This document shows positions 1-64,000 of a stretch of 64,000 bases of DNA, piece after piece; the first letter of the stretch is position 1, and every line of letters starts with the position of its first letter. Origin of the DNA: Acidobacteriota bacterium (GTDB taxonomy: Bacteria > Acidobacteriota > Thermoanaerobaculia > Thermoanaerobaculales > Thermoanaerobaculaceae); contig JACQZW010000034.1 in the NCBI GenBank assembly GCA_016213675.1, forward strand, positions 143,403 through 207,402. The letters are read 5' to 3'. Below the pieces are notes generated by a model. That model was not told where the DNA came from and did no database searches. It worked only from the letters and a program-made list of their open reading frames with translations. Both the position numbers and the translations under genes were made by a program.

Positions 1-129
1 CTGGGCGCCGTCCGCCGCTTCGTCGACGATCTCGATGTCGTCGGTCCGCGAGAACAGGCGGCGCATCACGGCACGCACCGTGGACGAGTCGTCCACCAGC
101 ACCACCCGGATCTTGGCCGGGCCGGGCAT
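1..129 (-). CDS. cheB: CheB-like response regulator, N-terminal receiver domain (5' portion only; gene continues beyond window start)
   Basis: Reverse-complement of 1-129 translates MPGPAKIRVVLVDDSSTVRAVMRRLFSRTDDIEIVDEAADGA, the IRVLxVDDS...DIEVVGxAxDG pattern typical of CheB N-termini. ATG overlaps the cheA stop (ATGA) and sits last in the che operon. Confidence 0.55.
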   Translation of the reverse strand, partial: MPGPAKIRVVLVDDSSTVRAVMRRLFSRTDDIEIVDEAADGAQ

Positions 130-2174
130 CAGCGCCCCCCGAGCCGCCGCACCAGGCCGACCAGCTCGGTCGCGTCGAGTGCCTGCTTGGTGAGATACGC
201 GTCGGCGCCTGCCTCGAGGCCTTTCAGCCGGTCTTCCGGGCGTTCGCGGGTGGAGACCACGACGATGGGGAGCTGCGCCAGGTGCGGAATGGTCCGGAGG
301 TGACGGGTGAGCTCGAATCCATCCATCCCCGGCATCTCGATGTCGGTGACCAGGCAGTCGAATGGCTCCTCCGAGAGCCGGGCCAACGCCTCTCCGGCAT
401 CGCCGGCGGCCGCGACGTCGATGCCGGCGTCCTCGAGGAGCCGGCGCTCCATCTCGCGGGTGACCAGCGAGTCGTCGACCAGCAGCACGCGGACGCGGTG
501 CTGGTGAGCCCGGGCGGAAACGATCGGCGTCAGTCGCACCGCCTCTCGCAGGGCCAGGGCCGATGGCGAGAGCACCCCGACGGGCTCTCCGTCCGAGAGC
601 AGCGCCACACCGTCGAGGAGCGCCGTGACCGTTGCCCTGGTCGTGACCGGCCGGACCAGGACTTCCTCCTCGCCGGTCACCGCGTCGACGGCCACGGCCA
701 GGCCCTGGCCGGCCGCCTCGCCCTCGAGCAGGAGCTGCACGCCAGCCGGGGTCTCCCCGAAGAGCTGGGCCAGCGGCACGAACGGCACGAGGCGGTCGCC
801 GAGGTTGGCGAGGAACCGCCCGTCCCGCTCGACCACGGCGGCGGCCGGTAGTCGCCGCGCCGACCGGATCACCCCTCGCGGCAACGCGAAGCGCAGCCGT
901 CCGGCGCGCAGGAGCATTACCGTCTCGCCGCGCCGGGCCGCCGGCACCTCGAGGGTCACGGTGGTTCCCTGTCCCGGTTGCGAGGCGATCGAGACGCTGC
1001 CGCCGACCCGGCCCGCGGCGGCGGCGACGGCGTCGAGGCCGACGCCCCGGCCGGAAACCTCCGAAACCTCATCGCGCGTCGAGAAGTCCGGGGTGAAGAG
1101 CAGCCGCAGCGCCTCGTCGCGGGACAAGGAGCGGGCATCGTCGGCGTCGATCACGCCCCGGGCCACGGCAACCGCGACGATTCGCGCCGGGTCGATGCCG
1201 GCGCCGTCGTCGGCGACGACGATCCGCACCCGTGCACCCATCGCCGCGGCCTCGATGCGCACCGTCCCGTCCCGGGGCTTGCCCGCGGCCACGCGGACCT
1301 CCGGCGGCTCGATCCCGTGGTCGACCGCATTGCGCACGGTGTGGAGCAGCGCCTCCTCGAGCTCGCGGGCGATGCGACGGTCGAGCCGGGTTCCGTCCCC
1401 GCGGGTGACGACCTCGATCTCGCGGCCGAGGGTGCGGGCGAGCTCGCGCGCATGCCGCGCCAGGGTGTGGAAAAAGCCACTGAGGGGTTGGACCTGCAGC
1501 GAGAGGATGGTCTCGAGGTGCGACTCCGCCAGCCGGCGCAGGCGGCGCTGACCGGCCTCGATCTCCAGCGCCTGGCGCCGGATCGACGTGGCCAGGACCG
1601 CGAGCACCTGACCGGGCTGGTCCTCGTGCACGGCCTGCTCGGCGAGCCGAGCAAGCTCGGTGAGCCGCGCCGGGAAGGCAGCAGCCCCGAGGGAGAGGAT
1701 GCGCAGCCGGGTGGCGCGGTCGGCCATCGCGTCGACCGCCGCGGAGTCGAGCCTAATCTCCCCGCTCGCGGGATTCACCATTGCGGGAGTCGGGCTCACG
1801 GCCGCCTGTCCGGTGGGTGCCGTCCCTTCCGGCGCCCAGCGCAGGTCGTCGAGTAGGGCCGCATCGGGTTCGGGATCGGCGCCGCCGGCGATCGCCTCGA
1901 CCATCGCGGCGAGCCGGTCGGCGACCCTCGTGAGCAGCTCCGCGAGTCCCGGCGGCGAGGCCAGCAACGCACCCTCGGCGGCGTGGCACAGCTCGGCGAG
2001 CGGAGCCAGCCGCAGCATCCGTGCGGCCCCCTTGAGCGTGTGGAGCTCCCGCTTGACCTCGACGCTCGCCTTCTCGTCGCTGCCGAGCCGGCCGGCCACG
2101 TCGGCGAGATGCTCGACACGCCCCCGCGCCTCGCTGACGAACAGTGGCAGGAGGTCGACGAAGTCAGGATCCAT
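129..2174 (-). CDS. cheA: Chemotaxis histidine kinase CheA fused to a C-terminal receiver domain (CheA-CheY hybrid, FrzE/CheA3-like)
   Basis: HPt-like N-terminus (MDPDFVDLLPLFVSEARGRVEHL...HTLKGAARM), a P3/HATPase region (HTVRNAVDHGIE, DDGAGID, GRGVGLD), a CheW-like P5 region and a terminal REC domain (VLLVDDS...DIEMPGMDG...GADAYLTKQ). The ORF-table start at 2300 is probably an upstream extension; M43 at 2174 fits the HPt start. Confidence 0.85.
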   Translation of the reverse strand: MDPDFVDLLPLFVSEARGRVEHLADVAGRLGSDEKASVEVKRELHTLKGAARMLRLAPLAELCHAAEGALLASPPGLAELLTRVADRLAAMVEAIAGGADPEPDAALLDDLRWAPEGTAPTGQAAVSPTPAMVNPASGEIRLDSAAVDAMADRATRLRILSLGAAAFPARLTELARLAEQAVHEDQPGQVLAVLATSIRRQALEIEAGQRRLRRLAESHLETILSLQVQPLSGFFHTLARHARELARTLGREIEVVTRGDGTRLDRRIARELEEALLHTVRNAVDHGIEPPEVRVAAGKPRDGTVRIEAAAMGARVRIVVADDGAGIDPARIVAVAVARGVIDADDARSLSRDEALRLLFTPDFSTRDEVSEVSGRGVGLDAVAAAAGRVGGSVSIASQPGQGTTVTLEVPAARRGETVMLLRAGRLRFALPRGVIRSARRLPAAAVVERDGRFLANLGDRLVPFVPLAQLFGETPAGVQLLLEGEAAGQGLAVAVDAVTGEEEVLVRPVTTRATVTALLDGVALLSDGEPVGVLSPSALALREAVRLTPIVSARAHQHRVRVLLVDDSLVTREMERRLLEDAGIDVAAAGDAGEALARLSEEPFDCLVTDIEMPGMDGFELTRHLRTIPHLAQLPIVVVSTRERPEDRLKGLEAGADAYLTKQALDATELVGLVRRLGGR

Positions 2175-2351
2175 GCCGCCGCCCACCCGCCCGGGGAGAG
2201 GGGAGAGGATAGAGGGAAGGAATTCGGGCGCTCGTGCTGCGCGAAGCCGCTGCTCGAAGAGTGGTCGGAGCGAGGGCGAGAGAATGACCACCAACGGCAA
2301 GCAGGGGTGCTGTACCTCTCCCCTCTTCCCTCAGCCCCCTCTCCTGTTCCA

Positions 2352-3983
2352 TCAGATCTTCGACCAGTCGCGGACGTTCACGTCGAAGGCGAACACCGCG
2401 GCGATCCGGTCCTTCACGTCGCGCACCGGCGTGGCGACCGTGAACGTCGGTTCGTGCGTCAGGATCGATTCGTAGATCGGCGTGAGGATCGTCCGCTGCT
2501 CGCGCATCGCCGACTGGAACCACGGGCGCTCACGGAACTCGATACCCGCCTTGACGCCCGACGCCGTGACCCGCTCGGCCGGGATCGCGGGGCTGAAGGC
2601 CATGGTCATCAACGTCCCCTGGACGTCGGTGAGGTAGGCCATCTCGGTGAACGGGTGCTCCTTGATCATCGCCTCGAGCAGTCCGGTCGTTGCCTCGAGG
2701 TGGGCGACCCGCGCGCTGCACTCCTCCGACCAGCGCTCGGCCAGGTGCTTGAGCGACCGCGGCGAGTCGAGGTGGAACGACTGCGTGAGGAGCTGGATCG
2801 ACAGGGCGACGTGGTTGAGACGATCGGCCGCGCCGGAGAAGTGCTTGAGCCCCTCCGCCATCCGCTGGATCACCTGGCTGACCTCCTTCAGCGTGAGGAC
2901 GACCTGATCGGAGGCGGTGCGCTGCTGCTGGGTCGCCAGGGAGATCTCGCGGGCGGCCCGGGCGGTGTCGGCCAGGGCGCCGCGAAGCTCCTCGATGACC
3001 GCGGCCGAGGCCCGGGCGCGCTCGAGCACCCGCGACGCCTCTTTGCTCCCTTCCTCGGTGGCGACGACCGTGGCCCGGATCGACCCGGCGAACTCGTCGA
3101 GCAGGCCGCGCACCGACTCGGCCGACTCGTGCGAGCGCTGGGCCAGGCGCCGGACCTCCTCGGCGACCACCGAGAAGCGACGGCCGTGCTCGCCGGCGGC
3201 GGCGGCCTCGATGGCGGCGTTGAGCGACAGGATGTGGGTTTCCTGGGCGATCTCGGTGATCAGGTCGAGGACGCGGTAGATCTCCTTGGAGCGGGTGCCG
3301 AGCTGATCGGCACGGGCGGCGATCCCGGTGATGCGTTTCTGCACCTCCTCGACGCCCCGCAGTGCCTCGTCGACCGAGGACACGCCGAGATCGCCGCTCT
3401 GCTCGGAGCGAGCCGCCAGCTCGGCCTGGGACGACGCGTTGGCGGCGATCTGCGCGGCGGTGCGCGCCAGCTCCTCCATGGTCGCGGTGATCTCGACGAC
3501 CGCGGCCGCCTGCTGCGACGAGCCGGAGGCCAGCTCGGAGGCGGTGGCGTGGACGGTGTTGCCGGCCGCCGCCACCTCGATGGAGCTGTTCTGGATCTGC
3601 TGGACCAGCGCACCCAGCGCGCGGGCGGCATTGGCGAACGAGGCGGCGAAGCGCTCGGGGAGCTCCTTCGCGTTGGCCAGCGTGCCGGCCACGTTCCCCG
3701 ACTGCAGGTGCTCGAGGCCCCGAGCGAAGGCGGCGTCCGCGCGGGCCTGGTCGGCCCGCTCCGCCGCCAGGCTTCGGGCGGCGGCCCGCTGTGGCAGGTA
3801 CACGGCCGCGAGGTACGCCCCGTAGAGCACGAGGCCGATCGGGACGATGGTACTCATCAGCCAGGTGGGCGCGCCGTGGGCGTGGGCGATGGCCACCGTC
3901 ACGGTGCCGACACCGCCGATCGCGGTGACAAGAAGGAGCCCTGCCGTCGGGCCGTCCAACCACGTCGAGTCTTGTCGGGGCAT
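2352..3983 (-). CDS. Methyl-accepting chemotaxis protein with two N-terminal TM helices, an MA signalling domain and a C-terminal Cache/PAS-like sensory domain
   Basis: Highly conserved MCP hairpin tip (ETHILSLNAAIEAAAAGEHGRRFSVVAEEVRRLAQRS). Hydrophobic N-terminus (LLLVTAIGGVGTVTV...IVPIGLVLYGAYLAAVYL). The C-terminal ~130 aa carry a Cache-like signature (RPWFQSA...LTPIYESILTHEPTFTVATPVRD...AAVFAFDVNV). The ORF start at 4373 is trimmed to M131 at 3983, placing the start 18 nt past the stop of the next gene. Confidence 0.8.
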   Translation of the reverse strand: MPRQDSTWLDGPTAGLLLVTAIGGVGTVTVAIAHAHGAPTWLMSTIVPIGLVLYGAYLAAVYLPQRAAARSLAAERADQARADAAFARGLEHLQSGNVAGTLANAKELPERFAASFANAARALGALVQQIQNSSIEVAAAGNTVHATASELASGSSQQAAAVVEITATMEELARTAAQIAANASSQAELAARSEQSGDLGVSSVDEALRGVEEVQKRITGIAARADQLGTRSKEIYRVLDLITEIAQETHILSLNAAIEAAAAGEHGRRFSVVAEEVRRLAQRSHESAESVRGLLDEFAGSIRATVVATEEGSKEASRVLERARASAAVIEELRGALADTARAAREISLATQQQRTASDQVVLTLKEVSQVIQRMAEGLKHFSGAADRLNHVALSIQLLTQSFHLDSPRSLKHLAERWSEECSARVAHLEATTGLLEAMIKEHPFTEMAYLTDVQGTLMTMAFSPAIPAERVTASGVKAGIEFRERPWFQSAMREQRTILTPIYESILTHEPTFTVATPVRDVKDRIAAVFAFDVNVRDWSKI

Positions 3984-4000
3984 GCCTTCCCTCGCTTTCC

Positions 4001-4291
4001 TCACTCCAGCAGGGCGCGCGGAGGATGGTCCGAATCGACGACCACCAGCGGCAGCCCGCCATGAACCGCCACACCTCGGCAGTGTTCCTGCCAGTAGCGC
4101 CGCATCATCGCGCCGACCGGCCGGATCTCCAGGTCGCGGACCAACCCCACCACCTCGTCGGCCAACAGGCTCGTGGAGCGCAACCCGACCCGCACGCCGG
4201 CGGCCGAAGCGTCGAGCCCGACCACCTGCTCTCGGGGTACGCCCCACAGCGTGAGCCCGCGCCGCAACAGCAGGACCGTCGCCTCGCTCAC
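4001..4291 (-). CDS. Short CheW-like coupling protein (truncated CheW domain)
   Basis: 96 aa with weak CheW-like features (LLLRRGLTLWGVPREQVVG...LPLVVVDS). It overlaps the upstream cheW by ATGA and lies within the che operon. Confidence 0.4.
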   Translation of the reverse strand: MSEATVLLLRRGLTLWGVPREQVVGLDASAAGVRVGLRSTSLLADEVVGLVRDLEIRPVGAMMRRYWQEHCRGVAVHGGLPLVVVDSDHPPRALLE

Positions 4292-4728
4292 GGTGACGCT
4301 CGCAGCGCTTCCAGGTCGATGATGCGGACCAGTCGCCCGCCGATCGTCGTTTCGCCCCGGACCAGCCCGGCACCTCCGGTCACGATGCCCGAGGTCGGAA
4401 CCGCGACGATCTCGACGGCGGCATCGGCGGCGAGGCCGATCAGTTCACGAGCCTCCGCCGAACCGGCCGCCACGACGATCGTCACCGGATAGACGGCTTT
4501 TGCGCCGCTCGGGGCGTTGAGCAGCCGCGCCAGGTCGAGGATCGCGAGCGGTTCGCCGCCGAACTCCGCGAGACCGACGAGCTCGGGGCCGGCCCCGGGC
4601 AGTGGGTGGGTCGGCAGTGCCCTCACGACGCGGCGCACGACCGCGATCGGTACCGCGCAGAGGTCGTCACCGGCTTGGACCAGCAGGCAGGGAACACTGC
4701 CGCCGCCACGCTCTTCCGCGGCTTTCAT
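4288..4728 (-). CDS. cheW: Chemotaxis coupling protein CheW
   Basis: 146 aa with the typical CheW pattern (LLVQAGDDLCAVPIAVVRRVV...GLAEFGGEPLAILDLARLL...RLVRIIDLEAL). It is first in the operon of genes from 4728 down to 1. Confidence 0.8.
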   Translation of the reverse strand: MKAAEERGGGSVPCLLVQAGDDLCAVPIAVVRRVVRALPTHPLPGAGPELVGLAEFGGEPLAILDLARLLNAPSGAKAVYPVTIVVAAGSAEARELIGLAADAAVEIVAVPTSGIVTGGAGLVRGETTIGGRLVRIIDLEALRASP

Positions 4729-4858
4729 GATACGAGAATAGCATCAGGGTGCCAGGGGACAGGGGACAGGGGACGCCGGGACACGGGGACGTGGAACAGG
4801 AAACAGGAAACGGGATGCAAGGGCGGGACCTCCTGGCTCCCGCGGCGGGCTCGACCGG

Positions 4859-6334
4859 CTAGCGAGGGGGCTCGGAGCCGTCGGCGGTGCCGAGAAGGGC
4901 GAGGAGGTCGTCCCGTCGCAGCTTGCCGCGGTCGGAGACCGGCAGCTCGTCGACCAGGACGACGCGGCGCGGCAGCTTGTGCGGGGCCAGACGGTCCCGG
5001 CAGGCCGACAGGACGGCACGCACGGTGAGGTTCGCGCCGGGCTCGACCGCGACGACGGCGGCAACCAGGTCTCCGCGGTGGCGGTCGGGCAGTCCGGTCA
5101 CGACGGCGCCGGCCACCCCGGGGATCGCCTCGAGGACGCGGCGCACCTCGTCGGGATGGACCTTCTTTCCGGCGACGTTGAGGGTCTCGCCGATCCGGCC
5201 CGTCAGCGTCAGCTTACCCTCGGCATCGAACCGCCCGAGGTCGCCGGTCAGGAAGACGCCCGGGGCGAGCACGAGCTCCTCCGGCGCGGGGATGGCTGCC
5301 AGCGCCACCGCGCGCGACCGCACGCGCACCCGGCCCTCGGCGCCGTCGGGCAGGACCCTTCCTTCGGCGTCGACGAGCTCGACTTCGACGCGCGCCATCG
5401 GCGTCCCCACCGCACCGGAGGCGTGAGACGGTGCGCTCGAGCGGTCGTAGGTGATCCCTCCGCACTCGCTCGAACCGTAGAACACGTGCACCTTGCGACC
5501 CGTCGCAGCGTGGAACGCGGCCGCGTCGCGCGGGGCGAGCGGTGCGCCGGCGGCGAGGACCACGCGGAGGCGCGGAAACTCCGGCAACCCGGGGAGCGTC
5601 GCCAGCGCCCGGACCATCGCGGGGACGGCGGGGAAGTGGGCGACGTCCGAGGCGGTGAGCGTGGCGGCAAGCGCGGCCGGGAGGGCGCAGGTCGGGAACG
5701 TCTGCGGCGTGCCTGTCAGCAGGAGCGGCAGCAGGCACGACCCGAGACCGTAGGAGTGGGTGAGAGGAATGGCCGCAAGGGTGACATCCCCACCCCCGAA
5801 GCCCATCGTTCGCATGATCTGCACGCCGTCGGCGGCGAGTTGGCGGGCCGACAGGGCGATCGCCTTGGGGAGGCCCGAGGAGCCGGACGTCAACTTGAGG
5901 ACGGCCGTGCCCTCAGGCAGGGCGACCACCGGCAGGTCGCGCTGCAGGCCGAGCGCGAGCCCGTCCCCCTCCCAGACGGTCTGGCCGGCGATGCGCTCCG
6001 GCGTCGCCAGGACGGCGCCGGCGCCGATGGCCACCGCACAACGTCGGAGCTCGTCGGCCGGAGCCGAGGCGTCGACCAGCGCCACCGGCACGCCGATCCG
6101 GCGGAGCGCCAGGAACGCGCGCACGAATCGCTCGCCGTTCGGCAGCGACAGCACGACCGGGCGCGCCCCGGGCACGCGCGGCCGAAGCTCGCCGGAGAAC
6201 TCGACAGCGGCCCGGGCGAGGGCCGAGCGGGTCGCGGCCGGGCGACCGTCCGGACCGAGGAGCGCGACCGACTCACCGTCGACGCGAGCCAGGGAGAAGA
6301 AGCGCCTGACGAGTGGGCAACGGGTCTCAGGCAC
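4859..6334 (-). CDS. AMP-dependent synthetase/ligase (acyl-CoA synthetase superfamily)
   Basis: AMP-binding motif TSGSSGLPK, YGSSECGG and a C-terminal GKLRRDDL. It overlaps the upstream gene by 8 nt. Confidence 0.8.
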   Translation of the reverse strand: MPETRCPLVRRFFSLARVDGESVALLGPDGRPAATRSALARAAVEFSGELRPRVPGARPVVLSLPNGERFVRAFLALRRIGVPVALVDASAPADELRRCAVAIGAGAVLATPERIAGQTVWEGDGLALGLQRDLPVVALPEGTAVLKLTSGSSGLPKAIALSARQLAADGVQIMRTMGFGGGDVTLAAIPLTHSYGLGSCLLPLLLTGTPQTFPTCALPAALAATLTASDVAHFPAVPAMVRALATLPGLPEFPRLRVVLAAGAPLAPRDAAAFHAATGRKVHVFYGSSECGGITYDRSSAPSHASGAVGTPMARVEVELVDAEGRVLPDGAEGRVRVRSRAVALAAIPAPEELVLAPGVFLTGDLGRFDAEGKLTLTGRIGETLNVAGKKVHPDEVRRVLEAIPGVAGAVVTGLPDRHRGDLVAAVVAVEPGANLTVRAVLSACRDRLAPHKLPRRVVLVDELPVSDRGKLRRDDLLALLGTADGSEPPR

Positions 6335-7325
6335 CCCCGCCTCGCAGGCGGGCGAGCATCGCCTCGGCGGTGGACTGAACGCGCTGTTGGTAGAACTTCT
6401 GGAGCACCTCGCGGACCTCGGGCCACCTGGTCATGATGCTCTCGAGGTCCTCGTGGGAGATCTCGACGACCGTGGCGCGGTCCGACGCGACGATGGTCGC
6501 CGTGCGGGGGCGGCCGGTGAGCATTGCGACCTCCCCGAAGAACTCGCCGGGGCCGAGGGTGGCGAGCTGGAGCGGTCTGCCCGCGGTGTCGTGGGTGTGG
6601 ACGTCGACCGCCCCGTCGGCGATGAGGAACATCGCAGTGCCGGGCTCCCCCTCGCGCATGATCGTCTCGCCGGGCGCGAAGCTCAGGACCGACGTGGAGG
6701 AGAGGAGCTGGTCGAGCGCCGGCCGGGGGAACGCGGCGAAGAACCTCCCGGCGTCGCGCTCCTTCGCCGCCTGCTCGGCCGACACGGACTCGAACGGCTC
6801 CGCCGGGGGCACCGCGGCGACGGCCGGGGCTGCGACCGGCGGCGCCGGCGCCTCGTCCTCGTCGACGACCACGACGTCCTCATCCTCGGCCACTGGCGGG
6901 TGGGCGAACTGCGCGGCGGGCGCGGGTGCCGTCTTGTCGGCACCGCCAGCCGGAACCGCGGCGCGCTCGAGTCGTTCGCGGGAGGCCTTCTCGACCTCCT
7001 GCTGGGCGGTGATCAGGTCGGCAAGCTCGTCGGTGACTTCCTTGCGCGCCGGGTCCAGACGCAGGATCTTGTTGGTCACCGCGATCGCCCGGGCGTAGAA
7101 GCCCTCTTTGGCGTAGTGCTGCGCGAGCTGCCGATAGACGTAGATCGCCTGCTCCCGGTCGCCGGCGAGCCCGAGGATCTCGGCCTGCCGCAGGAGGAGG
7201 TTGAAGCTCTCCGGCCGGCGCTTGATCTCGTCCGTGATCGCTTCTAAGGCGAGCCCGTACTCACGACGGACCAGGTACTGGTCGAGCTGGTCGAAACGTG
7301 GTTTCGGTTTGAACATCATTGCCAC
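6327..7325 (-). CDS. TPR-like N-terminal domain fused to a cyclic-nucleotide-binding (cNMP) domain
   Basis: N-terminal helical repeats (YGLALEAITDEIKRRPESFNLLLRQAEILGLAGDREQAIYVYRQLAQHYAKEGFYARAIAV), an Ala/Pro/Glu-rich acidic linker and a C-terminal cNMP-binding signature (FLIADGAVDV...GPGEFFGEVAMLTGRPRTATIVA). Confidence 0.7.
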   Translation of the reverse strand: MAMMFKPKPRFDQLDQYLVRREYGLALEAITDEIKRRPESFNLLLRQAEILGLAGDREQAIYVYRQLAQHYAKEGFYARAIAVTNKILRLDPARKEVTDELADLITAQQEVEKASRERLERAAVPAGGADKTAPAPAAQFAHPPVAEDEDVVVVDEDEAPAPPVAAPAVAAVPPAEPFESVSAEQAAKERDAGRFFAAFPRPALDQLLSSTSVLSFAPGETIMREGEPGTAMFLIADGAVDVHTHDTAGRPLQLATLGPGEFFGEVAMLTGRPRTATIVASDRATVVEISHEDLESIMTRWPEVREVLQKFYQQRVQSTAEAMLARLRGGGA

Positions 7326-8653
7326 CCCAGTCGGTCCGCGACGGCCCGAGCGGCCGCGCGCGCCTCGCGACGGACTGCAGCCGCATCGGCCGAGACGAGC
7401 TCGCCGTCACGCACGACGACACGACCGTCGACGATCACGTGGCGGACGCTCGCGACCCCACCACCGTACACCACCATGGCCGCCGGGTCACCGCCCGGTT
7501 CCATCGCCCAGGTGTCGGCGCGGAGCACCACGACGTCGGCTCGACGACCTGGCTGGAGCGAGCCGATCTCGTCGCCCAGTCCGATCGCTGCTGCGCCTCG
7601 GCAGGTCGCGAGCTCGAGCACTGTCCACGGGTCGAGGGCGCACGCGCCGTAGCGGAGGTTGTGCAGGGTTCCGGCCAGCGCCATCTCGTGAAACACCGAG
7701 AGGCGGTTGTTGCAGGGCGGACCGTCGGCCCCGAGCCCGATCCGGGCACCTGCGGCCAGCAGTCGCGGGACGTCGGCGATCCCGGACGCAAGCTTGAGGT
7801 TCGCTCCCGGGCAGTGGGCAACTCCAGTGGCATGCGCGGCGAGGAGCCCGATTTCGTGGTCCTCGAGATGCACGCAGTGGGCAAGCACCGTGTCGCTGCC
7901 GCCGATACCCAAATCGGCCAGAAACTCGACGTTACCCATCCCGCTGACCTCGCGCACGAGCGCGGTCTCGACCGGGTTCTCGCTCGCGTGGGTGTGAAGC
8001 AGGTAGCCGTGCCGGCGGGCCAGGCTCACTGCACCGGCCATCAGCTCGCGGGTGCAGGACAGGACGAAACGGGGCGCGACGGCGTAGCGCAGGCGCCCGG
8101 CGGCTGCGCCGTGCCAGCGGGCGCCGAGCCGTTCTGCCTCGGCCAAGGACTCGTCGGTATCCTCGAGAAGCCCCGGCGGCACGCCTTCGCCGACGTCCAT
8201 GTGGCACTTTCCGGACGCGAACCGGATGCCCAGCTCGTCGGCCGCCGCGAAGATCCCATCCTGATCGTGAGTCGTTCCCATGTCGAGGGCGGTCGTGGTG
8301 CCCCCGGCGAGCAGCTCGGCGATGCCCAGACGTGCGGCTGCGCCGACCTCGCCGCGCGAGAGAGCGGCCTCGTACGGCCAGATGCGCTCCCGCAGCCAGG
8401 GCAGTAGGGCCAGCCCCTCCGCCCGGTTGCGGACCAGGCTCTGGACGACGTGCACGTGGGCCTGAACGAAGCCGGGAAGGACCAGCGCATCCGTCGCGTC
8501 GACGATCTCGGCGCCCGCGGGAGCCGGGATGGTCGCCGCGACCTCGGCCACCCTGCCGTCCGCGAGCCGGACATCCGCGGTGGCCCATCGGCGCGTGCCG
8601 TCGAGCGGTACCACCGTCCCACCGCGAACGACAACCGTCCCCTGACTCGTCAT
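7316..8653 (-). CDS. Amidohydrolase-family metal-dependent deaminase/chlorohydrolase (MtaD/guanine deaminase/SsnA-like)
   Basis: GFVQAHVHVVQS HxH metal-binding motif and HTHASE, with a TIM-barrel amidohydrolase layout. ORF-table start 8689 is trimmed to M13 (MTSQGTVVVRGGTVV). Confidence 0.75.
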   Translation of the reverse strand: MTSQGTVVVRGGTVVPLDGTRRWATADVRLADGRVAEVAATIPAPAGAEIVDATDALVLPGFVQAHVHVVQSLVRNRAEGLALLPWLRERIWPYEAALSRGEVGAAARLGIAELLAGGTTTALDMGTTHDQDGIFAAADELGIRFASGKCHMDVGEGVPPGLLEDTDESLAEAERLGARWHGAAAGRLRYAVAPRFVLSCTRELMAGAVSLARRHGYLLHTHASENPVETALVREVSGMGNVEFLADLGIGGSDTVLAHCVHLEDHEIGLLAAHATGVAHCPGANLKLASGIADVPRLLAAGARIGLGADGPPCNNRLSVFHEMALAGTLHNLRYGACALDPWTVLELATCRGAAAIGLGDEIGSLQPGRRADVVVLRADTWAMEPGGDPAAMVVYGGGVASVRHVIVDGRVVVRDGELVSADAAAVRREARAAARAVADRLGWQ

Positions 8654-8729
8654 GCGGACGATTCTCGGAACACGGCAGCGGCGTGTCAAGGCGAGGCGGT
8701 CCGGACCCGGGCGCCGCTATACTCGGCCG

Positions 8730-10112
8730 GTGGGCGGCAATCCTGCGCGGTTCGGCCTCGGTCACCTGGTCGTTTTCGTGGTCGTCGCGCTGGTCCTGAA
8801 CGCGCAGTTCACCTGGTGGGTCGTTCACTCCCTCCGCGAGAACCGGGGACGGCTGGACTTGGAGCGCTCGGTGATCCTGGTGGGCGCTCAGGTTGCCGCG
8901 TTGAAGCTGGAGCTGGCCGCCGAGGGTGCCGCACGGCGACTCGTCCAATCGTCGCCCGGGGTGATCCCGGCCGCGCTGCCGCCCTTCGTCGAAGTCCGGG
9001 TCGTCGACGACGCACCGGTTACGTCCGGCTGGAGCGCCCGGGACGGAGGACCGGCGTTTGCGTGGCCGGTGGCGCGGGGTCGCACCGCGCTGGCGGTGCT
9101 CGACCCGCTGGCGCCCCACCGGTGGCTGGCGGAGATCGACGACACGCTCCATCTGGTCGAGGCGGGAACGGGCAGCGCCGATCTACCGAGGATCAGCCTC
9201 GCCGAGCCGCTCGAACGCTGGGCCGTCGTCCCGGACGAGGGACGGTGGCGCGAAGGTGTCGCGCGCTACCGTCGCCGGGTCGTCCTGGTCCTCGGCGAGG
9301 GCGTGCTTTTCGTCGCGGCGATGGTCAGCGCGGTCGCCCTGCTGTGGACGGTGTTGCGTCGCGAGGGCGCCCGCGAGAGGCAGCACCAGAACTTCGTGTC
9401 CGCGGTCACGCACGAGCTGAAGACGCCGATCGCCGGGATCCGGCTGGCACTTGAAACCGTCCTGTCCGGGCGCGTGGATACCGAGGGCCGTGACCGGTTT
9501 CTCCGCAACGCGCTGGCGGACTCGGAGCGACTCGCCGATCTGGTCGAGAAGGTCCTCGAGGTGACACGCTACGCCGGCGGCGCCCACCGACTCCACATCG
9601 AGGTCTCCGACCTCTCGGGACTGGTCGAGGAGGAGGTCATGGCCGCCGAGCGCCGGGCTGCCGCCCGCGGAATCCGCCTCGAGTCCGACATCGTCGCGGA
9701 CGTGCGAGCACCGTTCGATGCGGAGTCGCTCGGGATCGTGCTCTCGAACCTTGTCGAGAACGCGCTGAAGTACGCCCAGGGAGAGCCGCCCGAGGTGAAG
9801 GTGACCCTCGGCGTGGAGCACGGCCTCGCGGTCATTACGGTGCGCGACAACGGCGTCGGGATCGCCCCCGAGGAATTGGACAAGGTCTTCGCGCCTTTCT
9901 ACAGGTCGACCGACGAAGTGACGCGTCGTACCCCGGGGACTGGAATCGGGCTCTACGTGGCACGAGAGATCGTGGTGGCCCACGGTGGGCATCTGACGGC
10001 GGCGAGCGAAGGCCGCGGTCAGGGGGCGATGTTCAGGCTCGCTCTGCCGGGAGCGAGCGTGCTCCCCGTGGACGACCTTTCAGAGTACGATGTCGAGAAC
10101 GAAACGAGGTGA
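8730..10112 (+). CDS. Sensor histidine kinase (two TM segments, HisKA and HATPase_c)
   Basis: H-box AVTHELKTPIAGI; N/G boxes (NLVENALKYA, DNGVGI, GTGIGL); TM helices flank a periplasmic loop. Start uncertain: ATG 8652 or in-frame GTG 8730 just before the first TM. Confidence 0.75.
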   Translation: MGGNPARFGLGHLVVFVVVALVLNAQFTWWVVHSLRENRGRLDLERSVILVGAQVAALKLELAAEGAARRLVQSSPGVIPAALPPFVEVRVVDDAPVTSGWSARDGGPAFAWPVARGRTALAVLDPLAPHRWLAEIDDTLHLVEAGTGSADLPRISLAEPLERWAVVPDEGRWREGVARYRRRVVLVLGEGVLFVAAMVSAVALLWTVLRREGARERQHQNFVSAVTHELKTPIAGIRLALETVLSGRVDTEGRDRFLRNALADSERLADLVEKVLEVTRYAGGAHRLHIEVSDLSGLVEEEVMAAERRAAARGIRLESDIVADVRAPFDAESLGIVLSNLVENALKYAQGEPPEVKVTLGVEHGLAVITVRDNGVGIAPEELDKVFAPFYRSTDEVTRRTPGTGIGLYVAREIVVAHGGHLTAASEGRGQGAMFRLALPGASVLPVDDLSEYDVENETR

Positions 10113-10115
10113 GAC

Positions 10116-10826
10116 ATGGCGAGCCGGATCCTGGTCGTCGAAGACGAGAAGCACCTGGCTGAGGCGTTGGCGCACAACCTCAAGTTCGAAGGGTACGAGG
10201 CGACCGTGGCCGGGGATGGGGAGGCCGCCCTCGACCGTGTCGCGGCAGAGGACTACGACCTGCTCGTGCTCGACGTCATGCTGCCGGGGATCTCCGGATT
10301 CGACGTTTGCGAGCGGCTGCGCGAGTCGGGCAACCGGGTGCCGGTGCTGTTCCTGACGGCCCGTACGACCGACGCGGACCGCCTGCAGGGGCTCCGGCAC
10401 GGTGGCGACGACTACATGACCAAGCCGTTCCTCCTCGAGGAACTGGTTCTCCGCATCAAGGGGATCCTGCGCCGGCAGGAGTGGTACCAGACGCCGGTCG
10501 CCGAGCGCGGCATCTTCAAGTTCGGCGACAGCGAGGTCAACTTCCGCACCTTCAAGGCCAAGGGCCCGGGCGGCGAGGTCCAGCTCACCGAGAAGGAGTG
10601 CATGCTGATGAAGCTGATGGTCGAGCGTCAGGGCCAGGTCGTCTCCCGGGAGCTCATACTCGAGCGTGTCTGGGGCTACAAGTACGGCTCCTCGTCGCGG
10701 ACCATCGACAACTTCATCGTCCGGCTGCGCAGGTATTTCGAGGCCGATCCGCGGCGGCCCAAGTACATCCACTCGGTGCGGGGCGTCGGCTACCGCTTCA
10801 CTCCCGAGGGAGAGACGCAGACCTGA
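10116..10826 (+). CDS. OmpR/PhoB-family response regulator
   Basis: REC domain (ILVVEDE...DLLVLDVMLPGISG...YMTKPF) plus a winged-helix C-terminus (VRGVGYRF). It starts 4 nt after the kinase stop. Confidence 0.9.
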   Translation: MASRILVVEDEKHLAEALAHNLKFEGYEATVAGDGEAALDRVAAEDYDLLVLDVMLPGISGFDVCERLRESGNRVPVLFLTARTTDADRLQGLRHGGDDYMTKPFLLEELVLRIKGILRRQEWYQTPVAERGIFKFGDSEVNFRTFKAKGPGGEVQLTEKECMLMKLMVERQGQVVSRELILERVWGYKYGSSSRTIDNFIVRLRRYFEADPRRPKYIHSVRGVGYRFTPEGETQT

Positions 10827-11055
10827 CCCCGTAGTCCCGGCGTTGCTGCCCACCCTCACGCACATGGTGGCTCGTCCCGGAGATCCGGTCGTGGCGCCGG
10901 GGCCGCCGCCGGTTTGACGAAGCCGGTGTGTCTATACTCTCTGTGTTCAAGGAGTTGGACGGACCTACGCGGCCGAGCTTCGTAGCCCGGTCGCCCCCCG
11001 GAGGTGACACCCGTCACGAACCCGACCGTTCCAGGGGAGATGTCTTCTCAAGTGT

Positions 11056-11086
11056 CTTGACATTGTGTCTCCAAATCATGTACGCT
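11056..11086 (+). promoter_or_regulatory. Possible sigma70-like promoter (TTGACA ... TACGCT) upstream of the ECF sigma gene
   Basis: TTGACA at about 11056 followed about 19 nt later by TACGCT, 20-50 nt upstream of candidate starts 11078/11108. Sequence-only guess in a GC-rich genome. Confidence 0.2.
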
Positions 11087-11107
11087 CACCCGGACGTGGA
11101 GGTGGGT

Positions 11108-11758
11108 ATGAGCGAGCATGGATTCTGGGACTTCGAAACCGGCGAGCTTCCCTACCGTGACCAGCTTCACAAGACCGCGCTGCGTCTGACGCGGAGCTCC
11201 GAGGATGCCGAGGACCTCGTCCAGGAGACGTACTTGAAGGCGTACCGGCACTACGCGAGCTTCCAGCCGGGCACCAACCTCAAGGCGTGGTTGTTCAAGA
11301 TCCTGAAGAACACCTTCATCAACGACTACCGCCGAAAGAAGCAGGTTCCGCCGCAGGTCGACTTCGCCGACCTCGAGGAGACGTTCGAGTCGGTCCTGTC
11401 CAGCAACGAGAACAACCCGAATCGCTCGCCCGAGGAGGTGCTCATGGAAGCCTCGCTCGACGGTGAGGTGCGACGCGCCCTCAAGGATCTCCCCCACAAC
11501 TACAAGGTGGTGGTGCTGCTCGCCGACATCGAGGACTACGCGTACAAGGAGATCGCCGACATACTGGCGATTCCGGTCGGCACCGTGATGTCCCGCCTGT
11601 ACCGCGGCCGCCGGCTGCTCGAGAAGGCGCTGCTTTCCTTCGGCGTGCGCTACAACTACCTGCACAGCCGGCCTCACCGGATGCGTTCCGAGAACCTGGA
11701 CATGGACAGGTTGTTCGCCGAGCGGGCTCCCGGTGGCGGAGTGGCTCGGGCGCACTGA
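11108..11758 (+). CDS. ECF-type RNA polymerase sigma factor (sigma-70 regions 2 and 4) with a C-terminal extension
   Basis: Region 2 ([41 protein letters not shown]) and region 4 ([26 protein letters not shown]). Alternative ATG at 11078; the ORF-table start 10928 is probably too far upstream. Confidence 0.8.
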
Positions 11759-11917
11759 TCCGCTGCCGTCCCGGGCTGCCGCCAGTTCCACCGACCCCGC
11801 GCCCGGCGCGGGGTCCTTGCGTCTGGTGCGTCTGGCCGTATGATTCGTGAGGGCTGGTCGGGGGTGGGCGGTCGACGGCCCCGAACCGGGGGGCAGGGGT
11901 GAAACGCGAACGCAGGG

Positions 11918-13192
11918 GTGACGCCGGTGCAGAAGGCTGATCGGGTCTTCGGACTGCTCGCTGCCGCGGTGGTGGCGCTGAGCGGCTGGGTCGGCGGCCG
12001 GCCCGTCGAAGGCGAGCTTCCGCCGCGCGCCAGAGTCGTCGTGCGTCCCTTGGAGCTCCCAGGATCGTTGCGTCGCGCGGTTCTGGGTAGGGGCGACACC
12101 CTGGGCGACGTCCTCGATCGCCTCGGCGTCCCCTCCGACCAAATTCCGGCATGGGCGGCGGCAACGCAACGCCACCTCGATGTCCGCTCGCTCCCGGTCG
12201 GCCTGGTGGCCGAAGCCGTCCTCGACTATCACGGCACCCTGACGAGCGTCCGCCTCACGCCTGATTGGCGGGCGACAGTTGTTCTGGAACCCGGTGACGC
12301 GGGTGTGCAGGCTCGTCGCGAGACGCGCCCCGTCGATCGGGAGATGGCCGTGGTGCGCGGCTCGGTGACGTCCAGCCTGTTCGGGGCGGTGGACGCCGCG
12401 GGCGAGGACGAGGCGCTCGCGATTCAGCTCGCCGAGCTGTTCCAGTGGGACATCGACTTCCACCGCGAGGTGCAGCCGGGCGACACGTTCGCTCTGCTGG
12501 TGGAACGGGTCCGCAGCGAGGGACGGATCGTGGCGTACGGTCCGATCGTCGGGGCGGAGTACATCAACAACGGAAAGCGCTTCGTGTCGGTGCGTTATGC
12601 GTCTGCCGTAAGCCCGCCCGGATACTACGATCTCAAGGGCCGACCCTTGAAGAAGGCGTTCCTCAGGTCGCCCCTGCGGTTCAGCCGGGTGACCTCGCGT
12701 TTCTCCATGAACCGCATGCACCCCGTCCTGGGCCGACGGTTGCCGCACTACGGGGTCGACTACGGTGCCCCGGCAGGTACGCCGGTCATGGCCACCGCCG
12801 ACGGGACGGTGAGCTTCACCGGCCGCAAGGGCGGGGGGGGCAACACCGTCGAGATCCGGCACGCAGGTGGATACGTGACCGCGTACCTGCACCTGTCGCG
12901 GTTCGCAGTCAGGCCAGGCACGCGGGTCGAGCAGGGCCGGGTCATCGGATATGTCGGGTCGACCGGCCTGTCGACAGGCCCTCACCTGGACTACCGCGTC
13001 ACCCAGGGTGGACGCTACGTCAACCCGCTCATGGTCGGCAAGGAGCCTTCTCCTCCGCTCCCGCCGTCGGCGCTCCCCGCGTTCGCCCGCTGGGCCGAGC
13101 GGGTCCTCCCGATGCTCCTCACACCGGGCAGGCCCACGGCCGAGGCAGAGGCGAGCCTCAGGGCGGGAAGCCCGGTCCGATTCGACACCTGA
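11918..13192 (+). CDS. M23-family metallopeptidase with an N-terminal OapA/LysM-like domain
   Basis: [22 protein letters not shown] ... [18 protein letters not shown] (the HxxxD/HxH LytM motifs), with an N-terminal TM/signal segment. The 836-aa antisense ORF 11048-13558 is rejected. Confidence 0.85.
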
Positions 13193-13289
13193 CCGCGACA
13201 AGAACGACGCTGGCTCGGCAGCGCCTTTCGGCGCGGCCGGGAGGGCGCTACGATTGCGTGGCGCCGGAGGACGGCGTGCGGAGGTCCAT

Positions 13290-14951
13290 GTGACGACTGA
13301 ACGACGGGTGATACGGGCGCCTCGAGGCGCCGGGTTGTCGTGTAAGGGTTGGCCACAGGAAGCGGCGCTTCGCATGCTCATGAACAACCTCGATCCCGAG
13401 GTGGCCGAGCGCCCCGAGGACCTCGTGGTGTACGGCGGCTCCGGGAAGGCTGCCCGCAACTGGGAGTGCTTCGACGCGATCGTCCGCTCGCTGCGGGAGC
13501 TCGAGGCCGACGAGACGCTCCTCGTCCAGTCCGGCAAGCCCGTCGGGGTGTTCCACACGCACGCGGACGCTCCGAGGGTCCTGATCGCGAACGCGAACCT
13601 CGTGCCGTACTGGGCGACCGGCGACGAGTTCCGCCGTCTGGAGGCGCTCGGGTTGACGATGTTCGGACAGATGACCGCGGGCTCGTGGATCTACATCGGC
13701 ACGCAGGGGATCCTCCAGGGCACCTACGAGTGTTTTGCCGCTGCCGCGCGCCAGCACTTCGGCTCGTCGCTGCGGGGCCGCCTCGTCGTGACCGCGGGAC
13801 TCGGGGGCATGGGCGGTGCCCAGCCGCTGGCCGCGACGATGAACGATGCGACCTTTCTGGCCGCCGAGGTGGACGAGGCGCGCATCGACAAGCGCCTCGC
13901 GACCCGCTACGTCGACGAGAAGTTCCTCGACGTCGACGTGGCCATCGACCGCGCCCTGGATCTGAAGGCGGCCGGCGAGGCCCGCTCGATCGGGGTGGTC
14001 GCCAACGCCGCCGACCTCCTCGCCCGGCTGATCACCCGGGGGATCGTTCCCGACGTCCTGACCGACCAGACCTCGGCCCACGACGAGCTGAACGGGTACG
14101 TTCCCAATCGGATGAGCTACGCGGCGGCCTTGGAGCTGCGCCGGCAGGACCCTGACCGCTACAAGGCCGAGGCCTTCCGGACCATGGCCGAGCACATGCG
14201 GGCGCTGCTCGAGCTGCAGCGGCGCGGCGCCGTGACGTTCGACTACGGCAACAACCTCCGGGGTCAGGCCGTCAAGGTCGGAGTGGCCGACGCCTTCGAC
14301 GTCGTCGGCTTCGTGCCGCTCTACATCCGTCCGCTCTTCTGCGAGGGCAAGGGCCCGTTCCGCTGGGCGGCGCTCTCTGGGGATCCGCAGGACATCCTGC
14401 AGACCGACCGGGCGGTCCTCGAGCTGTTTCCCGAGGACGAGGGGTTGGCCAGGTGGATCCGCATGGCCGAAGAACGGGTCCAGTTCCAGGGGCTGCCCGC
14501 CCGGATCTGCTGGCTGGGCTACGGGGAGCGCGCCCGGGCGGGGCTGGCGTTCAACGACCTGGTGGCGTCGGGGAAGGTGTCCGCCCCCATCGTCATCGGC
14601 CGCGATCACCTCGACTCCGGGTCGGTCGCGTCACCGAACCGGGAGACGGAGGGCATGAAGGACGGCTCGGACGCGATCGGCGACTGGCCCATTCTCAACG
14701 CGCTGCTCAACACGGCGGCCGGTGCCACCTGGGTGTCGTTCCATCACGGGGGAGGCGTCGGGATCGGCTACGCGTTGCACGCCGGGATGGTCGTCGTAGC
14801 GGATGGCACCCCCGAGGCCGCGCGACGCCTCGAGCGGGTGCTCACCACGGACCCCGGCACCGGCGTCATGCGTCACGTGGACGCCGGCTACGAGGAGGCG
14901 ATCGACTGCGCGAGGAGCCGCGGGATCATTATCCCGATGCTCGGGCGCTGA
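13290..14951 (+). CDS. hutU: Urocanate hydratase
   Basis: Strong HutU similarity throughout ([62 protein letters not shown]). GTG start at 13290 gives 553 aa, typical for HutU. Confidence 0.9.
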
Positions 14952-15028
14952 GCTGGTCCGGCCTGGTCGCCGGTCTGGCCGCGACGCTGGCAGCCGGCCC
15001 GTGGCCTGCGCTCGGGACAGCTTCGTTG

Positions 15029-18000
15029 GTGTGGCGGGCGCCGCTCGTGCTCGCCGGCCTCGGCTTCGCGTGGCGGCGACTCGGCTGGCGCACGCTCGCC
15101 CTGGCGCTCCCGGCGGTCCTGGCGATCGGAATGGACGCGACCCTGCCGGCCCGGCGCGGCGATACCGTGCTGGCCGACCGGCTGGCGCTCGAGGTCGTGG
15201 CGATGCAGCGCGGCCTCGGAGCCATCGCCGACACGGAGTCGCTACGCCACCTGCTGTCCAGCGGCGGCGGCGAGGCGGAGCCCGAGGCTCCTTTCCGGGT
15301 CCTCGACGAGGCGGTGTCGGGGTTGCCGCTCCGACTCGACGCCTTCGTGATGATCGACGAGCGCGGGCAGCCGATCGGCTGGGTGGGCGAGAGGAGCCGC
15401 CTCCCGCTTCGCCTGCGCCCGCTCGGCGACCGCACGGTCTCCATCGAGCCCGGGATCGGTGCGGTCTGGCTGTGGTGGCGGGAGCCGGTCTTCGAGACCG
15501 GCCGCCCGGTCGGCGCGTTGTTGGCGGGTAGCCGTCTCCCGGAGGAAGGTGGGCGCCGGATCCTCGGAGCCTGGGCGGGACGGGCCGCCAAGGCCCGCCC
15601 CGTCCTGCAGGGCGGGCAGCCGGTGCGTGATCCGACCGGGGCCTGGTTGCTGGGCCTCGAGGTCGTGCCGGATTCCCCCGCGCTGTGGAGCGCGGGCGGG
15701 CTCGCCGCGATCGTGGGGGCCGCCTTGCTGGCGCTCCTCGGCGTCGGCCGCAGGCGAGAGGTGCTCGCCCTGGGCGCACTCCTCGGGGCCCTCCTGCTGC
15801 CGTGGCCTACTCCGGCATGGCTCGCCGCGCCGGCCCTCCTCGGCCTTGCGATCCTCGCGCATTGGCTGCCCGGGCGGCGACCGTTCCGGTTCGCGGCCAT
15901 CGTGGCTGTCGGAGCCCTGGGGTGGGTCGCGGCCGGTCTCATCGGTGAGCTCGGCGTCAACGTGGTTCCCGAGGACCTGCTGGCTCCCGGAGTGTTGCGC
16001 TTCGCCGTGATGATGGCGGCGACGCTCCTGCTGTGGGCCATCCCTCCTGCTGGCGGCAGCCTGCCCGGACCGTTGCGACTGCTGTGCTGGCTGCCGCTCG
16101 GGATCGGAGTCATCCGGGGCGAGCCGAGTCTCCTCGGTATCGGCCTCGCTGTTGCGCTCCTGGGAGGGATCCGGGGCCGGAGTGCCTTCCTCGCGGCTGT
16201 GGCGGCTGCGATGGTCCTGGTCGGTAGTGAGGACGCGGCCCGTTCGCGCGAGCTGGTCGGGAGGACCGAGGCGACCCTGGCTCGGCTGGACAGGGCGGAG
16301 GCCCCCGCCCGCGCGGTCTTGGCGCGTCCGCCCGAGGCGGCCCTCGTCGCCCTGACCAGGCTGCAAGCTGGGGAGCGGCAGGTGGTCCTCGGTCGACTCT
16401 CGCGGTGGCTGGAAGTGGAAGAGGTCCTTCCCGGCACTTCCCTGATCCTCCTCGATCCGGGAGGAAACGCCGCCGCGACGTGGGGCGAGACGACGGAGGC
16501 CTCCCCGTTGCCCGAGCCTGAGCTGGCCGCCCGGCTGCTTCCAGGCGGTTGGCAATTGGTGCTGCGCACGCCGACGCCGCCCAACGACCTGGTCGCGGCA
16601 CTCAGCGCCGCCGGCATCGACGGACCCCTGGCCGTGTTCGACAGGGCGGGAGAGGCGGTCGGCCGAGGCGGTACGTTCCGTCCGCTCTCGCCGGGTCGGG
16701 TGGGCAAGGCGCTGGCGACCGGGCGAAGCTGGGGCACGATCGGTGTCGGTGAGCGGGAGTACCGTGCCTACCTGCGCTCGCGGGGCGACGTCGTCCTGGC
16801 GGTACCGTGGATCCGCCGTCCGCCGGCCGAGTCGGCGCTGGCGGTCGGTGCACTCGGGTTGTGGGTCGCGATCCCCCTGGTCATCTGGGAGCGCCGCCGC
16901 CGATTCGGTGCCTGGTGGTCCAGGCGACACACCGTCGCCGGTCGCGTGCAAGCCCTGACCGTGCTGGCCGCCGTGGCTCCCGTGCTGGTGCTCGCCAACC
17001 TCCTGCCCCAGCAGTGGACGCGGCAGCGGGAGCGCGGTCGGCTGGAGGTGGCGCGGGCGATCGGGGGTCCGATCAGCGACGCGGGTGCCGACCGCGACAT
17101 GGGCTGGCTGGTCCGACAGAGCGGCGCCATCGTCGCGACCTACCGGGGCGGCGTGCTCGTGTGGTGCACGCGGCCGGACCTGGCCAGCGCGGGCGACGTG
17201 CCACTGATGCCGCCGGAGGGCGCCTTCGTGCGGGCCGTGCGCGGGTGGCGGGAGCCCGTCCTGGTCGGGAGCTCGCAAACCGACATCTTCGTTCCGACCC
17301 GGATGGCCGGCGAGCCGGCGGTGGTCGGCGTTCTGGGCCTGCGCGTGGCGGGCCTCGCCAGCGGCCCGTCACCGGGCGAGTGGTTCGCGGTGATGGGCGT
17401 GCTTGCGTTGCTCCTGGCCCTGGGCGGCGCCGAGCGGCTGGGCGAGCGAGTCACCGGACCCCTGAGCGCGCTCGTCCAGGCCGCGCAGCGCCTTCAGAGG
17501 GGCGAGCCGGTGCCGGAGCTGACTGTCGGGGGTGAGGAGGACGTCGCGGCGTTGGGGAGGGCGTTCGAAGCGATGGCCGGCACGGTTCAGCGTCGCGAGG
17601 AGGAGCTCAGGCGTGAGCGCGACCTGCTCGAGCGGGTCCTCGGCACGCTTTCGGCGGCGGTCATCGTGGTGGATCAGCGGGGCTCGGTCGAGCTTGCCAA
17701 CCCCGCAGGCCGCCTCCTCCTGGGTGAGAGGAATCACGTCGAGGCGTTGGCTGAGTCGTTCGGTGCCGAGATGGCGGCGCTGACGTCCCGCGCCGCCGGT
17801 GGACAGACCGCCACGACCTCGCTTCGCCCGGCGAGTGAGCCGGATGCGGTGTGGCAGGCCACGGCCCAGCCGCTGACCGGCGCGGTCGGCAGGGTGCTCC
17901 TGGTCATGGAGGACGTCTCGGTTGTCGCGCGTGCGCAGCGCCTGGCCTCGTTGGCCGAGGCAGCTCGCATCGTCGCCCATGAGGTCAAGAACCCGCTCAC

Positions 18001-18601
18001 GCCGATTCGCCTGTGGGCCGAGGAGCTGCTGGCGGCGATCGAGCGCGGGCCGCAGGCCACGGTGGACGTGGCCCGCACCGCTGCGGAGCAGATCCTCGAG
18101 CGTGTGGCCCACCTGCGCGACGTCGCCCAGGGCTTCTCGAACCTGGCAGCACTGGAGCACTGGCAGCCCGAGCTGGTCCGCCTCGGGGCTGTCCTGGAGG
18201 AGGTGGCGGCCGAGTACGCCGTCCTCGCCCAGCGGGGAGTGGCGATCGACATCGCTGCGGCGGTGGACGTCCCCGTCCTTGTGGATCCGACCTGGCTGCG
18301 CCGAGCACTCCGCCACCTCCTCGAGAACAGCGTCCGTGCGATCGGCGAGCGGGCGGGTCGTGTGGTGCTCGGCGTCGAGTCGGTTGGCGGTGCGATCACC
18401 GTCGTGGTCCGCGACAGCGGCGGGGGAGTTCCCGAGGCGCAACTGGCCCGCCTCTTCGAGCCCCACTTCTCGACGACCAGCGGGGGGAGTGGCCTCGGGC
18501 TGGCGATGGTCCAGCGGATCATGGCGAGGGCCGGCGGCCACGTCGAGGCCAGCAACGCCCAGACTGGTCTTGAGATCCGCCTCGTCTTTCCGCGGGGGTA
18601 G
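15029..18601 (+). CDS. Very large membrane sensor histidine kinase (at least 10 predicted TM helices, HAMP, PAS-like, HisKA, HATPase_c)
   Basis: The C-terminus has HAMP (LSALVQAAQRLQRGE), H-box IVAHEVKNPLTPIRLWAEEL, and N/G boxes (LLENSVRAI, DSGGGV, GGSGLGLAMV). The N-terminal ~600 aa are Leu/Ala-rich hydrophobic helices. Start ambiguous (TTG 15026/GTG 15029/ATG 15131). The ORF-table start 14453 lies inside hutU in another frame. Confidence 0.75.
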   Translation: MWRAPLVLAGLGFAWRRLGWRTLALALPAVLAIGMDATLPARRGDTVLADRLALEVVAMQRGLGAIADTESLRHLLSSGGGEAEPEAPFRVLDEAVSGLPLRLDAFVMIDERGQPIGWVGERSRLPLRLRPLGDRTVSIEPGIGAVWLWWREPVFETGRPVGALLAGSRLPEEGGRRILGAWAGRAAKARPVLQGGQPVRDPTGAWLLGLEVVPDSPALWSAGGLAAIVGAALLALLGVGRRREVLALGALLGALLLPWPTPAWLAAPALLGLAILAHWLPGRRPFRFAAIVAVGALGWVAAGLIGELGVNVVPEDLLAPGVLRFAVMMAATLLLWAIPPAGGSLPGPLRLLCWLPLGIGVIRGEPSLLGIGLAVALLGGIRGRSAFLAAVAAAMVLVGSEDAARSRELVGRTEATLARLDRAEAPARAVLARPPEAALVALTRLQAGERQVVLGRLSRWLEVEEVLPGTSLILLDPGGNAAATWGETTEASPLPEPELAARLLPGGWQLVLRTPTPPNDLVAALSAAGIDGPLAVFDRAGEAVGRGGTFRPLSPGRVGKALATGRSWGTIGVGEREYRAYLRSRGDVVLAVPWIRRPPAESALAVGALGLWVAIPLVIWERRRRFGAWWSRRHTVAGRVQALTVLAAVAPVLVLANLLPQQWTRQRERGRLEVARAIGGPISDAGADRDMGWLVRQSGAIVATYRGGVLVWCTRPDLASAGDVPLMPPEGAFVRAVRGWREPVLVGSSQTDIFVPTRMAGEPAVVGVLGLRVAGLASGPSPGEWFAVMGVLALLLALGGAERLGERVTGPLSALVQAAQRLQRGEPVPELTVGGEEDVAALGRAFEAMAGTVQRREEELRRERDLLERVLGTLSAAVIVVDQRGSVELANPAGRLLLGERNHVEALAESFGAEMAALTSRAAGGQTATTSLRPASEPDAVWQATAQPLTGAVGRVLLVMEDVSVVARAQRLASLAEAARIVAHEVKNPLTPIRLWAEELLAAIERGPQATVDVARTAAEQILERVAHLRDVAQGFSNLAALEHWQPELVRLGAVLEEVAAEYAVLAQRGVAIDIAAAVDVPVLVDPTWLRRALRHLLENSVRAIGERAGRVVLGVESVGGAITVVVRDSGGGVPEAQLARLFEPHFSTTSGGSGLGLAMVQRIMARAGGHVEASNAQTGLEIRLVFPRG

Positions 18602-18711
18602 GAGACTACCGGAGGCCGACCGCGGCTCGGGACGCGCCTCGGACCGTGTCGGCCCGGCACCAGCCTCCGCCCTGACGGTCCGCCTCCTGCCGAACCGAGT
18701 GCTCTGGTAGC

Positions 18712-20073
18712 ATGAGCGCCATGATCCGACGAGTTGTGGCCGCTGTTCTCTTGACCCTGGCGTCGGCGGCGTGGGCCCAACAACCGTCACGGCTCCCGCA
18801 CCGGGTCTGGCTATCCTCGGGGGTTCCCGCGGCCGACGTGCTCGCCGAGCTGCGGAGCGCCGGGATCGACGAATTGGCCGTCCCGGTCGGTGACGCAGAG
18901 CTCGGGGAGACCACGACGCGATTCACGATGCGACCGATGCCCGACCTCAAGCCGCTGGCCGGCTGGTCGGTCACCGCGCTCGTGTGGGTCAACGGCCAGG
19001 GCAAGGACGTCGGAGACGCGGAGCAGTTCTGGACCCAGTTCGCGCCGACTCTGCGCATGCTGCCGGGCAAGGGGTCGCTGCTCCTGGTCGCGCGACAGTA
19101 TTTCGAGGGTCTCTCCCGGTTTGCCGCCGCCGTCGCGGCGGAATCTGGTCAGTCGGTCGGATTGGCCCTGTCTGCCCAAGAGTTGGCCGCACACCTGCCG
19201 GTCGGCGGTTGGCCGGGCATCGAGTTGGTGCCGGTCGCGTTCGGCAACCCGCAGGCGTTCGGGTTTCCCCCCTCCACGATCCATGACGACGTGACGGCGC
19301 TCGACGAGATCGACCAACGGGGAACGCCGTATCGCCCGGCCATCGTGGTGGGATGGCGTGCCACCCCGGCACCGGGCCCGCAGCCCGTCTCTCTGTCGTT
19401 GATCACTCGCGGCAACGTGGCGACCTATACCCCCGGAGCGCGTGGCGACGTTTTCGCCCTCAAGCTTCCCGTCGACTGGGGTGGCAGCCGACTCGACGTG
19501 GGGCAGACGGTCGAGGTCGAGGTCGTCGAGACGGCCCGCTACCACCGGGATCTCGGGCTCGTGCTGCGGCCGACGCGGGCGAATCTGGTCGGGTGGGACA
19601 CCGTCTCGCTCCCTTCCGGCGAGCCTGCTCTCGGGATGAGCCGTGAGGCCTTCCTCGACTATCTGCGCGGCGGCATGCCGTACCCGACTCCGGACGTGGA
19701 GTTGGCGGTCAACGGCACCATCGTGTCCGTGGGCCTGCGAAACCCGTCGCCGCACGCCAGCGCCATCGCCACGACGGGGAACTGGGTCGAACTGCACTAC
19801 TCGGGCACCGGGGTGCGCGACATTGAGCTCGGCGAGTTCTCGGGGGTGCAGTTCGGTCGGCTCGAGGGAGGCGTCTTCAAGGAGATCGTGGCCCGCGACG
19901 CGACCCTGGTGCGCCTGTACCTCCCCTACGTGGCGCCGCGCAGTCGGGTCAGCGGCGGGGCCGTGGCGTTCCTCTCCGGACCTCGCACCCTGGCGGTACG
20001 TTGGGGTCTACGACTCGGGGACGGCAGCGTGGTGAGCGGACCTCTCGAATCGCGCGACGTCAGGACGCGGTGA
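18712..20073 (+). CDS. Secreted hypothetical protein (signal peptide, no recognised domain)
   Basis: N-terminal signal peptide MIRRVVAAVLLTLASAAWAQQ with good GC3 bias. It converges with and overlaps the 3' end of the downstream minus-strand gene by about 14 nt. Confidence 0.6.
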   Translation: MSAMIRRVVAAVLLTLASAAWAQQPSRLPHRVWLSSGVPAADVLAELRSAGIDELAVPVGDAELGETTTRFTMRPMPDLKPLAGWSVTALVWVNGQGKDVGDAEQFWTQFAPTLRMLPGKGSLLLVARQYFEGLSRFAAAVAAESGQSVGLALSAQELAAHLPVGGWPGIELVPVAFGNPQAFGFPPSTIHDDVTALDEIDQRGTPYRPAIVVGWRATPAPGPQPVSLSLITRGNVATYTPGARGDVFALKLPVDWGGSRLDVGQTVEVEVVETARYHRDLGLVLRPTRANLVGWDTVSLPSGEPALGMSREAFLDYLRGGMPYPTPDVELAVNGTIVSVGLRNPSPHASAIATTGNWVELHYSGTGVRDIELGEFSGVQFGRLEGGVFKEIVARDATLVRLYLPYVAPRSRVSGGAVAFLSGPRTLAVRWGLRLGDGSVVSGPLESRDVRTR

Positions 20074-20998
20074 TCGCGTCGATGGCTGCGATCACTCCAG
20101 CGACGGTGCCGATGCGGTGTCCGTCGGCCACCACCCACGCGGACACCCACTCACCGCTGCACGAGAGGTCGGAACAGCGGACGTGGTCGTGATCGACGGC
20201 TTCTGAGGGGCACAGTCGCTCGTGCGGGCGCGCCAGCCGGACGATGCCTCCCTCACGGAACAACGAGCGCACGGCTGAGACCCGGACGCGCGACCCGCAG
20301 CGGACCTGGACGACAGCGGCGTGGCCGAGGAAGACTCCGGCATCCAATGACTGAATCCGAACCGACAGCTCGGGGAACAGACGGCTGAACTGAGCGGCCA
20401 ATTGGTCCCGGTGTCCGGCCGCGGACGGAGCCAGGTCGAACGCGAGGATCCCCGGCAGCAGTCGGGGCCGTTTCGGTTGCGCCCCGGAGAGACGCGCCAC
20501 GCCCTGCGCCGCGAGCTCCTCGAGTGCCTCGCCGCCGAAACCCGAGACGGGGTTGATGAGCGTGATCTGACACTCCCTCGGCTCGAGCTCCGCCAGAGCG
20601 GCGACGAACGCCGCGGGTCCGGCGAGTGCCGGATCAGCGAGGTGATAGCGGTGCGCCCCGCGTGCACCCACTGGGCGCTCGGGGTCTTCGAGGCCGAGGC
20701 CGGTGACGCTCGCGTCGACCACGGTGACCTCGGGGTGGCTGCGCAGCCATTCGACCAAAGCTACCGCGACCGCCGGTGCCGGAGCCGTCGTCACGATGAC
20801 CGCGGTCGAGCCCGCAAGCTCGTCGAAATCGGTGAGGGGAGGAACCAGCGCGGCCTCGCCCGCGACCTCGGCGATCGATACCTCCGGGTCGCCGGTGGTG
20901 TGGGAGTAGGAACGGCGCGCGGTCGGGAACACCTCGGCGACGCGCTCGGCGACGTCCCGCCCGACCAGCGAGGCGGGGTCAAGGATTCTCAGGATGAG
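20060..20998 (-). CDS. Aspartate-semialdehyde dehydrogenase-like (semialdehyde DH fold) protein; start codon unresolved
   Basis: The C-terminal region resembles the Asd/ArgC dimerisation domain (VQVRCGSRVRVSAV ... VVADGHRIGTVAGVIAAIDAI) and the N-terminus is Rossmann-like (ILRILDPASLVGRDV). No in-frame ATG/GTG/TTG lies between the pssA stop (20979) and the conserved region, and the ORF-table M at 21145 would overlap pssA by 166 nt. The start is therefore uncertain. Confidence 0.4.
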   Translation of the reverse strand, partial: LILRILDPASLVGRDVAERVAEVFPTARRSYSHTTGDPEVSIAEVAGEAALVPPLTDFDELAGSTAVIVTTAPAPAVAVALVEWLRSHPEVTVVDASVTGLGLEDPERPVGARGAHRYHLADPALAGPAAFVAALAELEPRECQITLINPVSGFGGEALEELAAQGVARLSGAQPKRPRLLPGILAFDLAPSAAGHRDQLAAQFSRLFPELSVRIQSLDAGVFLGHAAVVQVRCGSRVRVSAVRSLFREGGIVRLARPHERLCPSEAVDHDHVRCSDLSCSGEWVSAWVVADGHRIGTVAGVIAAIDAITAS

Positions 20999-21800
20999 CG
21001 GGGGCAGAGGGCACCTCGGCAGATGAAAGTGGCGGTGGGTTGGGCTTCTTGGCAAAGCGGCGAACGGCGTACTCGACCGGCCCGGCCACGAGGTAAATCC
21101 CCAGCGCGAGTGCCATGGTCGGGAACCACGCGACAGCGACACCACCGACCACGAGGGCGATGAAGAAGAAGGTGGTGGCGGGCCAGCGGCGTCGCAAGTT
21201 GAAGTCCTTGAACGACCGATAGGGGACCGTCGAGACCATCAACACCGAGATCAGCAGCACGAACCCCCAGACGGCGTACGTGAGCCGCGCGTCGAGGACC
21301 GGGTCGGGGTCGCACAGGACCATCAGGGTCAGGGCTCCGGCACCACCTGGGATCGGCAGGCCGGTGAAGTAGCGACGGTCGCCATGGGCGGACTTGACGT
21401 TGAAACGGGCGAGCCGCACCGATCCGGCCACCACGAAGAGGAACGCCACCAGCCAGCCCCACCGGCCCATCCCGCGCAAGCCCCACTGGTAGGCCAGGAT
21501 CGCCGGCGCGACTCCGAAGCTCACCACGTCGGCCAGCGAGTCGTACTCCTTGCCGAACTCCGATGTGGAGTTGGTCAGCCGGGCGATGCGGCCGTCCAAG
21601 CCGTCCAGGATGCCGGCCAGGATGATGAGCATCCCCGCCAGCTCCAAGCGGCCCTCGATTGCGTGCAGGACCGCGGCGAATCCCGCCAGCATGTTCCCGA
21701 CGGTGAACAGGGATGGGATGACGTAGATGCCGCGGCGGAGCTGCTCGGGGCCGGGGTGGCGGGGCCGGGGTCGGCGAGGCCGGCGCTCACGGAGGCTCAC
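20979..21800 (-). CDS. pssA: CDP-diacylglycerol--serine O-phosphatidyltransferase (CDP-alcohol phosphatidyltransferase family)
   Basis: CDP-OH transferase motif DGLDGRIARLTNSTSEFGKEYDSLADVVS with multiple TM helices. Its start overlaps the psd stop by 4 nt. Confidence 0.85.
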   Translation of the reverse strand: MSLRERRPRRPRPRHPGPEQLRRGIYVIPSLFTVGNMLAGFAAVLHAIEGRLELAGMLIILAGILDGLDGRIARLTNSTSEFGKEYDSLADVVSFGVAPAILAYQWGLRGMGRWGWLVAFLFVVAGSVRLARFNVKSAHGDRRYFTGLPIPGGAGALTLMVLCDPDPVLDARLTYAVWGFVLLISVLMVSTVPYRSFKDFNLRRRWPATTFFFIALVVGGVAVAWFPTMALALGIYLVAGPVEYAVRRFAKKPNPPPLSSAEVPSAPAHPENP

Positions 21801-22462
21801 GGTTCGTCCACCCCACCCATCGTCGCTACCACGGTGACCCCCGCCCGGGTGCGCATCCCCGGCTCCACGGCGACCGCCGCGGAGGCAGGAAGGAAGAGAT
21901 CGACGCGCGAGCTGAACTTGATGATCCCCACGCGTTGGCCGCGCGCGACCGTGTCACCGGCCGAGAGGTCACAGACGACGCGGCGAGCGATCGAGCCGGC
22001 GATCTGCTTGTAGGCCAGCGTGCCCAGGGGCCCGTCGATGACGACGAAGCTGTGCTCGTTGAGCTCTGACGCCTTGTCCCTGAACGCCGGCAGCTTCTTG
22101 CCACGCGAGTAGCGCGCCTCGCAGACCTTGCCGGCGATCGGGGCGCGGTTGACGTGGACGTTGGCAGGCGACATGAAGATCGACACCTGGATCGGCATGC
22201 CCATTCCGGCCACGGCAGCGGGAGCAGGCCCCACGGACAGGACCTTCCCGTCGGCCGGGGCGAGGACCGCCCCGGGAGGGGCGTCGGAGTGTCGGGCCGG
22301 GTCCCGGAAGAACGAGATGCAGAACAGGGCCACGAGCCACAGGAGCACGGCGACTGTCGGATAGCCGAAGGTCCAGGCAAAAATCCCGGCGATGGCCGGG
22401 ATCAGGACGAACGGGTACCCCTCTGGGGCAAGGGGAAGCATCGCAGGGCGATCAGGAGGCAC
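21797..22462 (-). CDS. psd: Phosphatidylserine decarboxylase-related protein (short archaeal-type Psd)
   Basis: 221 aa with two N-terminal TM helices and a Psd-like C-terminus (FMSPANVHVNRAPIAGKV ... GQRVGIIKFSSRVDLFLP, with a GS-type cleavage region). Directly upstream of pssA. Confidence 0.75.
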   Translation of the reverse strand: MPPDRPAMLPLAPEGYPFVLIPAIAGIFAWTFGYPTVAVLLWLVALFCISFFRDPARHSDAPPGAVLAPADGKVLSVGPAPAAVAGMGMPIQVSIFMSPANVHVNRAPIAGKVCEARYSRGKKLPAFRDKASELNEHSFVVIDGPLGTLAYKQIAGSIARRVVCDLSAGDTVARGQRVGIIKFSSRVDLFLPASAAVAVEPGMRTRAGVTVVATMGGVDEP

Positions 22463-22670
22463 GGAGGCGTAGCATGCTCTCCATCTTGTCCTTGAGTTGG
22501 AGCTTCTCCTTCTTCAAACGTTTCTCCTCCTGCTCTTCCTCGGAGGTCAGCCAACCCTTCTGGGACAGCTCCTTGAGCCGGTTGTCACGGGCTTGGTGCT
22601 CTTCGAGGAGACGGCGGAACTCCGGGTTCTGCTGCGCCAACTGCTCGCGCAGTTCCTGTGTGGAGCTCAT
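22452..22670 (-). CDS. DUF465/YdcH-family small coiled-coil protein
   Basis: MSSTQELREQLAQQNPEFRRLLEEHQARDNRLKELSQKGWLTSEEEQEEKRLKKEKLQLKDKM is the characteristic YdcH pattern. ORF trimmed to M19. Confidence 0.7.
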   Translation of the reverse strand: MSSTQELREQLAQQNPEFRRLLEEHQARDNRLKELSQKGWLTSEEEQEEKRLKKEKLQLKDKMESMLRLRAS

Positions 22671-22736
22671 TGACACCTCCCGGGATTTGCATGGCGAGGG
22701 CGCATCCCAGCAGAATGCTACCACAGGAGGTCGGCG

Positions 22737-23222
22737 GTGACCGAGGTGATCTTCGCCTGCGACGCGATGCTCGGTTCGCTCGCTCGCTGGCTGCGCCTCG
22801 CGGGTTTCGATACCCGCTTCGATCCCGGTTTGTCGGACCCGGAACTGAGTGCGCTGGCAAGGCAGGAAGGACGGTGGCTCGTCACGTGCGACCGCCGGCT
22901 CGCGGCGGGCGCCGGGCCGCGCGCCATTCTCCTCGGCCAGGGACCGGTCGCCGAGCAGGTCTTCGAGCTCCGTCGCCGGCTTCCGGTCTCGGTCGAAGCA
23001 GCGCGCTTCCTCTCTCGCTGCTCACGGTGCAACGGGGCGCTGCGTGTCGTGGCTCGGGAGGAGGTTGCCGGGTCGGTTCCGCCGTACGTCGCGGTGCACG
23101 CGCCCGGCTTCAAGGTGTGCGGAGGATGCGGCAGGATCTACTGGCCGGGGACGCACACGGAGCGCATCGTGCGGAAGCTGTGGGAGTTGTTCGGCGCCGA
23201 CTCGCGGCTCACGGAGCGGTGA
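22737..23222 (+). CDS. Mut7-C RNase-domain / DUF5615-type PIN-like protein (COG1656)
   Basis: N-terminal (FACDAMLGSLARWLRLAGFD) and C-terminal zinc-ribbon-like (CSRCNG...CGGCGRIYWPGTH) features of the Mut7-C family. Confidence 0.65.
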   Translation: MTEVIFACDAMLGSLARWLRLAGFDTRFDPGLSDPELSALARQEGRWLVTCDRRLAAGAGPRAILLGQGPVAEQVFELRRRLPVSVEAARFLSRCSRCNGALRVVAREEVAGSVPPYVAVHAPGFKVCGGCGRIYWPGTHTERIVRKLWELFGADSRLTER

Positions 23223-24345
23223 GGACCAGCGCGATGGCGGACCCGCCACCGGCCTGACCGACCACGAGCGCGCTGCGCGGCGCGCTCGTCGGGAGTGGAG
23301 AGGCAAGGTCAGCAAGGTGTTCGGGGACGCCCCAGGCGAGTGACGCCCGGCCGGAGACCAGGAGCGCCGCGATCACGGCCCGTGCCGCTCCGCCGAACGC
23401 CCCGTCGCCCAGTCGCTCGGTGACTGCGACCGCAGCGGGTCGGCCCGCACGGAACAACTCCTGCCAGACATCCCGCTCGATCCGGGCGAGGGCGGGAATG
23501 CCGTTCGAGCAACTGACGACGAGGTCGATCTCGTCCGCCTTCATCGCGGCGGACTCGAGGGCCTGCCGGCAGGCACGCAGGAGTGCCCCACCGGTCCCGG
23601 GGTAGAGGTGAGGGGGAGCAACGGCGCTCGAGGACCCGGCGCCGAGGATCCGGGCGTACGGGTTGGGTCCCCCTTCGATGCCGAGCAGGAGGACCCCGGC
23701 GCCCTCGCCCATGACCATCCCCGGGCTCCCGGCCCGGCGCAGGCTGCCGAGCCGTTCGAACCCTTCGGCATTGAGCCACTGTGCCTCGTCGACGCCAGCG
23801 GCGAGGACCGCATCCGCGCGACCGTGGGTCAGTAGGCGAGCCGCCTCGCTGATCGCCCGAAGCCCGCCGACCTGTTTCTCCGCAAAGGTGACGTTGGGTC
23901 CGCCGAGCTTCTCAAGGAGGGCGAGCTGAGAGGCGGGCGCGTTGGCCACGGTGGACGGGAACTGCATCGGGGGCGCCTCGTCCGGCGACGCCAGGAAGAC
24001 CACGCGGAGCACTTCGAAGAGCGCCTCTGTACCGGCGGTCCAGGTGCCTGCCGTGACCCCGATCCGGTCGCGATCCGAGGGGAGGGTTCCGCCACCGGCG
24101 AGCGCTTCGCGGGCGGCGACGGCGAGCAGGCGTGCGGGCCGGTCGAGTCGGCGTGCGACCAACGGTGGCAGGTGGTCCTTGGCGGAGAAGTCGTGGCACG
24201 TGACGACTGCGAGCGGCGGAGCATCGGGCCGGTCCAGGCCGATCCGCGGCTGCCAGGCCGGATCGGCCAGCGCGCTGCACAGTCGCTCGACACCGGTGCC
24301 GGCTCCGGAGACGATACCGATCGAGCGGACGAACACGGCGCTCAC
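23209..24345 (-). CDS. Ketosynthase-like protein lacking the catalytic Cys (chain-length-factor / KS-beta-like partner)
   Basis: Thiolase-fold similarity (GMVMGEGAGVLLLG, C-terminal GGSAIALVL), but no TACSS active-site motif at the expected position. GTG start at 24345 overlaps the upstream KS stop (GTGA). The ORF-table 512-aa version is an upstream extension. Confidence 0.65.
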   Translation of the reverse strand: MSAVFVRSIGIVSGAGTGVERLCSALADPAWQPRIGLDRPDAPPLAVVTCHDFSAKDHLPPLVARRLDRPARLLAVAAREALAGGGTLPSDRDRIGVTAGTWTAGTEALFEVLRVVFLASPDEAPPMQFPSTVANAPASQLALLEKLGGPNVTFAEKQVGGLRAISEAARLLTHGRADAVLAAGVDEAQWLNAEGFERLGSLRRAGSPGMVMGEGAGVLLLGIEGGPNPYARILGAGSSSAVAPPHLYPGTGGALLRACRQALESAAMKADEIDLVVSCSNGIPALARIERDVWQELFRAGRPAAVAVTERLGDGAFGGAARAVIAALLVSGRASLAWGVPEHLADLASPLPTSAPRSALVVGQAGGGSAIALVLTAP

Positions 24346-25550
24346 CGCACGGCCTCCAGCGCGATCGCCGCCGAGTTTCCGCCGAAGGCGAACGAGCAGG
24401 ACAACGCGGTCCGGATGCGCACCTGCCGGCCGCGGGCGGCGACCGGATCGATCGGGCATGCGGGGTCGGCCTCGGCAAACCCGACCGTGGGCGGCGCAGT
24501 CTGCCGGGAGATGGCGAGAGCCGTGATGGCCGCCTCGATACCTCCGGCCCCGCACAGGCAGTGGCCGAGCGCGCCCTTCACCGTGGAGACCGGCATCTGG
24601 GCCAGGCGCGCGCCGAACACCCTGGCGTAGGCGGCACACTCGGCCGGGTCGGTCTGCTCCGTCGCGGTGCCGTGCGCGTTGATGTAGTCGATGGCTTCGG
24701 GAGTGACGCCGCCATCGGCGAGAGCGGCGCGGACGGTCCGCTCCCACGCAGCGCCCGTCGGCTCAGGCTGGGTCATGTGGAAGGCGTCGTTGGTGACTCC
24801 GTAGCCCCGGACCGCAGCGTAGGCCCGCGCGCCGCGAGCCCGTGCACGATCGGCGCGCTCGAGCACCAACACGGCCGCTCCCTCACCGAGCGAGAGCCCT
24901 TTGCGGCGACGGTCGAACGGCTTGCAGGGCTCGGAATCGACTGCACGGAGAGAGTTGAAGCCGGCGAACGTGAGCCTGCACAGCGCATCGGAGCCCCCGG
25001 CCAGGGCGACGTCGACCTCGCCCTCGCGGACCATCTCGGCCGCACGGCCGACCGCGATCGTCGAGGACGAGCACGCCGTGGTCACGGTGAGGCGGGGTCC
25101 GATCAGGGAGAAGGCAGCGGCGACCCGATCGGCGGGAGCATCCTGCGGAACCTCGAGGAACGTCCCCAAACCGCGCGCTCGGGGGCCGTGGCGCAGGCGG
25201 CGGGCCACGAAGTCCTCGGCCTCGAACAGCCCGGCAGTTCCACCGCCGAACACCAGTCCCCACGGGAGCTCCCCGCTTGCCCGCAGACCGGCGTCGTCAA
25301 TCGCTTCCCGGGCGGCGAGCAGCGCGAAGTGGGTGGCACGGGTCGAGTGCCTGGGGAGCAAGCCCGGCTGAGGGTCGGGGAGACTCGCCACGTCGACCTG
25401 AGCGGCCAGCGTCGTCCGGAAGCCGGTCGTATCGAACAGCGTGATCGGGCGAATCCCCGTCTCGCCCGCAGTCAGCCGCCGCCAGGTTGTCTCCCGGTCG
25501 GGACCAAGCGCGGTGAGAAGCCCGATCCCGGTGATCCACACGTCGTCCAT
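24342..25550 (-). CDS. Beta-ketoacyl-ACP synthase II-like condensing enzyme (FabF/KS-alpha type)
   Basis: Active-site motifs TACSSS, HGTATEQTD and GHCLCGAGG, with a C-terminal FAFGGNSAA. Confidence 0.85.
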   Translation of the reverse strand: MDDVWITGIGLLTALGPDRETTWRRLTAGETGIRPITLFDTTGFRTTLAAQVDVASLPDPQPGLLPRHSTRATHFALLAAREAIDDAGLRASGELPWGLVFGGGTAGLFEAEDFVARRLRHGPRARGLGTFLEVPQDAPADRVAAAFSLIGPRLTVTTACSSSTIAVGRAAEMVREGEVDVALAGGSDALCRLTFAGFNSLRAVDSEPCKPFDRRRKGLSLGEGAAVLVLERADRARARGARAYAAVRGYGVTNDAFHMTQPEPTGAAWERTVRAALADGGVTPEAIDYINAHGTATEQTDPAECAAYARVFGARLAQMPVSTVKGALGHCLCGAGGIEAAITALAISRQTAPPTVGFAEADPACPIDPVAARGRQVRIRTALSCSFAFGGNSAAIALEAVR

Positions 25551-25933
25551 CTCGGCGGAGTATAGCCGACGGGCATCCGCCGCAGGGCGACCCCGGGGAC
25601 GTCGCTCGTGAACGCATTCTGCCCGCCGCGCTGCTCGATTGGCGTGCTCAGGCGAGGGTGCCGTTCATCGTCGACTGACAGCCAGGCCCGGGTCTGCGCC
25701 GGAAGCGTCGGGAGCAAGAACGTGCCGGGATTCTCGGTGCCGGGCTCGAAGACGGGCGTGGCATTGCCCGTCCAGGGGCTTTCGTGTATCGTCGAGAGCG
25801 CGCGTGAAGGTACGGGGTGTGGCGAGGGCAGGGCGTGTAGCCCGGGTGGAACCATGGCGGGCGTGATGGGGAGCCTCTCGGGTAGCCTGGGCGAGCGGCC
25901 CCCGGACGGCTGGAACCGCGCAGGAGTGCGACC

Positions 25934-26569
25934 GTGTCCAGGGAACTCATCGAAGCTGTTCAAAAAGGCGACGTTCACCAGATTCAACGACTGATCGACG
26001 GTGGCGCCGACCCGCGCACGGTCGACAGCGATGGGAACTCGCCGCTCATGGCCGCCGCGGCAGCGGGTCAGTTCTCGGCCGTCAAGACCCTGTTGACCAA
26101 CGGCGCCGACGTCAACGTCGCGAACAAGAACAGGATGACCGCACTGCACTTCGCCTCGGCGATGCGGCACGAAGACATGGTGAAGCTGTTGCTTGCTCGC
26201 GGTGGCGTGGTCAACGCGGCCAACGACGAGGGCTTCACGGCACTGATGATAGCGGCAAGAGCCGGGCTTGCCGGCGCCGTTCAGTGCCTGTTGGAGGGCC
26301 GCGCCGACGTCAATGCGGCCAACCGCGAAGGGATCACATCCCTCATGCAGGCTGCCAGGGGGCACTATCTGACGGTCGTGAAGCTGCTGATCGACAACGG
26401 TGCCGACCCCCGCCTGCGCGACCACTTCGGCCGCCGGGCGGTGCAGTACGCCTTCGAGAAGGGCAACCCTCCCGCCGTGCTGCTCCGGTTGCTCAAGCCG
26501 GACGACACCACCGGGAAGCAGAAATCGGCCGCCGCCTCCCGCCCGTGGTGGCGTTTCTGGGGGCGCTGA
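25934..26569 (+). CDS. Ankyrin-repeat protein
   Basis: At least five ANK repeats ([36 protein letters not shown]...[23 protein letters not shown]...[15 protein letters not shown]...IDNGADP). Confidence 0.85.
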
Positions 26570-26702
26570 GGTCCGCGGTCCCATCGCGCAGTCCTGGAAG
26601 CCCATCGAACACCGAAAGCCCGCGACGTTGGGCGGCGGCCTGCCGGAATTGAACGGCAACGTGCGCTATCCTGGAATCGCTCGATATCAAGGAGGTGCAC
26701 CC

Positions 26703-27116
26703 GTGCTCAAGGAGTTCAAGGAGTTCGCCGTCAAGGGCAACGTCATGGACATGGCCGTGGGCATCATCATCGGTGGGGCCTTCGGCAAGATCGTCGGTTC
26801 GCTGGTCAACGACGTCATCATGCCGCCGATCGGGCGACTGCTCGGGAAGGTCGACTTCACCAATCTGTACATCAACCTGACCGGAGGCGAGTTCACCTCC
26901 CTCGTCGAGGCCAAGAAGGCCGGTGCGGCCACGCTCAACTATGGAGTGTTCCTCAACACGGTGATCGAGTTCGTGATCGTCGCCTTCGCCGTGTTCCTGC
27001 TCGTCAAGCAGGTGAACCGCTTCCGGCGCGAGCCGGCGCCGGCCGCACCGCCGGAGCCGACGCCGACCGAGAAACTGCTCGGCGAGATCCGCGACACGCT
27101 CAAGGCGCGCACCTAG
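26703..27116 (+). CDS. mscL: Large-conductance mechanosensitive channel MscL
   Basis: [44 protein letters not shown] is near-canonical MscL. GTG start with an AAGGAGG Shine-Dalgarno 7 nt upstream. Confidence 0.9.
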
Positions 27117-27192
27117 TACTGTTCCCAGATCGCGTGTGCCGTCGGCATCGAGGGTAGACCACGCCGCGACAGGCCGACCACAGGAGGACGTG

Positions 27193-27909
27193 ATGGTGAG
27201 AAGAACGTTCGTCGCCGCTGCCGTTGCCGCACTCATCGCGACTGCGGTATTTGCCGAGGAGCCGCCGCCGAAGTTCACCCTCGGTCTGGCCTACCTCGCG
27301 ACTTCGGGCAACTCGGACAGCAGCACCGGCGGTCTCGACGTCAAGTACAAGGACGCCTTCGGCGCCTGGGGGTTGGAGCTCACCGGCGCGTACCTGCGCG
27401 CCGAGCAGGACGGCGAACTCACGGCCGAGCGCCTGTTCGCCGGGATCCGAGGGACCCGCTCGATCAGCGAGCACTGGCAAGCGTTCGCGGGTGCGAGCTA
27501 CCTTCAGGACAAGTTCGCCGGACTCGATGCGCGATACGTGGTGGAGGCAGGGGCGACCTACACAATGCTCAAGGGCGTACCACACGAGCTGGCCTTCGAC
27601 CTCGGTGCGGCCTGGAACAGCGACGAGCTGGTCGATGGGACGAGCGACTCGTACGTGAGTGGCCTCGCAGCGCTCAGGTATGCCTGGACGATCAGCGACT
27701 CCGCGAAGCTCACCGAGCGACTGGCGTTCTTCCCGAGCTTCGCGGACAGCAACGACTACCGGATCGAGTCCGACCTCGCGATCCAGGCCGCCATCGCCAA
27801 GCACCTCGCGCTCAAGTTCGGCTACGGCGTCCGCTTCGACAATCAGCCGGTGCCCGGCTTCAGCGAGACCGACACGGTGACGTCGGTTTCGCTGGTCTTG
27901 AGCTACTGA
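27193..27909 (+). CDS. DUF481-family outer-membrane beta-barrel protein (YdiY-like)
   Basis: Signal peptide (MVRRTFVAAAVAALIATAVFA), alternating beta-strand pattern, and a C-terminal aromatic residue (...VSLVLSY), as in DUF481 proteins. Confidence 0.6.
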   Translation: MVRRTFVAAAVAALIATAVFAEEPPPKFTLGLAYLATSGNSDSSTGGLDVKYKDAFGAWGLELTGAYLRAEQDGELTAERLFAGIRGTRSISEHWQAFAGASYLQDKFAGLDARYVVEAGATYTMLKGVPHELAFDLGAAWNSDELVDGTSDSYVSGLAALRYAWTISDSAKLTERLAFFPSFADSNDYRIESDLAIQAAIAKHLALKFGYGVRFDNQPVPGFSETDTVTSVSLVLSY

Positions 27910-28040
27910 GACGGGAGTCGCTCTTCTTCAATGAGCCCGGAGTGCAGGAAACCCTCGCAACCGTGGTCCACACGGCAGGGCTCCAAGCGTCCGGGGGATT
28001 CCGCCTCGCTGGGGCAGGGTGAGCGCGAGGGCTCGCTCTG

Positions 28041-29912
28041 CTACCTGCGGCTGCGGCCGGCGGGCGTGGGGAACAGGCTCGACGACGGGCGGCGCGGCTC
28101 CCACGGGGCGATGAAGCGGGAACGCGGGTCGCGATCCTCGGCGGCGGTCTGCCCGGCGTTCTCGGCGGGGGCCCAGGGCTCGACCTTCTTCATCCGGGCG
28201 TCCATGGCGTCGAGCTCGCGGTGCGCGAGGTCGCGGATGTCCTTGCGCAGGCCTTGCGCGGCGATCTCCTCGGTGAACTTGCGGCGCCCGTCGACCAGGT
28301 CGGCGACGTAGGCCTCGATCTGGGCGTCGGTGTAGAACCCCTTGGGGTCGTACGCAGAGAGGTCCGCGCCCTCGCACTTGACGACGTACTCGGTGCCGAG
28401 GCGTCCCTTCTGGTACTCGTTGGTCCCGCGCAGGTCGCCTCGCTGCAGCGCGGCCATCAGGTCGATCGGCACGCGCTGCGCCTTGCGGATCAGCTTCCTC
28501 TTGCCGGTCCCCTTGTCGACTTCGATGAGCTCACCCATGCCACCGGTGTTGTACTGGAAGAAGTGGACCTTGCCCGGGTAGCGGGCCACGAGGTCCATGA
28601 CGATGTCGTGGAACGCGTTCACCTTGCGGCCCTGCGCGCCGATGATGAAGTCGTCCATGCCGACGATGCGCACGCTCTCGCCGGCCTTCTCCGGGACGGT
28701 GGCGAACGAGTGGGTCGACTCGCCCCAGAGGTAGGCCATGACGCCCTGCTCCGGGGTGAGGCGTTGGGCGAACGGCATGATGGTGTTGCGCCTCGTGATG
28801 AAGGCAAAGGCGATGCCGTCGACCTCCTCGAGACTCGGGGTGTTGATCGAGTCGGCGCAGATCGACACCATCTTCCGCCCGCGTTTGACCTTGAGCTCGC
28901 GGCGATCGAGCACCCCGCGGCCGTTCTCGCCCAGCCGCTCGTCGGTGAAGTCGATCTCGCCCTTGCCGTTGATCATGACGTTCTCGAGAAGTGCCGTCTT
29001 GTGGGCCAGCGCCCGGTACATCGCCTCCTGCATCTGGAGCGTGACGTCGGTCTTCACGTAGTAGTTCTGCTCGGTACCGTACGACGAGCCGTCGCGGCGG
29101 AGCCAGACGATGTCGTCCTGGCTCACCCAGGTGCCCTCGCCGGCGTCGTTGTCGAGCCCGATCTGGTGGCAGCTCCACGTCGACTTGCCGGTCGCCGTCA
29201 AACCGAACATGAACACGGCATGGGTCTTGAGCTTGCCGGAACTGGCGTCGCGGGCGCGCACGAGCTTGGTGCCGGCGTGGAGCCCGAGCATGCCGCGCCC
29301 ATCCGCGCGGAACATGGCCTGGCGGAGGAACCCCTTCTTGCACTCCCCGGTGTAATCCGTGCCGAGGGCGATGTTGATGTCGTGCTCGGGAATCGTGAGG
29401 ATCTGCATCCGCAGTTGGTGTTCCTGCGGCACGTCGATCATGATGAACTCCGGACCCGGCCGGGACCGCTTGACCTCGCCCATGGTCATCGCCCATTCGT
29501 ACGCCAGGCGGTAGTTCTTCTTGTCGGCAACGCACACGTAGAGGTTGCAGATCGGGTTGAACTCGCGGTTGTCGCCCATCTGCCGGCGGACGTGGACGAA
29601 CGGCATGGTGCGCATGAGCTGCAGCACCTTGTGGAGCTGGTCGGGCGCCTTCTCGACGATGGCGAGCTGCTGCGGGTTCGGGGTCGGCAGGACGATCTCG
29701 GGTCCCGAGCCGAGGTAGACGGTCTTTGCGGCCTGGCGCGAGGAGATCGCCGAGAACCACAACGGCGAACCGTTGGCGGTCTTGACGGCCGTCTCCCAGG
29801 CCTTCTTCCTCAGCGTGCGCATCGACGGGTGCTCGATGTTGGGGCCGCCCAGGGCGGCGGGCAGGTTCTCGGCGAATCGCCGGTACACGTCAGGGTCGTA
29901 CGGGTGGGCCAT
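28041..29912 (-). CDS. Phosphoenolpyruvate carboxykinase (ATP)-family protein
   Basis: Kinase-1a P-loop FMFGLTATGKSTWS and an NTGG(M)G kinase-2-like region. Trimmed to M33 (MAHPYDPDVYRRF). It is longer than typical PckA (624 aa), so exact function is uncertain. Confidence 0.6.
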   Translation of the reverse strand: MAHPYDPDVYRRFAENLPAALGGPNIEHPSMRTLRKKAWETAVKTANGSPLWFSAISSRQAAKTVYLGSGPEIVLPTPNPQQLAIVEKAPDQLHKVLQLMRTMPFVHVRRQMGDNREFNPICNLYVCVADKKNYRLAYEWAMTMGEVKRSRPGPEFIMIDVPQEHQLRMQILTIPEHDINIALGTDYTGECKKGFLRQAMFRADGRGMLGLHAGTKLVRARDASSGKLKTHAVFMFGLTATGKSTWSCHQIGLDNDAGEGTWVSQDDIVWLRRDGSSYGTEQNYYVKTDVTLQMQEAMYRALAHKTALLENVMINGKGEIDFTDERLGENGRGVLDRRELKVKRGRKMVSICADSINTPSLEEVDGIAFAFITRRNTIMPFAQRLTPEQGVMAYLWGESTHSFATVPEKAGESVRIVGMDDFIIGAQGRKVNAFHDIVMDLVARYPGKVHFFQYNTGGMGELIEVDKGTGKRKLIRKAQRVPIDLMAALQRGDLRGTNEYQKGRLGTEYVVKCEGADLSAYDPKGFYTDAQIEAYVADLVDGRRKFTEEIAAQGLRKDIRDLAHRELDAMDARMKKVEPWAPAENAGQTAAEDRDPRSRFIAPWEPRRPSSSLFPTPAGRSRR

Positions 29913-30142
29913 CGCGTCCTCGTCGGGCGCCGCGAGCGCCCGTCGAGAGCATAGAGCTTGTACCTTGCCCGTGCAAGCGTGGCGACCTGCCTCGCGATCT
30001 GCGTCCACGGCAGAGGACGACTGCCCCCAAGTTCGGACTCGGCAGAGCCAGGTGGCTGCAGGGAAGGGGACGGGAGTCGGGCACGCCTCTTGCTCCCGCA
30101 GGATCCGCGCGGCGTCGAGCGTCGCCGGAACGGAGGCAGACA

Positions 30143-30577
30143 GTGTTCCACCACAGCAAGTTCCATCTCGTAGCCACGACCGCGGCGATCACGATGGCCA
30201 GCCTGGCGCTCGCGGCGCCCGCCGGTGCAGGGGAGCGAGGCCACCGGTCCCCACACCAGCGGCACGATCGCGGCGTCGTCGTCCCCGTGCCTCCGCTACC
30301 GCCCCTCCCGGGGCATGTGCACCTGCCGTCGCCGGAGCTCGTCCTTCGCGAGCTGGCCCGGCTGGCGCCGGGGTGGAGCCATGAGGCGACCCGTGGCCCG
30401 CACGACCGCTGGCATCACTCCCGACACGTACCGCCCCGGGCACACGGGTCCGAGTTCGGCCGCCGGAACCACCACCGGGACGGCCGCCCGGGGAGTCACG
30501 GGAGGCAGGAACGGATGCGACATGACCGTGGGGGCCGGCATCCGGCGCACGGCCGCCAGGGCCACGACAGGCACTGA
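30143..30577 (+). CDS. Histidine/arginine-rich small secreted protein (hypothetical)
   Basis: N-terminal signal peptide (HLVATTAAITMASLALAAPAGAG), then a low-complexity His-rich sequence (HRSPHQRHDRG...HDRWHHSRH...RNHHRDGRPGSHG...RHPAHGRQGHDRH). High GC3 in this frame; transcribed divergently from the PEPCK-like gene. Confidence 0.4.
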   Translation: MFHHSKFHLVATTAAITMASLALAAPAGAGERGHRSPHQRHDRGVVVPVPPLPPLPGHVHLPSPELVLRELARLAPGWSHEATRGPHDRWHHSRHVPPRAHGSEFGRRNHHRDGRPGSHGRQERMRHDRGGRHPAHGRQGHDRH

Positions 30578-30588
30578 GCGACGGGTCG

Positions 30589-31146
30589 TCAATCGGATCC
30601 CACGAGGGGCTTCTCGCGGCGCAGCAGCACGCGCCGCGCCCAGTCGACGACCAGGAGCGTGCCGGTCGGCTGGAACTCGTCGACACCGAGCTGCCGGGTG
30701 AGGAGCCGGACGACCCCGCCGTGGGTGAACACGAGGTGACGTCCCGCGTCGAGTGTGGCGAGGAAGGCGTGGACGCGTGCGGCGAGCTCGTCCAGGGACT
30801 CGCCGCCGGGTGGGTGGAAGCCGTCCCAGCCGAGCAGGGATTCCTTGAGCGGTCGAGGCAGCGCGGTCCAGCGCAGCCCCTCGAGGTCGCCGAACGACAG
30901 CTCCCGCAGCCGCCGATCGGCCTGGGCGCGGCCCCAGGCGAGCCGGGCCGTCATGCGGGTACGAGCCAGATCGGAGCACCAGACGCCGGTGAAGTTCCCG
31001 CCCGCGAGAAGAGGGCGGAGCGCGCGAGCCTCGGTGCGGCCTCGCTCCGTCAGGCGTACGTCGGACCATCCCGCGAGGCGACCGTCACGGCTGCGGGTCG
31101 TCTCGCCGTGACGCACCAACCAGAGCTCGAGGAGCGGTTCGACCAT
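30589..31146 (-). CDS. Histidine phosphatase family protein (phosphoglycerate mutase / CobC-like)
   Basis: LVRHGET catalytic motif, a downstream SDLARTRMTA, and a C-terminal HGGVVR. Trimmed to M80 of the ORF-table entry. Confidence 0.75.
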   Translation of the reverse strand: MVEPLLELWLVRHGETTRSRDGRLAGWSDVRLTERGRTEARALRPLLAGGNFTGVWCSDLARTRMTARLAWGRAQADRRLRELSFGDLEGLRWTALPRPLKESLLGWDGFHPPGGESLDELAARVHAFLATLDAGRHLVFTHGGVVRLLTRQLGVDEFQPTGTLLVVDWARRVLLRREKPLVGSD

Positions 31147-31306
31147 CGGCGCCCAGTGTAGGCCCGCGACCCCGGCGCACGTCCCGGGCCGGGAGGAGGA
31201 CGGTCGGCCGTTAGCCGTGGGCTGTCGGCCCCCAGGGCGGGCTTGTACCTCCCAGGAACTTGTCGTAACGTGACTCCGTCCGCCCGGTCGGGCGGCGGAG
31301 GAAACC

Positions 31307-32695
31307 ATGGCGTTGTTCCCCTGGATCATCGGTGCGGTCACAGTCGTCCTGCTGCTGGCGTTCGTCGGCCTGTGGGCCTTCAACTACCGCAAGGTGGGTC
31401 CCAACCAGGTGCTGGTGATCTCCGGTCGCACCTCGACGGTGATCGAGCCCGATGGGCGAAAGCGGGAGGTCGGGTATCGGCTACAGGTGGGCGGCGGCAC
31501 CTTCGTCATGCCTCTCGTCGAGACCGTCGACACCCTTCCCCTCGAGGTGTTCTCCATCTCGGTCCGTTGCCCTGAGGTTCTCACCGCGCAGGGCGTGATG
31601 ATCGCCGCGGAGGCGTTCGGCCAGGTCAAGGCCGCCTCCGACGAGCGCCTCATCCACAGGGCGGTGGAGAACTTCCTGTCCCGAGGCTCCGCCGGGATCA
31701 CCGCGGTCGCCCAGGAGGTCCTCGAAGGCCACATGCGGGCGGCGCTCGGCCGGATGACGGTGGAGGAGATCTACACCGAGCGCGACCGCTTCGCCGACCA
31801 GGTCCGACAGGCCGCGACCGAGGACTTCTCGCGCCTGGGCCTCGAGCTTCTCGCGTTCTCGCTCAAGGACATTTCCGACGCGCAGGGCTACCTGTCCTCG
31901 CTCGGCGCGCGCCGGATCGCCGAGGTCAAGCGCGACGCCGCACTCGCCCAGGCCGAGGCGGACCGCGACTCCGCGATTCACGCTGCCGAGTACCGCAAGG
32001 AGGGTGACATCGCCCGTCTCGCCGCCGAGGCGGAGCTGGCCAAGGCGACGCGTGACTTCGAGATGCAGCGGGCCGAGTTCCAGGCGTCGGTCAACGTCAA
32101 GCGGGCCCAGGCCGACGTCGCCTACGACCTCGAGAAGGCCACGCTCTCCGAGGCGCTCAAGCGGCAGGAGGGCCAGGTCCGACTCACCGAGAAGGAGCTG
32201 GCGGCCAGGATCGAAGAGCAGGAAATCGCGCGCCGCGAGAAGGAGCTGGAGGCCACGGTCAAGCGGCCGGCCGAGGCGATGAACTACCAAGCGCGACTCG
32301 AGGCCGAATCCGACGCCTACCGCAAGGAGCTCGACGCCAAGGGCAAGGCGGCGGGAATCAAGCTGATCGGCGCGTCCGAGGCGGAAGCCGCCGCGGCGCG
32401 CGGCAAGGCCGACGCCGAGGCCATGCGTCTCAAGGCCGCGGCGTGGAAGGAGTACACCGACGCGGCGCTGGTCGAGATGGTCGTCAAGCAGCTTCCGGAG
32501 CTGGCCCGCGCTGTGTCCGAACCGCTCTCCAAGGTCGAGAAGATCATCATGGTCGGCGACGACAAGGGTGTCCCCAAGCTGACCGGCCAGGTCGCCTCGG
32601 TGGTCGCGCAGCTCCCCACCATCGTCGAGTCGCTGACCGGACTGAAGCTGGATGACCTTCTGCGGCGTGGCAAGAAGGAGAAGGAGAATGCCTAG
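31307..32695 (+). CDS. Flotillin / SPFH (band 7) domain protein
   Basis: N-terminal TM segment, SPFH domain and a long Ala/Glu-rich coiled-coil C-terminus (EAELAKA, AEAESDAYRKELDAKGKAAG), as in FloT/YuaG-type flotillins. Confidence 0.85.
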   Translation: MALFPWIIGAVTVVLLLAFVGLWAFNYRKVGPNQVLVISGRTSTVIEPDGRKREVGYRLQVGGGTFVMPLVETVDTLPLEVFSISVRCPEVLTAQGVMIAAEAFGQVKAASDERLIHRAVENFLSRGSAGITAVAQEVLEGHMRAALGRMTVEEIYTERDRFADQVRQAATEDFSRLGLELLAFSLKDISDAQGYLSSLGARRIAEVKRDAALAQAEADRDSAIHAAEYRKEGDIARLAAEAELAKATRDFEMQRAEFQASVNVKRAQADVAYDLEKATLSEALKRQEGQVRLTEKELAARIEEQEIARREKELEATVKRPAEAMNYQARLEAESDAYRKELDAKGKAAGIKLIGASEAEAAAARGKADAEAMRLKAAAWKEYTDAALVEMVVKQLPELARAVSEPLSKVEKIIMVGDDKGVPKLTGQVASVVAQLPTIVESLTGLKLDDLLRRGKKEKENA

Positions 32696-33245
32696 AGGCG
32701 GGCACTCCGCCCACCGCGAGTGCGTTCGCCGTCTCGTGATCGGGTTGCACCTAGCCGTTTTCGCGATGCCTGCCTTGATCGGCCAGGCAGTGGCAGGCGA
32801 ATCTCCTGATGCCTTCCGGCGTCTCGTGAGCCGGGTCATGCGCCAGCCCCAGATGAAGAAGGACACGGCCAGGGATTCCATCAACTACTCCACCAGAACG
32901 CCAGTGTTCGCGGTGCCGACCGACCCGGCGAAGCCCATCAACCCGAACGACGGGTCGACCTTCATGACGGTCTTCGCGGAGGTCACCCTCACCGACAGGG
33001 AGCCGTTGGCACTCACCCCAGAACGACTGGGTGCCGAGGACGTCCTGCTGGTGGTGCTGCGCACCGAGGGAACCGGCCACATTTTCTGGAAGAACCGTGA
33101 CGCAGGCCTCAAGGGTCCGGGCGAGGCGGCGTCGAAGGAACTGGTCCCCCTGTTCGGCGAAGAGCCGCAGGCCAAGTACAAGGACGTCGTGAACCGCATC
33201 AACGCCGCGCTCGATGCCGAGGCGGTGGAAGGCCAGGCGAAGTGA
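32688..33245 (+). CDS. Hypothetical exported protein translationally coupled to the flotillin gene
   Basis: The start overlaps the flotillin stop (ATGCCTAG), with an AAGGAGAAGGAG tract upstream. Hydrophobic signal-like segment (LVIGLHLAVFAMPALIGQAVAG). No recognised domain. Confidence 0.5.
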   Translation: MPRGGHSAHRECVRRLVIGLHLAVFAMPALIGQAVAGESPDAFRRLVSRVMRQPQMKKDTARDSINYSTRTPVFAVPTDPAKPINPNDGSTFMTVFAEVTLTDREPLALTPERLGAEDVLLVVLRTEGTGHIFWKNRDAGLKGPGEAASKELVPLFGEEPQAKYKDVVNRINAALDAEAVEGQAK

Positions 33246-33281
33246 ACCGGCGCGCTCCCTGCAGGCCGAGGTAAGGTACGA

Positions 33282-35603
33282 ATGCTCTCCGAACGCTCGA
33301 ACCGCATCGCACTCTCCCCGACACTCCGTATCTCCGCACGGGCACTCGCCATGAAGGCGCAGGGGATCGACGTCGTCGACTTCTCCGCCGGTGAGCCGGA
33401 CTTCGCCACGCCCGACGCGGTGAAGCGGGCCGCCAAGGAGGCGCTCGACGCCAACTTCACCAAGTACGTCGCCAACGACGGCATCCCGGAGTTGAAGAAA
33501 GCGATCTGCGAGAAGCTCGAGCGCGAGAACGGCGTGCGGTTCTCGCCGGACGAGGTCATCGTCTCGTGCGGTGCCAAGAACTCGCTCTTCAACGTCGCGA
33601 TGTCGCTCTACGAGCCCGGCGACGACGTGCTCATCCCGTCGCCCTACTGGGTGTCCTATCCCGATCAGGTGAAGCTGTGCGGCGCCAACCCGGTCTTCGT
33701 GCCGACGCGCGAGGAGGACGGCTTCCGCCTCCGAGCCCGCGAGCTCGCGGCGGCGATCACCCCGAACACCAAGGCGCTCATCCTCAACTACCCCGGCAAC
33801 CCGACCGGAGCCTTCTACTCCCGCGAGGAGCTCGAGGAAATCGCGGAAGTGTGCGTCCGCGAGCAGATCTGGGTGATCGCCGACGAGATCTACGAGAAGC
33901 TGCTCTACGACGGGCAGCGTTTCACCTCGATCGCCTCACTGAACGAGCGGATCAAGAAGCTCACCGTCGTGATCAACGGCTTCTCCAAGGCCTTCGCGAT
34001 GACCGGCTGGAGGCTCGGGTACGCCGCCGGTCCACGCGAGATCGTCGCATCCTGCTCGAAGATCCAGTCGCACAACACCTCGAACGCCACGTCGTTCGTG
34101 CAGAAGGCCGGCGTGACGGCCCTGCGCGACTGCGGGATGGAGGTGGAGCGGATGCGGCAGGAGTTCGAGCGCCGGCGCAACTACGTGGTCTACCGGCTGC
34201 GTGCGCTTCCGAGGGTGTCGTGCAACTCCCCGGCCGGGGCGTTCTACGTCATGCCCAACGTCGCCGCGTACCTCGACAAGGAGTACCAGGGAGCCCCGAT
34301 CCGCAACACCTACGGCCTGTCGTACTACCTGCTCAAGGAAGCGCACGTCGCGCTGGTCCCGGGCGAGGCGTTCGGCACCGACGAGCACCTGCGGATCTCG
34401 TTCGCGACCTCGATGGAACGGCTCGAGGAGGGGACACGTCGCATCGAGAAGGCGCTCGCCCGCCTCGAGGAGCCGCGCCGGGTGCGGCCGCGCGCCCTCG
34501 CCAACGTGCTCACCAAGGTCGTCGACTACGCCGAGACCCGCTCGATCGCCGGGCTCACGACGAGGAACGAGCTGCTCGCCGAGGTAGAGTCACACCTGCC
34601 CGCCGACTCCTACTTCGAGTGGAACGCGGCAATCGCCGGCATCGTCGTGCAACTGCGCACCTCGTCGCCGCACCTGGCCGACTTCTACCAGGAAAACTTC
34701 TACCCTGCGCCGCTCGAGAGCGACCTCGAACCCCACGCGGTCATCTACGCCGTCAAGGACGTTCCGGGTCGTGAGGCGTCCGGTGCCGTCTCACTGGAGA
34801 CCAACACCGCCTTCGTCTTCAACACGGCGTACTACGGGCAGGTCCGTTCGTTGGCGCTGCAACTCGCGGCCGAGGCCGCCTCGCGCTCGTCGGGCGCGTT
34901 GCTCGCTCACTGCGCGGCGCTCGACGTGGACGGCAGCGGCGTGCTGATCTGGGGCGGCCCCGGTTCGGGCCGCACCGGGGTCCTCGGCGCCGCGCTCGAG
35001 CGCGAGGGCGTCAAGCTCGTCGCCAGCGACTGCGTGCTGGTCCGCCATGGGGCCGAGCCGGTCGCCGACCTCGTCGAGCGGAAGCTCTACCTCAAGGCGA
35101 AGTGGGCCGGGAAGCTCCCCGAGATCGCCAAGCTCCTCGATCGCGCCAAGCTGGAGAACATCGTCACGGATCGGGCGGCCTGCCACATCGACCACCCCGA
35201 CGACGTGTGCCCTCTCGACCGGGGCGCCGCGGCATGCCTCGAGGCGTCGACGAAGGGCCGGATCGTCGTCGATCCCTACTGGCTCGGCGGCGGCACGCGC
35301 CACGCGCGGCGCACCGCACCGAAACTGTGCATCCTGCTGGCCCGCGATCCGGTTCTGCCGCTCCTCAAGGAGGTCGAGCCGCGCGAGGCCGCCCGGCTGG
35401 TCGCGAGTGGCCAGCTCCCGGGTGCCGCGGGCAAGGCGCTCCCGTTCCTCAACCCGCACCTCGCAGGGCTGGACGCAGCGCGCAGTGACCAGATGCAGGG
35501 CCAGCACGAACGGCTCTTCGCGGCCACGAAGGTGGTGATCGTCAACACCGCAGTGGGCTCTCCAGCGTCGCTGGCGGCGAGGATCACCGAGGTCGTGAAG
35601 TAG
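33282..35603 (+). CDS. Class I/II (aspartate-type) PLP-dependent aminotransferase fused to a C-terminal HPr-kinase-like P-loop domain
   Basis: Residues 1-390 match aspartate aminotransferases (NYPGNPTG, the PLP-lysine motif GFSKAFAMTGWRLGY). Residues ~520-700 match the HprK C-terminal fold (LLAHCAALDVDGSGVLIWGGPGSGRTGVLGAALEREGVKLVASDCVLV). One 773-aa uninterrupted frame. Confidence 0.75.
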   Translation: MLSERSNRIALSPTLRISARALAMKAQGIDVVDFSAGEPDFATPDAVKRAAKEALDANFTKYVANDGIPELKKAICEKLERENGVRFSPDEVIVSCGAKNSLFNVAMSLYEPGDDVLIPSPYWVSYPDQVKLCGANPVFVPTREEDGFRLRARELAAAITPNTKALILNYPGNPTGAFYSREELEEIAEVCVREQIWVIADEIYEKLLYDGQRFTSIASLNERIKKLTVVINGFSKAFAMTGWRLGYAAGPREIVASCSKIQSHNTSNATSFVQKAGVTALRDCGMEVERMRQEFERRRNYVVYRLRALPRVSCNSPAGAFYVMPNVAAYLDKEYQGAPIRNTYGLSYYLLKEAHVALVPGEAFGTDEHLRISFATSMERLEEGTRRIEKALARLEEPRRVRPRALANVLTKVVDYAETRSIAGLTTRNELLAEVESHLPADSYFEWNAAIAGIVVQLRTSSPHLADFYQENFYPAPLESDLEPHAVIYAVKDVPGREASGAVSLETNTAFVFNTAYYGQVRSLALQLAAEAASRSSGALLAHCAALDVDGSGVLIWGGPGSGRTGVLGAALEREGVKLVASDCVLVRHGAEPVADLVERKLYLKAKWAGKLPEIAKLLDRAKLENIVTDRAACHIDHPDDVCPLDRGAAACLEASTKGRIVVDPYWLGGGTRHARRTAPKLCILLARDPVLPLLKEVEPREAARLVASGQLPGAAGKALPFLNPHLAGLDAARSDQMQGQHERLFAATKVVIVNTAVGSPASLAARITEVVK

Positions 35604-35629
35604 CCGCCAGGACGGAGTTTGCAGGCGCC

Positions 35630-37162
35630 ATGGGTAACCCATCGGTCGGACGGCGGGCGAGCGGCTGGCTGGCCACGATCCTGGTGACGGGCGCACTCGT
35701 CGGCTGCATGGGCTCGGAACCGTCGAAGCCCCTCGTCGTCGCGTTCGGTGAGAACCCGGTGGCCTTGGATCCGCAGTTTCAGGACCGCAACACGGCGTGG
35801 TCGGTGCTGTCGAGCTTCTACGACCCCCTCGTATCGTTCACCCCGGAGCTCAAGCTGGAGCCCGCTCTAGCGAGGTCGTGGGAACAGGTGGATGCAACGC
35901 ATTGGCGGTTCGAGCTCCGGACCGGTGTGACGTTCGCCGGCGGTGGAACGCTGACGGCCGACGATGTCGTGGCGAGCTTCGAACGGGCGCGCAACCACCC
36001 CCGATCTGCGGTGCGACATTACGTGACCGGCATCCGCGAGGTGCGTGCCGTCACGGAGCAGACCGTCGAGGTCGAGACCTCAGGGCCTGCGCCGGACCTC
36101 CTCGAACGGTTGACCTTTCTGCTCGTCATCCCACGCCGGGCCGCCGGCCACGACGAGATCGAGCAGCCGGACGGGACGGGCCCGTACCGGTTCCTGGGCC
36201 GGCTGGGGGACGGCACCGTGGTCGCCCGGGCTCGAGCCGGCTGGAGGCCGCGTCCGGAAATCGCCGAGGTGCGCTTCGTCTTCTGTGGGACCGATGCGGA
36301 GGCGGCTCGCCGGCTCGTCGCGGGCGAGGTCGATGTCAGCCATCTCCTGCCCGACGATCTGGTCGGGGAGATCGCCGGCGTCCCGAATCTCCGCGTCGTC
36401 GAGCAACCCAGACTCGCGGTCCAACTCCTCTCCATCCACCCCGAGGCCGCGGAGGGCTCGACGCGACGGGCGCTGGCGGATCCGCGTGTCCGGCGCGCCC
36501 TCCTGCTGGCGCTCGATCGCCAACGCTGGGTCGATCGGTTGTTCCGCGGCCGTGGCGTGGTCGCGTCGCAGTACGTTCACCCGGCCGTGCTGGGGTTCGA
36601 CCCGGGCCTCGTACCCGAGCCGACTGACCGCGCCGAGGCCCGCAGGTTGATCGCCGAAGCGGGGTTCTCCGAGGGTTTCGACGTCGATCTTCGCTACAGC
36701 CCGACGCACTCCGAGGTCGTCGCCGCGATCGTCGGGGACCTCGCGCACGTCAACGTCCGGGTCACGGCCTATCCGAGCGGGACGAGCCCTGCGGCGGGCA
36801 TCTCGGGGAAGGACCGGCTGGGACTCGTGTATTTCGCATGGGCGTGCAGTACCGGCGACGGGTCCGACTTCCTGAACAGCCTGGTCCGGAGCAGGAACGA
36901 GACCCTCGGCGTCGGGGAGGACAGCGATTCGTACTTCGTCGACAGGGAACTGGACACCCTGCTTTCGGCGGCCGACACGGAGGTCGATCGTGACGCCCGA
37001 CTCCGGCTGCTCCAGGCGGCCCAGCGCCGGGTGCTCAGGAGCCTGCCGCTCCTCCCGCTGACGATCCGGGGGGGCAGCAAGGGCGTGTCCTCCCGCGTCG
37101 AGGTCGTCACCCGGTACGACGAGCGGGAGTGCGTCGCGGCGTTTCGCTGGCGCCGCGACTGA
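35630..37162 (+). CDS. ABC transporter substrate-binding lipoprotein, family 5 (peptide/nickel/oligopeptide type)
   Basis: Lipoprotein signal (LVTGALVGC), then SBP_bac_5-like organisation (TGPYRF, LLPLTIRGG). Confidence 0.7.
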   Translation: MGNPSVGRRASGWLATILVTGALVGCMGSEPSKPLVVAFGENPVALDPQFQDRNTAWSVLSSFYDPLVSFTPELKLEPALARSWEQVDATHWRFELRTGVTFAGGGTLTADDVVASFERARNHPRSAVRHYVTGIREVRAVTEQTVEVETSGPAPDLLERLTFLLVIPRRAAGHDEIEQPDGTGPYRFLGRLGDGTVVARARAGWRPRPEIAEVRFVFCGTDAEAARRLVAGEVDVSHLLPDDLVGEIAGVPNLRVVEQPRLAVQLLSIHPEAAEGSTRRALADPRVRRALLLALDRQRWVDRLFRGRGVVASQYVHPAVLGFDPGLVPEPTDRAEARRLIAEAGFSEGFDVDLRYSPTHSEVVAAIVGDLAHVNVRVTAYPSGTSPAAGISGKDRLGLVYFAWACSTGDGSDFLNSLVRSRNETLGVGEDSDSYFVDRELDTLLSAADTEVDRDARLRLLQAAQRRVLRSLPLLPLTIRGGSKGVSSRVEVVTRYDERECVAAFRWRRD

Positions 37163-37221
37163 CCCACCCGAGGGAGGCTCGTCCAGCGCGGAGACTGCGT
37201 CGGCGTGGGGCTGCCGAGGCT

Positions 37222-37833
37222 TCAGTGGAGCGGGCGGAATTGCGGCCCGGGGCCGGGGATCTGCGGCGAAATGAGCCTCGGAATGGGCTGCGCCGGCTGG
37301 TTGACCGTGAACGAGACCTGCTTCGCGTTGTTGGCCTCAGAGGACTCCTGAACTGCGTTGTGGACGTCCACGGTACACCGGTACGTGTGGGAGCCGGGCG
37401 TGTGCGGCACGTAGTCGATGAACGCGGTCGTCCCCCCGGAGAACGACCAGGTGAACTCGCAGCTCGGCGTGTGGATCATGAAGTCCCCCTCGCCGCAGGT
37501 GATCTGGCCGTCGATGTACCAGGCGATCGACCATCCGCCCGGCGCGGAAGGCGACATCCGGACGTCGCAGACGAGGGAGACCTTCTCGCCGACCCAGGGG
37601 CTCCGCCCGAGCGGCTCGAACCGCTCATCGGTGTGGGTCGCGGTTCCCTTTCCGAGCCACACGCTCGCGACGCTCAGGTCCGGTCGTCGCGCCGCGACTG
37701 CCGGCCCGGCCTGCTGGGCTGCCGGAGCGCCGGCAGAGGAGGGCGGGGTCGGCCGGTTGCCCGCCCCTGCCGGGGTGGGTGTGAGCCCGATTGCGCAGGC
37801 CAGGACGATGATGAAACGGCACGCTCCGCGCAT
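37222..37833 (-). CDS. Secreted protein with a CARDB-like Ig-fold domain (hypothetical)
   Basis: Signal peptide (MRGACRFIIVLACAIGLTPTPAGA), a Pro/Ala-rich linker, and a C-terminal beta-rich domain with CARDB-like features (VSLVCDV...HTYRCTVDVHNAVQESSEANNAKQVSFTV). Confidence 0.5.
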   Translation of the reverse strand: MRGACRFIIVLACAIGLTPTPAGAGNRPTPPSSAGAPAAQQAGPAVAARRPDLSVASVWLGKGTATHTDERFEPLGRSPWVGEKVSLVCDVRMSPSAPGGWSIAWYIDGQITCGEGDFMIHTPSCEFTWSFSGGTTAFIDYVPHTPGSHTYRCTVDVHNAVQESSEANNAKQVSFTVNQPAQPIPRLISPQIPGPGPQFRPLH

Positions 37834-37975
37834 GGACGACCTCCAGTCACGCGATCCTACTCTTGGAGAACGCCAACGGCCGCGACGACCGCACACCCTC
37901 GACCGGAGCTCGGGTCCGGGGTGACCCCGGTCACGGGTCGGCTGGAACCTTCAGGCCTCCTCGTACGTCTTTACA

Positions 37976-38278
37976 GTGACGGCCGACAGACGCAGGAGAC
38001 TCGGTTGGGGAGAACGGGCGGCCGTCGTGGCGGAGGCAGTCATGGGATCGGTGGCGCACGAGCTCAACAGTCAAGTTCGCTCCCAGGTCGGGCACGGTGG
38101 GCTTCTCGTGCCGATCATCGCAGACTGGGGCGAGGCGGCAGCGGTTGTGATGGTGGAGTTCGCCAGGTCCCCGCGGGTCGGCGACTCGTTCCGCTTTCAG
38201 GGCCGTGACTGGGTGATCACCCGGGCCCGGGACCACGCCCGGACCTGTGTGGCCCGGCCGGTCCGACGCCGTTGTTGA
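37976..38278 (+). CDS. Small hypothetical protein (100 aa)
   Basis: Moderate GC3 bias and no known motifs. Intergenic position between convergent and divergent neighbours. Confidence 0.25.
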   Translation: MTADRRRRLGWGERAAVVAEAVMGSVAHELNSQVRSQVGHGGLLVPIIADWGEAAAVVMVEFARSPRVGDSFRFQGRDWVITRARDHARTCVARPVRRRC

Positions 38279-38428
38279 TCACGCCCACGCTGCGTGATCC
38301 GGGGGATCGCAGGGGGGCCGTCCAAGGTGCCCGCGAACGGCTGACTGCGGCGTACGCCCGGACCCTGCGACCGTTCTGCCCGCCTTCGCATCCTTGAGGG
38401 CAGGGACCGGAACGGTTCTCACCTGGAG

Positions 38429-39928
38429 GTGGGCATGAATCGTGGCTCGCTCGGACACTGGGGGATCGTCGGCTCGTTGGCGTTCGCTGCCGCGCAGATC
38501 ATGGCGCCGCCGAGCCTCGCGCAGGGGACAGTGACTGCGGGCGACACGGCCGTGCCGTCGACCGAGGCCGGACGGTGCGCGACGGCGTACCTCGCCGCCT
38601 TCAATGCCGGCGAGGACGCGATGCGGCGCTTCTTCCTCGACTGGGCTTCCGCGGAGTCGCTGGCCGAGCGCCCGGTCGATGTGCGGCTCGGGATCTACGG
38701 CCGACTTCGGCAGGATCTCGGCCAGCTCGCTGCGCGACGTGTCGTCTCCAGCTCCGATGGCTCGCTGACCGTCCTGGCCGAAGGTCGCGACGACCTGTGG
38801 GTGGAGCTCACCTTGGTGATGACCGGCGACGCACCGCGCCGGCTTGCCGGCATCCGCGTGGAGCAGGCCGAGCCAGGCGGGGACACCCCGTCGCAAGGCA
38901 CGCCGCTGGCGATCGGCGAGCTTGCCGGCCAGGCCGAGCGTCTGGTCGCTGAGGCGGTCGGGAAGGACGAGTTCTCCGGCGCCGTCCTGCTCGCCAGAGA
39001 CGGGGCGGTGCTCCTCGAGAAGGCATGGGGTCAGGCGAACAAGAGCCATGGGGTCGCCAACCGGGTCGACACCAAGTTCTGTCTCGGCTCGATCAACAAG
39101 CTCTTCACCCGGATCGTCGTCCTGCAGCTCGAGGCGCAGGGCCGGCTCTTGCTCGACGACCCGCTGGGCAAGCACCTGCCGGACTATCCGAACCGCGATG
39201 CGGCGACCAGGGTCACGATCCGCCACCTCCTCGACATGACCTCGGGGATCGGCGACTTCTTCAACGAGAAGTTCGATGCGATGCCGAAGGACCGGCTGCG
39301 CACGACGGCCGACTATCTCCGGCTCTTCGCATCCGATCCGCTGCTCTTCGCGCCGGGCAGCCAGCGTCGCTACTCCAACGGCGGTTACGTGGTCCTCGGC
39401 GCCGTCATCGAAAAGGTCACCGGCCGCAGCTACTACGACGTCGTGCGGGCGCAGGTGTTCGCACCGGCCGGGATGACCGACACCGACTCGTACGAGGTCG
39501 ATGTCCCGGTGCCCAACCTGGCGACCGGCTACACACGGGAGGGCGGTCGTGACGAGGGTTGGCGGAGCAACGTCTACACCAAGCCGGCGCGGGGCAGCTC
39601 CGCGGGCGGAGGCTACTCGACCCTGCGCGACCTGCTCCGCTTCACCGCGGCGCTCACCGAAGGGACGCTGCTGTCCCGCCCGTACACCGCGTGGGTTCTC
39701 GGCGGCCCGGAGCCGGGAGCGGGGACGGCAGACGCCCGCTCCGGCGGAGGGCAGGGCCTCGGGGTGGCCGGTGGTGCCCCGGGCATGAACGCCGTGCTCG
39801 ACGTCGACCTCGACGCCGGGTTCACCCTGGTGGTTCTTTCCAACTACGACCCGCCGGCTGCCGAGCGAGTTGCCCGACAGATCAGGGCCCTGTTGCGGCG
39901 CGTGCGATCGGGCCCTTCCGCCGATTGA
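38429..39928 (+). CDS. Serine hydrolase of the beta-lactamase/transpeptidase-like family (class C-type / DD-peptidase-like)
   Basis: Signal peptide, SxxK motif (LGSINKLFT), YSNGGY (YxN motif) and a later GGGYST region. Confidence 0.75.
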   Translation: MGMNRGSLGHWGIVGSLAFAAAQIMAPPSLAQGTVTAGDTAVPSTEAGRCATAYLAAFNAGEDAMRRFFLDWASAESLAERPVDVRLGIYGRLRQDLGQLAARRVVSSSDGSLTVLAEGRDDLWVELTLVMTGDAPRRLAGIRVEQAEPGGDTPSQGTPLAIGELAGQAERLVAEAVGKDEFSGAVLLARDGAVLLEKAWGQANKSHGVANRVDTKFCLGSINKLFTRIVVLQLEAQGRLLLDDPLGKHLPDYPNRDAATRVTIRHLLDMTSGIGDFFNEKFDAMPKDRLRTTADYLRLFASDPLLFAPGSQRRYSNGGYVVLGAVIEKVTGRSYYDVVRAQVFAPAGMTDTDSYEVDVPVPNLATGYTREGGRDEGWRSNVYTKPARGSSAGGGYSTLRDLLRFTAALTEGTLLSRPYTAWVLGGPEPGAGTADARSGGGQGLGVAGGAPGMNAVLDVDLDAGFTLVVLSNYDPPAAERVARQIRALLRRVRSGPSAD

Positions 39929-40023
39929 CTTCGGAGGCGCCCGGCGAGTAACCTCCCGTTTGATGGTCTTGAGTTTCAGTCGCGGACGATGGGAGTCCGG
40001 CCGTAGCGCCGGGTTGTAGGGCC

Positions 40024-41103
40024 ATGGCGACGCGCGCGGCCATCCCGTCGATCGACCTCGCCCTCGACTTCGAACCGCGGTCGCGGTACGACGCGATCGA
40101 CGTCAACGTCCAGATTCGCGAACGGTACGGTGACGTGCTGGCGCCGTTCGGGCGCGCGGCGTACTGCTCCCTCCACACCACCGCGGGGTACCTGGACCAG
40201 AGCTTGTCGGCGCGATTGGACCACCGGCGGGAGCGTCTCGACCCGTTCATCCGTGCATTCCAGGTGCTCTTCCCGGCCGGGGCGGGCTACCGACACGACC
40301 GGCTCGAGGAGCGCCGCGAGTTGTCGGAGGAGCAGCGCCGGATCGAGCCGAGGAACGCCGACTCGCACCTGGCGTTCATCGCGTCCGGCCTGCGCAACTG
40401 CGTGACCTACGTGCGGCGCCCGGACGAGCCCGTCTACTTCATGGACCTCGACGGGGTGAGCGGCGACATCGTGCGCCGACGGCAGACGCGGGTGATCGCG
40501 TTCAACCGGGAGCGGGTGGTGGCCCGGGCGCGGATCGCCCTCCCGGTGTCCGGCCATCCCATCGACTCGCTGAACCTCGCCGACCCGCGGTGCGGCGTCA
40601 TGCCGCTCGGTGAAGAGCTCATGACCGCGCACGGCATCTCCCGTGGTCGGCTGGACATCGGCCTGGACCCGACAGAGCGCGACGCGGGCGTGACGGTCAA
40701 CGAGTACGAGACGCTGCTGATGCGGCACGACCTGGCCGAGGTGCTCGCTGATCCGCTGCGCTTCCTGGCCCGGCAGGGCCGGCGGATGTTGCAGGAGCCG
40801 CGAGTGATCGCGGCGAAGAGCCTCGGCTACGCGAAGTACGACCTCGTGCACCTGCTCAACGAGCTGATGGATGCGCTCTGCGTCTCCGAGTCGGCGGTCG
40901 AGCGGCTCGTCGCCAGGGTCATGGCGCTGCCGGCCTCCCGCTTCCTGCGCCTGAAGCGGGGGATCAGCCTACTGGTGGCCGACAGGGGCTCTGGAGGGCC
41001 GACGATCGTCCGTGGAACCTACCAGAGCCCCATCCTCATCCAGTGGAGCGCGCCGCCTGGTCGGACGCGCGTCCTCCAGCTCACGCTCACCGAGTTCGTC
41101 TGA
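40024..41103 (+). CDS. UPF0047/YjbQ-family protein with two tandem YjbQ-like domains
   Basis: Domain 1 (AAYCSLHTTAGYL...NADSHLAFIASGLRNCVTYV) and a degenerate domain 2 ending in the characteristic GTYQSPILIQ...RVLQLTLTEFV. 359 aa versus about 140 aa for single-domain YjbQ. Confidence 0.5.
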   Translation: MATRAAIPSIDLALDFEPRSRYDAIDVNVQIRERYGDVLAPFGRAAYCSLHTTAGYLDQSLSARLDHRRERLDPFIRAFQVLFPAGAGYRHDRLEERRELSEEQRRIEPRNADSHLAFIASGLRNCVTYVRRPDEPVYFMDLDGVSGDIVRRRQTRVIAFNRERVVARARIALPVSGHPIDSLNLADPRCGVMPLGEELMTAHGISRGRLDIGLDPTERDAGVTVNEYETLLMRHDLAEVLADPLRFLARQGRRMLQEPRVIAAKSLGYAKYDLVHLLNELMDALCVSESAVERLVARVMALPASRFLRLKRGISLLVADRGSGGPTIVRGTYQSPILIQWSAPPGRTRVLQLTLTEFV

Positions 41104-41157
41104 GCCGGCGCGCCGGGACGACTCGGGACCCGCAGCGACCAAGGGAGAAGCGTCCGC

Positions 41158-41949
41158 ATGTCGAACCGCCCAATGACCGCCGACCTCCAACGCGTCGTCG
41201 TGATCGGTCCCGGCGAGGTGGGACGGCGCCTGATGCGTGCGCTCGCGACGGCCGGCGTCCAGGCGAATCCCGTCACCCGGGACATCGGCTGGGAGGCGAT
41301 CGCCGGCTCCGGCGCCGCACCGATCCTCGTGTGTGTCCGCGAGGAGGCGCTGCCAGCCGTGTTCGATCGGCTCGGTGGCGTGGACCCCGATCGCCTCGTC
41401 CTGGTCCAGAACGGCTGGATCCGACCCCTGCTGGGCGGGTGGGAGTCGGCGAGCCGGGCCCTGATCTGGTTCACCTCCAAGGGCGAGTTCTTTCGCGAGC
41501 TCCGGCCCAGCCTCTTCGGCGGGACGCTGGCCGGACCCCTGGTCGCTGCGCTGCACCGGGGTGGTCTGGACGTCGCCGCCGTCGGCGATCCGGAGTTCCG
41601 CGCCGCCGAAGCCGAAAAGATGGGCTTCAACTGCGTGGTCGGCCTGCCGCTGGCGGTGCATGGCGTGTCACTTGCCGAGTACCTGGACCAATGGACCGAC
41701 GAGGCCCACGCACTGTTCGACGAGAGCACGACGGTCTGCGCCCGCGCCCTCGGCGTCGATCCGGCGCCGGGATGGTGGCACGAGTTCCGGCGCGCCGTCG
41801 CGCCCATCGGCTGGGTGCGTGCCGCGTCGGCGAAGGCCCTGAAGTTCCGGAACGGCGCCGTGCTCCGTCTCGCCGACGACTTCGGCATCGGAGTCCCCGT
41901 GACCGCCCGCCTCCTCGCCGCCGCCGGCTATCGCCCGGACGAACCGTAG
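41158..41949 (+). CDS. NAD(P)-binding Rossmann-fold protein (ApbA/PanE-like N-terminus), function unknown
   Basis: N-terminal dinucleotide-binding motif (VVVIGPGEVGRRL). No further recognisable catalytic motif. Confidence 0.4.
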   Translation: MSNRPMTADLQRVVVIGPGEVGRRLMRALATAGVQANPVTRDIGWEAIAGSGAAPILVCVREEALPAVFDRLGGVDPDRLVLVQNGWIRPLLGGWESASRALIWFTSKGEFFRELRPSLFGGTLAGPLVAALHRGGLDVAAVGDPEFRAAEAEKMGFNCVVGLPLAVHGVSLAEYLDQWTDEAHALFDESTTVCARALGVDPAPGWWHEFRRAVAPIGWVRAASAKALKFRNGAVLRLADDFGIGVPVTARLLAAAGYRPDEP

Positions 41950-42063
41950 AGCGCGCCGCGCGAGACGCTCCACCTGTCCCATGTTCCCGGGTGAGCGGGC
42001 GGGGCATTGTGATACCTTTCCCGAGTGAAGCACTTCCGTCGCGCGTCCGGCGAGGAGGCCTCG

Positions 42064-43449
42064 ATGAACCCCAACGTCAAGAAGCTCGCGATCCTGGCCG
42101 GAGGCGGCCCGGCGCCGGGAATCAACAGCGTGATCGGTGCGGCGGCGATCCGAGCCGCCCTGTCCGGCTCCGAGGTGATCGGCATCCTCGACGGCTTCAA
42201 GTGGATCATGGAAGGCAACGTCGATCACATCATGCCCCTGACCATCGAGGGCGTGTCGCGCATCCACTTCCGCGGCGGCTCCCACATCGGCATCTCCCGC
42301 GCCAACCCGACCAAGCACGACCAGCACTTGGAGAACAGCGTCATCTCCCTGCTTCGCCTCAACGTCGACCGGCTGATCACGATCGGCGGCGACGACACCG
42401 CCTTCTCCGCCTACAAGCTCAACGAGCGCAGCCAGGGCCGCATCCGCGTCGTCCACGTGCCGAAGACGATCGACAACGACCTCGAGCTCCCGGCCGGCGG
42501 CAACACCTTCGGATTCCAGACCGCCCGCCACATCGGGGTCGGCATCGTCCGGGACCTCATGGTCGACGCCAAGGCGACGTCGCGCTGGTACCTCGTGGTC
42601 ACGATGGGTCGCAAGGTCGGGCACCTCGCCCTCGGGATCGGCAAGGCGGCGGGCGCGGCGCTCACGCTCATCCCCGAGGAGTTCGGCGAGCGCGTCCCGC
42701 TCAAGACCATCGTCGACACCCTGCTCGGGGCGATGATCAAGCGGATGAGCTACGGCATGCCGCACGGCGTGGCCGTTCTCGCCGAGGGGCTCGTGGAGGC
42801 CGTCGACCCGGCGGAGCTGGAGGAGGTGGGCGGGGCCGAGCGGGACGCCCACGGCAACCTCCGGATGGCCGAGGTGAACCTCGGCGAAATCCTCAAGGCC
42901 AAGGTCCTCGAGCAGCTCAAGCGCTACCACATCAACACCACCGTGGTCGCCAAGAACATCGGCTACGAGCTGCGCTGCGCCGATCCGATCCCCCTCGACA
43001 TGGAGTACACCCGCGACCTCGGCTACTACGCCGCGCAGTACCTCGCCGAGGGGGGCAGCGGCGTGGTGATCGCCGTCGAGGGCGACCACTTCAAGGCGCT
43101 GCCGTTCTCGGAGAACATCGATCCCAAGACCGGCAAGACCAAGCTCCGCATGGTGGACGTCAACTCCGAGCGCTACCGGGTCGCCCGCCGCTACATGATC
43201 CGGCTCAACCGCGAGGACTTCGAGGACATGCACCAGGTGGCCAAGCTCGCCGCGACGGCAGGGATCTCGCTGGCCCAGTTCCGCCGCGAGTTCGCGTACC
43301 TCGTGGAGCACGAGCCGGCGCCGGTGAAGCTGATCACCGGGACCCTCCCGGGGCACGAGGTGGCGTCGGACCTTCTTCCGGAGGCCGAGCCGCTCGTCCA
43401 GCCTGCCAGCGGTCAGCGGCGAGCCAGGCGACGGCTGACCGCCGGCTGA
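42064..43449 (+). CDS. pfk: 6-phosphofructokinase (long PFK-A family; possibly PPi-dependent)
   Basis: LAILAGGGPAPGINSVI, GGDDT and PKTIDNDL motifs. Trimmed to M14. 462 aa suggests the long/PPi-PFK group. Confidence 0.85.
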   Translation: MNPNVKKLAILAGGGPAPGINSVIGAAAIRAALSGSEVIGILDGFKWIMEGNVDHIMPLTIEGVSRIHFRGGSHIGISRANPTKHDQHLENSVISLLRLNVDRLITIGGDDTAFSAYKLNERSQGRIRVVHVPKTIDNDLELPAGGNTFGFQTARHIGVGIVRDLMVDAKATSRWYLVVTMGRKVGHLALGIGKAAGAALTLIPEEFGERVPLKTIVDTLLGAMIKRMSYGMPHGVAVLAEGLVEAVDPAELEEVGGAERDAHGNLRMAEVNLGEILKAKVLEQLKRYHINTTVVAKNIGYELRCADPIPLDMEYTRDLGYYAAQYLAEGGSGVVIAVEGDHFKALPFSENIDPKTGKTKLRMVDVNSERYRVARRYMIRLNREDFEDMHQVAKLAATAGISLAQFRREFAYLVEHEPAPVKLITGTLPGHEVASDLLPEAEPLVQPASGQRRARRRLTAG

Positions 43450-43465
43450 GGGGGCGGAGGTACGC

Positions 43466-44278
43466 ATGCGGCGCGTGGTCTTCAACCAGAAGGGCGGCGT
43501 CGGCAAGTCCACGATCGTGTGCAACCTGGCTGCGATCTCGGCGGCGCGGGGGATTCGCACGCTGGTCGTCGACCTCGATCCGCAGGCCAACACGACCCAC
43601 TACCTCCTCGGTCGCGACCGTGCCGAAGCGCGCCCGAACCTGGCCGACTTCTTCGACCAGACGCTGTCGTTCCGGTTGTTCCGCGAGGGCAGTCGAGCCT
43701 TCGTCCACGAGACGCCGTTCCCGCACCTCGCCGTCGCTCCGGCCCATCCCGACCTCCACGACCTCCTCGGGAAGCTCGAGTCGCACCACAAGATCTACAA
43801 GCTCCGCGACCTGCTGAACGATCTCGACGGCTTCGACGCCGTGTGGATCGACACCCCGCCGGCGCTCAACTTCTTCACGCTGTCGGCGCTGATCGCCGCC
43901 GAGCGCTGCCTGATCCCGTTCGACTGCGACGACTTCTCCCGCCGCGCGCTGTACACACTGCTCGACTCGGTGCACGAGGTCCGCGAGGACCACAACCGGG
44001 AGCTCGAGGTCGAGGGCATCGTGGTCAACCAGTACCAGTCGCGGGCGCTCTTGCCGCAGCGCCTAGTCGACGAGCTGATCGCCGAAGGGTTGCCGGTGCT
44101 GCGGCCGTTCCTCCGTTCGTCGGTCAAGGTTCGCGAGTCGCACCAGGCGGGCCGGCCGCTCATCCACCTGGCGCCGACCCACAAGCTGACGGGCGACTTC
44201 GAGGCGCTCCTCGACGCGTTGAGCTCGAAGCGGAGCACGCGCAAGGTGCGCACGAAGCCCCGCGGCGGCACGGCGTAG
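43466..44278 (+). CDS. ParA/MinD-family P-loop ATPase
   Basis: Deviant Walker A (FNQKGGVGKST) and LVVDLDPQAN. No parB follows. Confidence 0.8.
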   Translation: MRRVVFNQKGGVGKSTIVCNLAAISAARGIRTLVVDLDPQANTTHYLLGRDRAEARPNLADFFDQTLSFRLFREGSRAFVHETPFPHLAVAPAHPDLHDLLGKLESHHKIYKLRDLLNDLDGFDAVWIDTPPALNFFTLSALIAAERCLIPFDCDDFSRRALYTLLDSVHEVREDHNRELEVEGIVVNQYQSRALLPQRLVDELIAEGLPVLRPFLRSSVKVRESHQAGRPLIHLAPTHKLTGDFEALLDALSSKRSTRKVRTKPRGGTA

Positions 44279-44290
44279 CCCACAACGCCG

Positions 44291-44343
44291 CCTGAGCCTC
44301 AACCCTCAGGCCCCAAGCCTCAAGCCTCAAGCCCCAAGCCCCG
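44291..44343. repeat. Imperfect tandem heptamer repeat (CAAGCCY, about 6-7 copies) between convergent genes
   Basis: cctgagcctcaaccctcaggccccaagcctcaagcctcaagccccaagcccc, read directly in the parA-SDR intergenic spacer. Confidence 0.6.
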
Positions 44344-44346
44344 TTT

Positions 44347-45165
44347 CTACCCCTTGTCCCCCGGCTCCCGCCGGTAGGGCTTGCCGCGACCGAGGATCCA
44401 GGCGACGAGCGGGGCGCAGTGCCGGGACAGGAAGACCGCGAGCTTGCCGTGGCCGGTGATCACGGCCTCGCGGCGACGCCGGGCGATGGCGCGGGCGATC
44501 TTGCGGGCGGCGACGTCGGCGGGCATCCGCAGCCAGCCCGGGATCGGGTCGGCGGCGTGCTCGTGGAGGACGCCGCGGTTGTCGATCTTGCGGATCTCCG
44601 AGTCGACGAACCCCGGCGCGACGTGGACGATGGCCACGCCCTCGGTCTTCAGCTCGGCGCGCAGCGACTCGGCGAGGGCGCGAACGGCGAACTTCGACAT
44701 CGCGTACGGCGAGGCGCCCGGCGTGGCGACGAAGCCGGTGACGCTGCCGACGATCGCCAGCGTCCCGCGCGTCGCCTTCAAGAACGGCACCACCGCCTGC
44801 GCCGTGCGGATGACGCCGAAGACGTTGGTCTCGAACTGGCGGCGATAGTCGTCGACCACGAGCTTGTCGAAGCGCTTGGCGATGCCGAAGCCGGCGTTGG
44901 CGACCGCGACGTCGATCCGCCCGAGCCGCTCGGCGACGTGCTGGACGGCGCGCTCGAGGTCGCCGTCGCGGGTGACGTCGCACTGGACCGCGAGCGCTTC
45001 GACGCCGAGGGCGCGGAGCTCGACGGCGAGGGTCTCGAGCCGATCGGTCCGGCGCGCCAGCAGCGCCACGGAGGCCCCTTGCCGCGCCAGCTCGCGGGCG
45101 AGCGCCTCACCGATCCCCGACGACGCGCCGGTGACGAGGGCGACCTTGCCTTCGAGTCGCTTCAT
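44347..45165 (-). CDS. Short-chain dehydrogenase/reductase (SDR)
   Basis: TGASSGIGEA cofactor motif, NAGFG, and catalytic YAMSK (YxxxK). Trimmed to M146 of the 417-aa ORF-table entry. Confidence 0.85.
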   Translation of the reverse strand: MKRLEGKVALVTGASSGIGEALARELARQGASVALLARRTDRLETLAVELRALGVEALAVQCDVTRDGDLERAVQHVAERLGRIDVAVANAGFGIAKRFDKLVVDDYRRQFETNVFGVIRTAQAVVPFLKATRGTLAIVGSVTGFVATPGASPYAMSKFAVRALAESLRAELKTEGVAIVHVAPGFVDSEIRKIDNRGVLHEHAADPIPGWLRMPADVAARKIARAIARRRREAVITGHGKLAVFLSRHCAPLVAWILGRGKPYRREPGDKG

Positions 45166-45176
45166 CGCCCGTCTCC

Positions 45177-45764
45177 TCAGGTGCCGGCCGGCGGGTAGGG
45201 AGGCTTGCTCCAGTTGATCGGCCCCTTCTCGAAGCGGAGGACCAGCCGGTACAGGACGACGTCCCACGCCCGCTCGAAGTAGGCGTGCGCCTGCGGCCAC
45301 TCGCCGCCGGTGCGCCAGCCGAGGTGCGTCAAGGTGAGGCGGGTCCTGCCGCCGCCGGCGTCGTCGAAGCGGACCACCACCCAGGTCTTCTCCTGCCGGA
45401 TCGACGGCAGCTTCGGCGGGTTGTTCCAGTCGAACGACAGCATCTCGCCGGGCAGGTACGACACGATGCGGCACCCCTCGCTGCCGCGCCCCCCCTCGTT
45501 GGCCTCGGGATCGAAGAGCATCTCGTACGGGCCCCCGATGCGGAGCTCCATGTTGGCGTCGGGGGCGAAGAACGACCGCACCCCAGCGAGGGTCGTCCAC
45601 GCCTCGAAGACCTGCGCCGGCGTGGCCGGGACCGTGACCTCCTTCCGGATCGGCTCGGTGCCGGGTTCACCCGCGGGTACCCCGGCGAAGATGGCCGCCG
45701 GGACGAGCGAGCAGAGCGCCGCCACGACGAGGCCTGAGCTCACGAACGGGAATTGCGTGGTCAT
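45177..45764 (-). CDS. SRPBCC-superfamily (Aha1/BetV1-like) protein with signal peptide
   Basis: Signal peptide (VVAALCSLVPAAIFAGVPAG), then AHSA1-like features (VPATPAQVFEAWTT...SFDWNNP...RTRLTLTHLGW). Confidence 0.6.
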   Translation of the reverse strand: MTTQFPFVSSGLVVAALCSLVPAAIFAGVPAGEPGTEPIRKEVTVPATPAQVFEAWTTLAGVRSFFAPDANMELRIGGPYEMLFDPEANEGGRGSEGCRIVSYLPGEMLSFDWNNPPKLPSIRQEKTWVVVRFDDAGGGRTRLTLTHLGWRTGGEWPQAHAYFERAWDVVLYRLVLRFEKGPINWSKPPYPPAGT

Positions 45765-45847
45765 CCGTGAAGCGTACCAGCCTCGCCCCCGGTGCGCGAC
45801 CGGCGGGATGGGGGTAGCATGGAAGAAAGCTCACGACGGAGGCACCG

Positions 45848-47272
45848 ATGAGGAGAGCGGCACCGGTCTGGTTGGTCGCGATCATGGTGGCCACGGCGGC
45901 GGGCGCCAACTTCTGCGCCCGCGACAACGTGCCTTCGGCCACCTTGCTCTTCCCGTTCATCGCCGTCGACCTGGACGTCGCCGGGGTGCCCGACTCGACC
46001 GGCGAGACCACCATCTCGCGGGTCACCAACGCGTCGCACCAGGCCGTCGTCGTCCACGTCACGGTGTGGGACGTCGAGGGGACGCCGCACGCGGTCTTCA
46101 ACGAGATCCTGTCCGGCTACGACGTCCTGCAGATCAACTGGCGCGACTTTCTGAACGGCCGTTTCGACTACTTCGACACGGCGCACACCGACTTCACCGC
46201 CACTCTGCCCTGGACACTCGACCCATTCGAGTGGGGCCCGGACGGCCGAGACGATACCTCCCAGTCAGGCTCCGACCCCTACGGGGCAGGCGAGCCGCGG
46301 AGCACGGTCACGGCGTCGCAGTGTCCGATGGGGCCGCCGTACGGCAACCGCTCCGAGCTCGCTCCGGTCCTGCGCAGCCTGTTCGCGGGATCGCTGGCGG
46401 CCCGCGAGCACGGCGGTTGTGGGGGCCTCTACAGCCTGCGATCGACTCGCCTTGGGTTGTGGGAGTCGGCGCGGACGACCCCGCTGGTGTTCTACGCGAC
46501 GGTCGATGTGGTCGCGGGCTGTACCGACCTGTTCCCGAGTCAAGCCGCCTACTTCGCTGGCGTCGCGCGGAACGACAACGTGCTGTTCGGCGAGGTCATC
46601 TACCTCGACGCTCAGAGCGGGTACTCGGAGATGATGCCCGCGGTGCACATCGAGGCGGCCAGCGGGGCGACCGGCGGTGCTTCGGTCACCGGCTTCTACG
46701 AGGAGCGGACGGCCGGGACCGAGACCTACCGGGAGCCCCTCGCGACTGCGCTGGCGTTCTCCTACGCCGACGACACCGCTGCCGGCATCACTTCCGAGGC
46801 GATCGTGTGGAAGAACCACTCCGAGTTCGCCGGGGAGCCGGACCCAGTGACCGGGGCCCAGGCGATCTGCGATCTCGGGTCTTACGTCTACTACGCCTGG
46901 GACATGGATGAACGCTCTCTGGCAACGAGGGACCTCATATGCGACCCAGGCCCCTGCATCCTCTACGACCCGAACCAGCTCCCGTTCATCACCCAGCGCG
47001 TCCCGTTGGTGAGCAACTACTTCGACCTGCCCGGCGCCTACGGCTGGATGCTCCTGGTCTTTCCCCCGTCGTACGACCAGCCGTTCGCCGATCGCACCCC
47101 GGAGCCGTACGGCTACCTCACCCACCCGACGATGGGCTGGGCCGCGCTGCGCTTCGAGTGGGGCGGGTACTCGTGCGGCAGCGATGCCATCACCATGTCC
47201 AACGCGCTGTGCTTCCCGACCCAGGTGATGCCGAACCTCGGGACCAACGACGGCACTGCGCCGATCCGCTGA
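45848..47272 (+). CDS. Secreted Cys-containing protein of unknown function, paralog A (474 aa)
   Basis: Signal peptide (WLVAIMVATAAGANFCA); no recognisable domain. About 75-80% identical to the downstream paralog, with near-identical termini. Confidence 0.7.
   Translation: MRRAAPVWLVAIMVATAAGANFCARDNVPSATLLFPFIAVDLDVAGVPDSTGETTISRVTNASHQAVVVHVTVWDVEGTPHAVFNEILSGYDVLQINWRDFLNGRFDYFDTAHTDFTATLPWTLDPFEWGPDGRDDTSQSGSDPYGAGEPRSTVTASQCPMGPPYGNRSELAPVLRSLFAGSLAAREHGGCGGLYSLRSTRLGLWESARTTPLVFYATVDVVAGCTDLFPSQAAYFAGVARNDNVLFGEVIYLDAQSGYSEMMPAVHIEAASGATGGASVTGFYEERTAGTETYREPLATALAFSYADDTAAGITSEAIVWKNHSEFAGEPDPVTGAQAICDLGSYVYYAWDMDERSLATRDLICDPGPCILYDPNQLPFITQRVPLVSNYFDLPGAYGWMLLVFPPSYDQPFADRTPEPYGYLTHPTMGWAALRFEWGGYSCGSDAITMSNALCFPTQVMPNLGTNDGTAPIR
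45905..46205 (+). repeat. Direct repeat / gene-conversion tract (5' parts of paralogs A and B, about 95% nt identity; copy at about 47488-47788)
   Basis: ggcgccaacttctgcgcccgcgacaacgtgccttcggccac...gtcttcaacgagatcctgtc occurs almost verbatim in both genes. A second near-identical tract covers the last ~290 nt of each gene (about 46980-47272 and 48560-48852). Coordinates are approximate. Confidence 0.7.
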
Positions 47273-47430
47273 CCCCGGCCTCGCCCTCCGAAGGGTCGCG
47301 TTCCCGACGGACGGCAGAGGTGTGAGCGCCGTCATCGCCGCCTGAGCCCCGTGTCCCGATCGGGGCAAGCGCGGGAAGCCCCTCGCCCGGGGGTGTACGA
47401 TCAGGGCACTGACATTGACAGGAGGTCGTC

Positions 47431-48852
47431 ATGGCAAGGGTCGCTTCGATCACATCGGTGGCGGTCATGGTGGCCGCCGTCGCCGGCGCCAACTTCTGCG
47501 CCCGCGACAACGTGCCTTCGGCCACGTTGCTCTTCCCGTTCATCGCCGTCGACCTGGACGTCGCCGGGGTGCCCGACTCGACCGGCGAGACCACCATCTC
47601 GCGGATCACCAACGCGTCGCGCCAGGCCGTCGTCGTCCACGTCACGGTGTGGGACGTCGAGGGAACCCCGCACGCGGTCTTCAACGAGATCCTGTCGGGC
47701 TACGACGTCCTGCAGATCAACTGGCGCGACTTCCTGAACGGGCGGTTCGACCTGTTCGACACGGCCCGGACGGACTTCACGGCGCCGTCGCCGTACACGC
47801 TCAACCCGTTCGAGTGGGGACCGGACAACCGTTGTCCTTGGGCCGACCAGGGTTGCGTTGACGCCTTCGCTGCTCCTGAAAGTCGCAGCACGGTTCCCGC
47901 TGCGAACTGCCCGGCCACACCGCCGTACGGAAACAGACCCGACCTCGCGCCTCTTCTCCGCACGCTGCTGTCCGGCTCGCTGCTGGCGCGGGACCACGGC
48001 GGCTGTTCCGAGTTGGGATACCTCCGGTCTGTCCGACTGGGACTGTGGGAGGTCGTTCGGACAACTGCGCTGACGTTCTACGCCACGGTCGACGTGGTCG
48101 CGGGTTGCACCGAGCTGTTCCCGTCCGAGGCCGGCTACTTCGAGGGCGTCGCGCGCAACGACAACGTGCTGTTCGGCGAGGTGATCTACCTCGACGCGCG
48201 GCGCAACTTCTCGGAGATGATGCCGGCGGTGCACGTCGAGGCGGCGGGTGGGGCAGGCGGCGGCCCTTCTGTGACCGGGTTCTACGAGGAGCGGACCGGC
48301 GGGGTCGAGACGTACCGCGAGCCCCTCGCCACGGCATTCGGGTTCTCCTACGCCAACGACACGGCCGCGGGCATCACCTCCGAGGCGATCGTGTGGAAGA
48401 ACCGCGCCGAGTTCGCCGGCGAGCCAGATCCGATCACCGGGGCCCAGCCGATCTGCGACCTCGGGTCGTACGTCTACTACGCCTGGGACATGGACGAGCG
48501 GTCGCTCGCCTCGCGCGTTCCGATTTCCGAGCCGTTCAACCCGACCGACCCGAACCAACTCCCGTTCTTCACCCAGCGGGTCCCGTTGATCAACAACTAC
48601 TTCGACCTCCCCGGCGCCTACGGCTGGATGCTGTTGGTTTTCCCGCCGTCGTACGACCGTCCATTCCCCGACCGCACTCCGGACCCCTACGGCTACCTCG
48701 ACCACCCGACGATGGGCTGGGCGGGGCTCCACTTGGAGTGGGGCGGGTACTCGTGCGGGAGCGACGCCATCACCATGTCCAACGCGCTGTGCTTCCCGAC
48801 CCAGGTCATGCCCGGCCTCGGGACGAACGACGGCACCGCGCCGATCCGCTGA
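47431..48852 (+). CDS. Secreted Cys-containing protein of unknown function, paralog B (473 aa)
   Basis: Signal peptide (VAVMVAAVAGANFCA). Tandem duplicate of 45848-47272. Confidence 0.7.
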   Translation: MARVASITSVAVMVAAVAGANFCARDNVPSATLLFPFIAVDLDVAGVPDSTGETTISRITNASRQAVVVHVTVWDVEGTPHAVFNEILSGYDVLQINWRDFLNGRFDLFDTARTDFTAPSPYTLNPFEWGPDNRCPWADQGCVDAFAAPESRSTVPAANCPATPPYGNRPDLAPLLRTLLSGSLLARDHGGCSELGYLRSVRLGLWEVVRTTALTFYATVDVVAGCTELFPSEAGYFEGVARNDNVLFGEVIYLDARRNFSEMMPAVHVEAAGGAGGGPSVTGFYEERTGGVETYREPLATAFGFSYANDTAAGITSEAIVWKNRAEFAGEPDPITGAQPICDLGSYVYYAWDMDERSLASRVPISEPFNPTDPNQLPFFTQRVPLINNYFDLPGAYGWMLLVFPPSYDRPFPDRTPDPYGYLDHPTMGWAGLHLEWGGYSCGSDAITMSNALCFPTQVMPGLGTNDGTAPIR

Positions 48853-48886
48853 CCCCGGCCTCGCCCCCGGAGGACGCTACACTCTG

Positions 48887-48909
48887 CCCGGGCGGCCCGG
48901 CCGCCCGGG
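48887..48909. terminator. GC-rich palindrome (possible terminator or attenuator hairpin) between paralog B and the M14 peptidase gene
   Basis: cccgggcggcccggccgcccggg is almost perfectly self-complementary. No U-tract; lies 10-30 nt upstream of the peptidase ATG. Confidence 0.25.
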
Positions 48910-48917
48910 GAGGCTCG

Positions 48918-51512
48918 ATGCGCGGCGCAGGACGCTGGCTGATTCCACTGGCCGTCGGCATGGTGGCGGCGGTGTCGGCCGGCGCGGCGACGGTGCCGAG
49001 CCCGACGGAGGTCCTCGGCATCGCGGTGGGACAGGACCGCATCCTCGCCACCTACGGCGAGAGCGTCCGGGTGCTCGAGGCGCTCGCTGCCGCCAGCGAC
49101 CGGGTGCGGCTCCTCGAGGTCGGACCGACCGTGGAGGGGCGGGCGATGCGGGCGGTGGCGATCTCCTCGCCCGCGAACCTGGCCCGGGTCGACGACCTCA
49201 AGCGGTCGTGGGCACGCCTCGCCGACCCGCGCGGCCTGACCGACGTCGAGCGCGACGCGATCCTCGTCGCCACGCCGGCGTGTGCCCTGATCACCGCCGG
49301 GATCCACGGCAACGAGGTGGCGGGCCCGCAGGCGACGCTGCTCTTCGCCCACCGGCTGGCCGCCGCACCGCCCGGCAGCGACGCGGCGTCCTGGCTCGAG
49401 CGGACCGTGGTGCTGATCGTGCCGTCGCTCAACCCGGACGGCCAGGACGCCGTCGTCGGCTGGTACCGCAGACAGGTCGGCACCCCGTACGAGGGGTCGA
49501 ACCTGCCGGGGCTCTACCACCGCTACGCCGGCCACGACAACAACCGCGACTTCGTCTTCCTGACACAGCCCGAGAGCCGCGCGCTCAACCGCTTCGTCTA
49601 CCGCGACTGGCACCCCCAGCTCTTCCTCGACCTTCACCAGATGGGCTCGACCGGGCCGCGCCAGTTCGTCCCGCCGTTCGCCGACCCGATCGCCCCCAAC
49701 GTCCACCCGCTGGTCTGGCGCGTCACCTCGCACCTCGGGACGCTGATGTCGCTGCGTCTCGAGGAGGCCGGCCGGACCGGGGTCGTGTCGGGCTGGACGT
49801 TCGACGGCAACTGGATCGGCGGCACCCGCAACACCGGCTGGTGGAAGAACACCTTCGGCGTGCTCACCGAGACCGCCGGCGCGGCGCTCGCCACGCCGAT
49901 CGAGGTGGACGAGGGGGAGCTGCGAGCCGGCGGCAAGGGACTCGTCGACTACCGCCAGCAGGTCAATTTCCCCAACCCGTGGCCGGGCGGGTCGTGGGGG
50001 CTCGTCGAGGCCGTCGCGTACCAGCTCGACGTGATGTCCGCGTTCGTCGAGTTCGCCGCGACGCAGCGACGCGACCTGCTCCGCGACGTCAGCACGATGG
50101 CCGCCGGGGCGGTCGCACAGGGGACGCAGGCGGCGCCGTGGGCGTACCTGGTGCCGCCGGGCGACGACCCAGGGCGGAGGCGGCGCTTGGTCGACCTGTT
50201 GCTCGAGGCGGGCGTCGAGGGGTTCATCGCCCCCGAGGGGGTGAGCGCCGACGGGCTGACCTACCCGCCGGGCACGGCGGTGTTCCCCACCGCGCAGCCG
50301 CTCCGCCAGTACCTGCTCGAGGTGCTGGAGCGGCAACGCTACCCCGAGGTGGCGCCGGCGCCCGACGCCGACATCCTCCTCCCCTACGACGTCACCGCCT
50401 GGTCGATGCCGCTGGCGCTGGGGGTGAAGGTGTCGCGGGCCGAGGGCGGCCCGCCGGCCGGCAGGCTGGTGCCGCTGCGCGCCGGCGAGCTCGCCGGCGG
50501 CCGGGTCACGGCTGACGGGGCGTGGGCCGTGGTCCCGGCCGGGCAGCTCGGCGGCTTCGGGGCCGCCAACCGGGTGCTGGCCGCAAAAGGCAGGGCGTGG
50601 CGCCTGAGCGCCGGGACCGAGATCGCCGGGCGCCGGGTCGGCGCGGGCTCCTTCGTCCTCGAGGGTCTCGCGCGCGCCGAGCTCGAGGCGATCGCCGCGG
50701 ACGCCGGCGTCGACATCGCACAGGTCGGGGAACGTCCGTCCGCCGCGGTCGCGCTGAGGCCGGTGACCGTCGGTGTCTACCATCCGAATTGGGGGTCGGA
50801 GGACGCCGGCTGGCTGCGCTTCGTCCTCGAGCAGGCCGGCTTCCCGGTCGAGGTCGTCGACGGCGCGATGCTGTCCAGGGGGCTGCCGTCACGCGTCCGT
50901 GTCCTGGTCCTGCCGCCGATCGACGGGAAGCGGCTGGTCGACGGCCCCCAGCGCGGCGCGGCCGTCCAGCCGCCGCCCGAGTACCGTAAGGGGATCGGCA
51001 AGGAGGGCGTCGAGGAGGTGAAGCGGTTCTTCGCCGACGGCGGCACGGTGCTCGCGTTCGGCGGGAGCGCCGAGTGGCTCGCCGAGGCGCTGGAGCTGCC
51101 GGTTGTCAACGTGCTCAAGGGCGTCAAGCGCGACGAGTTCTTCTGCCCCGGGGCGCAGGTCCAGCTCGCCGTGGAGACGGACACGGCGCTCGGGTGGGGG
51201 ACGACGCCGGCGCCCGCAGCGATGGTCGACGACGGCTTCGCGTTCCAGACCCGGCCGACCGGCGGGGACGAGGCGCGGGTCGTCGCGGCGCGCTTCCCCG
51301 ACGGGCCTCTGCTGCTCTCCGGATTCATCCGTGGCGAGGAGAAGCTGCGACGGCGCGCGGCCGTGGTCGAGCTGCGGCGCGGCGCCAGCCGAGCCGTCCT
51401 CTACGCCTTCGCGCCCTACTTCCGCGGTCAGACCCAGGCGACGTTCCCGCTGCTGTTCAACGCCGTGCTCGAGGAGATGGCCGAGCCGTCGCCGGTCGGG
51501 TCGAAGCGATGA
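48918..51512 (+). CDS. Secreted M14-family zinc carboxypeptidase with large C-terminal extension
   Basis: Signal peptide (WLIPLAVGMVAAVSAGAA), then Zn-binding motifs (HGNE, NPDG, FLDLHQMGS). The ATG at 48918 is chosen from the 1155-aa ORF-table frame that starts inside paralog B. Confidence 0.75.
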   Translation: MRGAGRWLIPLAVGMVAAVSAGAATVPSPTEVLGIAVGQDRILATYGESVRVLEALAAASDRVRLLEVGPTVEGRAMRAVAISSPANLARVDDLKRSWARLADPRGLTDVERDAILVATPACALITAGIHGNEVAGPQATLLFAHRLAAAPPGSDAASWLERTVVLIVPSLNPDGQDAVVGWYRRQVGTPYEGSNLPGLYHRYAGHDNNRDFVFLTQPESRALNRFVYRDWHPQLFLDLHQMGSTGPRQFVPPFADPIAPNVHPLVWRVTSHLGTLMSLRLEEAGRTGVVSGWTFDGNWIGGTRNTGWWKNTFGVLTETAGAALATPIEVDEGELRAGGKGLVDYRQQVNFPNPWPGGSWGLVEAVAYQLDVMSAFVEFAATQRRDLLRDVSTMAAGAVAQGTQAAPWAYLVPPGDDPGRRRRLVDLLLEAGVEGFIAPEGVSADGLTYPPGTAVFPTAQPLRQYLLEVLERQRYPEVAPAPDADILLPYDVTAWSMPLALGVKVSRAEGGPPAGRLVPLRAGELAGGRVTADGAWAVVPAGQLGGFGAANRVLAAKGRAWRLSAGTEIAGRRVGAGSFVLEGLARAELEAIAADAGVDIAQVGERPSAAVALRPVTVGVYHPNWGSEDAGWLRFVLEQAGFPVEVVDGAMLSRGLPSRVRVLVLPPIDGKRLVDGPQRGAAVQPPPEYRKGIGKEGVEEVKRFFADGGTVLAFGGSAEWLAEALELPVVNVLKGVKRDEFFCPGAQVQLAVETDTALGWGTTPAPAAMVDDGFAFQTRPTGGDEARVVAARFPDGPLLLSGFIRGEEKLRRRAAVVELRRGASRAVLYAFAPYFRGQTQATFPLLFNAVLEEMAEPSPVGSKR

Positions 51513-51931
51513 TCGAGATCGCCCCGGGGGTCGCCCTTGCCGATTGGGAGCTGAGCTTCACGACGGCACGCAGCGGCGGGCCGGGCGGACAGAACGTCAA
51601 CAAGGTGGAGACCAAGGTCACGCTGCACTTCGACGTCGCCGCTTCACCCAGCCTGTCGGGGGAGGCACGAGTCCGCATCCGCGAGAAGCTCGCCTCGCGC
51701 ATCGGCCGCGACGGCGTGCTCCGCGTCACGAGCCAGAAGCACCGCACCCAGGGCGCCAACCGCGAGGCGGCTGTCGCGCGCTTCGTCGAGCTGGTGCGTG
51801 GGGCGCTGGCCGAGGAGCTGCCGCGGGTGCCGACCCGGCCCTCGCGCGCCGCCAGGGAGCGCCGCGTCGGCGAGAAGAAGCTCCGCGCCCGCGTCAAGCA
51901 GCAGCGTCGCGCTCCGGCCGACGAGGACTAG
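51509..51931 (+). CDS. arfB: Alternative ribosome-rescue factor ArfB (peptidyl-tRNA hydrolase, GGQ protein)
   Basis: Catalytic GGQ motif (SGGPGGQNVNKVETKV) and a basic C-terminal tail (RRVGEKKLRARVKQQRRAP). Its ATG overlaps the peptidase stop (ATGA). Confidence 0.85.
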   Translation: MIEIAPGVALADWELSFTTARSGGPGGQNVNKVETKVTLHFDVAASPSLSGEARVRIREKLASRIGRDGVLRVTSQKHRTQGANREAAVARFVELVRGALAEELPRVPTRPSRAARERRVGEKKLRARVKQQRRAPADED

Positions 51932-51946
51932 CCTCTCTCGGTCCGC

Positions 51947-52864
51947 CTACCAACTCGACGAGGAGCCCCCCCCGCCGAAGCTGCCGCCGCCGCCGGAGAA
52001 CGAGCCGCCGCCACTCGACCAGCCTCCCGAGCTCCGCCCCGCGCTGGCCGCGAACGTCGTCAGCGCCGGATGCGCCTTGAGGAAGCTCTGGCCGCCGAGC
52101 GTCTTGCCGAGCCAGAACTTGAGGAGGGGAAAGCCGAACAGCCAGGCGACGATCGGGATCCAGCCCACGGTCGGGCCGAGGAGGGCGAAGGGGAAGGCGG
52201 CGTAGAACGGCATCAGGAAGAGGTAGAGGAACCAGCTCTGGCACCCCTTGTTGATTACGGCGAGGAGGGAGAACACGCCGATCACGAGGGTGAAGATCCC
52301 CATTCCGATGAACCGCGCCGGCAGGTCGAGCTCCGGCCCGACCGACGTGCCGGGCGGGGCCTCCGCCGGGACCACGTCCTGCCCCTGGATCGTTCCGGCG
52401 ATGGCGTCGACGCCCGCCTCGATGCCGCCGGCGAAGTTGCCCGACTTGAAGTGCGGGCGGACGAGGTTGTCGAGGATCCGCTTCGTCAAGGCGTCGGTCA
52501 GCTTGGGCTCGAGGCCGTAGCCGACCTCGAGGCGCATCTTGCGGTCGTCGCGGGCGATGAGGAAGAGCACGCCGTCGTCGACGTCCTTGCGGCCGAGCTT
52601 CCACGTCTCGGCGACTCTGAGGGCGTACTCCTCGAGCACCTCGCCGTCGAGCGACGGGACGGTGAGCACGGCCACCTGGGCGCCGGTCGCCTTCTCGAGC
52701 TCGACGAGCTTGCCCTCGAGCCGGTCCTTGTCGCTCTGCTGGAGCATCCCGGCGGTGTCGTTGACGTGCCCGGCGAGGTACGGCACGTCCTTGCCGGACG
52801 CCGTCACTCCGATCGCCAGCGTGACGACCGTCAGGAGCGATGCGAAGGGTCGCGGGCCGCGCAC
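51947..52864 (-). CDS. TPM-domain (YgcG/TLP18.3/MOLO-1) phosphatase-like membrane protein
   Basis: N-terminal signal/TM, a TPM fold (VNDTAGMLQQSDKDRLEGKL...VAVLTVPSL...GVLFLIARDDRKMRLEVGYGLE), C-terminal TM helices and a Gly/Ser-rich tail (GGGSFSGGGGSFGGGGSSSSW). Confidence 0.75.
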   Translation of the reverse strand: MRGPRPFASLLTVVTLAIGVTASGKDVPYLAGHVNDTAGMLQQSDKDRLEGKLVELEKATGAQVAVLTVPSLDGEVLEEYALRVAETWKLGRKDVDDGVLFLIARDDRKMRLEVGYGLEPKLTDALTKRILDNLVRPHFKSGNFAGGIEAGVDAIAGTIQGQDVVPAEAPPGTSVGPELDLPARFIGMGIFTLVIGVFSLLAVINKGCQSWFLYLFLMPFYAAFPFALLGPTVGWIPIVAWLFGFPLLKFWLGKTLGGQSFLKAHPALTTFAASAGRSSGGWSSGGGSFSGGGGSFGGGGSSSSW

Positions 52865-52868
52865 GGCG

Positions 52869-53519
52869 TCACTCCTGACGGATGCGCAGGCGGTCGTCCA
52901 GCTCGTCCCGGTCGTCAGTGCGCCGCTCGACCTTGCGCTCGGCCAGCAGGGCGCCGCAGCGCTCGATCGCCTGGGCCAGCGCCGCGCCGGGAGTGCCCGC
53001 CCGGATGCCGGCGACGATCGCGGCGACGATGCCGTCCCACTCGCGCTGCTCGACCTTGGCGTTGATGCCGGAGTCGGCCAGGACCACCACCCGGTGCTCG
53101 AGCAGCGACAGGAAGATGAGGATCCCGGTGCGCTCGCGGGTCTTGAAAACTTCTTGCTCGAGAAAGGCTGCGCGGGCGCGCCGCTCGACCTGGTCGGCGA
53201 GCTGCGCCGACGACACGAGTCGGCGGCGGACGGCAGGCACGAGGGCGGTCAGAATCCCGCACGCGGCGCCGGCGAACGGGGGCAGGGCAATCCAGACCAG
53301 GGAGTACCCCCAGAACTGCCCGGCCTCGTGGACCAGGGCGGCGAGCAGCCCGCCGAGCAGCGCTCCGAAGGCCGCGGCCTTCCAGGTCGCCTCCGGGTAG
53401 TCGTCGGACCGGCCGACCACGTACGGGACGATCTCGCCCGATGTATGCCCCTCGGCCGCCTTGACGGCGACCTCGATCTCATGGATGTCCTGCGGCGTGA
53501 AGAAAGCTCGTGCGTCCAT
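52869..53519 (-). CDS. TPM-domain protein (second, paralogous type)
   Basis: FTPQDIHEIEVAVKAAEGHTSGEIVPYVVGRSDDY...GILIFLSLLEHRVVVLADSGI matches the TPM/Psb32-like pattern. Membrane helices in the middle. Trimmed to M17. Confidence 0.6.
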   Translation of the reverse strand: MDARAFFTPQDIHEIEVAVKAAEGHTSGEIVPYVVGRSDDYPEATWKAAAFGALLGGLLAALVHEAGQFWGYSLVWIALPPFAGAACGILTALVPAVRRRLVSSAQLADQVERRARAAFLEQEVFKTRERTGILIFLSLLEHRVVVLADSGINAKVEQREWDGIVAAIVAGIRAGTPGAALAQAIERCGALLAERKVERRTDDRDELDDRLRIRQE

Positions 53520-53718
53520 GATCGGCGCCCACCCCCAGGGCCGTAACCCGTCGTCAGTCGGGAGCATAACACGCAGTCAGGAACGCCCCGGAAGGGCCCA
53601 GACGGCGTGGTTGACAGGACGGCGGACAGGATCGACATTGAGGATATTGCGACATCATCTCGATAGTCGTGAACAGAGGGTGCCGGAGGCTTCCGGCTCC
53701 TCGGAAGGGAGAACAGCG

Positions 53719-54084
53719 ATGAGGCACGATCGTATCTTCGCGGTGGTTCTGGTCGCACTGGTGGGGGTGATGACCGCGGCCGTGGCGTTTGGCTCCGACC
53801 CGTACACGGGTACCACCCCAGGTGCCAAGTACGTCTGTACGAGCTGCAAGGTCGGCGCGGACAGCCCGGGGAAGTGCCCACTGTGCGCCAAGGAGATGAT
53901 CAAGGCCGGCACCTACATGTGCCCCGCCTGTGACACGACCTCTGACAAGCCGGGGAAGTGCGGCTGTGGCAGGGATTACGTCAAGACCGAGCTGGCGGGT
54001 AAGAAGTGCGGCGGCTGCGGCTATTACATCGCCAAGGACGCGAAGTCCTGCCCGGTCTGCGACGCGCGGGCCAAGAAGATGTAG
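53719..54084 (+). CDS. Small secreted Cys-rich protein with six CxxC motifs (putative metal-binding; uncharacterised)
   Basis: Signal peptide (IFAVVLVALVGVMTAAVAFG), then CTSC, CPLC, CPAC, CGCG, CGGCG and CPVC spaced by Lys-rich linkers. Strong GC3 bias. GGAAGGGAG RBS upstream. Confidence 0.65.
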   Translation: MRHDRIFAVVLVALVGVMTAAVAFGSDPYTGTTPGAKYVCTSCKVGADSPGKCPLCAKEMIKAGTYMCPACDTTSDKPGKCGCGRDYVKTELAGKKCGGCGYYIAKDAKSCPVCDARAKKM

Positions 54085-54204
54085 GAACGGCAGCAGGTAG
54101 ACGGGGGGAGGGGCAGGTCACCGACCCATCCGGCAAACCGTGGTCCTGCCCTTCCCCTGCCGTTCTCTCGGCCCGTGCCCTGCCGTCTTTCTGCCTGGTG
54201 CCAC

Positions 54205-54900
54205 TTAGGGCAGGGTCGTGAAGAACCTCCGCCAGCGCGGCAGGTAGTGACGCTCGGGGTCGACTGACGCCGCGACCGCGGTGGCACGGCCGAGGATGCT
54301 GTCGTGGCTGACGAACCCGAAGTAGCGGGAGTCGCCGCTCTCGTCACGGTTGTCGCCCATCAGGAAGACGTGGTCCGGCGGCACGGTGATGGGACCGAAC
54401 GACCTCATCGCCGGGACATCGGGCGTGATCATCACCGGATGGCCGCGCTCGCCGATGCGCTCGGTGGCGAACAGCCGGCGCCGGCCGTCGTCGCGCCAAC
54501 CACCCAGCGTGGCGGGGTCGAAAGGTTCGTAGGAGGCCGGTTCGTCGTTGACGTAGAGACGCTCGTTGCGCAGGGCGAGGCGGTCGCCTGCTGCGCCGAC
54601 GACACGCTTGACCAGCCGCTTGCCGTCGGCGGGGGAGTAGAGCACGACGATCTCGCCGCGCCTCGGCTCGGCCCAGCGAGCCAGTCTCCAGGTGGTGAAA
54701 GGCACCTTGAGGTCGTAGGCCAGCTTGTTGATGACGATCCGGTCGCCCTCGAGGATGGTCGGCTTCATCGATCCGGTCGGGACGTCGTTCCAGTCGGCGA
54801 TCGCCGAACGGAACGAGCCGACCACCATGACGACGACCAGGAGCGTGCGGATCCACTCCCGCCACAACCAGATCGACCACCTCTTGAGCTTCTCGTTCAT
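54205..54900 (-). CDS. lepB: Signal peptidase I
   Basis: Catalytic Ser region GSMKPTI, SPase I box D GDNRDESGDSRYFGFV, and an N-terminal TM. Trimmed to M8. Confidence 0.85.
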   Translation of the reverse strand: MNEKLKRWSIWLWREWIRTLLVVVMVVGSFRSAIADWNDVPTGSMKPTILEGDRIVINKLAYDLKVPFTTWRLARWAEPRRGEIVVLYSPADGKRLVKRVVGAAGDRLALRNERLYVNDEPASYEPFDPATLGGWRDDGRRRLFATERIGERGHPVMITPDVPAMRSFGPITVPPDHVFLMGDNRDESGDSRYFGFVSHDSILGRATAVAASVDPERHYLPRWRRFFTTLP

Positions 54901-55036
54901 CCCCTCACCTCTCGACCGCAACCAATTGTACGGACGCGCCGTGCTGCGGTTCCGCCGCTCGTGTCGTCGGGTCTATTGATCCACTCCGGTCCCGCTGGTA
55001 GATTAGGTGAGGGAGTACAGACTCCAAGCAACCACC

Positions 55037-55378
55037 ATGGCACACGACTACCCACACCGCCGCCGCTTCCCGAGGATCTCGTCGGAGCACACCGTCCTGG
55101 TGAAGAAGCTGGGCGGCGACGCGGCCGAGGCGTTCGCCAAGACACGCGTCGTCGGCCTCGGCGGCTGCATGTTCGTCAGCGCCGGGCCGGTCGGCGTGGG
55201 TTCCATCGTCGAGGTGCTCATCTCGGTGCACCTCCGGGTGGTACGAGCGCTGGTCCGGGTCGTCTACGAGATCGCCAAGGGCGACACGGAGTTCGAGGTC
55301 GGAGTCGAGTTCGTCGAGATCAGTCCGGCCGATCGGCAGATCATCGAAGCGATGCTCAAGGGCGCGACCGCGACCTGA
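55037..55378 (+). CDS. PilZ-domain protein (c-di-GMP receptor type)
   Basis: RRRFPR (RxxxR) and DAAEAFAKTRVVGLGGCMFVS (D/NxSxxG-like) motifs of PilZ domains. Confidence 0.6.
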   Translation: MAHDYPHRRRFPRISSEHTVLVKKLGGDAAEAFAKTRVVGLGGCMFVSAGPVGVGSIVEVLISVHLRVVRALVRVVYEIAKGDTEFEVGVEFVEISPADRQIIEAMLKGATAT

Positions 55379-55567
55379 ACCGGCCGACTCCAATTTCGCA
55401 CTGCACACCCGTCGAGCGAGTCGGTTGATCTTCGTGAATCCTTTCACTATCATCCCGCGGGGGCACGGGCGGGGAGCCGTGCCGGACCATGCGGGGCCGC
55501 CTCGCGGCAGGCGCCCGAGTCGTCCGAGCGGGTGCGACCGTCACTCGGGGAGAGGTCGGAGACGATG

Positions 55568-57109
55568 AATCTGAGGACGAGGCTGGCGGAGTTCTTCAAG
55601 CGCAAGGAGAACGCCGTTCAGGGCGGAGGGCCCAAGGCGATCGAGAAGCAGCACGCCCAGGGAAAGCTGACGGCTCGCGCCCGCATCACCGCGCTCCTGG
55701 ACCCGCAGTCCTTTCACGAGTGCGACATGTTCGTCGAGCACAAGTGCGAGGATTTCGGGATGGACAAGAAGCACTTCCCGGGTGACGGGGTGGTGACCGG
55801 GACCGGGAAGATCCAGGGGCATCCGGTGTGCATCTACGCGCAGGACTTCACCGTCGCCGGCGGCTCCCTCGGCCTGATGCACGCGCGCAAGATCACCAAG
55901 ATCATGGATCAGGCCATGAAGCTCGGCGTACCGCTGATCGGGATCAACGACTCGGGCGGTGCGCGCATTCAGGAGGGGGTCAACTCGCTGGCCGGCTATG
56001 GGGAGATCTTCTTCCGCAACACCCTGGCCTCAGGCGTCATCCCGCAGATCTCGGTGGTCCTCGGACCGTGCGCCGGTGGAGCCGTGTACTCGCCCGCGCT
56101 CACGGACTTCGTCTTCGTCGTCGACAAGATCTCCAAGATGTTCATCACCGGCCCCGAGGTCATCAAGACCGTGCTCGGCGAGGAGATCTCCATGGAGGAG
56201 TTGGGCGGCGCCCGGGTCCAGGTGGAGATCTCCGGCAACGCGCACTTCTACGCCGCGAGCGAGCAGGAGTGCTTCGACCAGATCAACCGCCTGGTCACGT
56301 TCATCCCCTGGAACAACAAGAAGAAGGCCGACCCCTATCCGGCGGCCCTGCCGAAGCCCGAGTACAGCCTCGAGAGGGTCATCCCAGCCGAGCCCACCCA
56401 ACCCTACGACGTCCGCGACGTCATCCGGGCGATCTTCGACGGCAGCGATTTCTTCGAGGTCCAGGAGCACTGGGCTGCCAACATCGTCGTCGGGTTCGCC
56501 CGTCTCAAGGGCGAGACGGTGGGCATCGTCGCCAACCAGCCGCTGGTCCTGGCGGGGGTGCTCGACGTGGACTCTTCGGACAAGGCGGCCCGCTTCATCC
56601 GCTTCTGCGACGCGTTCAACATCCCGCTGGTGACGCTCGTGGACCTCCCCGGCTACCTGCCCGGGGTCGACCAGGAGCACGCCGGGGTCATCCGTCACGG
56701 CGCCAAGATCCTCTACGCCTACTCCGAGGCGACGGTGCCCAAGATCACGGTGATCCTCCGCAAGGCCTACGGAGGCGGCTACATCGCGATGTGCTCGCGC
56801 CACCTCGGAGCCGACTTCCTGTTCGCCTGGCCGACCGCCGAGATCGCCGTGATGGGGCCGGAAGGCGCCGCGAACATCATCTTCCGGGCCGAGATCGCCG
56901 AGGCCGCGGATCCCGCCGCGATGCGCCGCCAGAAGGTCGCCGAGTACACCGAGAAGTTCGCCAACCCCTTCATCGCGGCCGCCAACGGCCACGTCGATGC
57001 GGTGATCTCGCCGCAGGAGACGCGGGGATTCCTGATCCACGCCCTCGAGATCTCCGCGCACAAGTCCGAGTCGCGGCCGGCCAAGAAGCACGGCGTGCCG
57101 CCGTCCTGA
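55568..57109 (+). CDS. Acyl-CoA carboxylase carboxyltransferase subunit (propionyl-CoA carboxylase beta / methylmalonyl-CoA carboxyltransferase 12S-like)
   Basis: Strong similarity throughout (ITALLDPQSFHECDMFVEH, GINDSGGARIQEG, YGGGYIAMCS). Confidence 0.9.
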   Translation, partial: NLRTRLAEFFKRKENAVQGGGPKAIEKQHAQGKLTARARITALLDPQSFHECDMFVEHKCEDFGMDKKHFPGDGVVTGTGKIQGHPVCIYAQDFTVAGGSLGLMHARKITKIMDQAMKLGVPLIGINDSGGARIQEGVNSLAGYGEIFFRNTLASGVIPQISVVLGPCAGGAVYSPALTDFVFVVDKISKMFITGPEVIKTVLGEEISMEELGGARVQVEISGNAHFYAASEQECFDQINRLVTFIPWNNKKKADPYPAALPKPEYSLERVIPAEPTQPYDVRDVIRAIFDGSDFFEVQEHWAANIVVGFARLKGETVGIVANQPLVLAGVLDVDSSDKAARFIRFCDAFNIPLVTLVDLPGYLPGVDQEHAGVIRHGAKILYAYSEATVPKITVILRKAYGGGYIAMCSRHLGADFLFAWPTAEIAVMGPEGAANIIFRAEIAEAADPAAMRRQKVAEYTEKFANPFIAAANGHVDAVISPQETRGFLIHALEISAHKSESRPAKKHGVPPS

Positions 57110-57113
57110 TCGC

Positions 57114-57431
57114 ATGACCGAGCGCAAGAACCTCACGAGTCTGGTCGTGGACGACACCGTCTACGTGACTACGACGACGCCCAAGTTCGAACGGCGCAAG
57201 CCGTACGTTCCGGGCGATCCGCGGCATGTCGTCGCCTTCATCCCCGGCGTCATCCAGAAGATCCACGTGGCGCCCGGCCAGGCCGTGCGTTGGGGGGATG
57301 GCCTGCTCGTCCTCGAGGCCATGAAGATGAAGAACGACCTCACCTCGCCGCGCCACGGGGTGATCAAGGCCATCCATGTCGAGGTCGGGGCGATGGTCGC
57401 CAAGGGGCAGCTCCTCATCGAGTTCGAGTAG
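57114..57431 (+). CDS. Biotin carboxyl carrier / biotinyl-domain protein (1.3S subunit-like)
   Basis: Biotinylation motif LEAMKMKN in a 105-aa lipoyl/biotinyl fold. Starts 5 nt after the carboxyltransferase stop. Confidence 0.8.
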   Translation: MTERKNLTSLVVDDTVYVTTTTPKFERRKPYVPGDPRHVVAFIPGVIQKIHVAPGQAVRWGDGLLVLEAMKMKNDLTSPRHGVIKAIHVEVGAMVAKGQLLIEFE

Positions 57432-57531
57432 CGGCCTCGCGCTCGGTTGCCCGGATCCGCAGTGAGGCGGATCGTTGCCTTTTTCCTCCACCCGGGGCAT
57501 CATCGGACCACCACAAGAAGGGGGGAAGGCA

Positions 57532-59793
57532 ATGTCAAGGCAATCTCTTCGGTGCACTGTGTCCGTGATCGCGTTGTCCCTCGCCGCGACGGTCGTGGCG
57601 GCCCCGCCCGCCAGGATCGAGGCCGGCGATCCACCGGCGGCTCGGGTAAGGGAGCTCGCGGGCAGGCGCGGATCACTCGTCCCGGGCGTTCACGGAACCC
57701 AGATCTCGGGAGTCCTCTCGGGGGAGCGCTTCTTCCCGCAGTCGATCGCGTCCGGTGACCCGCGTCCCGACAGCGTGATCATCTGGACCCGGGTGTCCGA
57801 CGCCGACCGGGCCGGGACCGACCTGCCCGTCCGCCTGATCGTCACCAAGGACCGCTTCTTCTCCCACGTCGTCTTCAACCAGGTGGTCACCGCGAAGAGC
57901 GACTACGACCACTGTGTGAAGGTCCGCGTCGGCGGGCTGGAGCCCGGGACCTCCTACATCTACTTCTTCGTCTACGAGAATGGCGGGACGCTCTACCTCT
58001 CGCACACGGGGTCCACCAAGACCGCGCCGGCCCCCGACTCGGACGTGCCGGTCAGGTTCGCCTTCCTCAACTGCCAGGACTACGTCGGCCGCTACTACAA
58101 CGTGCTGCAGAAGGCCCTGCTCGATCACTCGTCCGACATCGACTTCGTGGTCCACCTCGGCGACTACGTCTACGAGACGACCGGCGATCCCAGCTTCCAG
58201 GCCCCGCCCGCCGATCGCGAGCTGGTGTTCGCCGACCAGGCAGGCGCGATCCGGCTCGGTGACGACGAGCATCCCTACTACGCGGCCAACTCGCTGTCGA
58301 ACTACCGCGACCTGTACAAGACGTACCGGTCGGACCAGATGCTGCAGAAGATTCACGAGCGCTACCCGATGATCGCCACCTGGGACGACCACGAGTACAC
58401 CAATGACTCGCACGGGGCCGAGGGGACGTACTTCGCCGGCCGGCGGGACGAGAACGACCCGGTGAGGCGCCGCAACGCCGATCGCGCGTACCTCGAGTTC
58501 ATGCCCATCGAGGTCGGCCTCGACGCGGCGGGCACGCTCACCGTCGACGACTCGATGATCTTCCCGAACACCCGGATCTACCGCACGTTCCGGTTCGGGA
58601 CCAACGTCGAGCTGGTGATGACCGACTACCGCTCCTTCCGCCCCGACCACCTGGTCCCCGAGGACGCCTTCCCCGGCAAGCTCGCCATCAGCCGCGAGGT
58701 CATCGAGCTGGTCATCGGCCCGGCGGGCTACCAGTTGTTCGCCAGCCAGCTCGATCCCTACGTCGACCTCGACGGCCTCCCGGCGGTGATGGCCCCGATG
58801 CTCGCGATCGTGACGCAGATGTACCTCACGGAAAACCCCGAGCTGTCCCAGGCGGACGCGGCCGCGCTCGCGGGCGAGGCGCTCGGCGGCCGGGTCTCGG
58901 CAACGTTCGTCAACGCGGCGTTCGCCGCGGCCTCTCTGCCGTCGCCCTTCGACGACGCCGCGTTGGCGGCCATGGACCGCGGGCTGACCGTGCTCATGTT
59001 CGGCAAGCGGAGCATCTACTCGGCGGCGGGCTCGCGAAACTTCGTGGTCAAGGACTCGCTCGACATGTACTCCAGCTTCGGGTTCTTCTCGACCGGCGGA
59101 GAGACGCAGAACGCCTACGGGGCGACCCAGGAGGCATGGTTGCGGGACACGCTCAGCGAGTCGCCGGCCACCTGGAAGCTGCTGGGCAGCTCGGTCGCCT
59201 ATGCCCCGAAGATCCTCGACTTCACCAACCCGACGATCGCCGCCGTCCTCCCGCCCACCTTCCCGGACCTCCTCCGTCGCGCCTTCCTGTTCGGGGCCGA
59301 CGACTGGGACGGCTTCCCCGACAAGCGCAGCAGCCTGATGCAGTTCTACGCTACCGTGCCGAACCTGGTGATCCTCTCGGGCGACTGGCACGCGTCGTTC
59401 GTCACGGATCACCTGAACGGGGTCTTCGAGTTCACCGGGCCGGCCGTCTCGTCGGAAACGGCCCAGGGCGAGGCGCTCAAGTTCGTCCTCGGTGATCCGC
59501 TGCTCTCGCAGGTCCCCGGCGTCGAGCAGATCGTCGGTCTGCTCGGCACCATCGTCCAGATCTCCTCGCTCGACCCCGAGGTGTCACCGGCGCAGCTCGC
59601 GTTCTCGGACACCGCGAGGAACGGTTACGTCTTCGTCGAGGTCACCCCCGACGCGCTGCTGGCGACCTACAGCCTGATCGACGGCGACGAGACGCTGACC
59701 TCGTACTACGCAACGCCGGACGCCCTGCCGAGCCTGTTCACCACCACGACCTTCACGCTGAGCGGAGGCAGCCTGAGCATCAGCGCCCCGTGA
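57532..59793 (+). CDS. phoD: PhoD-family alkaline phosphatase/phosphodiesterase (secreted metallophosphatase)
   Basis: Signal peptide, GDYVYE, WDDHEYTNDSHG and GDWHASF metallophosphatase motifs. Trimmed to M20. Confidence 0.75.
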   Translation: MSRQSLRCTVSVIALSLAATVVAAPPARIEAGDPPAARVRELAGRRGSLVPGVHGTQISGVLSGERFFPQSIASGDPRPDSVIIWTRVSDADRAGTDLPVRLIVTKDRFFSHVVFNQVVTAKSDYDHCVKVRVGGLEPGTSYIYFFVYENGGTLYLSHTGSTKTAPAPDSDVPVRFAFLNCQDYVGRYYNVLQKALLDHSSDIDFVVHLGDYVYETTGDPSFQAPPADRELVFADQAGAIRLGDDEHPYYAANSLSNYRDLYKTYRSDQMLQKIHERYPMIATWDDHEYTNDSHGAEGTYFAGRRDENDPVRRRNADRAYLEFMPIEVGLDAAGTLTVDDSMIFPNTRIYRTFRFGTNVELVMTDYRSFRPDHLVPEDAFPGKLAISREVIELVIGPAGYQLFASQLDPYVDLDGLPAVMAPMLAIVTQMYLTENPELSQADAAALAGEALGGRVSATFVNAAFAAASLPSPFDDAALAAMDRGLTVLMFGKRSIYSAAGSRNFVVKDSLDMYSSFGFFSTGGETQNAYGATQEAWLRDTLSESPATWKLLGSSVAYAPKILDFTNPTIAAVLPPTFPDLLRRAFLFGADDWDGFPDKRSSLMQFYATVPNLVILSGDWHASFVTDHLNGVFEFTGPAVSSETAQGEALKFVLGDPLLSQVPGVEQIVGLLGTIVQISSLDPEVSPAQLAFSDTARNGYVFVEVTPDALLATYSLIDGDETLTSYYATPDALPSLFTTTTFTLSGGSLSISAP

Positions 59794-59865
59794 CCCGGGG
59801 TGAACGCCCGTTGCCGTGGCGGGTCCCGGCGGTGCCGGGGCCCGCTCGGCGTATGATCGCGACCG

Positions 59866-60507
59866 GTGGCCATGACGGGTAACGTGGTTGCGCTGATCGC
59901 CGTGGCGGTGGGTGCCGTCGGCGTCCTCCTCGTCGGGGAGGCGAAGGGACGCCGGCCGTTGGTGCTGGCGGCCAAGCCTCTGGCCTCGGCGTGCTTCGTC
60001 GCCGTCGGCTGGGTGTCGCTCCGCGACTCGGACCCGTACGGTGCGTGGATCGTGCTCGGGCTGGCCTTCTCGATGGTCGGAGACATCCTGCTCATGTTCA
60101 GGCGGGCGTTCCTGGCGGGGATCGGCGTGTTCCTGGCCGCCCACGTCGCCTATCTCGCGGCCTTTCACGTCCTGCTGCCGGCGCACGACTGGCCGCTTTG
60201 GATCGCCGCCCCCGTGACCACGACCTCGGCATTCGCGGCCGCCTGGCTGTGGCCTCACCTGGGGCGTCTCCGCGCGCCGGTGGTTGCCTATGTCGCCGCG
60301 ATCACGCTCATGCTGTGGGGGGCACTGGCCGCCCTGGAAGCGGGCCGGCTCGGGACCGTCTTCGCTGCCGGCGCGGTGCTCTTCTACCTGTCGGACCTGG
60401 CGGTCGCGCGAGACCGGTTCGTGAGGTCGGGCTTCGTCAACCGGGCGTGGGGACTGCCGGCCTACTACATCGGACAGATCCTGCTGGCGCTCAGTGTCGG
60501 CAGATAG
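59866..60507 (+). CDS. YhhN-family integral membrane protein (lysoplasmalogenase/TMEM86-like)
   Basis: Eight predicted TM helices with the YhhN pattern (FSMVGDILLM...GVFLAAHVAYL...FYLSDLAVARDRF). Confidence 0.65.
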   Translation: MAMTGNVVALIAVAVGAVGVLLVGEAKGRRPLVLAAKPLASACFVAVGWVSLRDSDPYGAWIVLGLAFSMVGDILLMFRRAFLAGIGVFLAAHVAYLAAFHVLLPAHDWPLWIAAPVTTTSAFAAAWLWPHLGRLRAPVVAYVAAITLMLWGALAALEAGRLGTVFAAGAVLFYLSDLAVARDRFVRSGFVNRAWGLPAYYIGQILLALSVGR

Positions 60508-60558
60508 GCGCCTGGAGTGGCGAGCCGGGACCGGTGGGGCGGTGGGAGCGGGGCGGGG

Positions 60559-61257
60559 TCAGACGGCGAGCTGCGAGAGGTGCTGGACCAGGCGGTCCTG
60601 GTCCTCGGCCCGGATCGACCGGAAGCGCAGGGCGACGCCCGTGAGCCGCTCACGACGCTGGGTGGCGTGCCTGACCACCTCGGCCTGCCCGCGGATCGGC
60701 CCGGGCTCTCCCGGCACGGTGAGCTCGAAACCGATCTCGGTGCCGACGGGATAGGTTTCGTCGATGCGGACGAGCATACCGCTCGACGAGACATTGACGG
60801 TCTGACAGAGGACGCGGGTGGTCCCGAGCTCCGAGGGGACCTCGAGACGCGCCAGCGCGCGAAGCGGCACCCGCGGCGCCACCTCGATGATCCCAGGGAG
60901 GACGTGCTGCAGCACGGACGGCGGGCTGGAGGTCCCGAGGACGCGGTTGGCGCCCTTGCCGACATGGCTCTCGGCCTCGGCGATCGACTCGTCGGGAGCC
61001 ACCAGGACGATCGCCGAGTGCTTGCACGACGAGTTCTCCCGGCGGAGGAAGTCGAGAAGCCGCTCGGCCGACATGTCGGGAACCGGGAGCGCGATCACCA
61101 CGGCGTCGTAGGGTAGGAGCGCGGTGAGCTCGAGGGCGCCGGCCGCGGTGGAGATGTAGTCACAGCGGAACTCGGCGAGTGACAATCCCCCGGTCCAGCG
61201 CTCGAAGAGCGGGGGTTCGAAGCCCACGAAGAGCACGTCCCGCTTGGCGGTGAGCAT
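60559..61257 (-). CDS. Pseudo-receiver (REC-like) domain fused to a PilZ domain, paralog 1
   Basis: N-terminal REC-like fold without the acidic pocket pair (VLFVGFEPP...YDAVVIALPVPDMSAE). C-terminal PilZ (RVLCQTVNVSSSGMLVRIDETYPVGTEIGFEL...IRGQAEVVRH). Confidence 0.55.
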   Translation of the reverse strand: MLTAKRDVLFVGFEPPLFERWTGGLSLAEFRCDYISTAAGALELTALLPYDAVVIALPVPDMSAERLLDFLRRENSSCKHSAIVLVAPDESIAEAESHVGKGANRVLGTSSPPSVLQHVLPGIIEVAPRVPLRALARLEVPSELGTTRVLCQTVNVSSSGMLVRIDETYPVGTEIGFELTVPGEPGPIRGQAEVVRHATQRRERLTGVALRFRSIRAEDQDRLVQHLSQLAV

Positions 61258-61507
61258 GACTGCAGCCCTCGGCTTCCCTCCGCGACCCTACGACCGAATC
61301 TGCTCGAACAGCCCACGGTGGCGCCTGTCGATCGAGTGCCGCAGTTGCTCGCCCTCGAACGCCCGCCCGGTGCAAGTCCGTACGACAACCGCGGGTTACG
61401 CCTTCGTGGTCACTCTCACACTACTGTACCACCGGTGGAACCTGCGTCTCGCCTGAGCCCGAGCCTCCCGTCCATCAGGACCGCCCCTGTCCCGCGGCTG
61501 CGCGGGG

Positions 61508-62206
61508 TCACGAGGCCAGGTGATCGAGGTAGCTGGCGAACCGCTGTGCGTCACTCCCCTCGAAGTGCGAGAAGCGCACCCCGACCCCGGCGATGCGTTC
61601 GCGACGCTGGAGGGTGTTGCGAACCACCTGGGCCCGACCGCGGATCGGCTTGTCCACACCGGGCAGGGCCAGCTCGAAGGCGAACTCGGTCCCGACGGGG
61701 TACTCCTGGTCGGTGCGGAGCAGCATCCCGGTCGCCGAGATGTTCTCGGTCTGGCAAAGCACCAGCTTGGTGCCGCGGGAGCCCTCGACCTTCACCCTGC
61801 TGATCGCGCGCAGCGCCAGCCTCGGCGCTATGCCGGTGAGCGTCGCGATGGTCTTCTCGATCTGGTGAGCCGGGGCATCGACGGCGAGCACGCGGTTCGC
61901 GCCGTAGCCGAGCAGGACTCCGGCGTCCTCGAGCGCCTCGGAGCCGGCGAGGAGGACGACGGCGGCGTTTCGGCTCGGGCAGTCGGCCTTGCGCACGGCC
62001 GACAGGAACGGCCTGGCCTCGACGTCCGGAAGCGGGAAGCCCACGACCACAGCGTCGTAGGGGAACAGCGACATCAGGTCGAGCGCCTCCCGACCGGTCG
62101 CGATGAACTCGGTGAAGAAATGCGCGCGGTTGAGGACCGGTGTCACCTCGTCGAAGACGTGGTGTGGAACCCCGACCACGAGCACGCTGCGACCCGCCGC
62201 CACCAT
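61508..62206 (-). CDS. Pseudo-receiver (REC-like) domain fused to a PilZ domain, paralog 2
   Basis: About 45% identical to 60559-61257 (VLVVGVPHH...YDAVVVGFPLPDVEAR; KLVLCQTENISATGMLLRTDQEYPVGTEFAFEL...IRGRAQVVRN). Trimmed to M40. The ORF-table start is a GTG at 62323. Confidence 0.55.
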   Translation of the reverse strand: MVAAGRSVLVVGVPHHVFDEVTPVLNRAHFFTEFIATGREALDLMSLFPYDAVVVGFPLPDVEARPFLSAVRKADCPSRNAAVVLLAGSEALEDAGVLLGYGANRVLAVDAPAHQIEKTIATLTGIAPRLALRAISRVKVEGSRGTKLVLCQTENISATGMLLRTDQEYPVGTEFAFELALPGVDKPIRGRAQVVRNTLQRRERIAGVGVRFSHFEGSDAQRFASYLDHLAS

Positions 62207-62334
62207 GGGTTCATTATCGCGCCTCCGGGGCCGCCGGCAACCTCTCCCGGTCGCTCGGGGTTGCCACCCGCGAGCCAACCCCTTACCCTGGACGGCAGAG
62301 GGACCGTGGTCAGGCCACGGCACTCACGACGAAC

Positions 62335-63312
62335 ATGCCGGTGCAAGATCGCTTCCAGGACCTTTCGGAGCTGCGGAGCTTCCGCCTCTTCGAGCATTTC
62401 ACCGACAACCAGCTCGCCGTGCTCTACCAGGCCACCCGTCACGAGAGGTTGGCCGAGAAGGAGGTCGTCTACGCCGAAGGCCAGGCCGGCGACGACTTCT
62501 TCGTGATCGTCGCGGGAGGCGTCGAGGCGTACCGCGAGACCATGGTCGGTCGCCAACCGGTGGCCAGGCTGCGGGTAGGTCAAGTCTTTGGCGAGGACTC
62601 CTTCATCGATGGCGACGTCCGGTCTGCGACGGCCGTCGGCGTCCAGGGGGGGTTGCTCCTGCGCGTGGACGGGGCGCAGGCGCGCATGCTCATCGGGTCG
62701 CTCAAGGGATTCGACGTCGCCGTGCTGCGGTCGTTCTGGCACGCACTCGCCGCCAAGGTTAGGCAGGCCAACGCCTTCATGGCCGAGATCGCGGCCACCG
62801 GGCACGAGGCTCCGCAGCGCGGTCCGACCGAGCGGGGTGAGCAGGTCGCCCTGCAGCCCTCGGCCAAGCTCGGGCTCTTCCAGGAGCAGGGGCTGGGAAC
62901 CGCGGAGCTTCGCCTCCTCGCCACCACGCTGCCGGCCGAGCGGTTCGCTCCGGACGCCATGATCTTCTTCGAAGGAGAGCTCGGCGACAGCCTCTTCATC
63001 GTCGTCGACGGCGAGGTGCGGATCTCCCGCCGCCTGCCCGGGATGGGCGAGGAGACGCTGGCGATCCTCGGCCGGGGCGAGGTGTTCGGCGAGATGGCGC
63101 TCATCGACGAGCTGCCACGCTCCGCCGACGCCCGCTCGCACTTCCGGGGCTGCACCGTGCTGAGGCTGTCGCGCAACGACCTCGACGAGCTGCTCGGCCT
63201 GGACAGCGCGGCCTCGGCGTTCCTCGGCCTGCTCTGCCGGCTCCTCACGCGACGCTACCGCGCGATGATCAACCACCTGATCACGTGGCGGGTCATGGCC
63301 GGTTTCAGCTAG
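62335..63312 (+). CDS. Protein with two tandem cyclic-nucleotide-binding domains
   Basis: cNMP domain 1 (FFVIVAGGVEAY...GQVFGEDSFIDGDVRSATAV) and domain 2 (LFIVVDGEVRISRR...GRGEVFGEMALIDELPRSADA). Trimmed to M66. Confidence 0.7.
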   Translation: MPVQDRFQDLSELRSFRLFEHFTDNQLAVLYQATRHERLAEKEVVYAEGQAGDDFFVIVAGGVEAYRETMVGRQPVARLRVGQVFGEDSFIDGDVRSATAVGVQGGLLLRVDGAQARMLIGSLKGFDVAVLRSFWHALAAKVRQANAFMAEIAATGHEAPQRGPTERGEQVALQPSAKLGLFQEQGLGTAELRLLATTLPAERFAPDAMIFFEGELGDSLFIVVDGEVRISRRLPGMGEETLAILGRGEVFGEMALIDELPRSADARSHFRGCTVLRLSRNDLDELLGLDSAASAFLGLLCRLLTRRYRAMINHLITWRVMAGFS

Positions 63313-63325
63313 CGTTCTCGGCGGA

Positions 63326-63673
63326 TCAGCGCAGCAGCCTGGCGTACGAGGCTTCGTCGAAACCGACGATGAGGGTCCTCCCCGTGAGGAGCGAGGGCGC
63401 TCGCAGGTTGCCGCTCGGTCCGAGCAGGACCTTGAGCAGCGCCTCGCGGTCGGGTCTGTCCTTCTTCATGTCGATGTCGACGATCCGCTTCCCCTTGCTG
63501 GCGATGATCCGATCGACCCGGGACGCGAGCGCCAGCGCGTCATCGGGGCCGAGGATCTGCTTCTTCGTGCTGACCTGGTCGTGGACTTCGACGTCCTCCC
63601 GCGCAAGGAACTCCTGCGTTCGCCCGCACGTCGTTCAACCGGGCCGGAAGTAGAGCCAGTCGGCGCGTGGCAT
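63326..63673 (-). CDS. ArsC/Spx/YffB-family thioredoxin-fold protein with an in-frame TGA at the first Cys of the CxxC motif (candidate selenoprotein, UxxC)
   Basis: Reverse-complement translation: MPRADWLYFRPG-[TGA]-TTCGRTQEFLAREDVEVHDQVSTKKQILGPDDALALASRVDRIIASKGKRIVDIDMKKDRPDREALLKVLLGPSGNLRAPSLLTGRTLIVGFDEASYARLLR*. It aligns with the Spx/ArsC N-terminus (IYxxPxCxxCRKAxxwL) with TGA (63635-63637) exactly at the first Cys. The frame continues 103 codons past TGA with high GC3 and family-typical motifs. A stem-loop follows the TGA. Confidence 0.55.
63590..63632 (-). promoter_or_regulatory. Candidate bacterial SECIS-like stem-loop 2 nt downstream of the in-frame UGA
   Basis: mRNA: UGA ac GACGU gcgggcgaa CGCAGG aguuc CUUGCG cgggagg ACGUC. 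A two-tier hairpin with a 5-bp lower stem, internal loop and 6-bp upper stem (one G-U) starts 2 nt after UGA. The apical loop sits about 22 nt downstream, the distance range seen in bacterial SECIS elements. Confidence 0.35.
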
Positions 63674-63718
63674 GGGGCCTCCCTTCGCGGGTCAGCATAG
63701 CGCCGCCCGGGAGCACGC

Positions 63719-64000
63719 TCACAGCCATCTGCCGCCGCGCGCCAGGAGCGTGGGATCGGACCGCCAGCCCGTGGCCGACGGCATCGGCGGCGGCGATGGC
63801 GGCGGCGCCGCAGCAGCGGCCGACACTCCATCGGCCCGCCAGGACAGCGTCACGGTGGCCGTGTAGCGGCGTTGGAACGGGGGCGCCGGCATGTCCGCCC
63901 CGGAGAGGCTGCGGCTGAGGTCGGCCCCGGCCTGGACGCTGACCAGGGAGCTCGCCCACGCCGGCGACCACTGCACCACGAGCTGGTACTGCTCGCTGGC
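63719..64000 (-). CDS. Partial ORF (C-terminal end of a gene that starts beyond the window); hypothetical
   Basis: Open frame to the window edge reading ...ASEQYQLVVQWSPAWASSLVSVQAGADLSRSLSGADMPAPPFQRRYTATVTLSWRADG..., then an Ala/Pro-rich tail. No recognisable domain, so this may be a shadow ORF. Confidence 0.2.
   Translation of the reverse strand, partial: ASEQYQLVVQWSPAWASSLVSVQAGADLSRSLSGADMPAPPFQRRYTATVTLSWRADGVSAAAAAPPPSPPPMPSATGWRSDPTLLARGGRWL

Follow-up and report, generated by a model that had tools for sequence, protein, structure and literature searches.

The che genes of an uncultured Acidobacteriota bacterium as the beginning of a probable Wsp/Frz-like, non-flagellar operon most likely controlling c-di-GMP synthesis

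Introduction

A 64,000-nucleotide stretch of DNA from an uncultured Acidobacteriota bacterium (the window) begins on the minus strand with a set of che genes, directly adjoined by genes for an amidohydrolase, a cyclic-nucleotide-binding protein and an AMP-ligase. Two questions are raised by this locus: to which class of chemosensory pathway do the che genes belong, and do the two gene sets form one unit? Pfam domains in the che and upstream open reading frames (ORFs) show that the genes are real and located as an earlier note on this DNA had placed them.

Che Genes of the Window

1 to 129, minus strand: start of cheB with 43 codons of its receiver domain (translation; weak match to Response_reg)
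129 to 2174, minus strand: cheA-REC hybrid kinase, 681 amino acids (aa) (Pfam Hpt, HATPase_c, CheW and REC)
2175 to 2351, minus strand: MCP-cheA intergenic region, 177 nt, edged by inverted tandem-heptamer arrays
2352 to 3983, minus strand: methyl-accepting protein (MCP), 543 aa (Pfam MCPsignal, 2.3e-30)
4001 to 4291, minus strand: orf96, small conserved protein at the FrzB position (positional analogy, profile and structure comparisons)
4288 to 4728, minus strand: cheW, 146 aa, opening the che operon (Pfam CheW, 1e-18)

The start of cheW can only lie at 4728 because an in-frame stop is found 5 codons upstream of the ATG. The MCP carries two N-terminal transmembrane helices separated by a loop of ∼5 residues, followed by the MCPsignal domain and a single cytoplasmic PDC/Cache-like domain at the C terminus (dCache_1, 1.2e-7, and MCP-like_PDC_1 in Pfam; residues 462 to 538), an architecture kept in all orthologues. 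CheA-REC is composed of an Hpt domain with the motif HTLKG (His45), HATPase_c, a P5/CheW-like domain and a C-terminal receiver, as seen by Pfam and a motif check, and the label "FrzE-like" given to it previously fits. The stop of cheA overlaps the cheB start codon at 129, and cheB leaves the window at position 1; on the metagenome contig L082 (94% nucleotide identity), CheB is complete with 362 aa and passes the NCBIfam CheB cut-off NF001965.

The gene orf96, described earlier as a short second CheW, is real and conserved in position, but its CheW identity finds no backing in Pfam or NCBIfam, where no match is obtained. Profile comparison with the CheW family gives a probability of 6.8%, the comparison with the FrzB-like protein of L068 stays below significance, and the AlphaFold model is poor (pLDDT of 54.5), with no significant match in Foldseek. 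The CheW HMM scores 8.5 to 10.9 bits on orf96, inside the top ∼0.2% of shuffled sequences, which is suggestive only. The CheW/short-CheW pairs of L068 and L049 are a positional parallel to cheW and orf96, and orf96 is possibly a CheW-derived remnant.

The spacer between the MCP gene and cheA has GGGGAGA-type heptamers beside the MCP stop and, ahead of cheA, a C-rich arm complementary to them. This complementarity is seen in 5 species, with a different heptamer sequence in each. The G-rich heptamer repeats of Xanthomonas and Nostoc (Rehm et al. 2015, PMC4692102) and the cyanobacterial STRR likewise are tandem heptamers between codirectional genes, with a sense strand that is G-rich just after the stop codon and C-rich just before the next gene. 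Here, in contrast, two arrays form complementary arms around the spacer, and the unit is species specific and in some cases not G-rich (CAGTCAA and GTGGTTC).

Continuation beyond the Window

The absence of cheR and cheY stated in the earlier note holds inside the window but not as a trait of the system; it is an artefact of the window edge because the window stops inside cheB. Contig L095, which is collinear with the window and 92.7% identical to it in nucleotide sequence over 10.8 kb, encodes a CheA of the same length (681 aa) and continues with CheB (362 aa), a REC-GGDEF protein (481 aa) and CheR-TPR (462 aa). On L082, CheB is followed by a REC protein with 64% identity to the REC-GAF-GGDEF protein of L003, and this REC fragment is 98% identical to the REC-GGDEF protein of L095. 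The REC-GGDEF output proteins comprise 474 to 506 aa, with a middle part of ∼190 residues that resembles GAF only weakly (E=1.2e-3 in L003). Both GGEEF and the I-site motif RxxD are preserved in 6 orthologues. To judge from these relatives of 92.7 to 94% identity, the genes for REC-GGDEF and CheR-TPR and most of cheB of this genome should lie just beyond window position 1. A Ser/Thr kinase downstream of cheR is also conserved. No REC-GGDEF gene adjoins the che genes in L086, which carries the three upstream genes, or in the relatives L004 to L006, and c-di-GMP output is therefore not universal in the family.

Class of the Pathway

The che genes make up the promoter-proximal half of a signalling operon that is non-flagellar and Wsp/Frz-like. 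Since L095 continues with CheB, REC-GGDEF and CheR-TPR, the pathway is a Wsp-like one of the "alternative cellular function" (ACF) class with a Frz-like gene order; the co-occurrence of CheR-TPR and multidomain response regulators is a mark of ACF pathways (PMC3447774). The accessory, non-flagellar nature proposed earlier is thus borne out by the FrzE-like CheA-REC and by the CheR-TPR and REC-GGDEF output that close relatives add. That the locus is an ordinary flagellar chemotaxis operon whose cheR and cheY fall just past the window edge is extremely improbable: cheR does sit just outside by L095, but it encodes a CheR-TPR fusion, the sole receivers are fused ones (CheA-REC, CheB and REC-GGDEF), and no single-domain CheY, CheZ, CheC, CheD, CheV or flagellar genes occur in any 20-kb locus. 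The search for cheR, cheY and cheD beyond the window, made in relatives, yielded CheR-TPR, no stand-alone CheY and no CheD.

The closest relative outside the phylum is the actinomycete locus L007, ordered MCP, CheA, CheB, REC-GGDEF, CheR. Among the CheA relatives outside the phylum that rank next, many belong to Pseudomonas wsp clusters ordered MCP..CheR..CheA-REC, CheB, REC-GGDEF, with 35 to 38% identity in the kinase core, a likeness by sequence. Shared with the Pseudomonas Wsp system (WspA to WspF and WspR) are a membrane MCP, a CheW scaffold, a CheA with fused receiver, CheB, CheR-TPR and a REC-GGDEF output with GG(D/E)EF and an RxxD I-site. The Wsp gene order is wspA-B-C-D-E-F-R, in contrast to cheW-orf96-mcp-cheA-cheB-GGDEF-cheR here. 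The system also differs in its WspD-like second CheW, for which orf96 is only a candidate, in the length and weakly GAF-like middle of its output protein, in a receptor with a minimal periplasmic loop and the additional C-terminal PDC/Cache-like domain, and in its host phylum, the Acidobacteriota. The combination of a CheR carrying a short C-terminal TPR with a clustered REC-GGDEF gene matches the CheR-TPR clusters of Munoz-Martinez et al. 2012 (PMC3447774), a survey that makes no mention of Acidobacteria (0 occurrences) and in which no conserved neighbour operon encoding deaminase, TPR-cNMP and adenylating proteins, as here, is described.

The frz operon of Myxococcus xanthus (FrzA, FrzB, FrzCD, FrzE, FrzG and FrzF) contains a CheW, a short divergent CheW-like gene, an MCP and a CheA-receiver hybrid (PMC6952110), and the same order of CheW, short gene, MCP and CheA-receiver is found here, followed by CheB and then CheR-TPR as in the Frz-like locus L068. 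This raises the alternative of a Frz-type control of gliding or pilus reversals via the CheA-fused receiver, with the GGDEF protein as a side branch. The order cheW, short ORF, mcp, cheA-REC, cheB, ..., cheR-TPR matches that of the L068 operon, the frz operon likewise starts with frzA and frzB (PMC6952110), and the GGDEF gene is missing in L086 and L004 to L006. This alternative is nevertheless improbable, as most lineages, including the nearest relatives, hold REC-GGDEF in the operon with intact catalytic and I-site motifs, a FrzZ-like dual receiver is not seen at the locus, and no motility genes are present among the 10 large window ORFs scanned or next to the block in the loci that carry it. 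Further differences from Frz are the soluble, nucleoid-bound FrzCD as opposed to an MCP with two transmembrane helices, the REC-GGDEF gene inserted between cheB and cheR, and the insignificant likeness of orf96 to the L068 FrzB-like protein and the CheW family.

Three-Gene Operon and Divergent Two-Component Pair

4859 to 6334, minus strand: AMP-ligase, class I adenylate forming (acyl/aryl-CoA-ligase-like), 491 aa (Pfam AMP-binding and AMP-binding_C)
6327 to 7316, minus strand: TPR and cyclic-nucleotide-binding (TPR-cNMP) protein, 329 aa (Pfam cNMP_binding, 1.8e-23, and weak TPR matches)
7316 to 8653, minus strand: amidohydrolase, 445 aa, opening the three-gene operon (Pfam Amidohydro_1, 7e-63)
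8718 to 10112, plus strand: divergent histidine kinase (HK), GTG at 8730, 460 aa (-10 box TATACT at 8718 to 8723)
10116 to 10826, plus strand: OmpR-family response regulator (RR), cotranscribed with the kinase

By sequence, the amidohydrolase is a member of the nucleoside/nucleobase deaminase group; it reaches 495 bits against the NCBIfam 5'-deoxyadenosine deaminase (cut-off, 522), with 8-oxoguanine deaminase and MTA/SAH deaminase among its relatives in the PDB. The TPR-cNMP protein contains no DNA-binding or enzymatic domain in Pfam. Its phosphate-binding cassette, GxFFGEV..G.PRTA, does not vary among 25 homologues, and the nearest solved domains are the cyclic-nucleotide-binding domains of PKG and PKA. 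An alternative GTG start at 7325 leads to 332 aa. The Amidohydro_1 and cNMP matches were called in the ORFs 7316 to 8689 and 6327 to 7325 (both minus strand). The ligase, with the motifs TSGSSGLPK, YGSSE, TGD and GK, falls under every NCBIfam equivalog cut-off, and the solved structures closest to it are those of oxalate-, malonyl-, feruloyl- and fatty-acyl-CoA ligases. The overlaps reported before are present: 8 nt between the TPR-cNMP and ligase genes, and 1 nt (ATG 7316) or 10 nt (GTG 7325) between those for the amidohydrolase and TPR-cNMP protein. The histidine kinase orthologue of L095 also has 460 aa.

Promoters and Transcription Units

4729 to 4858, minus strand: ligase-cheW intergenic region, 130 nt (heptamer arrays at 4751 to 4815)
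4735 to 4743, minus strand: extended -10 promoter-like box, TGCTATTCT, followed by the 6-nt spacer CGTATC and the cheW ATG
8661 to 8689, minus strand: putative sigma-70-type promoter TTGACA-17-GAGAAT, 7 nt upstream of ATG 8653 (arranged as for a leaderless mRNA)

The gap between ligase and cheW thus measures 130 nt and not 131 nt. It holds no terminator and no unusually stable hairpin or fold, and no Rfam element was found; of a terminator and promoter between 4728 and 4859, only a promoter-like element, before cheW, is present. The box TGnTAnnCT lies 5 to 7 nt upstream of the cheW start codon in the window and in L095, L083, L084, L086, L088, L090, L092 and L097; the rest of the gap (31 to 203 nt across 9 lineages) is unalignable. 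The box also precedes cheW in L004 and L005, both devoid of the three upstream genes, and L006, likewise without them, keeps the -10 hexamer TATGCT preceded by AG instead of TG. Because che operons lacking the three genes retain the cheW box, the che genes appear to be an autonomous transcription unit. TTGACA-17-NAGAAT is found 7 to 9 nt before the amidohydrolase ATG in 8 loci, and L097 has TTGACA-17-CACAAT-6-GTG.

Shine-Dalgarno sequences are missing from the first genes, and internal genes carry G-rich ones. Eight further coding-like ORFs of the window show a TAnnnT box 5 to 8 nt before a candidate start codon, which in six of them is no more than 40 codons away from the preceding in-frame stop. 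The che and three-gene blocks are best read as two separately promoted units, both probably leaderless, with promoters assigned by motif position and conservation; the conserved cheW box could instead be a regulator-binding site. Transcription of che would start at or beside the cheW ATG from the extended -10 promoter, giving a leaderless mRNA. The amidohydrolase, TPR-cNMP and ligase genes would form a translationally coupled, leaderless operon with a canonical promoter of its own, divergent from the HK/OmpR-type pair. With no terminator between the units, read-through may add to che expression.

Relationship of the Two Operons

As claimed previously, the three genes are codirectional neighbours of the che block: they adjoin it in all 9 lineages sampled, with 58 to 92% identity for the ligase and 47 to 100% for the TPR-cNMP protein. 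The intact block consists of HK-RR / amidohydrolase, TPR-cNMP, ligase / cheW...cheR, with three different gene sets beyond HK-RR. The proximity of the deaminase/cNMP/ligase operon to the che block is conserved in Thermoanaerobaculaceae-like Acidobacteriota. Of the single operon proposed earlier, the kept adjacency and the lack of a terminator remain, set against a conserved promoter for each unit.

Along the lines of the earlier note, the three genes and che might be one functional unit, largely cotranscribed from the amidohydrolase promoter, in which the TPR-cNMP protein and the two enzymes feed a cyclic-nucleotide or metabolic signal into the chemosensory pathway or tune it; the evidence pointing to such a wiring is the neighbourhood itself. 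We consider this unit possible but rather doubtful. It would agree with a block intact in 9/9 lineages although the gene sets beyond HK-RR differ, with gaps as small as 31 nt (L090), 36 nt (L088) and 52 nt (L097), with the missing terminator and with the invariant cNMP site. WspC-type CheR binds SAH ∼25 times more tightly than SAM (PMC3447774), which would give an SAH/MTA/5'-dA-deaminase-like enzyme beside che a rationale, and a TPR partner for CheR-TPR was sought in the same study but not found. Against it, cheW keeps its own promoter box even at the 31-nt gap and also in che operons devoid of the upstream set, not one of 80 CheA-related loci from elsewhere than this lineage has a member of the set within 10 kb, and L003 is without them though its CheA shows 63% identity, compared to 54 to 65% in block-carrying lineages. 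The Ser/Thr kinase after cheR is conserved too, and the whole region may therefore be a stable syntenic segment.

The opposite view, adjacency by descent, takes the three genes as a nucleoside-salvage/acyl-activation operon, possibly controlled by HK-RR, with no chemosensory role, and is given not quite an even chance. The separate, conserved promoters, an amidohydrolase in a housekeeping-type deaminase family, a generic class I adenylating ligase, the HK-RR pair as the best-conserved part of the block (RR 87 to 97% identical in all block-carrying lineages) and the occurrence of the che operon without the three genes all argue for it. Descent fits less well with a junction intact in 9/9 lineages despite rearrangements right outside the block, with a signalling-type cNMP-binding protein without output domain between the two enzymes, and with the block context of 10/10 TPR-cNMP, ligase and orf96 homologues on retrievable contigs (the nine plus L001, retrieved with the window's own cheW). 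Functional coupling of the two operons is a plausible possibility.

Proposed Mechanism

The reading that we regard as likely is a seven-gene Wsp-like operon with Frz-like order and its own promoter, next to a separate, conserved deaminase/cNMP/ligase operon. The order would be cheW, orf96, mcp, cheA-REC, cheB, REC-(GAF-like)-GGDEF, cheR-TPR, with window positions 1 to 4728 as the promoter-proximal part. Family knowledge suggests that a receptor anchored in the membrane, nearly devoid of a periplasmic loop and bearing its PDC/Cache-like domain at the cytoplasmic C terminus, would control CheA-REC through CheW, and that CheB and CheR-TPR would provide methylation-based adaptation. Phosphate would pass from CheA to the REC-GGDEF protein, which would make c-di-GMP, and the operon most likely controls the synthesis of this messenger.

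Gene content of the locus

The chemosensory operon occupies the beginning of the window, is read on the minus strand and runs off at position 1. It is preceded on the same strand by three genes encoding an amidohydrolase, a protein with TPR and cyclic-nucleotide-binding domains (TPR-cNMP) and a ligase, and these in turn are flanked by a divergent two-component pair. The G+C content of the region is 67 to 75%. The features are as follows.

plus strand, diverging from the amidohydrolase gene: histidine kinase and OmpR-type regulator
7316-8653, minus: amidohydrolase (domain and ORF analysis)
6327-7316, or from GTG 7325, minus: TPR and cyclic-nucleotide-binding protein
4859-6334, minus: class I adenylate-forming enzyme (ligase)
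130 nt, minus: gap between the ligase gene and cheW
4288-4728, minus: cheW
4001-4291, minus: orf96, an open reading frame of 96 codons
2352-3983, minus: methyl-accepting protein (MCP)
2175-2351, minus: 177-nt gap between the MCP gene and cheA
129-2174, minus: CheA with a fused receiver
from an ATG overlapping the cheA stop, minus: first 43 codons of a receiver-domain gene (cheB)

The CheA protein (681 aa) contains Hpt, HATPase_c, CheW-like and Response_reg domains, with the phospho-histidine motif HTLKG. The three upstream genes overlap by 1 to 10 nt and by 8 nt, in agreement with the earlier note, whose gene inventory is right apart from two reservations concerning a "second CheW" and the "missing" cheR and cheY. 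The histidine kinase probably starts at GTG 8730(+), which yields a protein of 460 aa as in the nearest collinear contig, L095, and not at ATG 8652. Further along the window, an ORF of 1382 aa (14453-18601, plus strand) has a C-terminal HATPase_c as its sole recognized domain; it represents a very large sensor kinase with ∼1270 residues without annotation, and its counterpart in the long-read contig L083 comprises 1212 aa.

Continuation of the che operon in related genomes

The closest CheA relatives among species-representative genomes are found in metagenome-assembled genomes (MAGs) of Acidobacteriota/Thermoanaerobaculia, and the TPR-cNMP protein shows 100% identity to a protein of a MAG listed at NCBI as "Acidobacteria bacterium." The window is overlapped by just two contigs, L001 from Logan (4 kb) and L082 from JGI (2.7 kb). 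The latter, recovered by searching for exact matches to the window's first 50 bases, is 94% identical over 1,151 nt and reaches 1.5 kb beyond the window edge. It encodes a full-length CheB of 362 aa (305.8 bits against a cutoff of 293 for the NCBIfam CheB model NF001965), followed by a receiver protein with 64% identity to a REC-GAF-GGDEF protein of the related locus L003. The 95-kb JGI contig L095 is collinear with positions 1 to 10828 of the window at 92.7% nucleotide identity. Its upstream part carries the amidohydrolase, TPR-cNMP, and ligase genes, a gap of 99 nt, and the genes for CheW, orf96, and the MCP; its downstream part encodes CheA-REC (681 aa), CheB (362 aa), REC-GGDEF (481 aa), CheR-TPR (462 aa) and a Ser/Thr kinase.

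The lack of cheR and cheY that had been noted for this operon is therefore most likely an artifact of the window edge, since L095 contains CheR-TPR and REC-GGDEF genes after cheB and L082 also continues past the edge. As read from the relatives, the operon has its cheR in the form of a CheR-TPR fusion, and the predicted output regulator is a REC-GGDEF protein instead of a single-domain CheY. The REC-GGDEF gene, which lies outside the window, is found immediately 3' of cheB in eight loci (L095, L084, L088, L090, L092, L097, L003, and L002) and is absent in L086 and in L004 to L006, three loci whose che operons lack the upstream genes. The GGDEF domains of six orthologues retain the GGEEF motif with an RxxD I-site five residues upstream. 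CheR with TPR matches is seen in L095, L003, L004, and L097, again outside the window.

In L083, cheA and cheB show odd split gene calls (15478-18499) in DNA that runs collinear with the window at 86% identity; the splits are probably assembly frameshifts and not real pseudogenes. In several lineages (L095:18093-19001, L084:20967-, L088:20464-, and L097:13206-), cheR is followed by the gene for a Ser/Thr protein kinase, in most cases with a long TPR region, and the conserved block may thus reach past the che genes. The L095 kinase gene is followed by two more, one for an ACPS domain (4'-phosphopantetheinyl transferase) and one for a radical SAM protein.

Relationship to Wsp and Frz systems

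Single-domain CheY, CheZ, CheC, CheD, CheV, and flagellar genes are found neither in this region of the window nor in the block-carrying 20-kb loci, and the locus does not show the characters of the flagellar (F) class. CheR-TPR fusions and multidomain regulators mark the "alternative cellular function" (ACF) class of chemosensory pathways (PMC3447774). The combination of a CheA-receiver hybrid, CheB, CheR-TPR, and REC-GGDEF without CheY, CheZ, CheC, CheD, CheV, or flagellar genes points to an ACF architecture. The earlier view of an accessory, nonflagellar pathway is supported by the CheR-TPR and REC-GGDEF genes of the relatives and by loci free of flagellar genes. From its domain architecture and neighborhood, the system is best described as having a Wsp-like output and a Frz-like layout.

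Wsp/ACF systems that combine CheR-TPR with REC-GGDEF are known, occur widely, and have been well studied in Pseudomonas. Likeness to Wsp is seen in the CheA with its C-terminal fused receiver (WspE-like), present in the window, and in CheB (WspF-like), of which the window contains 43 codons and L082 the full protein; REC-GGDEF (WspR-like) and CheR-TPR (WspC-like), both read in relatives outside the window, would be further points of likeness. Wsp contains two CheW-like scaffolds, WspB and WspD, whereas the window contains one clear CheW plus orf96. Many of the best CheA matches outside the phylum belong to Pseudomonas clusters with the wsp order MCP..CheR..CheA-REC, CheB, REC-GGDEF. In contrast, the order here is cheW-orf96-mcp-cheA-cheB-GGDEF-cheR. 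Neither the wspABCDEFR gene order nor orthology with the Pseudomonas Wsp system is supported, as the order differs and the CheA proteins are 35 to 38% identical. Outside the phylum, the closest relative is an actinomycete locus (L007) with the order MCP, CheA, CheB, REC-GGDEF, CheR.

The gene order corresponds to that of Frz-like operons, with CheW, a short ORF, MCP, CheA-REC, CheB, further genes, and CheR-TPR. A Myxococcota locus (L068) encodes CheW (171 aa), a truncated CheW-like protein (120 aa), a soluble MCP (407 aa), CheA (762 aa), CheB, and CheR. The Frz receptor is cytoplasmic and nucleoid associated, whereas the MCP described here has two predicted N-terminal transmembrane segments; a FrzZ-like dual-REC output gene was not seen in the block-carrying loci.

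The frz operon starts with frzA, followed by frzB, encoding a truncated CheW (PMC6952110). The position and size of orf96 fit FrzB (PMC6952110). The sequence and structure tests stay below threshold. Most lineages conserve both the position and the sequence of the ORF, which is absent in L088/L089 and has no match in Pfam or NCBIfam. Comparison by hhalign gives a probability of 6.8% against the local CheW family and no significant similarity to a FrzB-like protein. The CheW HMM scores orf96 at 8.5 to 10.9 bits, a value reached by 1 to 3 of 1,400 shuffled sequences (top ∼0.2%). The AlphaFold model is poor (8 sequences; pLDDT of 54.5), and a Foldseek search with it against the PDB returns nothing significant, with CheW/P5 chains among the weak matches. 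The short second CheW of the earlier note is a reasonable guess at its identity.

The receptor shows two N-terminal hydrophobic segments about five residues apart, followed by the signaling domain. The stretch after the signaling domain matches dCache_1 (1.2e-7) and MCP-like_PDC_1 and forms a PDC/Cache-like domain at residues ∼400 to 543 (window 2352-2780). The topology of the MCP places this sensor-like domain in the cytoplasm, and its location after the signaling domain, on the cytoplasmic side, is unusual. The domain is retained in every orthologue, even where the three upstream genes are missing. In L003, a paralogous second MCP (5874-7361) has this layout too.

Conserved neighborhood and probable separate promoters

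The adjacency of the three upstream genes and the che operon is kept in all nine divergent lineages reached through homologues of TPR-cNMP, orf96, or the ligase. These nine comprise the window's own contig fragment and eight further species-level lineages, counting only homologues with retrievable contigs; across the eight, identities are 47 to 81% for TPR-cNMP and 58 to 92% for the ligase. The block has the layout response regulator, histidine kinase (divergent), amidohydrolase, TPR-cNMP, ligase, CheW ... CheR, usually followed by the Ser/Thr kinase, and beyond its two-component side lie three unrelated gene sets. None of 80 CheA-related loci outside the lineage carries any of the three genes within 10 kb. 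The provisional conclusion drawn from these 80 loci, that linkage is not conserved, is reversed for the window's lineage by the TPR-cNMP, orf96, and ligase homologues; the CheA scan missed the block-carrying genomes because it relies on exact peptide patterns. L003 lacks the three genes, yet its CheA is 63% similar, compared to 54 to 65% for block-carrying lineages.

Different accessory genes can precede the same che operon. A protein of ∼440 to 480 aa with a weak cobW/GTPase match is encoded 5' of cheW in L004 (5652-7877), L005 (34-1470), and L006 (4447-5766); L004 also has a 292-aa membrane protein before cheW, and GMP synthase is found further upstream in L004 and L006.

The gap between the ligase gene and cheW varies from 31 to 203 nt across lineages and is unalignable except for one element, TGnTAnnCT, which ends 5 to 7 nt 5' of the cheW start codon in nine of nine lineages. 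The window copy is TGCTATTCT (4735-4743), 6 nt upstream of the cheW ATG. The element also precedes cheW in L004 and L005, while L006 keeps the −10 hexamer with AG instead of TG, and in these three loci the genes upstream of cheW (cobW-like GTPase and membrane protein) are quite different. TGnTAnnCT looks like an extended −10 promoter at a position that would let transcription begin at the cheW start codon.

Two other promoter candidates before cheW were rejected. TGGCAC (4748-4753, minus strand) resembles a sigma-54 −24 element, but its GG and GC are one base closer together than in the canonical GG-N10-GC, and it is missing in L084, L086, L088, L090, and L092. A scanner's sigma-70 match, CTGGCA-17-TATCAT, was discarded because it overlaps the ATG, and the conserved TGCTATTCT box is preferred.

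The amidohydrolase gene has a conserved TTGACA-17-NAGAAT box 7 to 9 nt before its ATG, and TATACT stands 6 nt 5' of the GTG of the histidine kinase gene. Shine-Dalgarno sequences are missing from these first genes, whereas the internal genes have G-rich ones. Eight other window ORFs with coding-like composition show a TAnnnT box 5 to 8 nt before a candidate start, which in six of them lies within 40 codons of an upstream in-frame stop. The boxes before several candidate starts suggest that leaderless transcription is common in this genome. Candidate starts with such a box include 8730(+), 18721(+), 25550(-), 42025(+), 45764(-), 59866(+), and 61101(-); most are near the 5' end of the ORF, and that at 61101(-) is 62 codons downstream of the in-frame stop.

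The 130-nt gap contains no terminator-like site or attenuator (fold z-score of 0.07) and no match to an Rfam family, c-di-GMP riboswitches included. The proposal of a single operon agrees with the absence of a terminator between ligase and cheW; the conserved extended −10 box at fixed spacing before cheW speaks against it. Our reading is that of two adjacent, separately promoted operons, probably leaderless, with read-through possible. They constitute a conserved neighborhood and may be functionally coupled.

Heptamer repeats

Inverted tandem-heptamer arrays bracket the 177-nt MCP-cheA spacer. The arms of 25 to 31 nt are 74 to 95% complementary in five species, with a unit that differs per species (GGGGAGA, GGGGACA, GGGGTCC, GTGGTTC, and CAGTCAA). 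L088 and L097 have no MCP-cheA spacer at all. The case for a structure is based on the complementary arms in five species and not on folding energy, the minimum free energy z-score of the window copy being 0.60 (not significant). The arms may form a putative intercistronic mRNA hairpin setting the ratio of receptor to kinase expression. Heptamer arrays are located as follows.

MCP-cheA spacer with heptamer arms: window 2175-2351; L095:11938-12120; L084:14870-15016; L090:14752-14860; L092:14742-14931
other heptamer arrays: window 4751-4815 and 44295-44342; L090:1293-1325 and 4420-4449; L092:1133-1165; L004:3679-3712 and 5311-5339

Examples in intergenic regions are GGGGACA (three copies), AACAGGA (three copies), and AGCCTCA (6.6 copies), a species-specific unit being reused at several loci. 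G-rich heptamer repeats occur between codirectional genes in Xanthomonas and Nostoc (PMC4692102). The Acidobacteriota arrays resemble these G-quadruplex-prone repeats (PMC4692102) as well as the STRR repeats of cyanobacteria.

The upstream proteins and a possible input module

The amidohydrolase scores 495 bits against a cutoff of 522 for the NCBIfam 5'-deoxyadenosine deaminase model, and 8-oxoguanine deaminase and MTA/SAH deaminase are among its relatives of known structure. The ligase, a class I adenylating enzyme of generic type, stays below every NCBIfam equivalog cutoff; the structures closest to it are those of oxalate-, malonyl-, feruloyl-, and fatty-acyl-CoA ligases. In the TPR-cNMP protein, a variable, low-complexity linker joins the N-terminal TPR domain to the cNMP-binding domain, whose phosphate-binding cassette GxFFGEV..G.PRTA is invariant in 25 of 25 homologues and similar to the cassettes of PKG and PKA. 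The protein has no DNA-binding or catalytic domain and therefore most likely acts through protein contacts.

These proteins might form a dedicated input and feedback module of the chemosensory pathway, a reading that we regard as unlikely. Here, the TPR-cNMP protein would couple cAMP/cGMP levels to the array or to CheR-TPR via TPR contacts. The adenylating enzyme would make or consume a cytoplasmic ligand for the C-terminal PDC domain of the receptor. WspC-type CheR binds its product SAH far more tightly than SAM (1.7 versus 43 µM) (PMC3447774). By analogy, one possible link is that a local SAH-type deaminase could relieve the SAH inhibition of CheR; within the proposed module, clearance of SAH (or 5'-dA/MTA) close to the enzyme would free CheR from its product. 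The result would be direct cross talk between cyclic mononucleotides and c-di-GMP at a node inside a chemosensory operon.

Implications

No match to this gene combination was found in the literature. New here are an Acidobacteriota variant with Frz-like gene order, the cytoplasmic C-terminal PDC domain of the receptor, and orf96, together with the conserved neighboring operon, whose cNMP-binding TPR protein has no output domain, and the mapped promoter boxes. The analysis defines a block of 13 to 14 genes in Thermoanaerobaculaceae-like Acidobacteriota, which pairs a Wsp/ACF pathway with two enzymes and a cyclic-nucleotide-binding TPR protein that lacks an output domain. If the neighbors are not functionally linked, the corrected gene inventory still stands, including a cheR and an output regulator as read from the relatives, and three conserved, apparently leaderless promoters and two probable transcription units are still mapped. 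If they are linked, cross talk from cAMP/cGMP to c-di-GMP could be studied in a tractable case, and CheR-TPR would gain a candidate TPR partner. The block is carried by a MAG assigned to the genus Thermoanaerobaculum, and work in a cultured relative may therefore be possible.

Follow-up and report, generated by a model that had tools for sequence, protein, structure and literature searches.

A translationally coupled FabF-like ketosynthase and Cys-less partner pair at a conserved, stand-alone locus of Thermoanaerobaculia

Heterodimers of an active ketosynthase (KS) and a chain-length-factor (CLF) partner are known from secondary-metabolite clusters, and a KS/CLF pair whose partner carries glutamine in place of the active-site cysteine is the hallmark of type II polyketide synthases (PKS). 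To our knowledge, every KS/CLF heterodimer described so far, including the recent pair from an anammox ladderane cluster, comes with its own carrier protein. In aromatic type II PKS such as the actinorhodin (act) system, the genes lie adjacent to those for ACP, cyclase, aromatase or KR, while the pairs Iga11/Iga12 (ishigamide, 6kxd) and ApeO/ApeC (aryl polyene, 7f27/7f28) make reduced, fatty-acid-like chains and have dedicated ACP, KR and DH genes. The anammox ladderane-cluster pair, amxFabF2/amxFabFmut (PDB 9s5h), is active only as a heterodimer and decarboxylates malonyl-ACP in vitro (bioRxiv 10.64898/2026.05.19.726425). A bulk catalogue records KS/CLF pairs of a FAS-like kind outside the actinobacteria, Acidobacteria included, and a literature search for a published description of the KS family reported here found none.

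Here, we analyzed a pair of this kind, termed KSa and KSb, within a 64-kb stretch of acidobacterial DNA (hereafter, the window). The two genes, the junction between them and the region upstream are located as follows:

24342..25550, minus strand: KSa, a 402-aa FabF-like beta-ketoacyl-ACP synthase with an ATG start and both Pfam ketoacyl-synt domains (N and C)
23209..24345, minus strand: KSb, a 378-aa FabF-derived, CLF-like and catalytically dead partner with a GTG start (Pfam ketoacyl-synt, E 1e-16)
24342..24357, minus strand: KSa/KSb translational-coupling junction, with a GGAGG SD-like sequence, a 7-nt spacer and a GTG start in a GTGA overlap
25551..25933, no strand: 383-nt divergent intergenic region between KSa and an ankyrin-repeat gene, from ORF coordinates; presumed promoter region of the pair

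The ketoacyl-synt N and C domains of KSa are matched with E-values of 1e-39 and 8e-33, and alignment places an intact catalytic set at Cys160, His293, Lys325 and His330 (motifs TACSSS, HGTAT and GHCLC), confirming the Cys-His-His triad of a FabF-type KS that had been read in a preliminary description of this DNA. The same Cys, His, Lys and His occupy the catalytic columns in the window KSa and in all sampled orthologues (30/30), and the gating-loop motif FAFGG is present. The top match of KSa among solved structures is B. subtilis FabF (256 bits, 38% identity), with amxFabF2 (248.7 bits) also among the best, compared with 195.5 bits for the act KS (1tqy). The best-matching curated model is fabF (TIGR03150) for KSa and KSb alike, with scores of 352.6 and 77.8 bits, respectively, that both fall under the cutoff of 493.75, and the two proteins belong to no curated family. 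A 5-residue loop of B. subtilis and E. coli FabF is missing from KSa. The shortened loop before C(K/R)PFD is as in amxFabF2 and the KS halves of PKS-like fusions, unlike FabF, and by this feature KSa would lean towards a secondary-type lineage.

In KSb, too, Pfam matches both the N- and the C-terminal ketoacyl-synt domain, and the earlier reading of this protein as a thiolase-fold partner devoid of the active-site Cys stood up to proper alignment. Gln158 of KSb, and not a Cys as in a second FabF, aligns with Cys160 of KSa and, in the E. coli FabF mutant C163Q, with the introduced Gln. The remaining His, Lys and His are lost in the KSb of every orthologue sampled, the first His column being variable, the Lys column T, A, S or N, and the second His column D or E. 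At the nucleophile position, the motif EKQ is invariant in the 20 aligned orthologues (20/20), and in a sample of 30 its K and Q are again invariant (30/30), with E replaced by Q in one. This invariant Gln suggests a decarboxylase-type role for KSb; however, KSQ domains and C163Q mutants of FabF need two His along with the Gln for decarboxylation, and as KSb lacks both His in all orthologues, such a role would not account for its Gln.

The AlphaFold model of KSb (pLDDT 93.8) places Gln158 at the strand-helix elbow, and its sole low-confidence segment, residues 129-134, lies inside the interface loop. A Foldseek search with this model returned FabF structures on top (TM 0.86-0.89). Among orthologues down to 55% identity, 72 KSb residues are invariant, and the most conserved stretches are residues 61-80 and 101-200, with 28 of the 72 invariant residues within 101-167. 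Conservation is poor in the C-terminal half, where true ketosynthases have their catalytic part. In FabF dimers, the substrate tunnel of one protomer is lined by the helix-loop-helix and nucleophile elbow of the other, which are the counterpart of KSb residues 101-167; a role in this for residues 110-140 has been described (bioRxiv 10.64898/2026.05.19.726425).

The GTG start of KSb overlaps the TGA stop of KSa with GGAGG 7 nt upstream, an arrangement that can be read directly in the sequence and agrees with the translational coupling previously claimed for the pair. Across orthologues, the overlap persists as RTGA at 34 of 38 loci and is preceded by a run of purines resembling GGAG, and an overlap combined with an SD-like sequence is as expected for subunits that would be made in equal amounts. 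The 383-nt divergent gap ahead of the ankyrin-repeat gene, also previously described, is likewise borne out by the ORF coordinates (25551-25933). A promoter scan found no sigma-70 consensus site in this region and no Rfam family was matched there, and neither a search of the entire window against Rfam nor promoter and terminator scans around the pair yielded anything usable. Conservation does not extend to this intergenic region itself, as most relatives have mscL as the divergent neighbor.

On the other side of the pair, the following features were identified:

22737..23222, plus strand: convergent Mut7-C (PIN-like) gene, from its ORF, with PF01927 recorded on orthologues
20060..22670, minus strand: downstream unit of DUF465, psd, pssA and an asd-like ORF (Pfam; synteny conserved)
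22452-22670, minus strand: DUF465 gene, with DUF465 recorded on orthologues
21797-22462, minus strand: psd (Pfam PS_Dcarbxylase)
20979-21800, minus strand: pssA (Pfam CDP-OH_P_transf)
20060-21145 (longest ORF), minus strand: asd-like ORF (weak Semialdhyde_dhC match), the true start of which is probably further downstream than the longest-ORF call

The 3' ends of the Mut7-C gene and KSb overlap by 14 nt, and the position of the Mut7-C gene is kept in approximately 33 loci; this convergent gene ends the KS transcription unit. Although psd and pssA had been described as immediately downstream of the pair, this does not hold, as they lie on the same strand approximately 750 nt away with the Mut7-C and DUF465 genes in between, and the intervening convergent gene makes psd-pssA a separate transcription unit. 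Because the conserved synteny also covers functionally unrelated genes (urocanase, histidine kinase and mscL), the link between the pair and phospholipid synthesis is weak.

The proposal that the pair stands alone without ACP, KR or DH genes was sustained by two kinds of searches. A motif scan that detected its positive control found no ACP motif in the 64-kb window, and tblastn searches of the window and of approximately 40 orthologous loci, the latter inspected within 10-kb flanks, with AT, KR, ACP and DH queries from a distant complete cluster found none of these genes close to the pair. The only match to these queries was an unrelated SDR at 44347-45600, 19 kb from the pair. No fab cluster or acpP was found around the pair in the window or the same loci, leaving the locus without the context of ordinary fabF paralogues. 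No cyclase or aromatase genes were found in the 64-kb window or in the flanks of the orthologous loci, no transporter gene is linked to the pair in approximately 40 genomes, and radical-SAM genes are absent from its neighborhood. A hidden ACP between KSb and psd or in the 383-nt upstream region was also considered and rejected, the downstream ORFs being those of the Mut7-C and DUF465 genes and the motif scan being negative.

The KSa-KSb pair was detected in approximately 40 Thermoanaerobaculia loci and in every relative recovered, with KSb always directly after KSa and no third KS. Synteny around the pair is identical in approximately 30 of these loci, and all complete loci sampled encode a full-length KSb, truncated copies occurring only at contig ends. 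Both genes are under purifying selection, with dN/dS values of 0.126 for KSa and 0.111 for KSb. Three loci with broken synteny (L022, L032 and L037) revealed no biosynthetic partners, containing CARDB or CarboxypepD_reg proteins only and, in L032, a FakA-DegV fusion. Judged by this distribution, the pair is a vertically inherited, syntenic core locus and not an isolated biosynthetic remnant, and such inheritance in approximately 40 genomes speaks more for a function in primary lipids than in polyketides.

Searches with a KSb family profile gave amxFabF2 as the top match (98.2 bits), followed by FabF (93-97), amxFabFmut (83.9), act CLF (73.7), ApeC (63.1) and Iga12 (51.5). With the single KSb sequence, the scores were 67 bits for FabF, 47.4 for Iga12 (6kxd_B), 45 for amxFabFmut (9s5h_C) and 31.6 for ApeC (7f28_B), and there was no match to act CLF (1tqy_B) at E<=0.01. 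The initial assignment to a KS/CLF arrangement typical of type II PKS can therefore be kept only in part: the Cys-to-Gln replacement is that of aromatic-PKS CLFs, but KSb is closer in both sequence and fold to FabF than to any characterized CLF.

The closest described analogue of the pair is the anammox amxFabF2/amxFabFmut heterodimer. In both cases a FabF-like KS adjoins a partner without the Cys-His-His triad, and the nearest structural homologue of amxFabFmut, as of KSb, is FabF and not a CLF; amxFabF2 and KSa also share TAG at the position of Ile108 in B. subtilis FabF and a short loop before C(K/Q)PFD. At the Cys position, however, the anammox partner carries Val or Thr where KSb has Gln, and the gene order is reversed, with amxFabFmut upstream of its KS and KSb downstream of KSa. 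The cluster of the anammox pair furthermore includes radical-SAM genes and a dedicated ACP, which KSa and KSb do not have as neighbors, and the phylum differs. Because KSb matches amxFabFmut more weakly than FabF, the two partners are not orthologues. With the actinorhodin KS/CLF (1tqy), the pair has in common an active KS coupled to a partner with a conserved Gln for Cys, and presumably a heterodimer in which the tunnel is shaped by the partner; it is without the adjacent genes of aromatic type II PKS. Similarly, Iga11/Iga12 and ApeO/ApeC combine a FabF-like KS with an inactive partner, as here, but with the dedicated genes that this locus lacks. The canonical FabF (KAS II) homodimer has the same fold and is, overall, the nearest match of KSa and of KSb in sequence as well as structure, yet it bears the triad and Lys in each protomer, whereas here they are present in KSa only and KSb is dead.

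The reading that we prefer, and to which we assign about an even chance of being correct, is that the pair constitutes an obligate heterodimeric FabF-type enzyme that handles a membrane acyl chain in trans, together with the housekeeping ACP and FAS II enzymes. Coupling, strict co-occurrence and the pattern of conservation lead us to infer a KSa:KSb heterodimer; the use of the housekeeping ACP and the membrane acyl product are likewise inferred, with a trans partnership with the housekeeping FAS as our assumption. Given that no ACP, AT, KR or DH is linked to the pair in approximately 40 genomes and that the locus is syntenic and vertically inherited, it most likely works in trans. KSa would accept an acyl group on Cys160 and then perform decarboxylative Claisen condensation with malonyl-ACP via His293 and His330. 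The pseudo-enzyme KSb would take the place that a second identical protomer has in the usual homodimer and, in a CLF-like manner, shape the acyl tunnel at the dimer interface, while the general ACP and FAS II reductive enzymes of the cell would serve the pair in trans. The output would be a membrane acyl chain, either through elongation to a partner-set length or, by analogy to the anammox amxFabF heterodimer in vitro, through FabH-independent priming by malonyl-ACP decarboxylation. A bolder extension, which we consider tentative and rather unlikely, is that a KS/CLF-type heterodimer was recruited into primary metabolism for chain starting or membrane acyl length, or even as the main elongating KS of Thermoanaerobaculales.

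Several other readings of the same data were weighed. The pair could supply the condensing enzyme for a dispersed pathway of the type II PKS, aryl-polyene-like or polyene kind, with ACP, KR, DH and tailoring genes elsewhere in the genome, and its KS/CLF architecture with Cys-to-Gln, the short loop before CKPFD that KSa has in common with amxFabF2 and the KS halves of fusions, and nearest non-orthologous KSb relatives that are Cys-less partners, at least one of them in a complete AT/KR/ACP/DH/ABC/GT/TE cluster, are all consistent with this. We nevertheless regard it as doubtful, as the pair is never linked to ACP, KR, DH, cyclase or transporter genes in approximately 40 genomes, the vertical syntenic locus and housekeeping-like dN/dS are unlike those of patchy, mobile biosynthetic clusters, and KSb scores lower against act CLF, ApeC and Iga12 than against FabF. 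KSb might also be a functionless, decaying duplicate beside a KSa that acts alone as a homodimeric FabF paralogue. The loss of all catalytic residues and the poor conservation of the C-terminal half would fit such decay, but a full-length protein with a dN/dS of 0.11, 72 invariant residues, the EKQ motif, a conserved overlapping start and a confident fold make it very improbable, and the conservation data effectively refute a pseudogene. That both proteins are ordinary fabF paralogues has practically no chance of being correct; fabF is indeed the best curated model for each, but both are below its cutoff, the surroundings are not those of a fab cluster, and the active-site alignment, in which KSb is without the Cys, both His and the Lys, refutes two ordinary FabF enzymes.

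It is also conceivable, but in our judgment improbable, that the heterodimer is the main housekeeping elongating KS of the lineage in place of canonical homodimeric FabF. The presence of the pair in every relative recovered, the strong purifying selection and the core-genome setting beside phospholipid genes would agree with such a role, and as the IMG annotation in JGI metagenome records names both KSa and KSb FabF (3-oxoacyl-ACP synthase II), a truly missing fabF would go unnoticed. We know of no precedent for a KS/partner heterodimer replacing housekeeping FabF, and a true cross-phylum FabF orthologue is expected to score far above the 352 bits that KSa attains against the 494-bit fabF cutoff with 38% identity to B. 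subtilis FabF. For the complete Thermoanaerobaculia MAG CP064972 of the sister GTDB order UBA5704, the KO table in the supplement of PMC8100337 gives a full FAS II set (fabH, fabD, fabG, fabZ and a fabF KO), which would also weigh against this role; this genome, however, was not among the pair-bearing matches, and KO K09458 does not tell KSa from FabF.

Here, the two-subunit KS logic is found at a core locus that stands alone and is inherited vertically, in an acidobacterial lineage that is widespread but has hardly been cultivated. If KSa and KSb use the housekeeping ACP, partner-controlled condensing enzymes would belong to ordinary membrane-lipid synthesis in some bacteria; pipelines that name both genes fabF would then hide partner-controlled condensation, and an invariant Gln at a site without both His would need a new explanation. 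Should the primary-metabolism reading be true, an entire bacterial lineage would, as the first known case, make its bulk membrane lipids under CLF-style chain-length control.

Finally, the nearest non-orthologous relatives of KSb are uncharacterized Cys-less FabF-like partners and KS-partner fusions of approximately 800 aa from metagenomes, with 28-38% identity to KSb over full-length matches (E<=1e-30). None of these remote relatives passed a curated NCBIfam model. Four of their contigs were looked at for context, three of which were too short to inform, and one distant fused KS-partner relative (P0250) sits in the complete AT/KR/ACP/DH/ABC/GT/TE cluster. Judging from this large set of related Cys-less partners, the phenomenon seems to be broader than one lineage. 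These metagenome partners form subfamilies different from KSb, but they carry a Lys directly before the lost Cys (QKE, QKD or QKQ), as in the EKQ of KSb, and the motif FP(S/N)TVANAPAS is common to both.

The condensing enzyme KSa and its partner KSb are encoded on the reverse strand, in a window with a G+C content of ~70%, within the following set of genes.

Gene pair and adjacent features
24342-25550, reverse strand: KSa, FabF-like ketosynthase, 402 aa; both halves of the beta-ketoacyl-synthase fold (Pfam)
23209-24345, reverse strand: KSb, Cys-less thiolase-fold partner, 378 aa, GTG start; both halves of the beta-ketoacyl-synthase fold (Pfam)
22737-23222, forward strand: Mut7-C (PIN-like RNase) gene, convergent, its 3' end overlapping that of KSb by 14 nt
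20060-21145, reverse strand: asd-like ORF (longest ORF) after pssA in the DUF465-psd-pssA unit
25934-26569, forward strand: ankyrin-repeat gene, 211 aa, between mscL and KSa

The preliminary description of this pair is essentially right, and the finding is real. KSa carries the intact Cys-His-His triad ascribed to it, with the motifs TACSSS, HGTAT and GHCLC supplying Cys160, His293, Lys325 and His330, in addition to a FAFGG loop. The proposed translational coupling can be read at the GTGA junction, where the TGA stop of KSa overlaps the GTG start of KSb (GGAGG lies 7 nt upstream), and an RTGA overlap is retained in 34 of 38 loci. KSb had been described as lacking the active-site Cys, a claim that would fall if proper alignment produced one; instead, Gln158 occupies the nucleophile position: a HMMER alignment sets it opposite the Gln in the structure of E. 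coli FabF C163Q, and a MAFFT alignment of 235 sequences opposite KSa Cys160. KSb conserves neither of the two His positions nor the Lys position. Decarboxylation by KSQ domains and by Cys-to-Gln mutants of FabF and KasA depends on two His residues, whereas KSb has its invariant Gln without either.

The psd-pssA genes had been placed immediately downstream, but the convergent Mut7-C gene and then a 72-aa DUF465 gene come before psd. Because these separate the pair from psd, KSa-KSb is a two-gene unit, bounded by the convergent gene and, as originally noted, by a divergent region of 383 nt. The convergent Mut7-C/KSb arrangement is kept in about 33 related loci, and the 14-nt overlap would make the ends of the two transcripts antisense to each other. 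The ankyrin-repeat gene is shared in the mscL/KSa position by the window and its closest relative (L001) alone, other relatives having mscL or other genes as the divergent neighbor of KSa; it is therefore a recent insertion, and the 383-nt region is not conserved. The asd-like ORF is kept after pssA in about 30 related loci and matches weakly, and only to the semialdehyde dehydrogenase dimerisation domain (Pfam E 1.5e-4; NCBIfam <30 bits). Its product may be an oxidoreductase, as yet uncharacterised, with a link to the phosphatidylethanolamine operon. As its longest ORF overlaps pssA, translation probably begins at a start codon lying further downstream.

Judged by sequence, KSa is FabF-like and not a FabF equivalog, scoring 352.6 bits with TIGR03150 against a cutoff of 493.75, with identities of 38% (B. 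subtilis FabF) and 34% (amxFabF2 of the anammox ladderane cluster). Against solved structures, it scored 256 bits with B. subtilis FabF, 249 with amxFabF2, 223 with Iga11, 222 with E. coli FabF, 196 with the actinorhodin (act) KS, 187 with ApeO, 164 with KasA and 145 with FabB. Unlike the B. subtilis and E. coli enzymes, KSa lacks a 5-residue loop before RPFD/RPWD; the shorter C(K/R)PFD form is common to KSa, amxFabF2 and the KS halves of fused KS-partner proteins, all of which also have TAG at the position of B. subtilis Ile108.

The AlphaFold model of KSb is confident (pLDDT 93.8), its sole low-confidence segment (129-134) lying in the interface loop, and it places Gln158 at the strand-to-helix elbow where FabF has its Cys. 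Foldseek returned FabF structures first (TM 0.86-0.89), with Iga11 (KS subunit in 6kxd, the ishigamide KS/CLF structure) only at rank 44. A profile built from 20 KSb orthologues scored 98 bits with amxFabF2, 97 with E. coli FabF C163Q, 94 with Thermus FabF, 84 with amxFabFmut, 74 with the act chain-length factor (CLF), 63 with ApeC and 52 with Iga12. By this ranking and these scores, KSb is a FabF-derived pseudo-enzyme outside every characterised CLF clade.

The nearest database relatives of KSb are all Cys-less KS partners, including the C-terminal halves of ~800-aa KS-partner fusions, and none passes a curated NCBIfam model. Many have a Lys directly before the lost Cys (QKE, QKD or QKQ; EKQ in KSb) and an FP(S/N)TVANAPAS motif. 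The only relative on a long contig (L046) is a KS-partner fusion inside a full cluster with AT, KR, ACP, FabA/ApeI-like DH, ABC transporter, GNAT, GCV_T, glycosyltransferase and thioesterase genes. More broadly, relatives P0245-P0389 form a large uncurated metagenomic population of Cys-less FabF-like partners, ~800-aa fusions among them, and FAS-like KS/CLF pairs have been catalogued without characterisation in non-actinobacteria including Acidobacteria (PMC10132072).

Nearly all close homologues of the two proteins belong to MAGs whose label is Thermoanaerobaculia, Thermoanaerobaculales, Thermoanaerobaculaceae or Thermoanaerobaculum, or else the wider Acidobacteria/Acidobacteriota; for KSa, two carry the label Acidobacteriia or Terriglobia. 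Scanning one genome for each GTDB species gave 36 loci, nearly all of Acidobacteriota/Acidobacteria or Thermoanaerobaculia rank (exceptions: one Terriglobia, one Holophagae, one unclassified bacterium). One complete Thermoanaerobaculia genome, from GTDB order UBA5704, is missing from these matches, so the pair may be confined to Thermoanaerobaculales rather than class-wide. The KSb family is tight: among 1.84 billion representative proteins, only 13 reach E<=1e-30, full-length members form one 50%-identity cluster, and the next full-length matches have <=38% identity. KSb directly follows KSa in every one of about 40 loci, none of which has a third KS, and against an 88%-identical relative KSa has a dN/dS of 0.126 and KSb one of 0.111. 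About 30 loci, with KSb identity as low as about 50%, keep the order mscL / KSa KSb / Mut7-C / DUF465 psd pssA asd-like / 453-aa gene; two loci have 5-kb insertions, and in one the order is broken. As the synteny also takes in a histidine kinase and urocanase, it points less to a functional module than to a stable region of the chromosome. In the one relative with broken downstream synteny, L032, a 682-aa FakA (Dak2, FakA-like_M)-DegV fatty-acid-binding fusion follows KSb on the same strand (11215-13263, forward), a second, independent lipid-related neighbor.

The pair stands alone, as had been claimed, with no ACP, AT, KR or DH gene adjoining it in the window or the related loci searched. A regular-expression scan that detected the ACP of a distant complete AT/KR/ACP/DH cluster, used as positive control, found no ACP phosphopantetheine-site motif in the 64-kb window or 12 orthologous loci, and tblastn with the AT, KR, ACP and DH of that cluster yielded no partner genes in the window and about 40 loci, the single match being an SDR at 44347-45600, 19 kb from the pair. 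A dispersed type II PKS or polyene pathway, which the KS/CLF architecture and a PKS-like indel in KSa would suit, is thus unlikely given the missing linked partner genes and the core-genome behaviour of the locus. It is less probable still that the pair has replaced the housekeeping FabF, since KSa scores low with the FabF model. Decay of KSb is highly improbable, and the pair being two ordinary FabF paralogues even more so; conservation data and the active-site alignment refute both.

The evidence fits an obligate KS/CLF-type heterodimer, because an active subunit is matched with a dead one, the overlap of start and stop codons is conserved, the genes strictly co-occur under purifying selection, and the conserved positions of KSb lie mainly in residues 61-80 and 101-200 (28 of 72 invariant residues fall in 101-167), the C-terminal half being relaxed. 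Residues 101-167 correspond to the helix-loop-helix and elbow region, which in FabF dimers lies over the substrate site of the partner (bioRxiv 10.64898/2026.05.19.726425). The anammox amxFabF2/amxFabFmut heterodimer is a direct precedent: its subunits are inactive alone and co-purify, together decarboxylate malonyl-ACP and form acetoacetyl-ACP, and the amxFabFmut interface helix-loop-helix is disordered outside the heterodimer (same source). It is closest in kind to KSa-KSb, not orthologous; the pair varies the KS/CLF heterodimer theme in a lineage-specific, stand-alone form. Its function is one that we infer: as about 40 genomes show no linked carrier protein or reductive enzyme, the pair would work with the general ACP and the enzymes of FAS II, and may contribute to a membrane acyl chain, either by priming it or by elongating it to some given length.

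Pfam and NCBIfam annotation assigned the remaining window to ordinary chromosomal genes, including chemotaxis and two-component proteins, urocanase, PEP carboxykinase, flotillin and phosphofructokinase, and an Rfam scan of the window found no families.

Other features of the window
14453-18601, forward strand: sensor-kinase-like protein, 1382 aa as longest ORF; only C-terminal HATPase_c recognised
33282-35603, forward strand: aspartate aminotransferase ORF, 773 aa; N-terminal 395 aa, NCBIfam 407 bits
55007-55378, 60559-61257 and 61508-62323: three PilZ-domain proteins
55532-57431: methylmalonyl-CoA-decarboxylase-type carboxyltransferase with biotin carrier
59866-60507: YhhN-family membrane protein
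62140-63312: double cNMP-binding protein

The PilZ/cNMP/carboxyltransferase cluster spans 55007-63312 and also holds a PhoD phosphatase. The aminotransferase ORF has a C-terminal tail of ~380 aa without a Pfam match and represents a fusion or else the read-through of two genes. Orthologues of the sensor-kinase-like protein (~1200 aa) are kept in the same syntenic block, adjoining urocanase.

What the first reader, a model, noticed from the sequence alone, without database searches (positions are those of the whole stretch)
33282..35603. Single-ORF fusion of an aspartate-type PLP aminotransferase with an HPr kinase/phosphorylase-like P-loop domain
The N-terminal 390 aa form a complete class I aminotransferase (PLP-lysine motif SKAFAMTGWRLGY). 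The frame continues without a stop through a ~130-aa linker into a domain matching the HprK C-terminal fold. Its P-loop carries Arg in place of the usual Lys (GGPGSGRTGV), and LVASDCVLV lines up with the HprK DD motif. HprK-like domains normally act in phosphorylation-based regulation (HPr, or the HprK-related kinases near RiPP clusters). Covalent coupling to a transaminase suggests a novel regulated or bifunctional amino-acid-metabolism enzyme.
Basis: partly seen in the sequence, partly recalled or inferred. Interest (0 to 1): 0.6.

Follow-up and report, generated by a model that had tools for sequence, protein, structure and literature searches.

The report
Aspartate aminotransferase fused to mini-PEPCK module
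This is a real gene, conserved across many bacterial phyla, that joins an aspartate aminotransferase (which makes oxaloacetate) to a trimmed, rewired copy of PEP carboxykinase (which uses oxaloacetate); databases label it only as an aminotransferase, and it usually sits next to a flotillin gene and often near a normal PEP carboxykinase gene.

The parts
33282..35603 (+). Whole fusion ORF, 773 aa plus stop
   Evidence: ORF list; uniform GC3 of 0.85-0.97 in frame; single-frame tblastn HSPs covering q1 to ~770 in about 70 of 80 species loci; 788 homologues at E <= 1e-150, the top 120 being 769-781 aa
33282..34460 (+). Class Ib aspartate aminotransferase domain (aa 1-393); PLP-lysine K236 in SKAFAMTGWRLGY (33984-34022); G-A-K99 (33570-33578); R371 (within 34386-34406)
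   Evidence: Pfam PF00155 E = 4.9e-79; best NCBIfam matches are aspartate aminotransferases at 400-407 bits; best PDB match is Sinorhizobium AatB 6f35 at E = 4e-107, followed by other class Ib Asp/prephenate aminotransferases; K99, K236, R244 and R371 are invariant in 67 sequences
34461..34535 (+). Short inter-domain linker (aa ~394-418, RLEEPRRVRPRALANVLTKVVDYAE)
   Evidence: The only internal stretch with pLDDT < 50 is aa 401-403; the secondary structure of the module starts at aa 419
34536..35600 (+). Compact PEPCK-like module (aa 419-773): reduced N-subdomain (aa ~419-513) plus P-loop subdomain
34821..34850 (+). NTAYYGQVRS (aa 514-523), aligned to E. coli PckA 204-213 (GTWYGGEMKK): Y518, Q520 and R522 invariant; K213 equivalent is Ser
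   Evidence: hhalign mapping; column counts in 67 sequences
34953..34979 (+). Walker-A-like loop GGPGSGRTG (aa 558-566) with Arg564 in place of the P-loop Lys (E. coli K254)
   Evidence: Strand-loop-helix in both models; R in 50, K in 16 and M in 1 of 67 sequences; members from most other phyla keep GxxGxGK[ST]
35016..35030 (+). LVASD (aa 579-583), aligned to PEPCK LIGDD / HprK LVADD: D583 conserved (D 61, E 6); first Asp replaced (S/N/T/D variable)
35076..35096 (+). ERKLYLK (aa 599-605), aligned to PEPCK EGGCYAK: E599, R600 and K601 invariant, Y603 in 66/67; K605 (= K288) in 52/67. R600-K601 replace Gly-Gly and are specific to this family
35154..35159 (+). E625-N626, aligned to PEPCK LLENV (E311-N312), invariant
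35181..35237 (+). Cys-containing insertion CHIDHPDDVCPLDRGAAAC (aa 634-652), absent from E. coli PEPCK; C634, C643 and C652 conserved in 64-66 of 67
   Evidence: Gap in the hhalign template; counts
35256..35282 (+). GRIVVDPYW (aa 659-667): R660, aligned to PEPCK R333, is invariant; D664, P665 and W667 are invariant and family-specific
31307..32695 (+). Flotillin (SPFH/Band-7 plus Flot) gene, conserved upstream partner of the fusion
   Evidence: Pfam Band_7 E = 5e-28 and Flot; NCBIfam FloT-like 324 bits; same strand directly upstream in 65 of 67 informative loci, median gap 105 nt
28041..30008 (-). Divergent but catalytically intact ATP-type PEPCK gene (655 aa), a frequently conserved neighbour
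   Evidence: Pfam PEPCK_ATP E = 5.9e-26; NF006821 281 bits; Y207, K212, K213, H232, K254, D268, D269, K288 and R333 equivalents invariant in 29/29; present in the flank of 32 of 51 informative loci in varying orientation

Best explanation
Shown: the gene encodes a two-module protein. Module 1 is a complete class Ib aspartate aminotransferase, which interconverts aspartate + 2-oxoglutarate with oxaloacetate + glutamate. Module 2, joined by a linker of about 25 residues, is a trimmed member of the PEP carboxykinase fold family (both subdomains), not an HprK domain. Inferred: the protein works at the aspartate-oxaloacetate-PEP node together with the canonical PEPCK that is often encoded beside it. 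The PEPCK-derived module keeps the oxaloacetate/PEP side of the ancestral active site under very strong constraint. Its phosphoryl-transfer and metal residues are rewired: in this lineage the P-loop Lys is Arg, the Mn-ligand Lys is Ser, and the Arg65 loop and the C-terminal ~85 residues (about E. coli 456-540) are missing. I therefore think the module most likely binds the aminotransferase's own product or substrate (oxaloacetate, or PEP, or a phosphate-bearing ligand through the Arg/Lys P-loop). It would then either hand oxaloacetate on or set the activity of the aminotransferase. It would not carry out the standard ATP-dependent PEPCK reaction or phosphorylate a protein. The invariable flotillin partner suggests the assembly is organised at the membrane; that step is speculative.
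For: Fusion real and ancient. Aminotransferase half intact with PLP-Lys, the Lys of G-A-K and the carboxylate Arg invariant, and closest to characterised aspartate aminotransferases. PEPCK fold over the whole C-terminal half; a sequence bridge through standalone relatives that hit the PEPCK subfamily model NF006821 at E 1e-6 to 1e-18. Substrate-side residues invariant in 67/67 across at least 8 phyla (R660 = R333, E625/N626 = E311/N312, E599 = E282, R522 = K212), Y603 = Y286 in 66/67, plus the family-specific invariants Y518, Q520, R588, R600, K601, D664, P665, W667 and R677. The P-loop and metal positions are less conserved or replaced. Metabolic logic: oxaloacetate is the aminotransferase product and the PEPCK substrate (established biochemistry). 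Gene neighbourhood: an intact PEPCK in 32/51 informative loci in several orientations, and flotillin in 65/67. Modules with a non-Lys P-loop are the ones preferentially next to a real PEPCK (30/41 against 2/9, Fisher p = 0.007; distant lineages only p = 0.04).
Against: No biochemical data exist. Thirteen or more invariant polar residues, including the new R600-K601 pair, fit a re-engineered catalytic site as well as a binding site. Members from most other phyla keep a canonical Walker-A Lys and some keep the DD motif, so the ancestral module may be a true enzyme and the Arg form could still be active. The AF2 full-length pTM of 0.53 gives no defined interface between the halves, so there is no structural support for channelling or allostery. 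PEPCK is absent from the flank in 19 of 51 informative loci. The K/R-PEPCK correlation is not corrected for phylogeny. I cannot explain the role of flotillin.
Confidence: 0.45

Rival explanations
1. True bifunctional enzyme. The PEPCK-like module is catalytically active as a minimal PEPCK or an oxaloacetate decarboxylase, with R600/K601 and Arg/Lys564 replacing the lost Lys residues. One polypeptide would then convert aspartate to PEP (or pyruvate), or run the reverse reaction for aspartate synthesis.
For: Consecutive reactions fused in one polypeptide. PEPCK fold and collinear motifs. Invariant R660, E599, Y518, R522 and E625/N626, with Y603 in 66/67 and D583, K605 and H543 mostly conserved. 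New invariant basic pair R600-K601 at the position of the PEPCK Gly-Gly. Canonical GxxGxGK[ST], with or without DD, in members from Zixibacteria, Planctomycetota and Eisenbacteria, which mostly lack an adjacent PEPCK. A relative carries an intein right after the P-loop region (P0123); in my experience inteins usually sit in functional sites of active enzymes.
Against: In the window's lineage the Walker-A Lys is Arg and the Mn-ligand Lys213 equivalent is Ser. D268 is variable, and H232 is Arg in 11 members. No counterpart of the Arg65 loop or of E. coli residues 456-540 was found. The P-loop is less conserved than the rest of the pocket. An intact PEPCK is encoded next door in most Arg-type loci, which would make a second PEPCK redundant.
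Confidence: 0.25
2. Adaptor or pseudo-enzyme. The module is a non-catalytic PEPCK look-alike whose job is to dock the dimeric aminotransferase onto the neighbouring PEPCK and/or the flotillin scaffold, forming a membrane-associated metabolon.
Against: A pure docking role does not explain 100% conservation of a dozen charged residues that map to the ancestral active-site cleft. No interaction evidence could be computed. The fusion also occurs where no PEPCK is nearby.
Confidence: 0.17
3. One reading: an HprK/P-like protein kinase/phosphorylase domain that regulates the aminotransferase or another protein by serine phosphorylation.
Confidence: 0.06
4. Artefact: a frameshift or mis-assembly joined two separate genes.
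For: Some metagenomic homologues are fragmented or frameshifted.
Against: Continuous codon bias. One frame in about 70 of 80 independent species genomes, and all exceptions are contig ends or local frameshifts. 788 homologues, the top 120 all 769-781 aa. No split version was found.
Confidence: 0.01

Closest known systems
ATP-dependent phosphoenolpyruvate carboxykinase (PckA; PDB 1ii2 T. cruzi, 1aq2 E. coli, 2pc9 T. thermophilus)
   Different: About 355-383 aa instead of 520-540 aa. Lacks the first ~95 residues (Arg65 loop) and the last ~85. K254 is Arg, K213 is Ser, K212 is Arg and D268 is variable. G283-G284 are replaced by an invariant Arg-Lys. Has a three-Cys insertion. Does not reach any PEPCK Pfam or NCBIfam threshold. 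Always fused to an aminotransferase.
HPr kinase/phosphorylase C-terminal domain (PDB 1ko7, 1jb1)
   Same: [quoted passage not shown] Similar H-x-(5-6)-D-x-x-G-x-G-V-L-I-x-G-x-x-G-x-G-[KR] and LVA-x-D stretch.
Class Ib aspartate (and prephenate) aminotransferases (Sinorhizobium AatB 6f35, Arabidopsis PAT 5wmh, T. thermophilus AspAT 1bjw)
   Same: Full-length alignment, E 4e-107 to 1e-89. The PLP-Lys, the Lys of the G-A-K motif and the carboxylate-binding Arg are conserved.
   Different: These enzymes are standalone proteins of about 385-410 aa. The window protein carries a 380-aa C-terminal extension. Scores lie below the NCBIfam equivalog cut-offs (407 against 550), so exact substrate specificity is not established.
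Standalone 'mini-PEPCK/HprK-like' hypothetical proteins (for example P0040, P0042, P0057, P0068; some called 'ATP-dependent PEPCK' by IMG) and HprK-related kinases A/B and ScmC
   Same: Detected by the module profile at E 1e-72 to 1e-36. Similar size (350-460 aa). Weak hits to both PEPCK and HprK-type models.
   Different: Not fused to an aminotransferase. Unrelated gene contexts. Uncharacterised, so they do not inform function.

Membership tests
Class I/II aminotransferase, subgroup Ib aspartate aminotransferase | Pfam PF00155 match above the gathering score, over the full domain | tested here: met
   266.6 bits against a cut-off of 19.7; aa 30-388 cover profile 2-361/361
Class I/II aminotransferase, subgroup Ib aspartate aminotransferase | PLP-binding Lys in the S-K motif, and the Arg binding the substrate alpha-carboxylate | tested here: met
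   S235-K236 and R371 are invariant in 67 sequences and align with SKAYAMTGWR and RISYA of AatB 6f35
Class I/II aminotransferase, subgroup Ib aspartate aminotransferase | Equivalog-level score to a curated aspartate aminotransferase model | tested here: not met
   Best NF041091 407 bits against a cut-off of 550; NF004769 400 against 617. The family is clear; exact specificity is unproven
Class I/II aminotransferase, subgroup Ib aspartate aminotransferase | Transamination of aspartate/oxaloacetate in vitro | not testable with these tools
   Needs an enzyme assay
HPr kinase/phosphorylase (HprK/P) | Pfam Hpr_kinase_C or TIGR00679 above the curated cut-off | tested here: not met
   16.8-18.1 bits against 33.3; 19.9 bits against 240; about 50 residues only
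HPr kinase/phosphorylase (HprK/P) | Walker A GxSGxGKS with catalytic Lys, and the LVADD pair | tested here: not met
   GGPGSGRTG with Arg564; LVASD with only the second Asp
HPr kinase/phosphorylase (HprK/P) | Domain architecture: HprK N-terminal domain plus a ~170-aa C-terminal kinase domain | tested here: not met
   The region upstream of the P-loop domain superposes on the PEPCK N-subdomain. HprK chains align over only 128-147 residues
HprK-related kinases A/B (RiPP-associated, TIGR04352/TIGR04355) | Score above cut-off and a RiPP/PqqD-type gene context | tested here: not met
   20.9 and 17.5 bits against a cut-off of 200. The neighbours are flotillin, PEPCK, a histidine phosphatase and a solute-binding protein
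PEP carboxykinase (ATP) family | PEPCK two-subdomain fold | tested here: met
PEP carboxykinase (ATP) family | Pfam PF01293 or NCBIfam PEPCK model above cut-off | tested here: not met
   No PEPCK model was reported for the module even at E <= 1. The homology is seen only by profile-profile comparison (93.5%) and through intermediates
PEP carboxykinase (ATP) family | Oxaloacetate/PEP-site residues (E. coli Y207, K212, R333; R65) | tested here: inconclusive
   The R333 equivalent is invariant, K212 is an invariant Arg, and Y207 is F/Y with an adjacent invariant Tyr. No counterpart of the R65 loop was found
PEP carboxykinase (ATP) family | Phosphoryl-transfer and metal residues (K254, T255, K213, H232, D268, D269, K288) | tested here: not met
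   K254 is Arg (R 50, K 16, M 1), K213 is Ser and D268 is variable. T255, H232, D269 and K288 are mostly kept
PEP carboxykinase (ATP) family | Oxaloacetate + ATP to PEP + CO2 + ADP activity | not testable with these tools
   Needs an enzyme assay

The most novel reading that the evidence does not exclude
The module is a previously unrecognised minimal catalytic member of the PEPCK superfamily, with an Arg/Lys P-loop, an invariant Arg-Lys pair and a Cys cluster. Fused to aspartate aminotransferase and organised by a flotillin, it would form a membrane-associated single-polypeptide route between aspartate and PEP (or pyruvate) in many uncultured anaerobic phyla. That would be a new enzyme chemistry or donor specificity and a rare case of a bacterial flotillin tied to a defined metabolic enzyme.
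Probability: 0.2. Interest if true: 0.75.

Novelty: new variant of a known kind. Interest (0 to 1): 0.55.

Why it matters
Hundreds of proteins in at least eight mostly uncultured phyla (Acidobacteriota/Thermoanaerobaculia, Aminicenantes, Zixibacteria, Eisenbacteria, Latescibacterota, TA06, Planctomycetota, Ignavibacteria, Myxococcales) are annotated simply as "aminotransferase", while half of each protein is an unrecognised PEPCK-superfamily module. Metabolic reconstructions of these lineages therefore miss whatever happens at the aspartate-oxaloacetate-PEP branch point, which controls gluconeogenesis from amino acids and anaplerosis. The family also sits between PEPCK and HprK in sequence space, so it is informative for how this unusual P-loop lineage diversified. 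It also offers a natural Lys/Arg/Met series at the Walker-A position. The near-obligate pairing with a flotillin gene gives a concrete, testable candidate client for a bacterial flotillin.

Tried and rejected
(1) Frameshift or assembly artefact: rejected. (2) Exact-sequence look-up of the window protein in assemblies found nothing. (3) The word-indexed search with the C-terminal half alone returned only 29 proteins and suggested a rare family. This was an index limitation: the genome scan (130 species), the exhaustive profile search (553 representatives) and the full-length query (788) show it is common. (4) Direct BLASTP of the module against the neighbouring PEPCK was not significant. (5) Split versions (aminotransferase and module as adjacent genes): none found. 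P0031 is a contig-edge fragment, and P0040, P0042, P0057 and P0061 lie in unrelated contexts. (6) My guess that QLR(T/S)xSPH is the counterpart of the PEPCK TGRSPKD Arg65 loop was not supported: local hhalign of the N-subdomain gave E 0.74 and maps to E. coli 96-219. The pTM of 0.53 means no conclusion on the orientation of the two halves. (9) The promoter and terminator scan was uninformative. (10) Literature searches for this fusion, for a PEPCK-like aminotransferase and for Thermoanaerobaculia PEPCK found no description. (11) No tRNA genes in the window.
Full report
OBSERVATION. The ORF exists exactly as described: 33282..35603 on the + strand, ATG start, 773 aa. A GAGG-type Shine-Dalgarno sequence lies about 10 nt upstream. 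The quoted motifs are at aa 235-247 (SKAFAMTGWRLGY), 558-566 (GGPGSGRTG) and 579-583 (LVASD).

IS THE FUSION REAL? Yes. A scan of one genome per species found relatives of the C-terminal half in 130 species, and 80 loci were kept. In about 70 of those 80, a single tblastn HSP covers query residues 1 to about 770 in one reading frame, with open frames of 775-820 aa. The remainder are cut by contig ends or carry a local frameshift. A full-length protein search returned 788 proteins at E <= 1e-150; the best 120 are 769-781 aa, and one is 98% identical. The hosts are Acidobacteriota (mostly Thermoanaerobaculia, 62-83% identity, so the window very likely comes from that group), Aminicenantes, Eisenbacteria, Zixibacteria, Latescibacterota, TA06, Planctomycetota, Ignavibacteria and a Myxococcales MAG (38-59%). 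I found no case of the two halves as separate adjacent genes.

N-TERMINAL HALF. Pfam Aminotran_1_2 covers aa 30-388 (E = 4.9e-79). The best curated models are aspartate aminotransferases (407 and 400 bits), although these are below the equivalog cut-offs. The closest solved structures are class Ib aspartate aminotransferases, several of them known as dual aspartate/prephenate aminotransferases: Sinorhizobium AatB 6f35 (E = 4e-107), AatA 6f77, Phormidium 1j32, Arabidopsis PAT 5wmh and Thermus 1bjw. K236 (PLP), K99 of the G-A-K motif, R244 and R371 are invariant in 67 orthologues. From memory, the Lys of the G-A-K motif is the side-chain-carboxylate binder of subgroup Ib. This half looks like a fully functional aspartate-type transaminase. 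Its exact substrate range is not proven.

C-TERMINAL HALF. Sequence models give only weak, local hits to HprK-type families: Hpr_kinase_C 16.8-18.1 bits against a cut-off of 33.3, HprK_rel_A 20.9 against 200, and hpr-ser 19.9 against 240. All are confined to about 50 residues around the P-loop. A family profile against PDB sequences again finds HprK best (1ko7, E = 4.6e-4, positions 152-203), with T. cruzi PEPCK at E about 1 over a longer stretch. Structure settles the question.

The full-length model (pLDDT 87.6) shows ordered structure from aa 419 onward. The only internal segment with pLDDT < 50 is aa 401-403. The "130-aa linker" is therefore the reduced N-subdomain of a PEPCK-like module, and the true linker is about 25 residues. 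[quoted passage not shown]

ACTIVE-SITE ANATOMY. This uses the mapping, with counts from 67 sequences and E. coli numbering checked; the residue roles are from my knowledge of E. coli PckA structures. Positions strictly or nearly strictly conserved:
- R333 maps to R660 (67/67).
- E311-N312 map to E625-N626 (67/67).
- E282 maps to E599 (67/67).
- Y286 maps to Y603 (66/67).
- K212 maps to R522 (67/67 Arg).
- Y518 and Q520 next to the Y207 position are invariant (67/67).
- D269 maps to D583 (D 61, E 6).

Positions partly conserved:
- H232 maps to H543 (H 52, R 11).
- K288 maps to K605 (K 52).
- T255 maps to T/S565 (57).
- The P-loop glycines are kept in 54-63 sequences.

Positions changed:
- The Walker-A K254 maps to position 564, which is R in 50, K in 16 and M in 1.
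- The Mn ligand K213 is Ser/Thr in 63.
- D268 is variable.

Family-specific features:
- R600-K601 are invariant where PEPCK has Gly-Gly.
- R588, D664, P665, W667 and R677 are invariant.
- Three cysteines (C634, C643, C652; 64-66 of 67) lie in an insertion absent from E. coli PEPCK.

The N-subdomain alone does not align significantly to PEPCK (E = 0.74). It maps, if anywhere, to E. coli 96-219. I could therefore demonstrate no counterpart of the first ~95 residues, which carry the oxaloacetate-binding Arg65 loop, and the last ~85 residues of PckA are absent. Members from most other phyla keep a canonical GxxGxGK[ST], and some keep DD. Arg is fixed in the window's Acidobacteriota clade and also occurs in Latescibacterota, TA06, Aminicenantes and some Zixibacteria and Ignavibacteria members.

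GENOMIC CONTEXT. A flotillin gene (31307-32695; Band_7 plus Flot; FloT-like) lies directly upstream on the same strand in 65 of 67 loci that have enough flank, with a median gap of 105 nt. A 655-aa PEPCK gene (28041-30008, minus strand) is found in the flank of 32 of 51 informative loci across several phyla. It is mostly divergent from the flotillin gene but sometimes on the same strand or downstream. That PEPCK is remote from characterised enzymes: E about 1e-6 to solved structures, and 281 bits to NF006821, below the cut-off. It nevertheless has every catalytic residue checked, invariant in 29 of 29. The Arg65 position was offset by one column in the MAFFT alignment; a conserved Arg sits next to it. 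Downstream genes (a family-5 solute-binding protein and others) are not conserved. Modules with Arg or Met at the Walker-A position are more often next to a PEPCK gene (30 of 41) than Lys-type modules (2 of 9): Fisher p = 0.007, or p = 0.04 using only the distant lineages. This is not corrected for phylogeny and is only suggestive.

INTERPRETATION. Shown: a genuine, ancient, widespread fusion of an intact aspartate-type aminotransferase with a trimmed PEPCK-superfamily module, genetically tied to flotillin and frequently to a canonical PEPCK. Inferred: because aspartate aminotransferase produces and consumes oxaloacetate, which is the PEPCK substrate, the protein acts at the Asp-oxaloacetate-PEP node.

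The conservation pattern has an invariant substrate side, a relaxed or substituted P-loop and metal side, a missing Arg65 loop and a missing C-terminal region. Together with a real PEPCK next door in most Arg-type loci, this makes me favour a ligand-binding, hand-over or regulatory role for the module (confidence 0.45) over a second full catalytic activity (0.25), a purely structural adaptor (0.17) or an HprK-like protein kinase (0.06). The many invariant charged residues, including the new Arg-Lys pair, and the Lys-type members keep the catalytic alternative alive. AF2 gives no defined inter-module interface (pTM 0.53), so channelling and allostery remain hypotheses. The flotillin link is unexplained.

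NOVELTY. Sources name these proteins only "aspartate/methionine/tyrosine aminotransferase" or "pyridoxal phosphate-dependent aminotransferase". The only precomputed Pfam domains are PF00155 (plus PF01041 or PF01053). No Pfam or NCBIfam model covers the module. Full-text searches found no description of this architecture. Both halves belong to known superfamilies, so this is a new variant (a new domain architecture and a new PEPCK-superfamily subfamily) rather than a categorically new system.

Noticed in passing
window 28041-30008 (-): A 655-aa PEPCK-ATP-like gene that is very remote from characterised PEPCKs (E about 1e-6 to solved structures; NF006821 281 bits, below the 369 cut-off) but has all catalytic residues intact. 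It may represent a poorly characterised PEPCK subfamily in its own right.
   Followed up: partly
window 31307-32695 (+): A flotillin (SPFH/Band-7 plus Flot) gene that is almost obligately adjacent to the fusion across phyla (65 of 67 informative loci). No functional rationale is known for a flotillin-aminotransferase operon.
   Followed up: partly
window 32652-33245 (+): A 197-aa ORF (GC3 0.82) with no Pfam or NCBIfam match fills a ~590-nt gap between the flotillin gene and the fusion. In other loci that gap is about 105 nt, and only L023 has a weak (39%) relative, so it looks like a lineage-specific insertion or a spurious ORF.
   Followed up: partly
window 35181-35237 (aa 634-652 of the fusion): Three cysteines (C634, C643, C652) conserved in 64-66 of 67 orthologues, plus H674 (61/67), lie in an insertion absent from E. 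coli PEPCK. This could be a metal-binding or redox-sensitive site. I could not check their spatial clustering.
   Followed up: no
P0061 (loci L085-L087, gene at L085 6001-8700): An 899-aa protein in an archaeal-looking context has an N-terminal partial mini-module (aa 11-218) followed by a complete PEPCK (aa 363-893, NF006821 416 bits). This is a different way of coupling the mini-module to PEPCK.
   Followed up: partly
P0123 (754 aa, from the exhaustive search): A distant relative of the module is interrupted by an intein (Pfam Intein_splicing, aa 216-393) just downstream of the P-loop-containing stretch.
   Followed up: no
fusion aa 564 across loci L001-L080: The Walker-A residue state correlates with gene context. 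Arg/Met-type modules usually have a canonical PEPCK gene nearby (30 of 41) and Lys-type modules usually do not (2 of 9); Fisher p = 0.007, not phylogenetically corrected.
   Followed up: partly
window 30589-31383 (-) and 42025-43449 (+): Other genes possibly linked to central carbon metabolism lie nearby: a histidine-phosphatase-superfamily protein (branch 1; best model match alpha-ribazole phosphatase, weaker phosphoglycerate-mutase matches), conserved only within Thermoanaerobaculia loci, and a phosphofructokinase.
   Followed up: no
P0011, P0015, P0022, P0024-P0029 (ENA metagenome proteins): Many ENA-derived homologues show obvious internal frameshifts (Arg/Pro/Ala-rich out-of-frame stretches), probably from error-prone assemblies. 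They could mislead anyone who judges the fusion from protein databases alone.
   Followed up: yes
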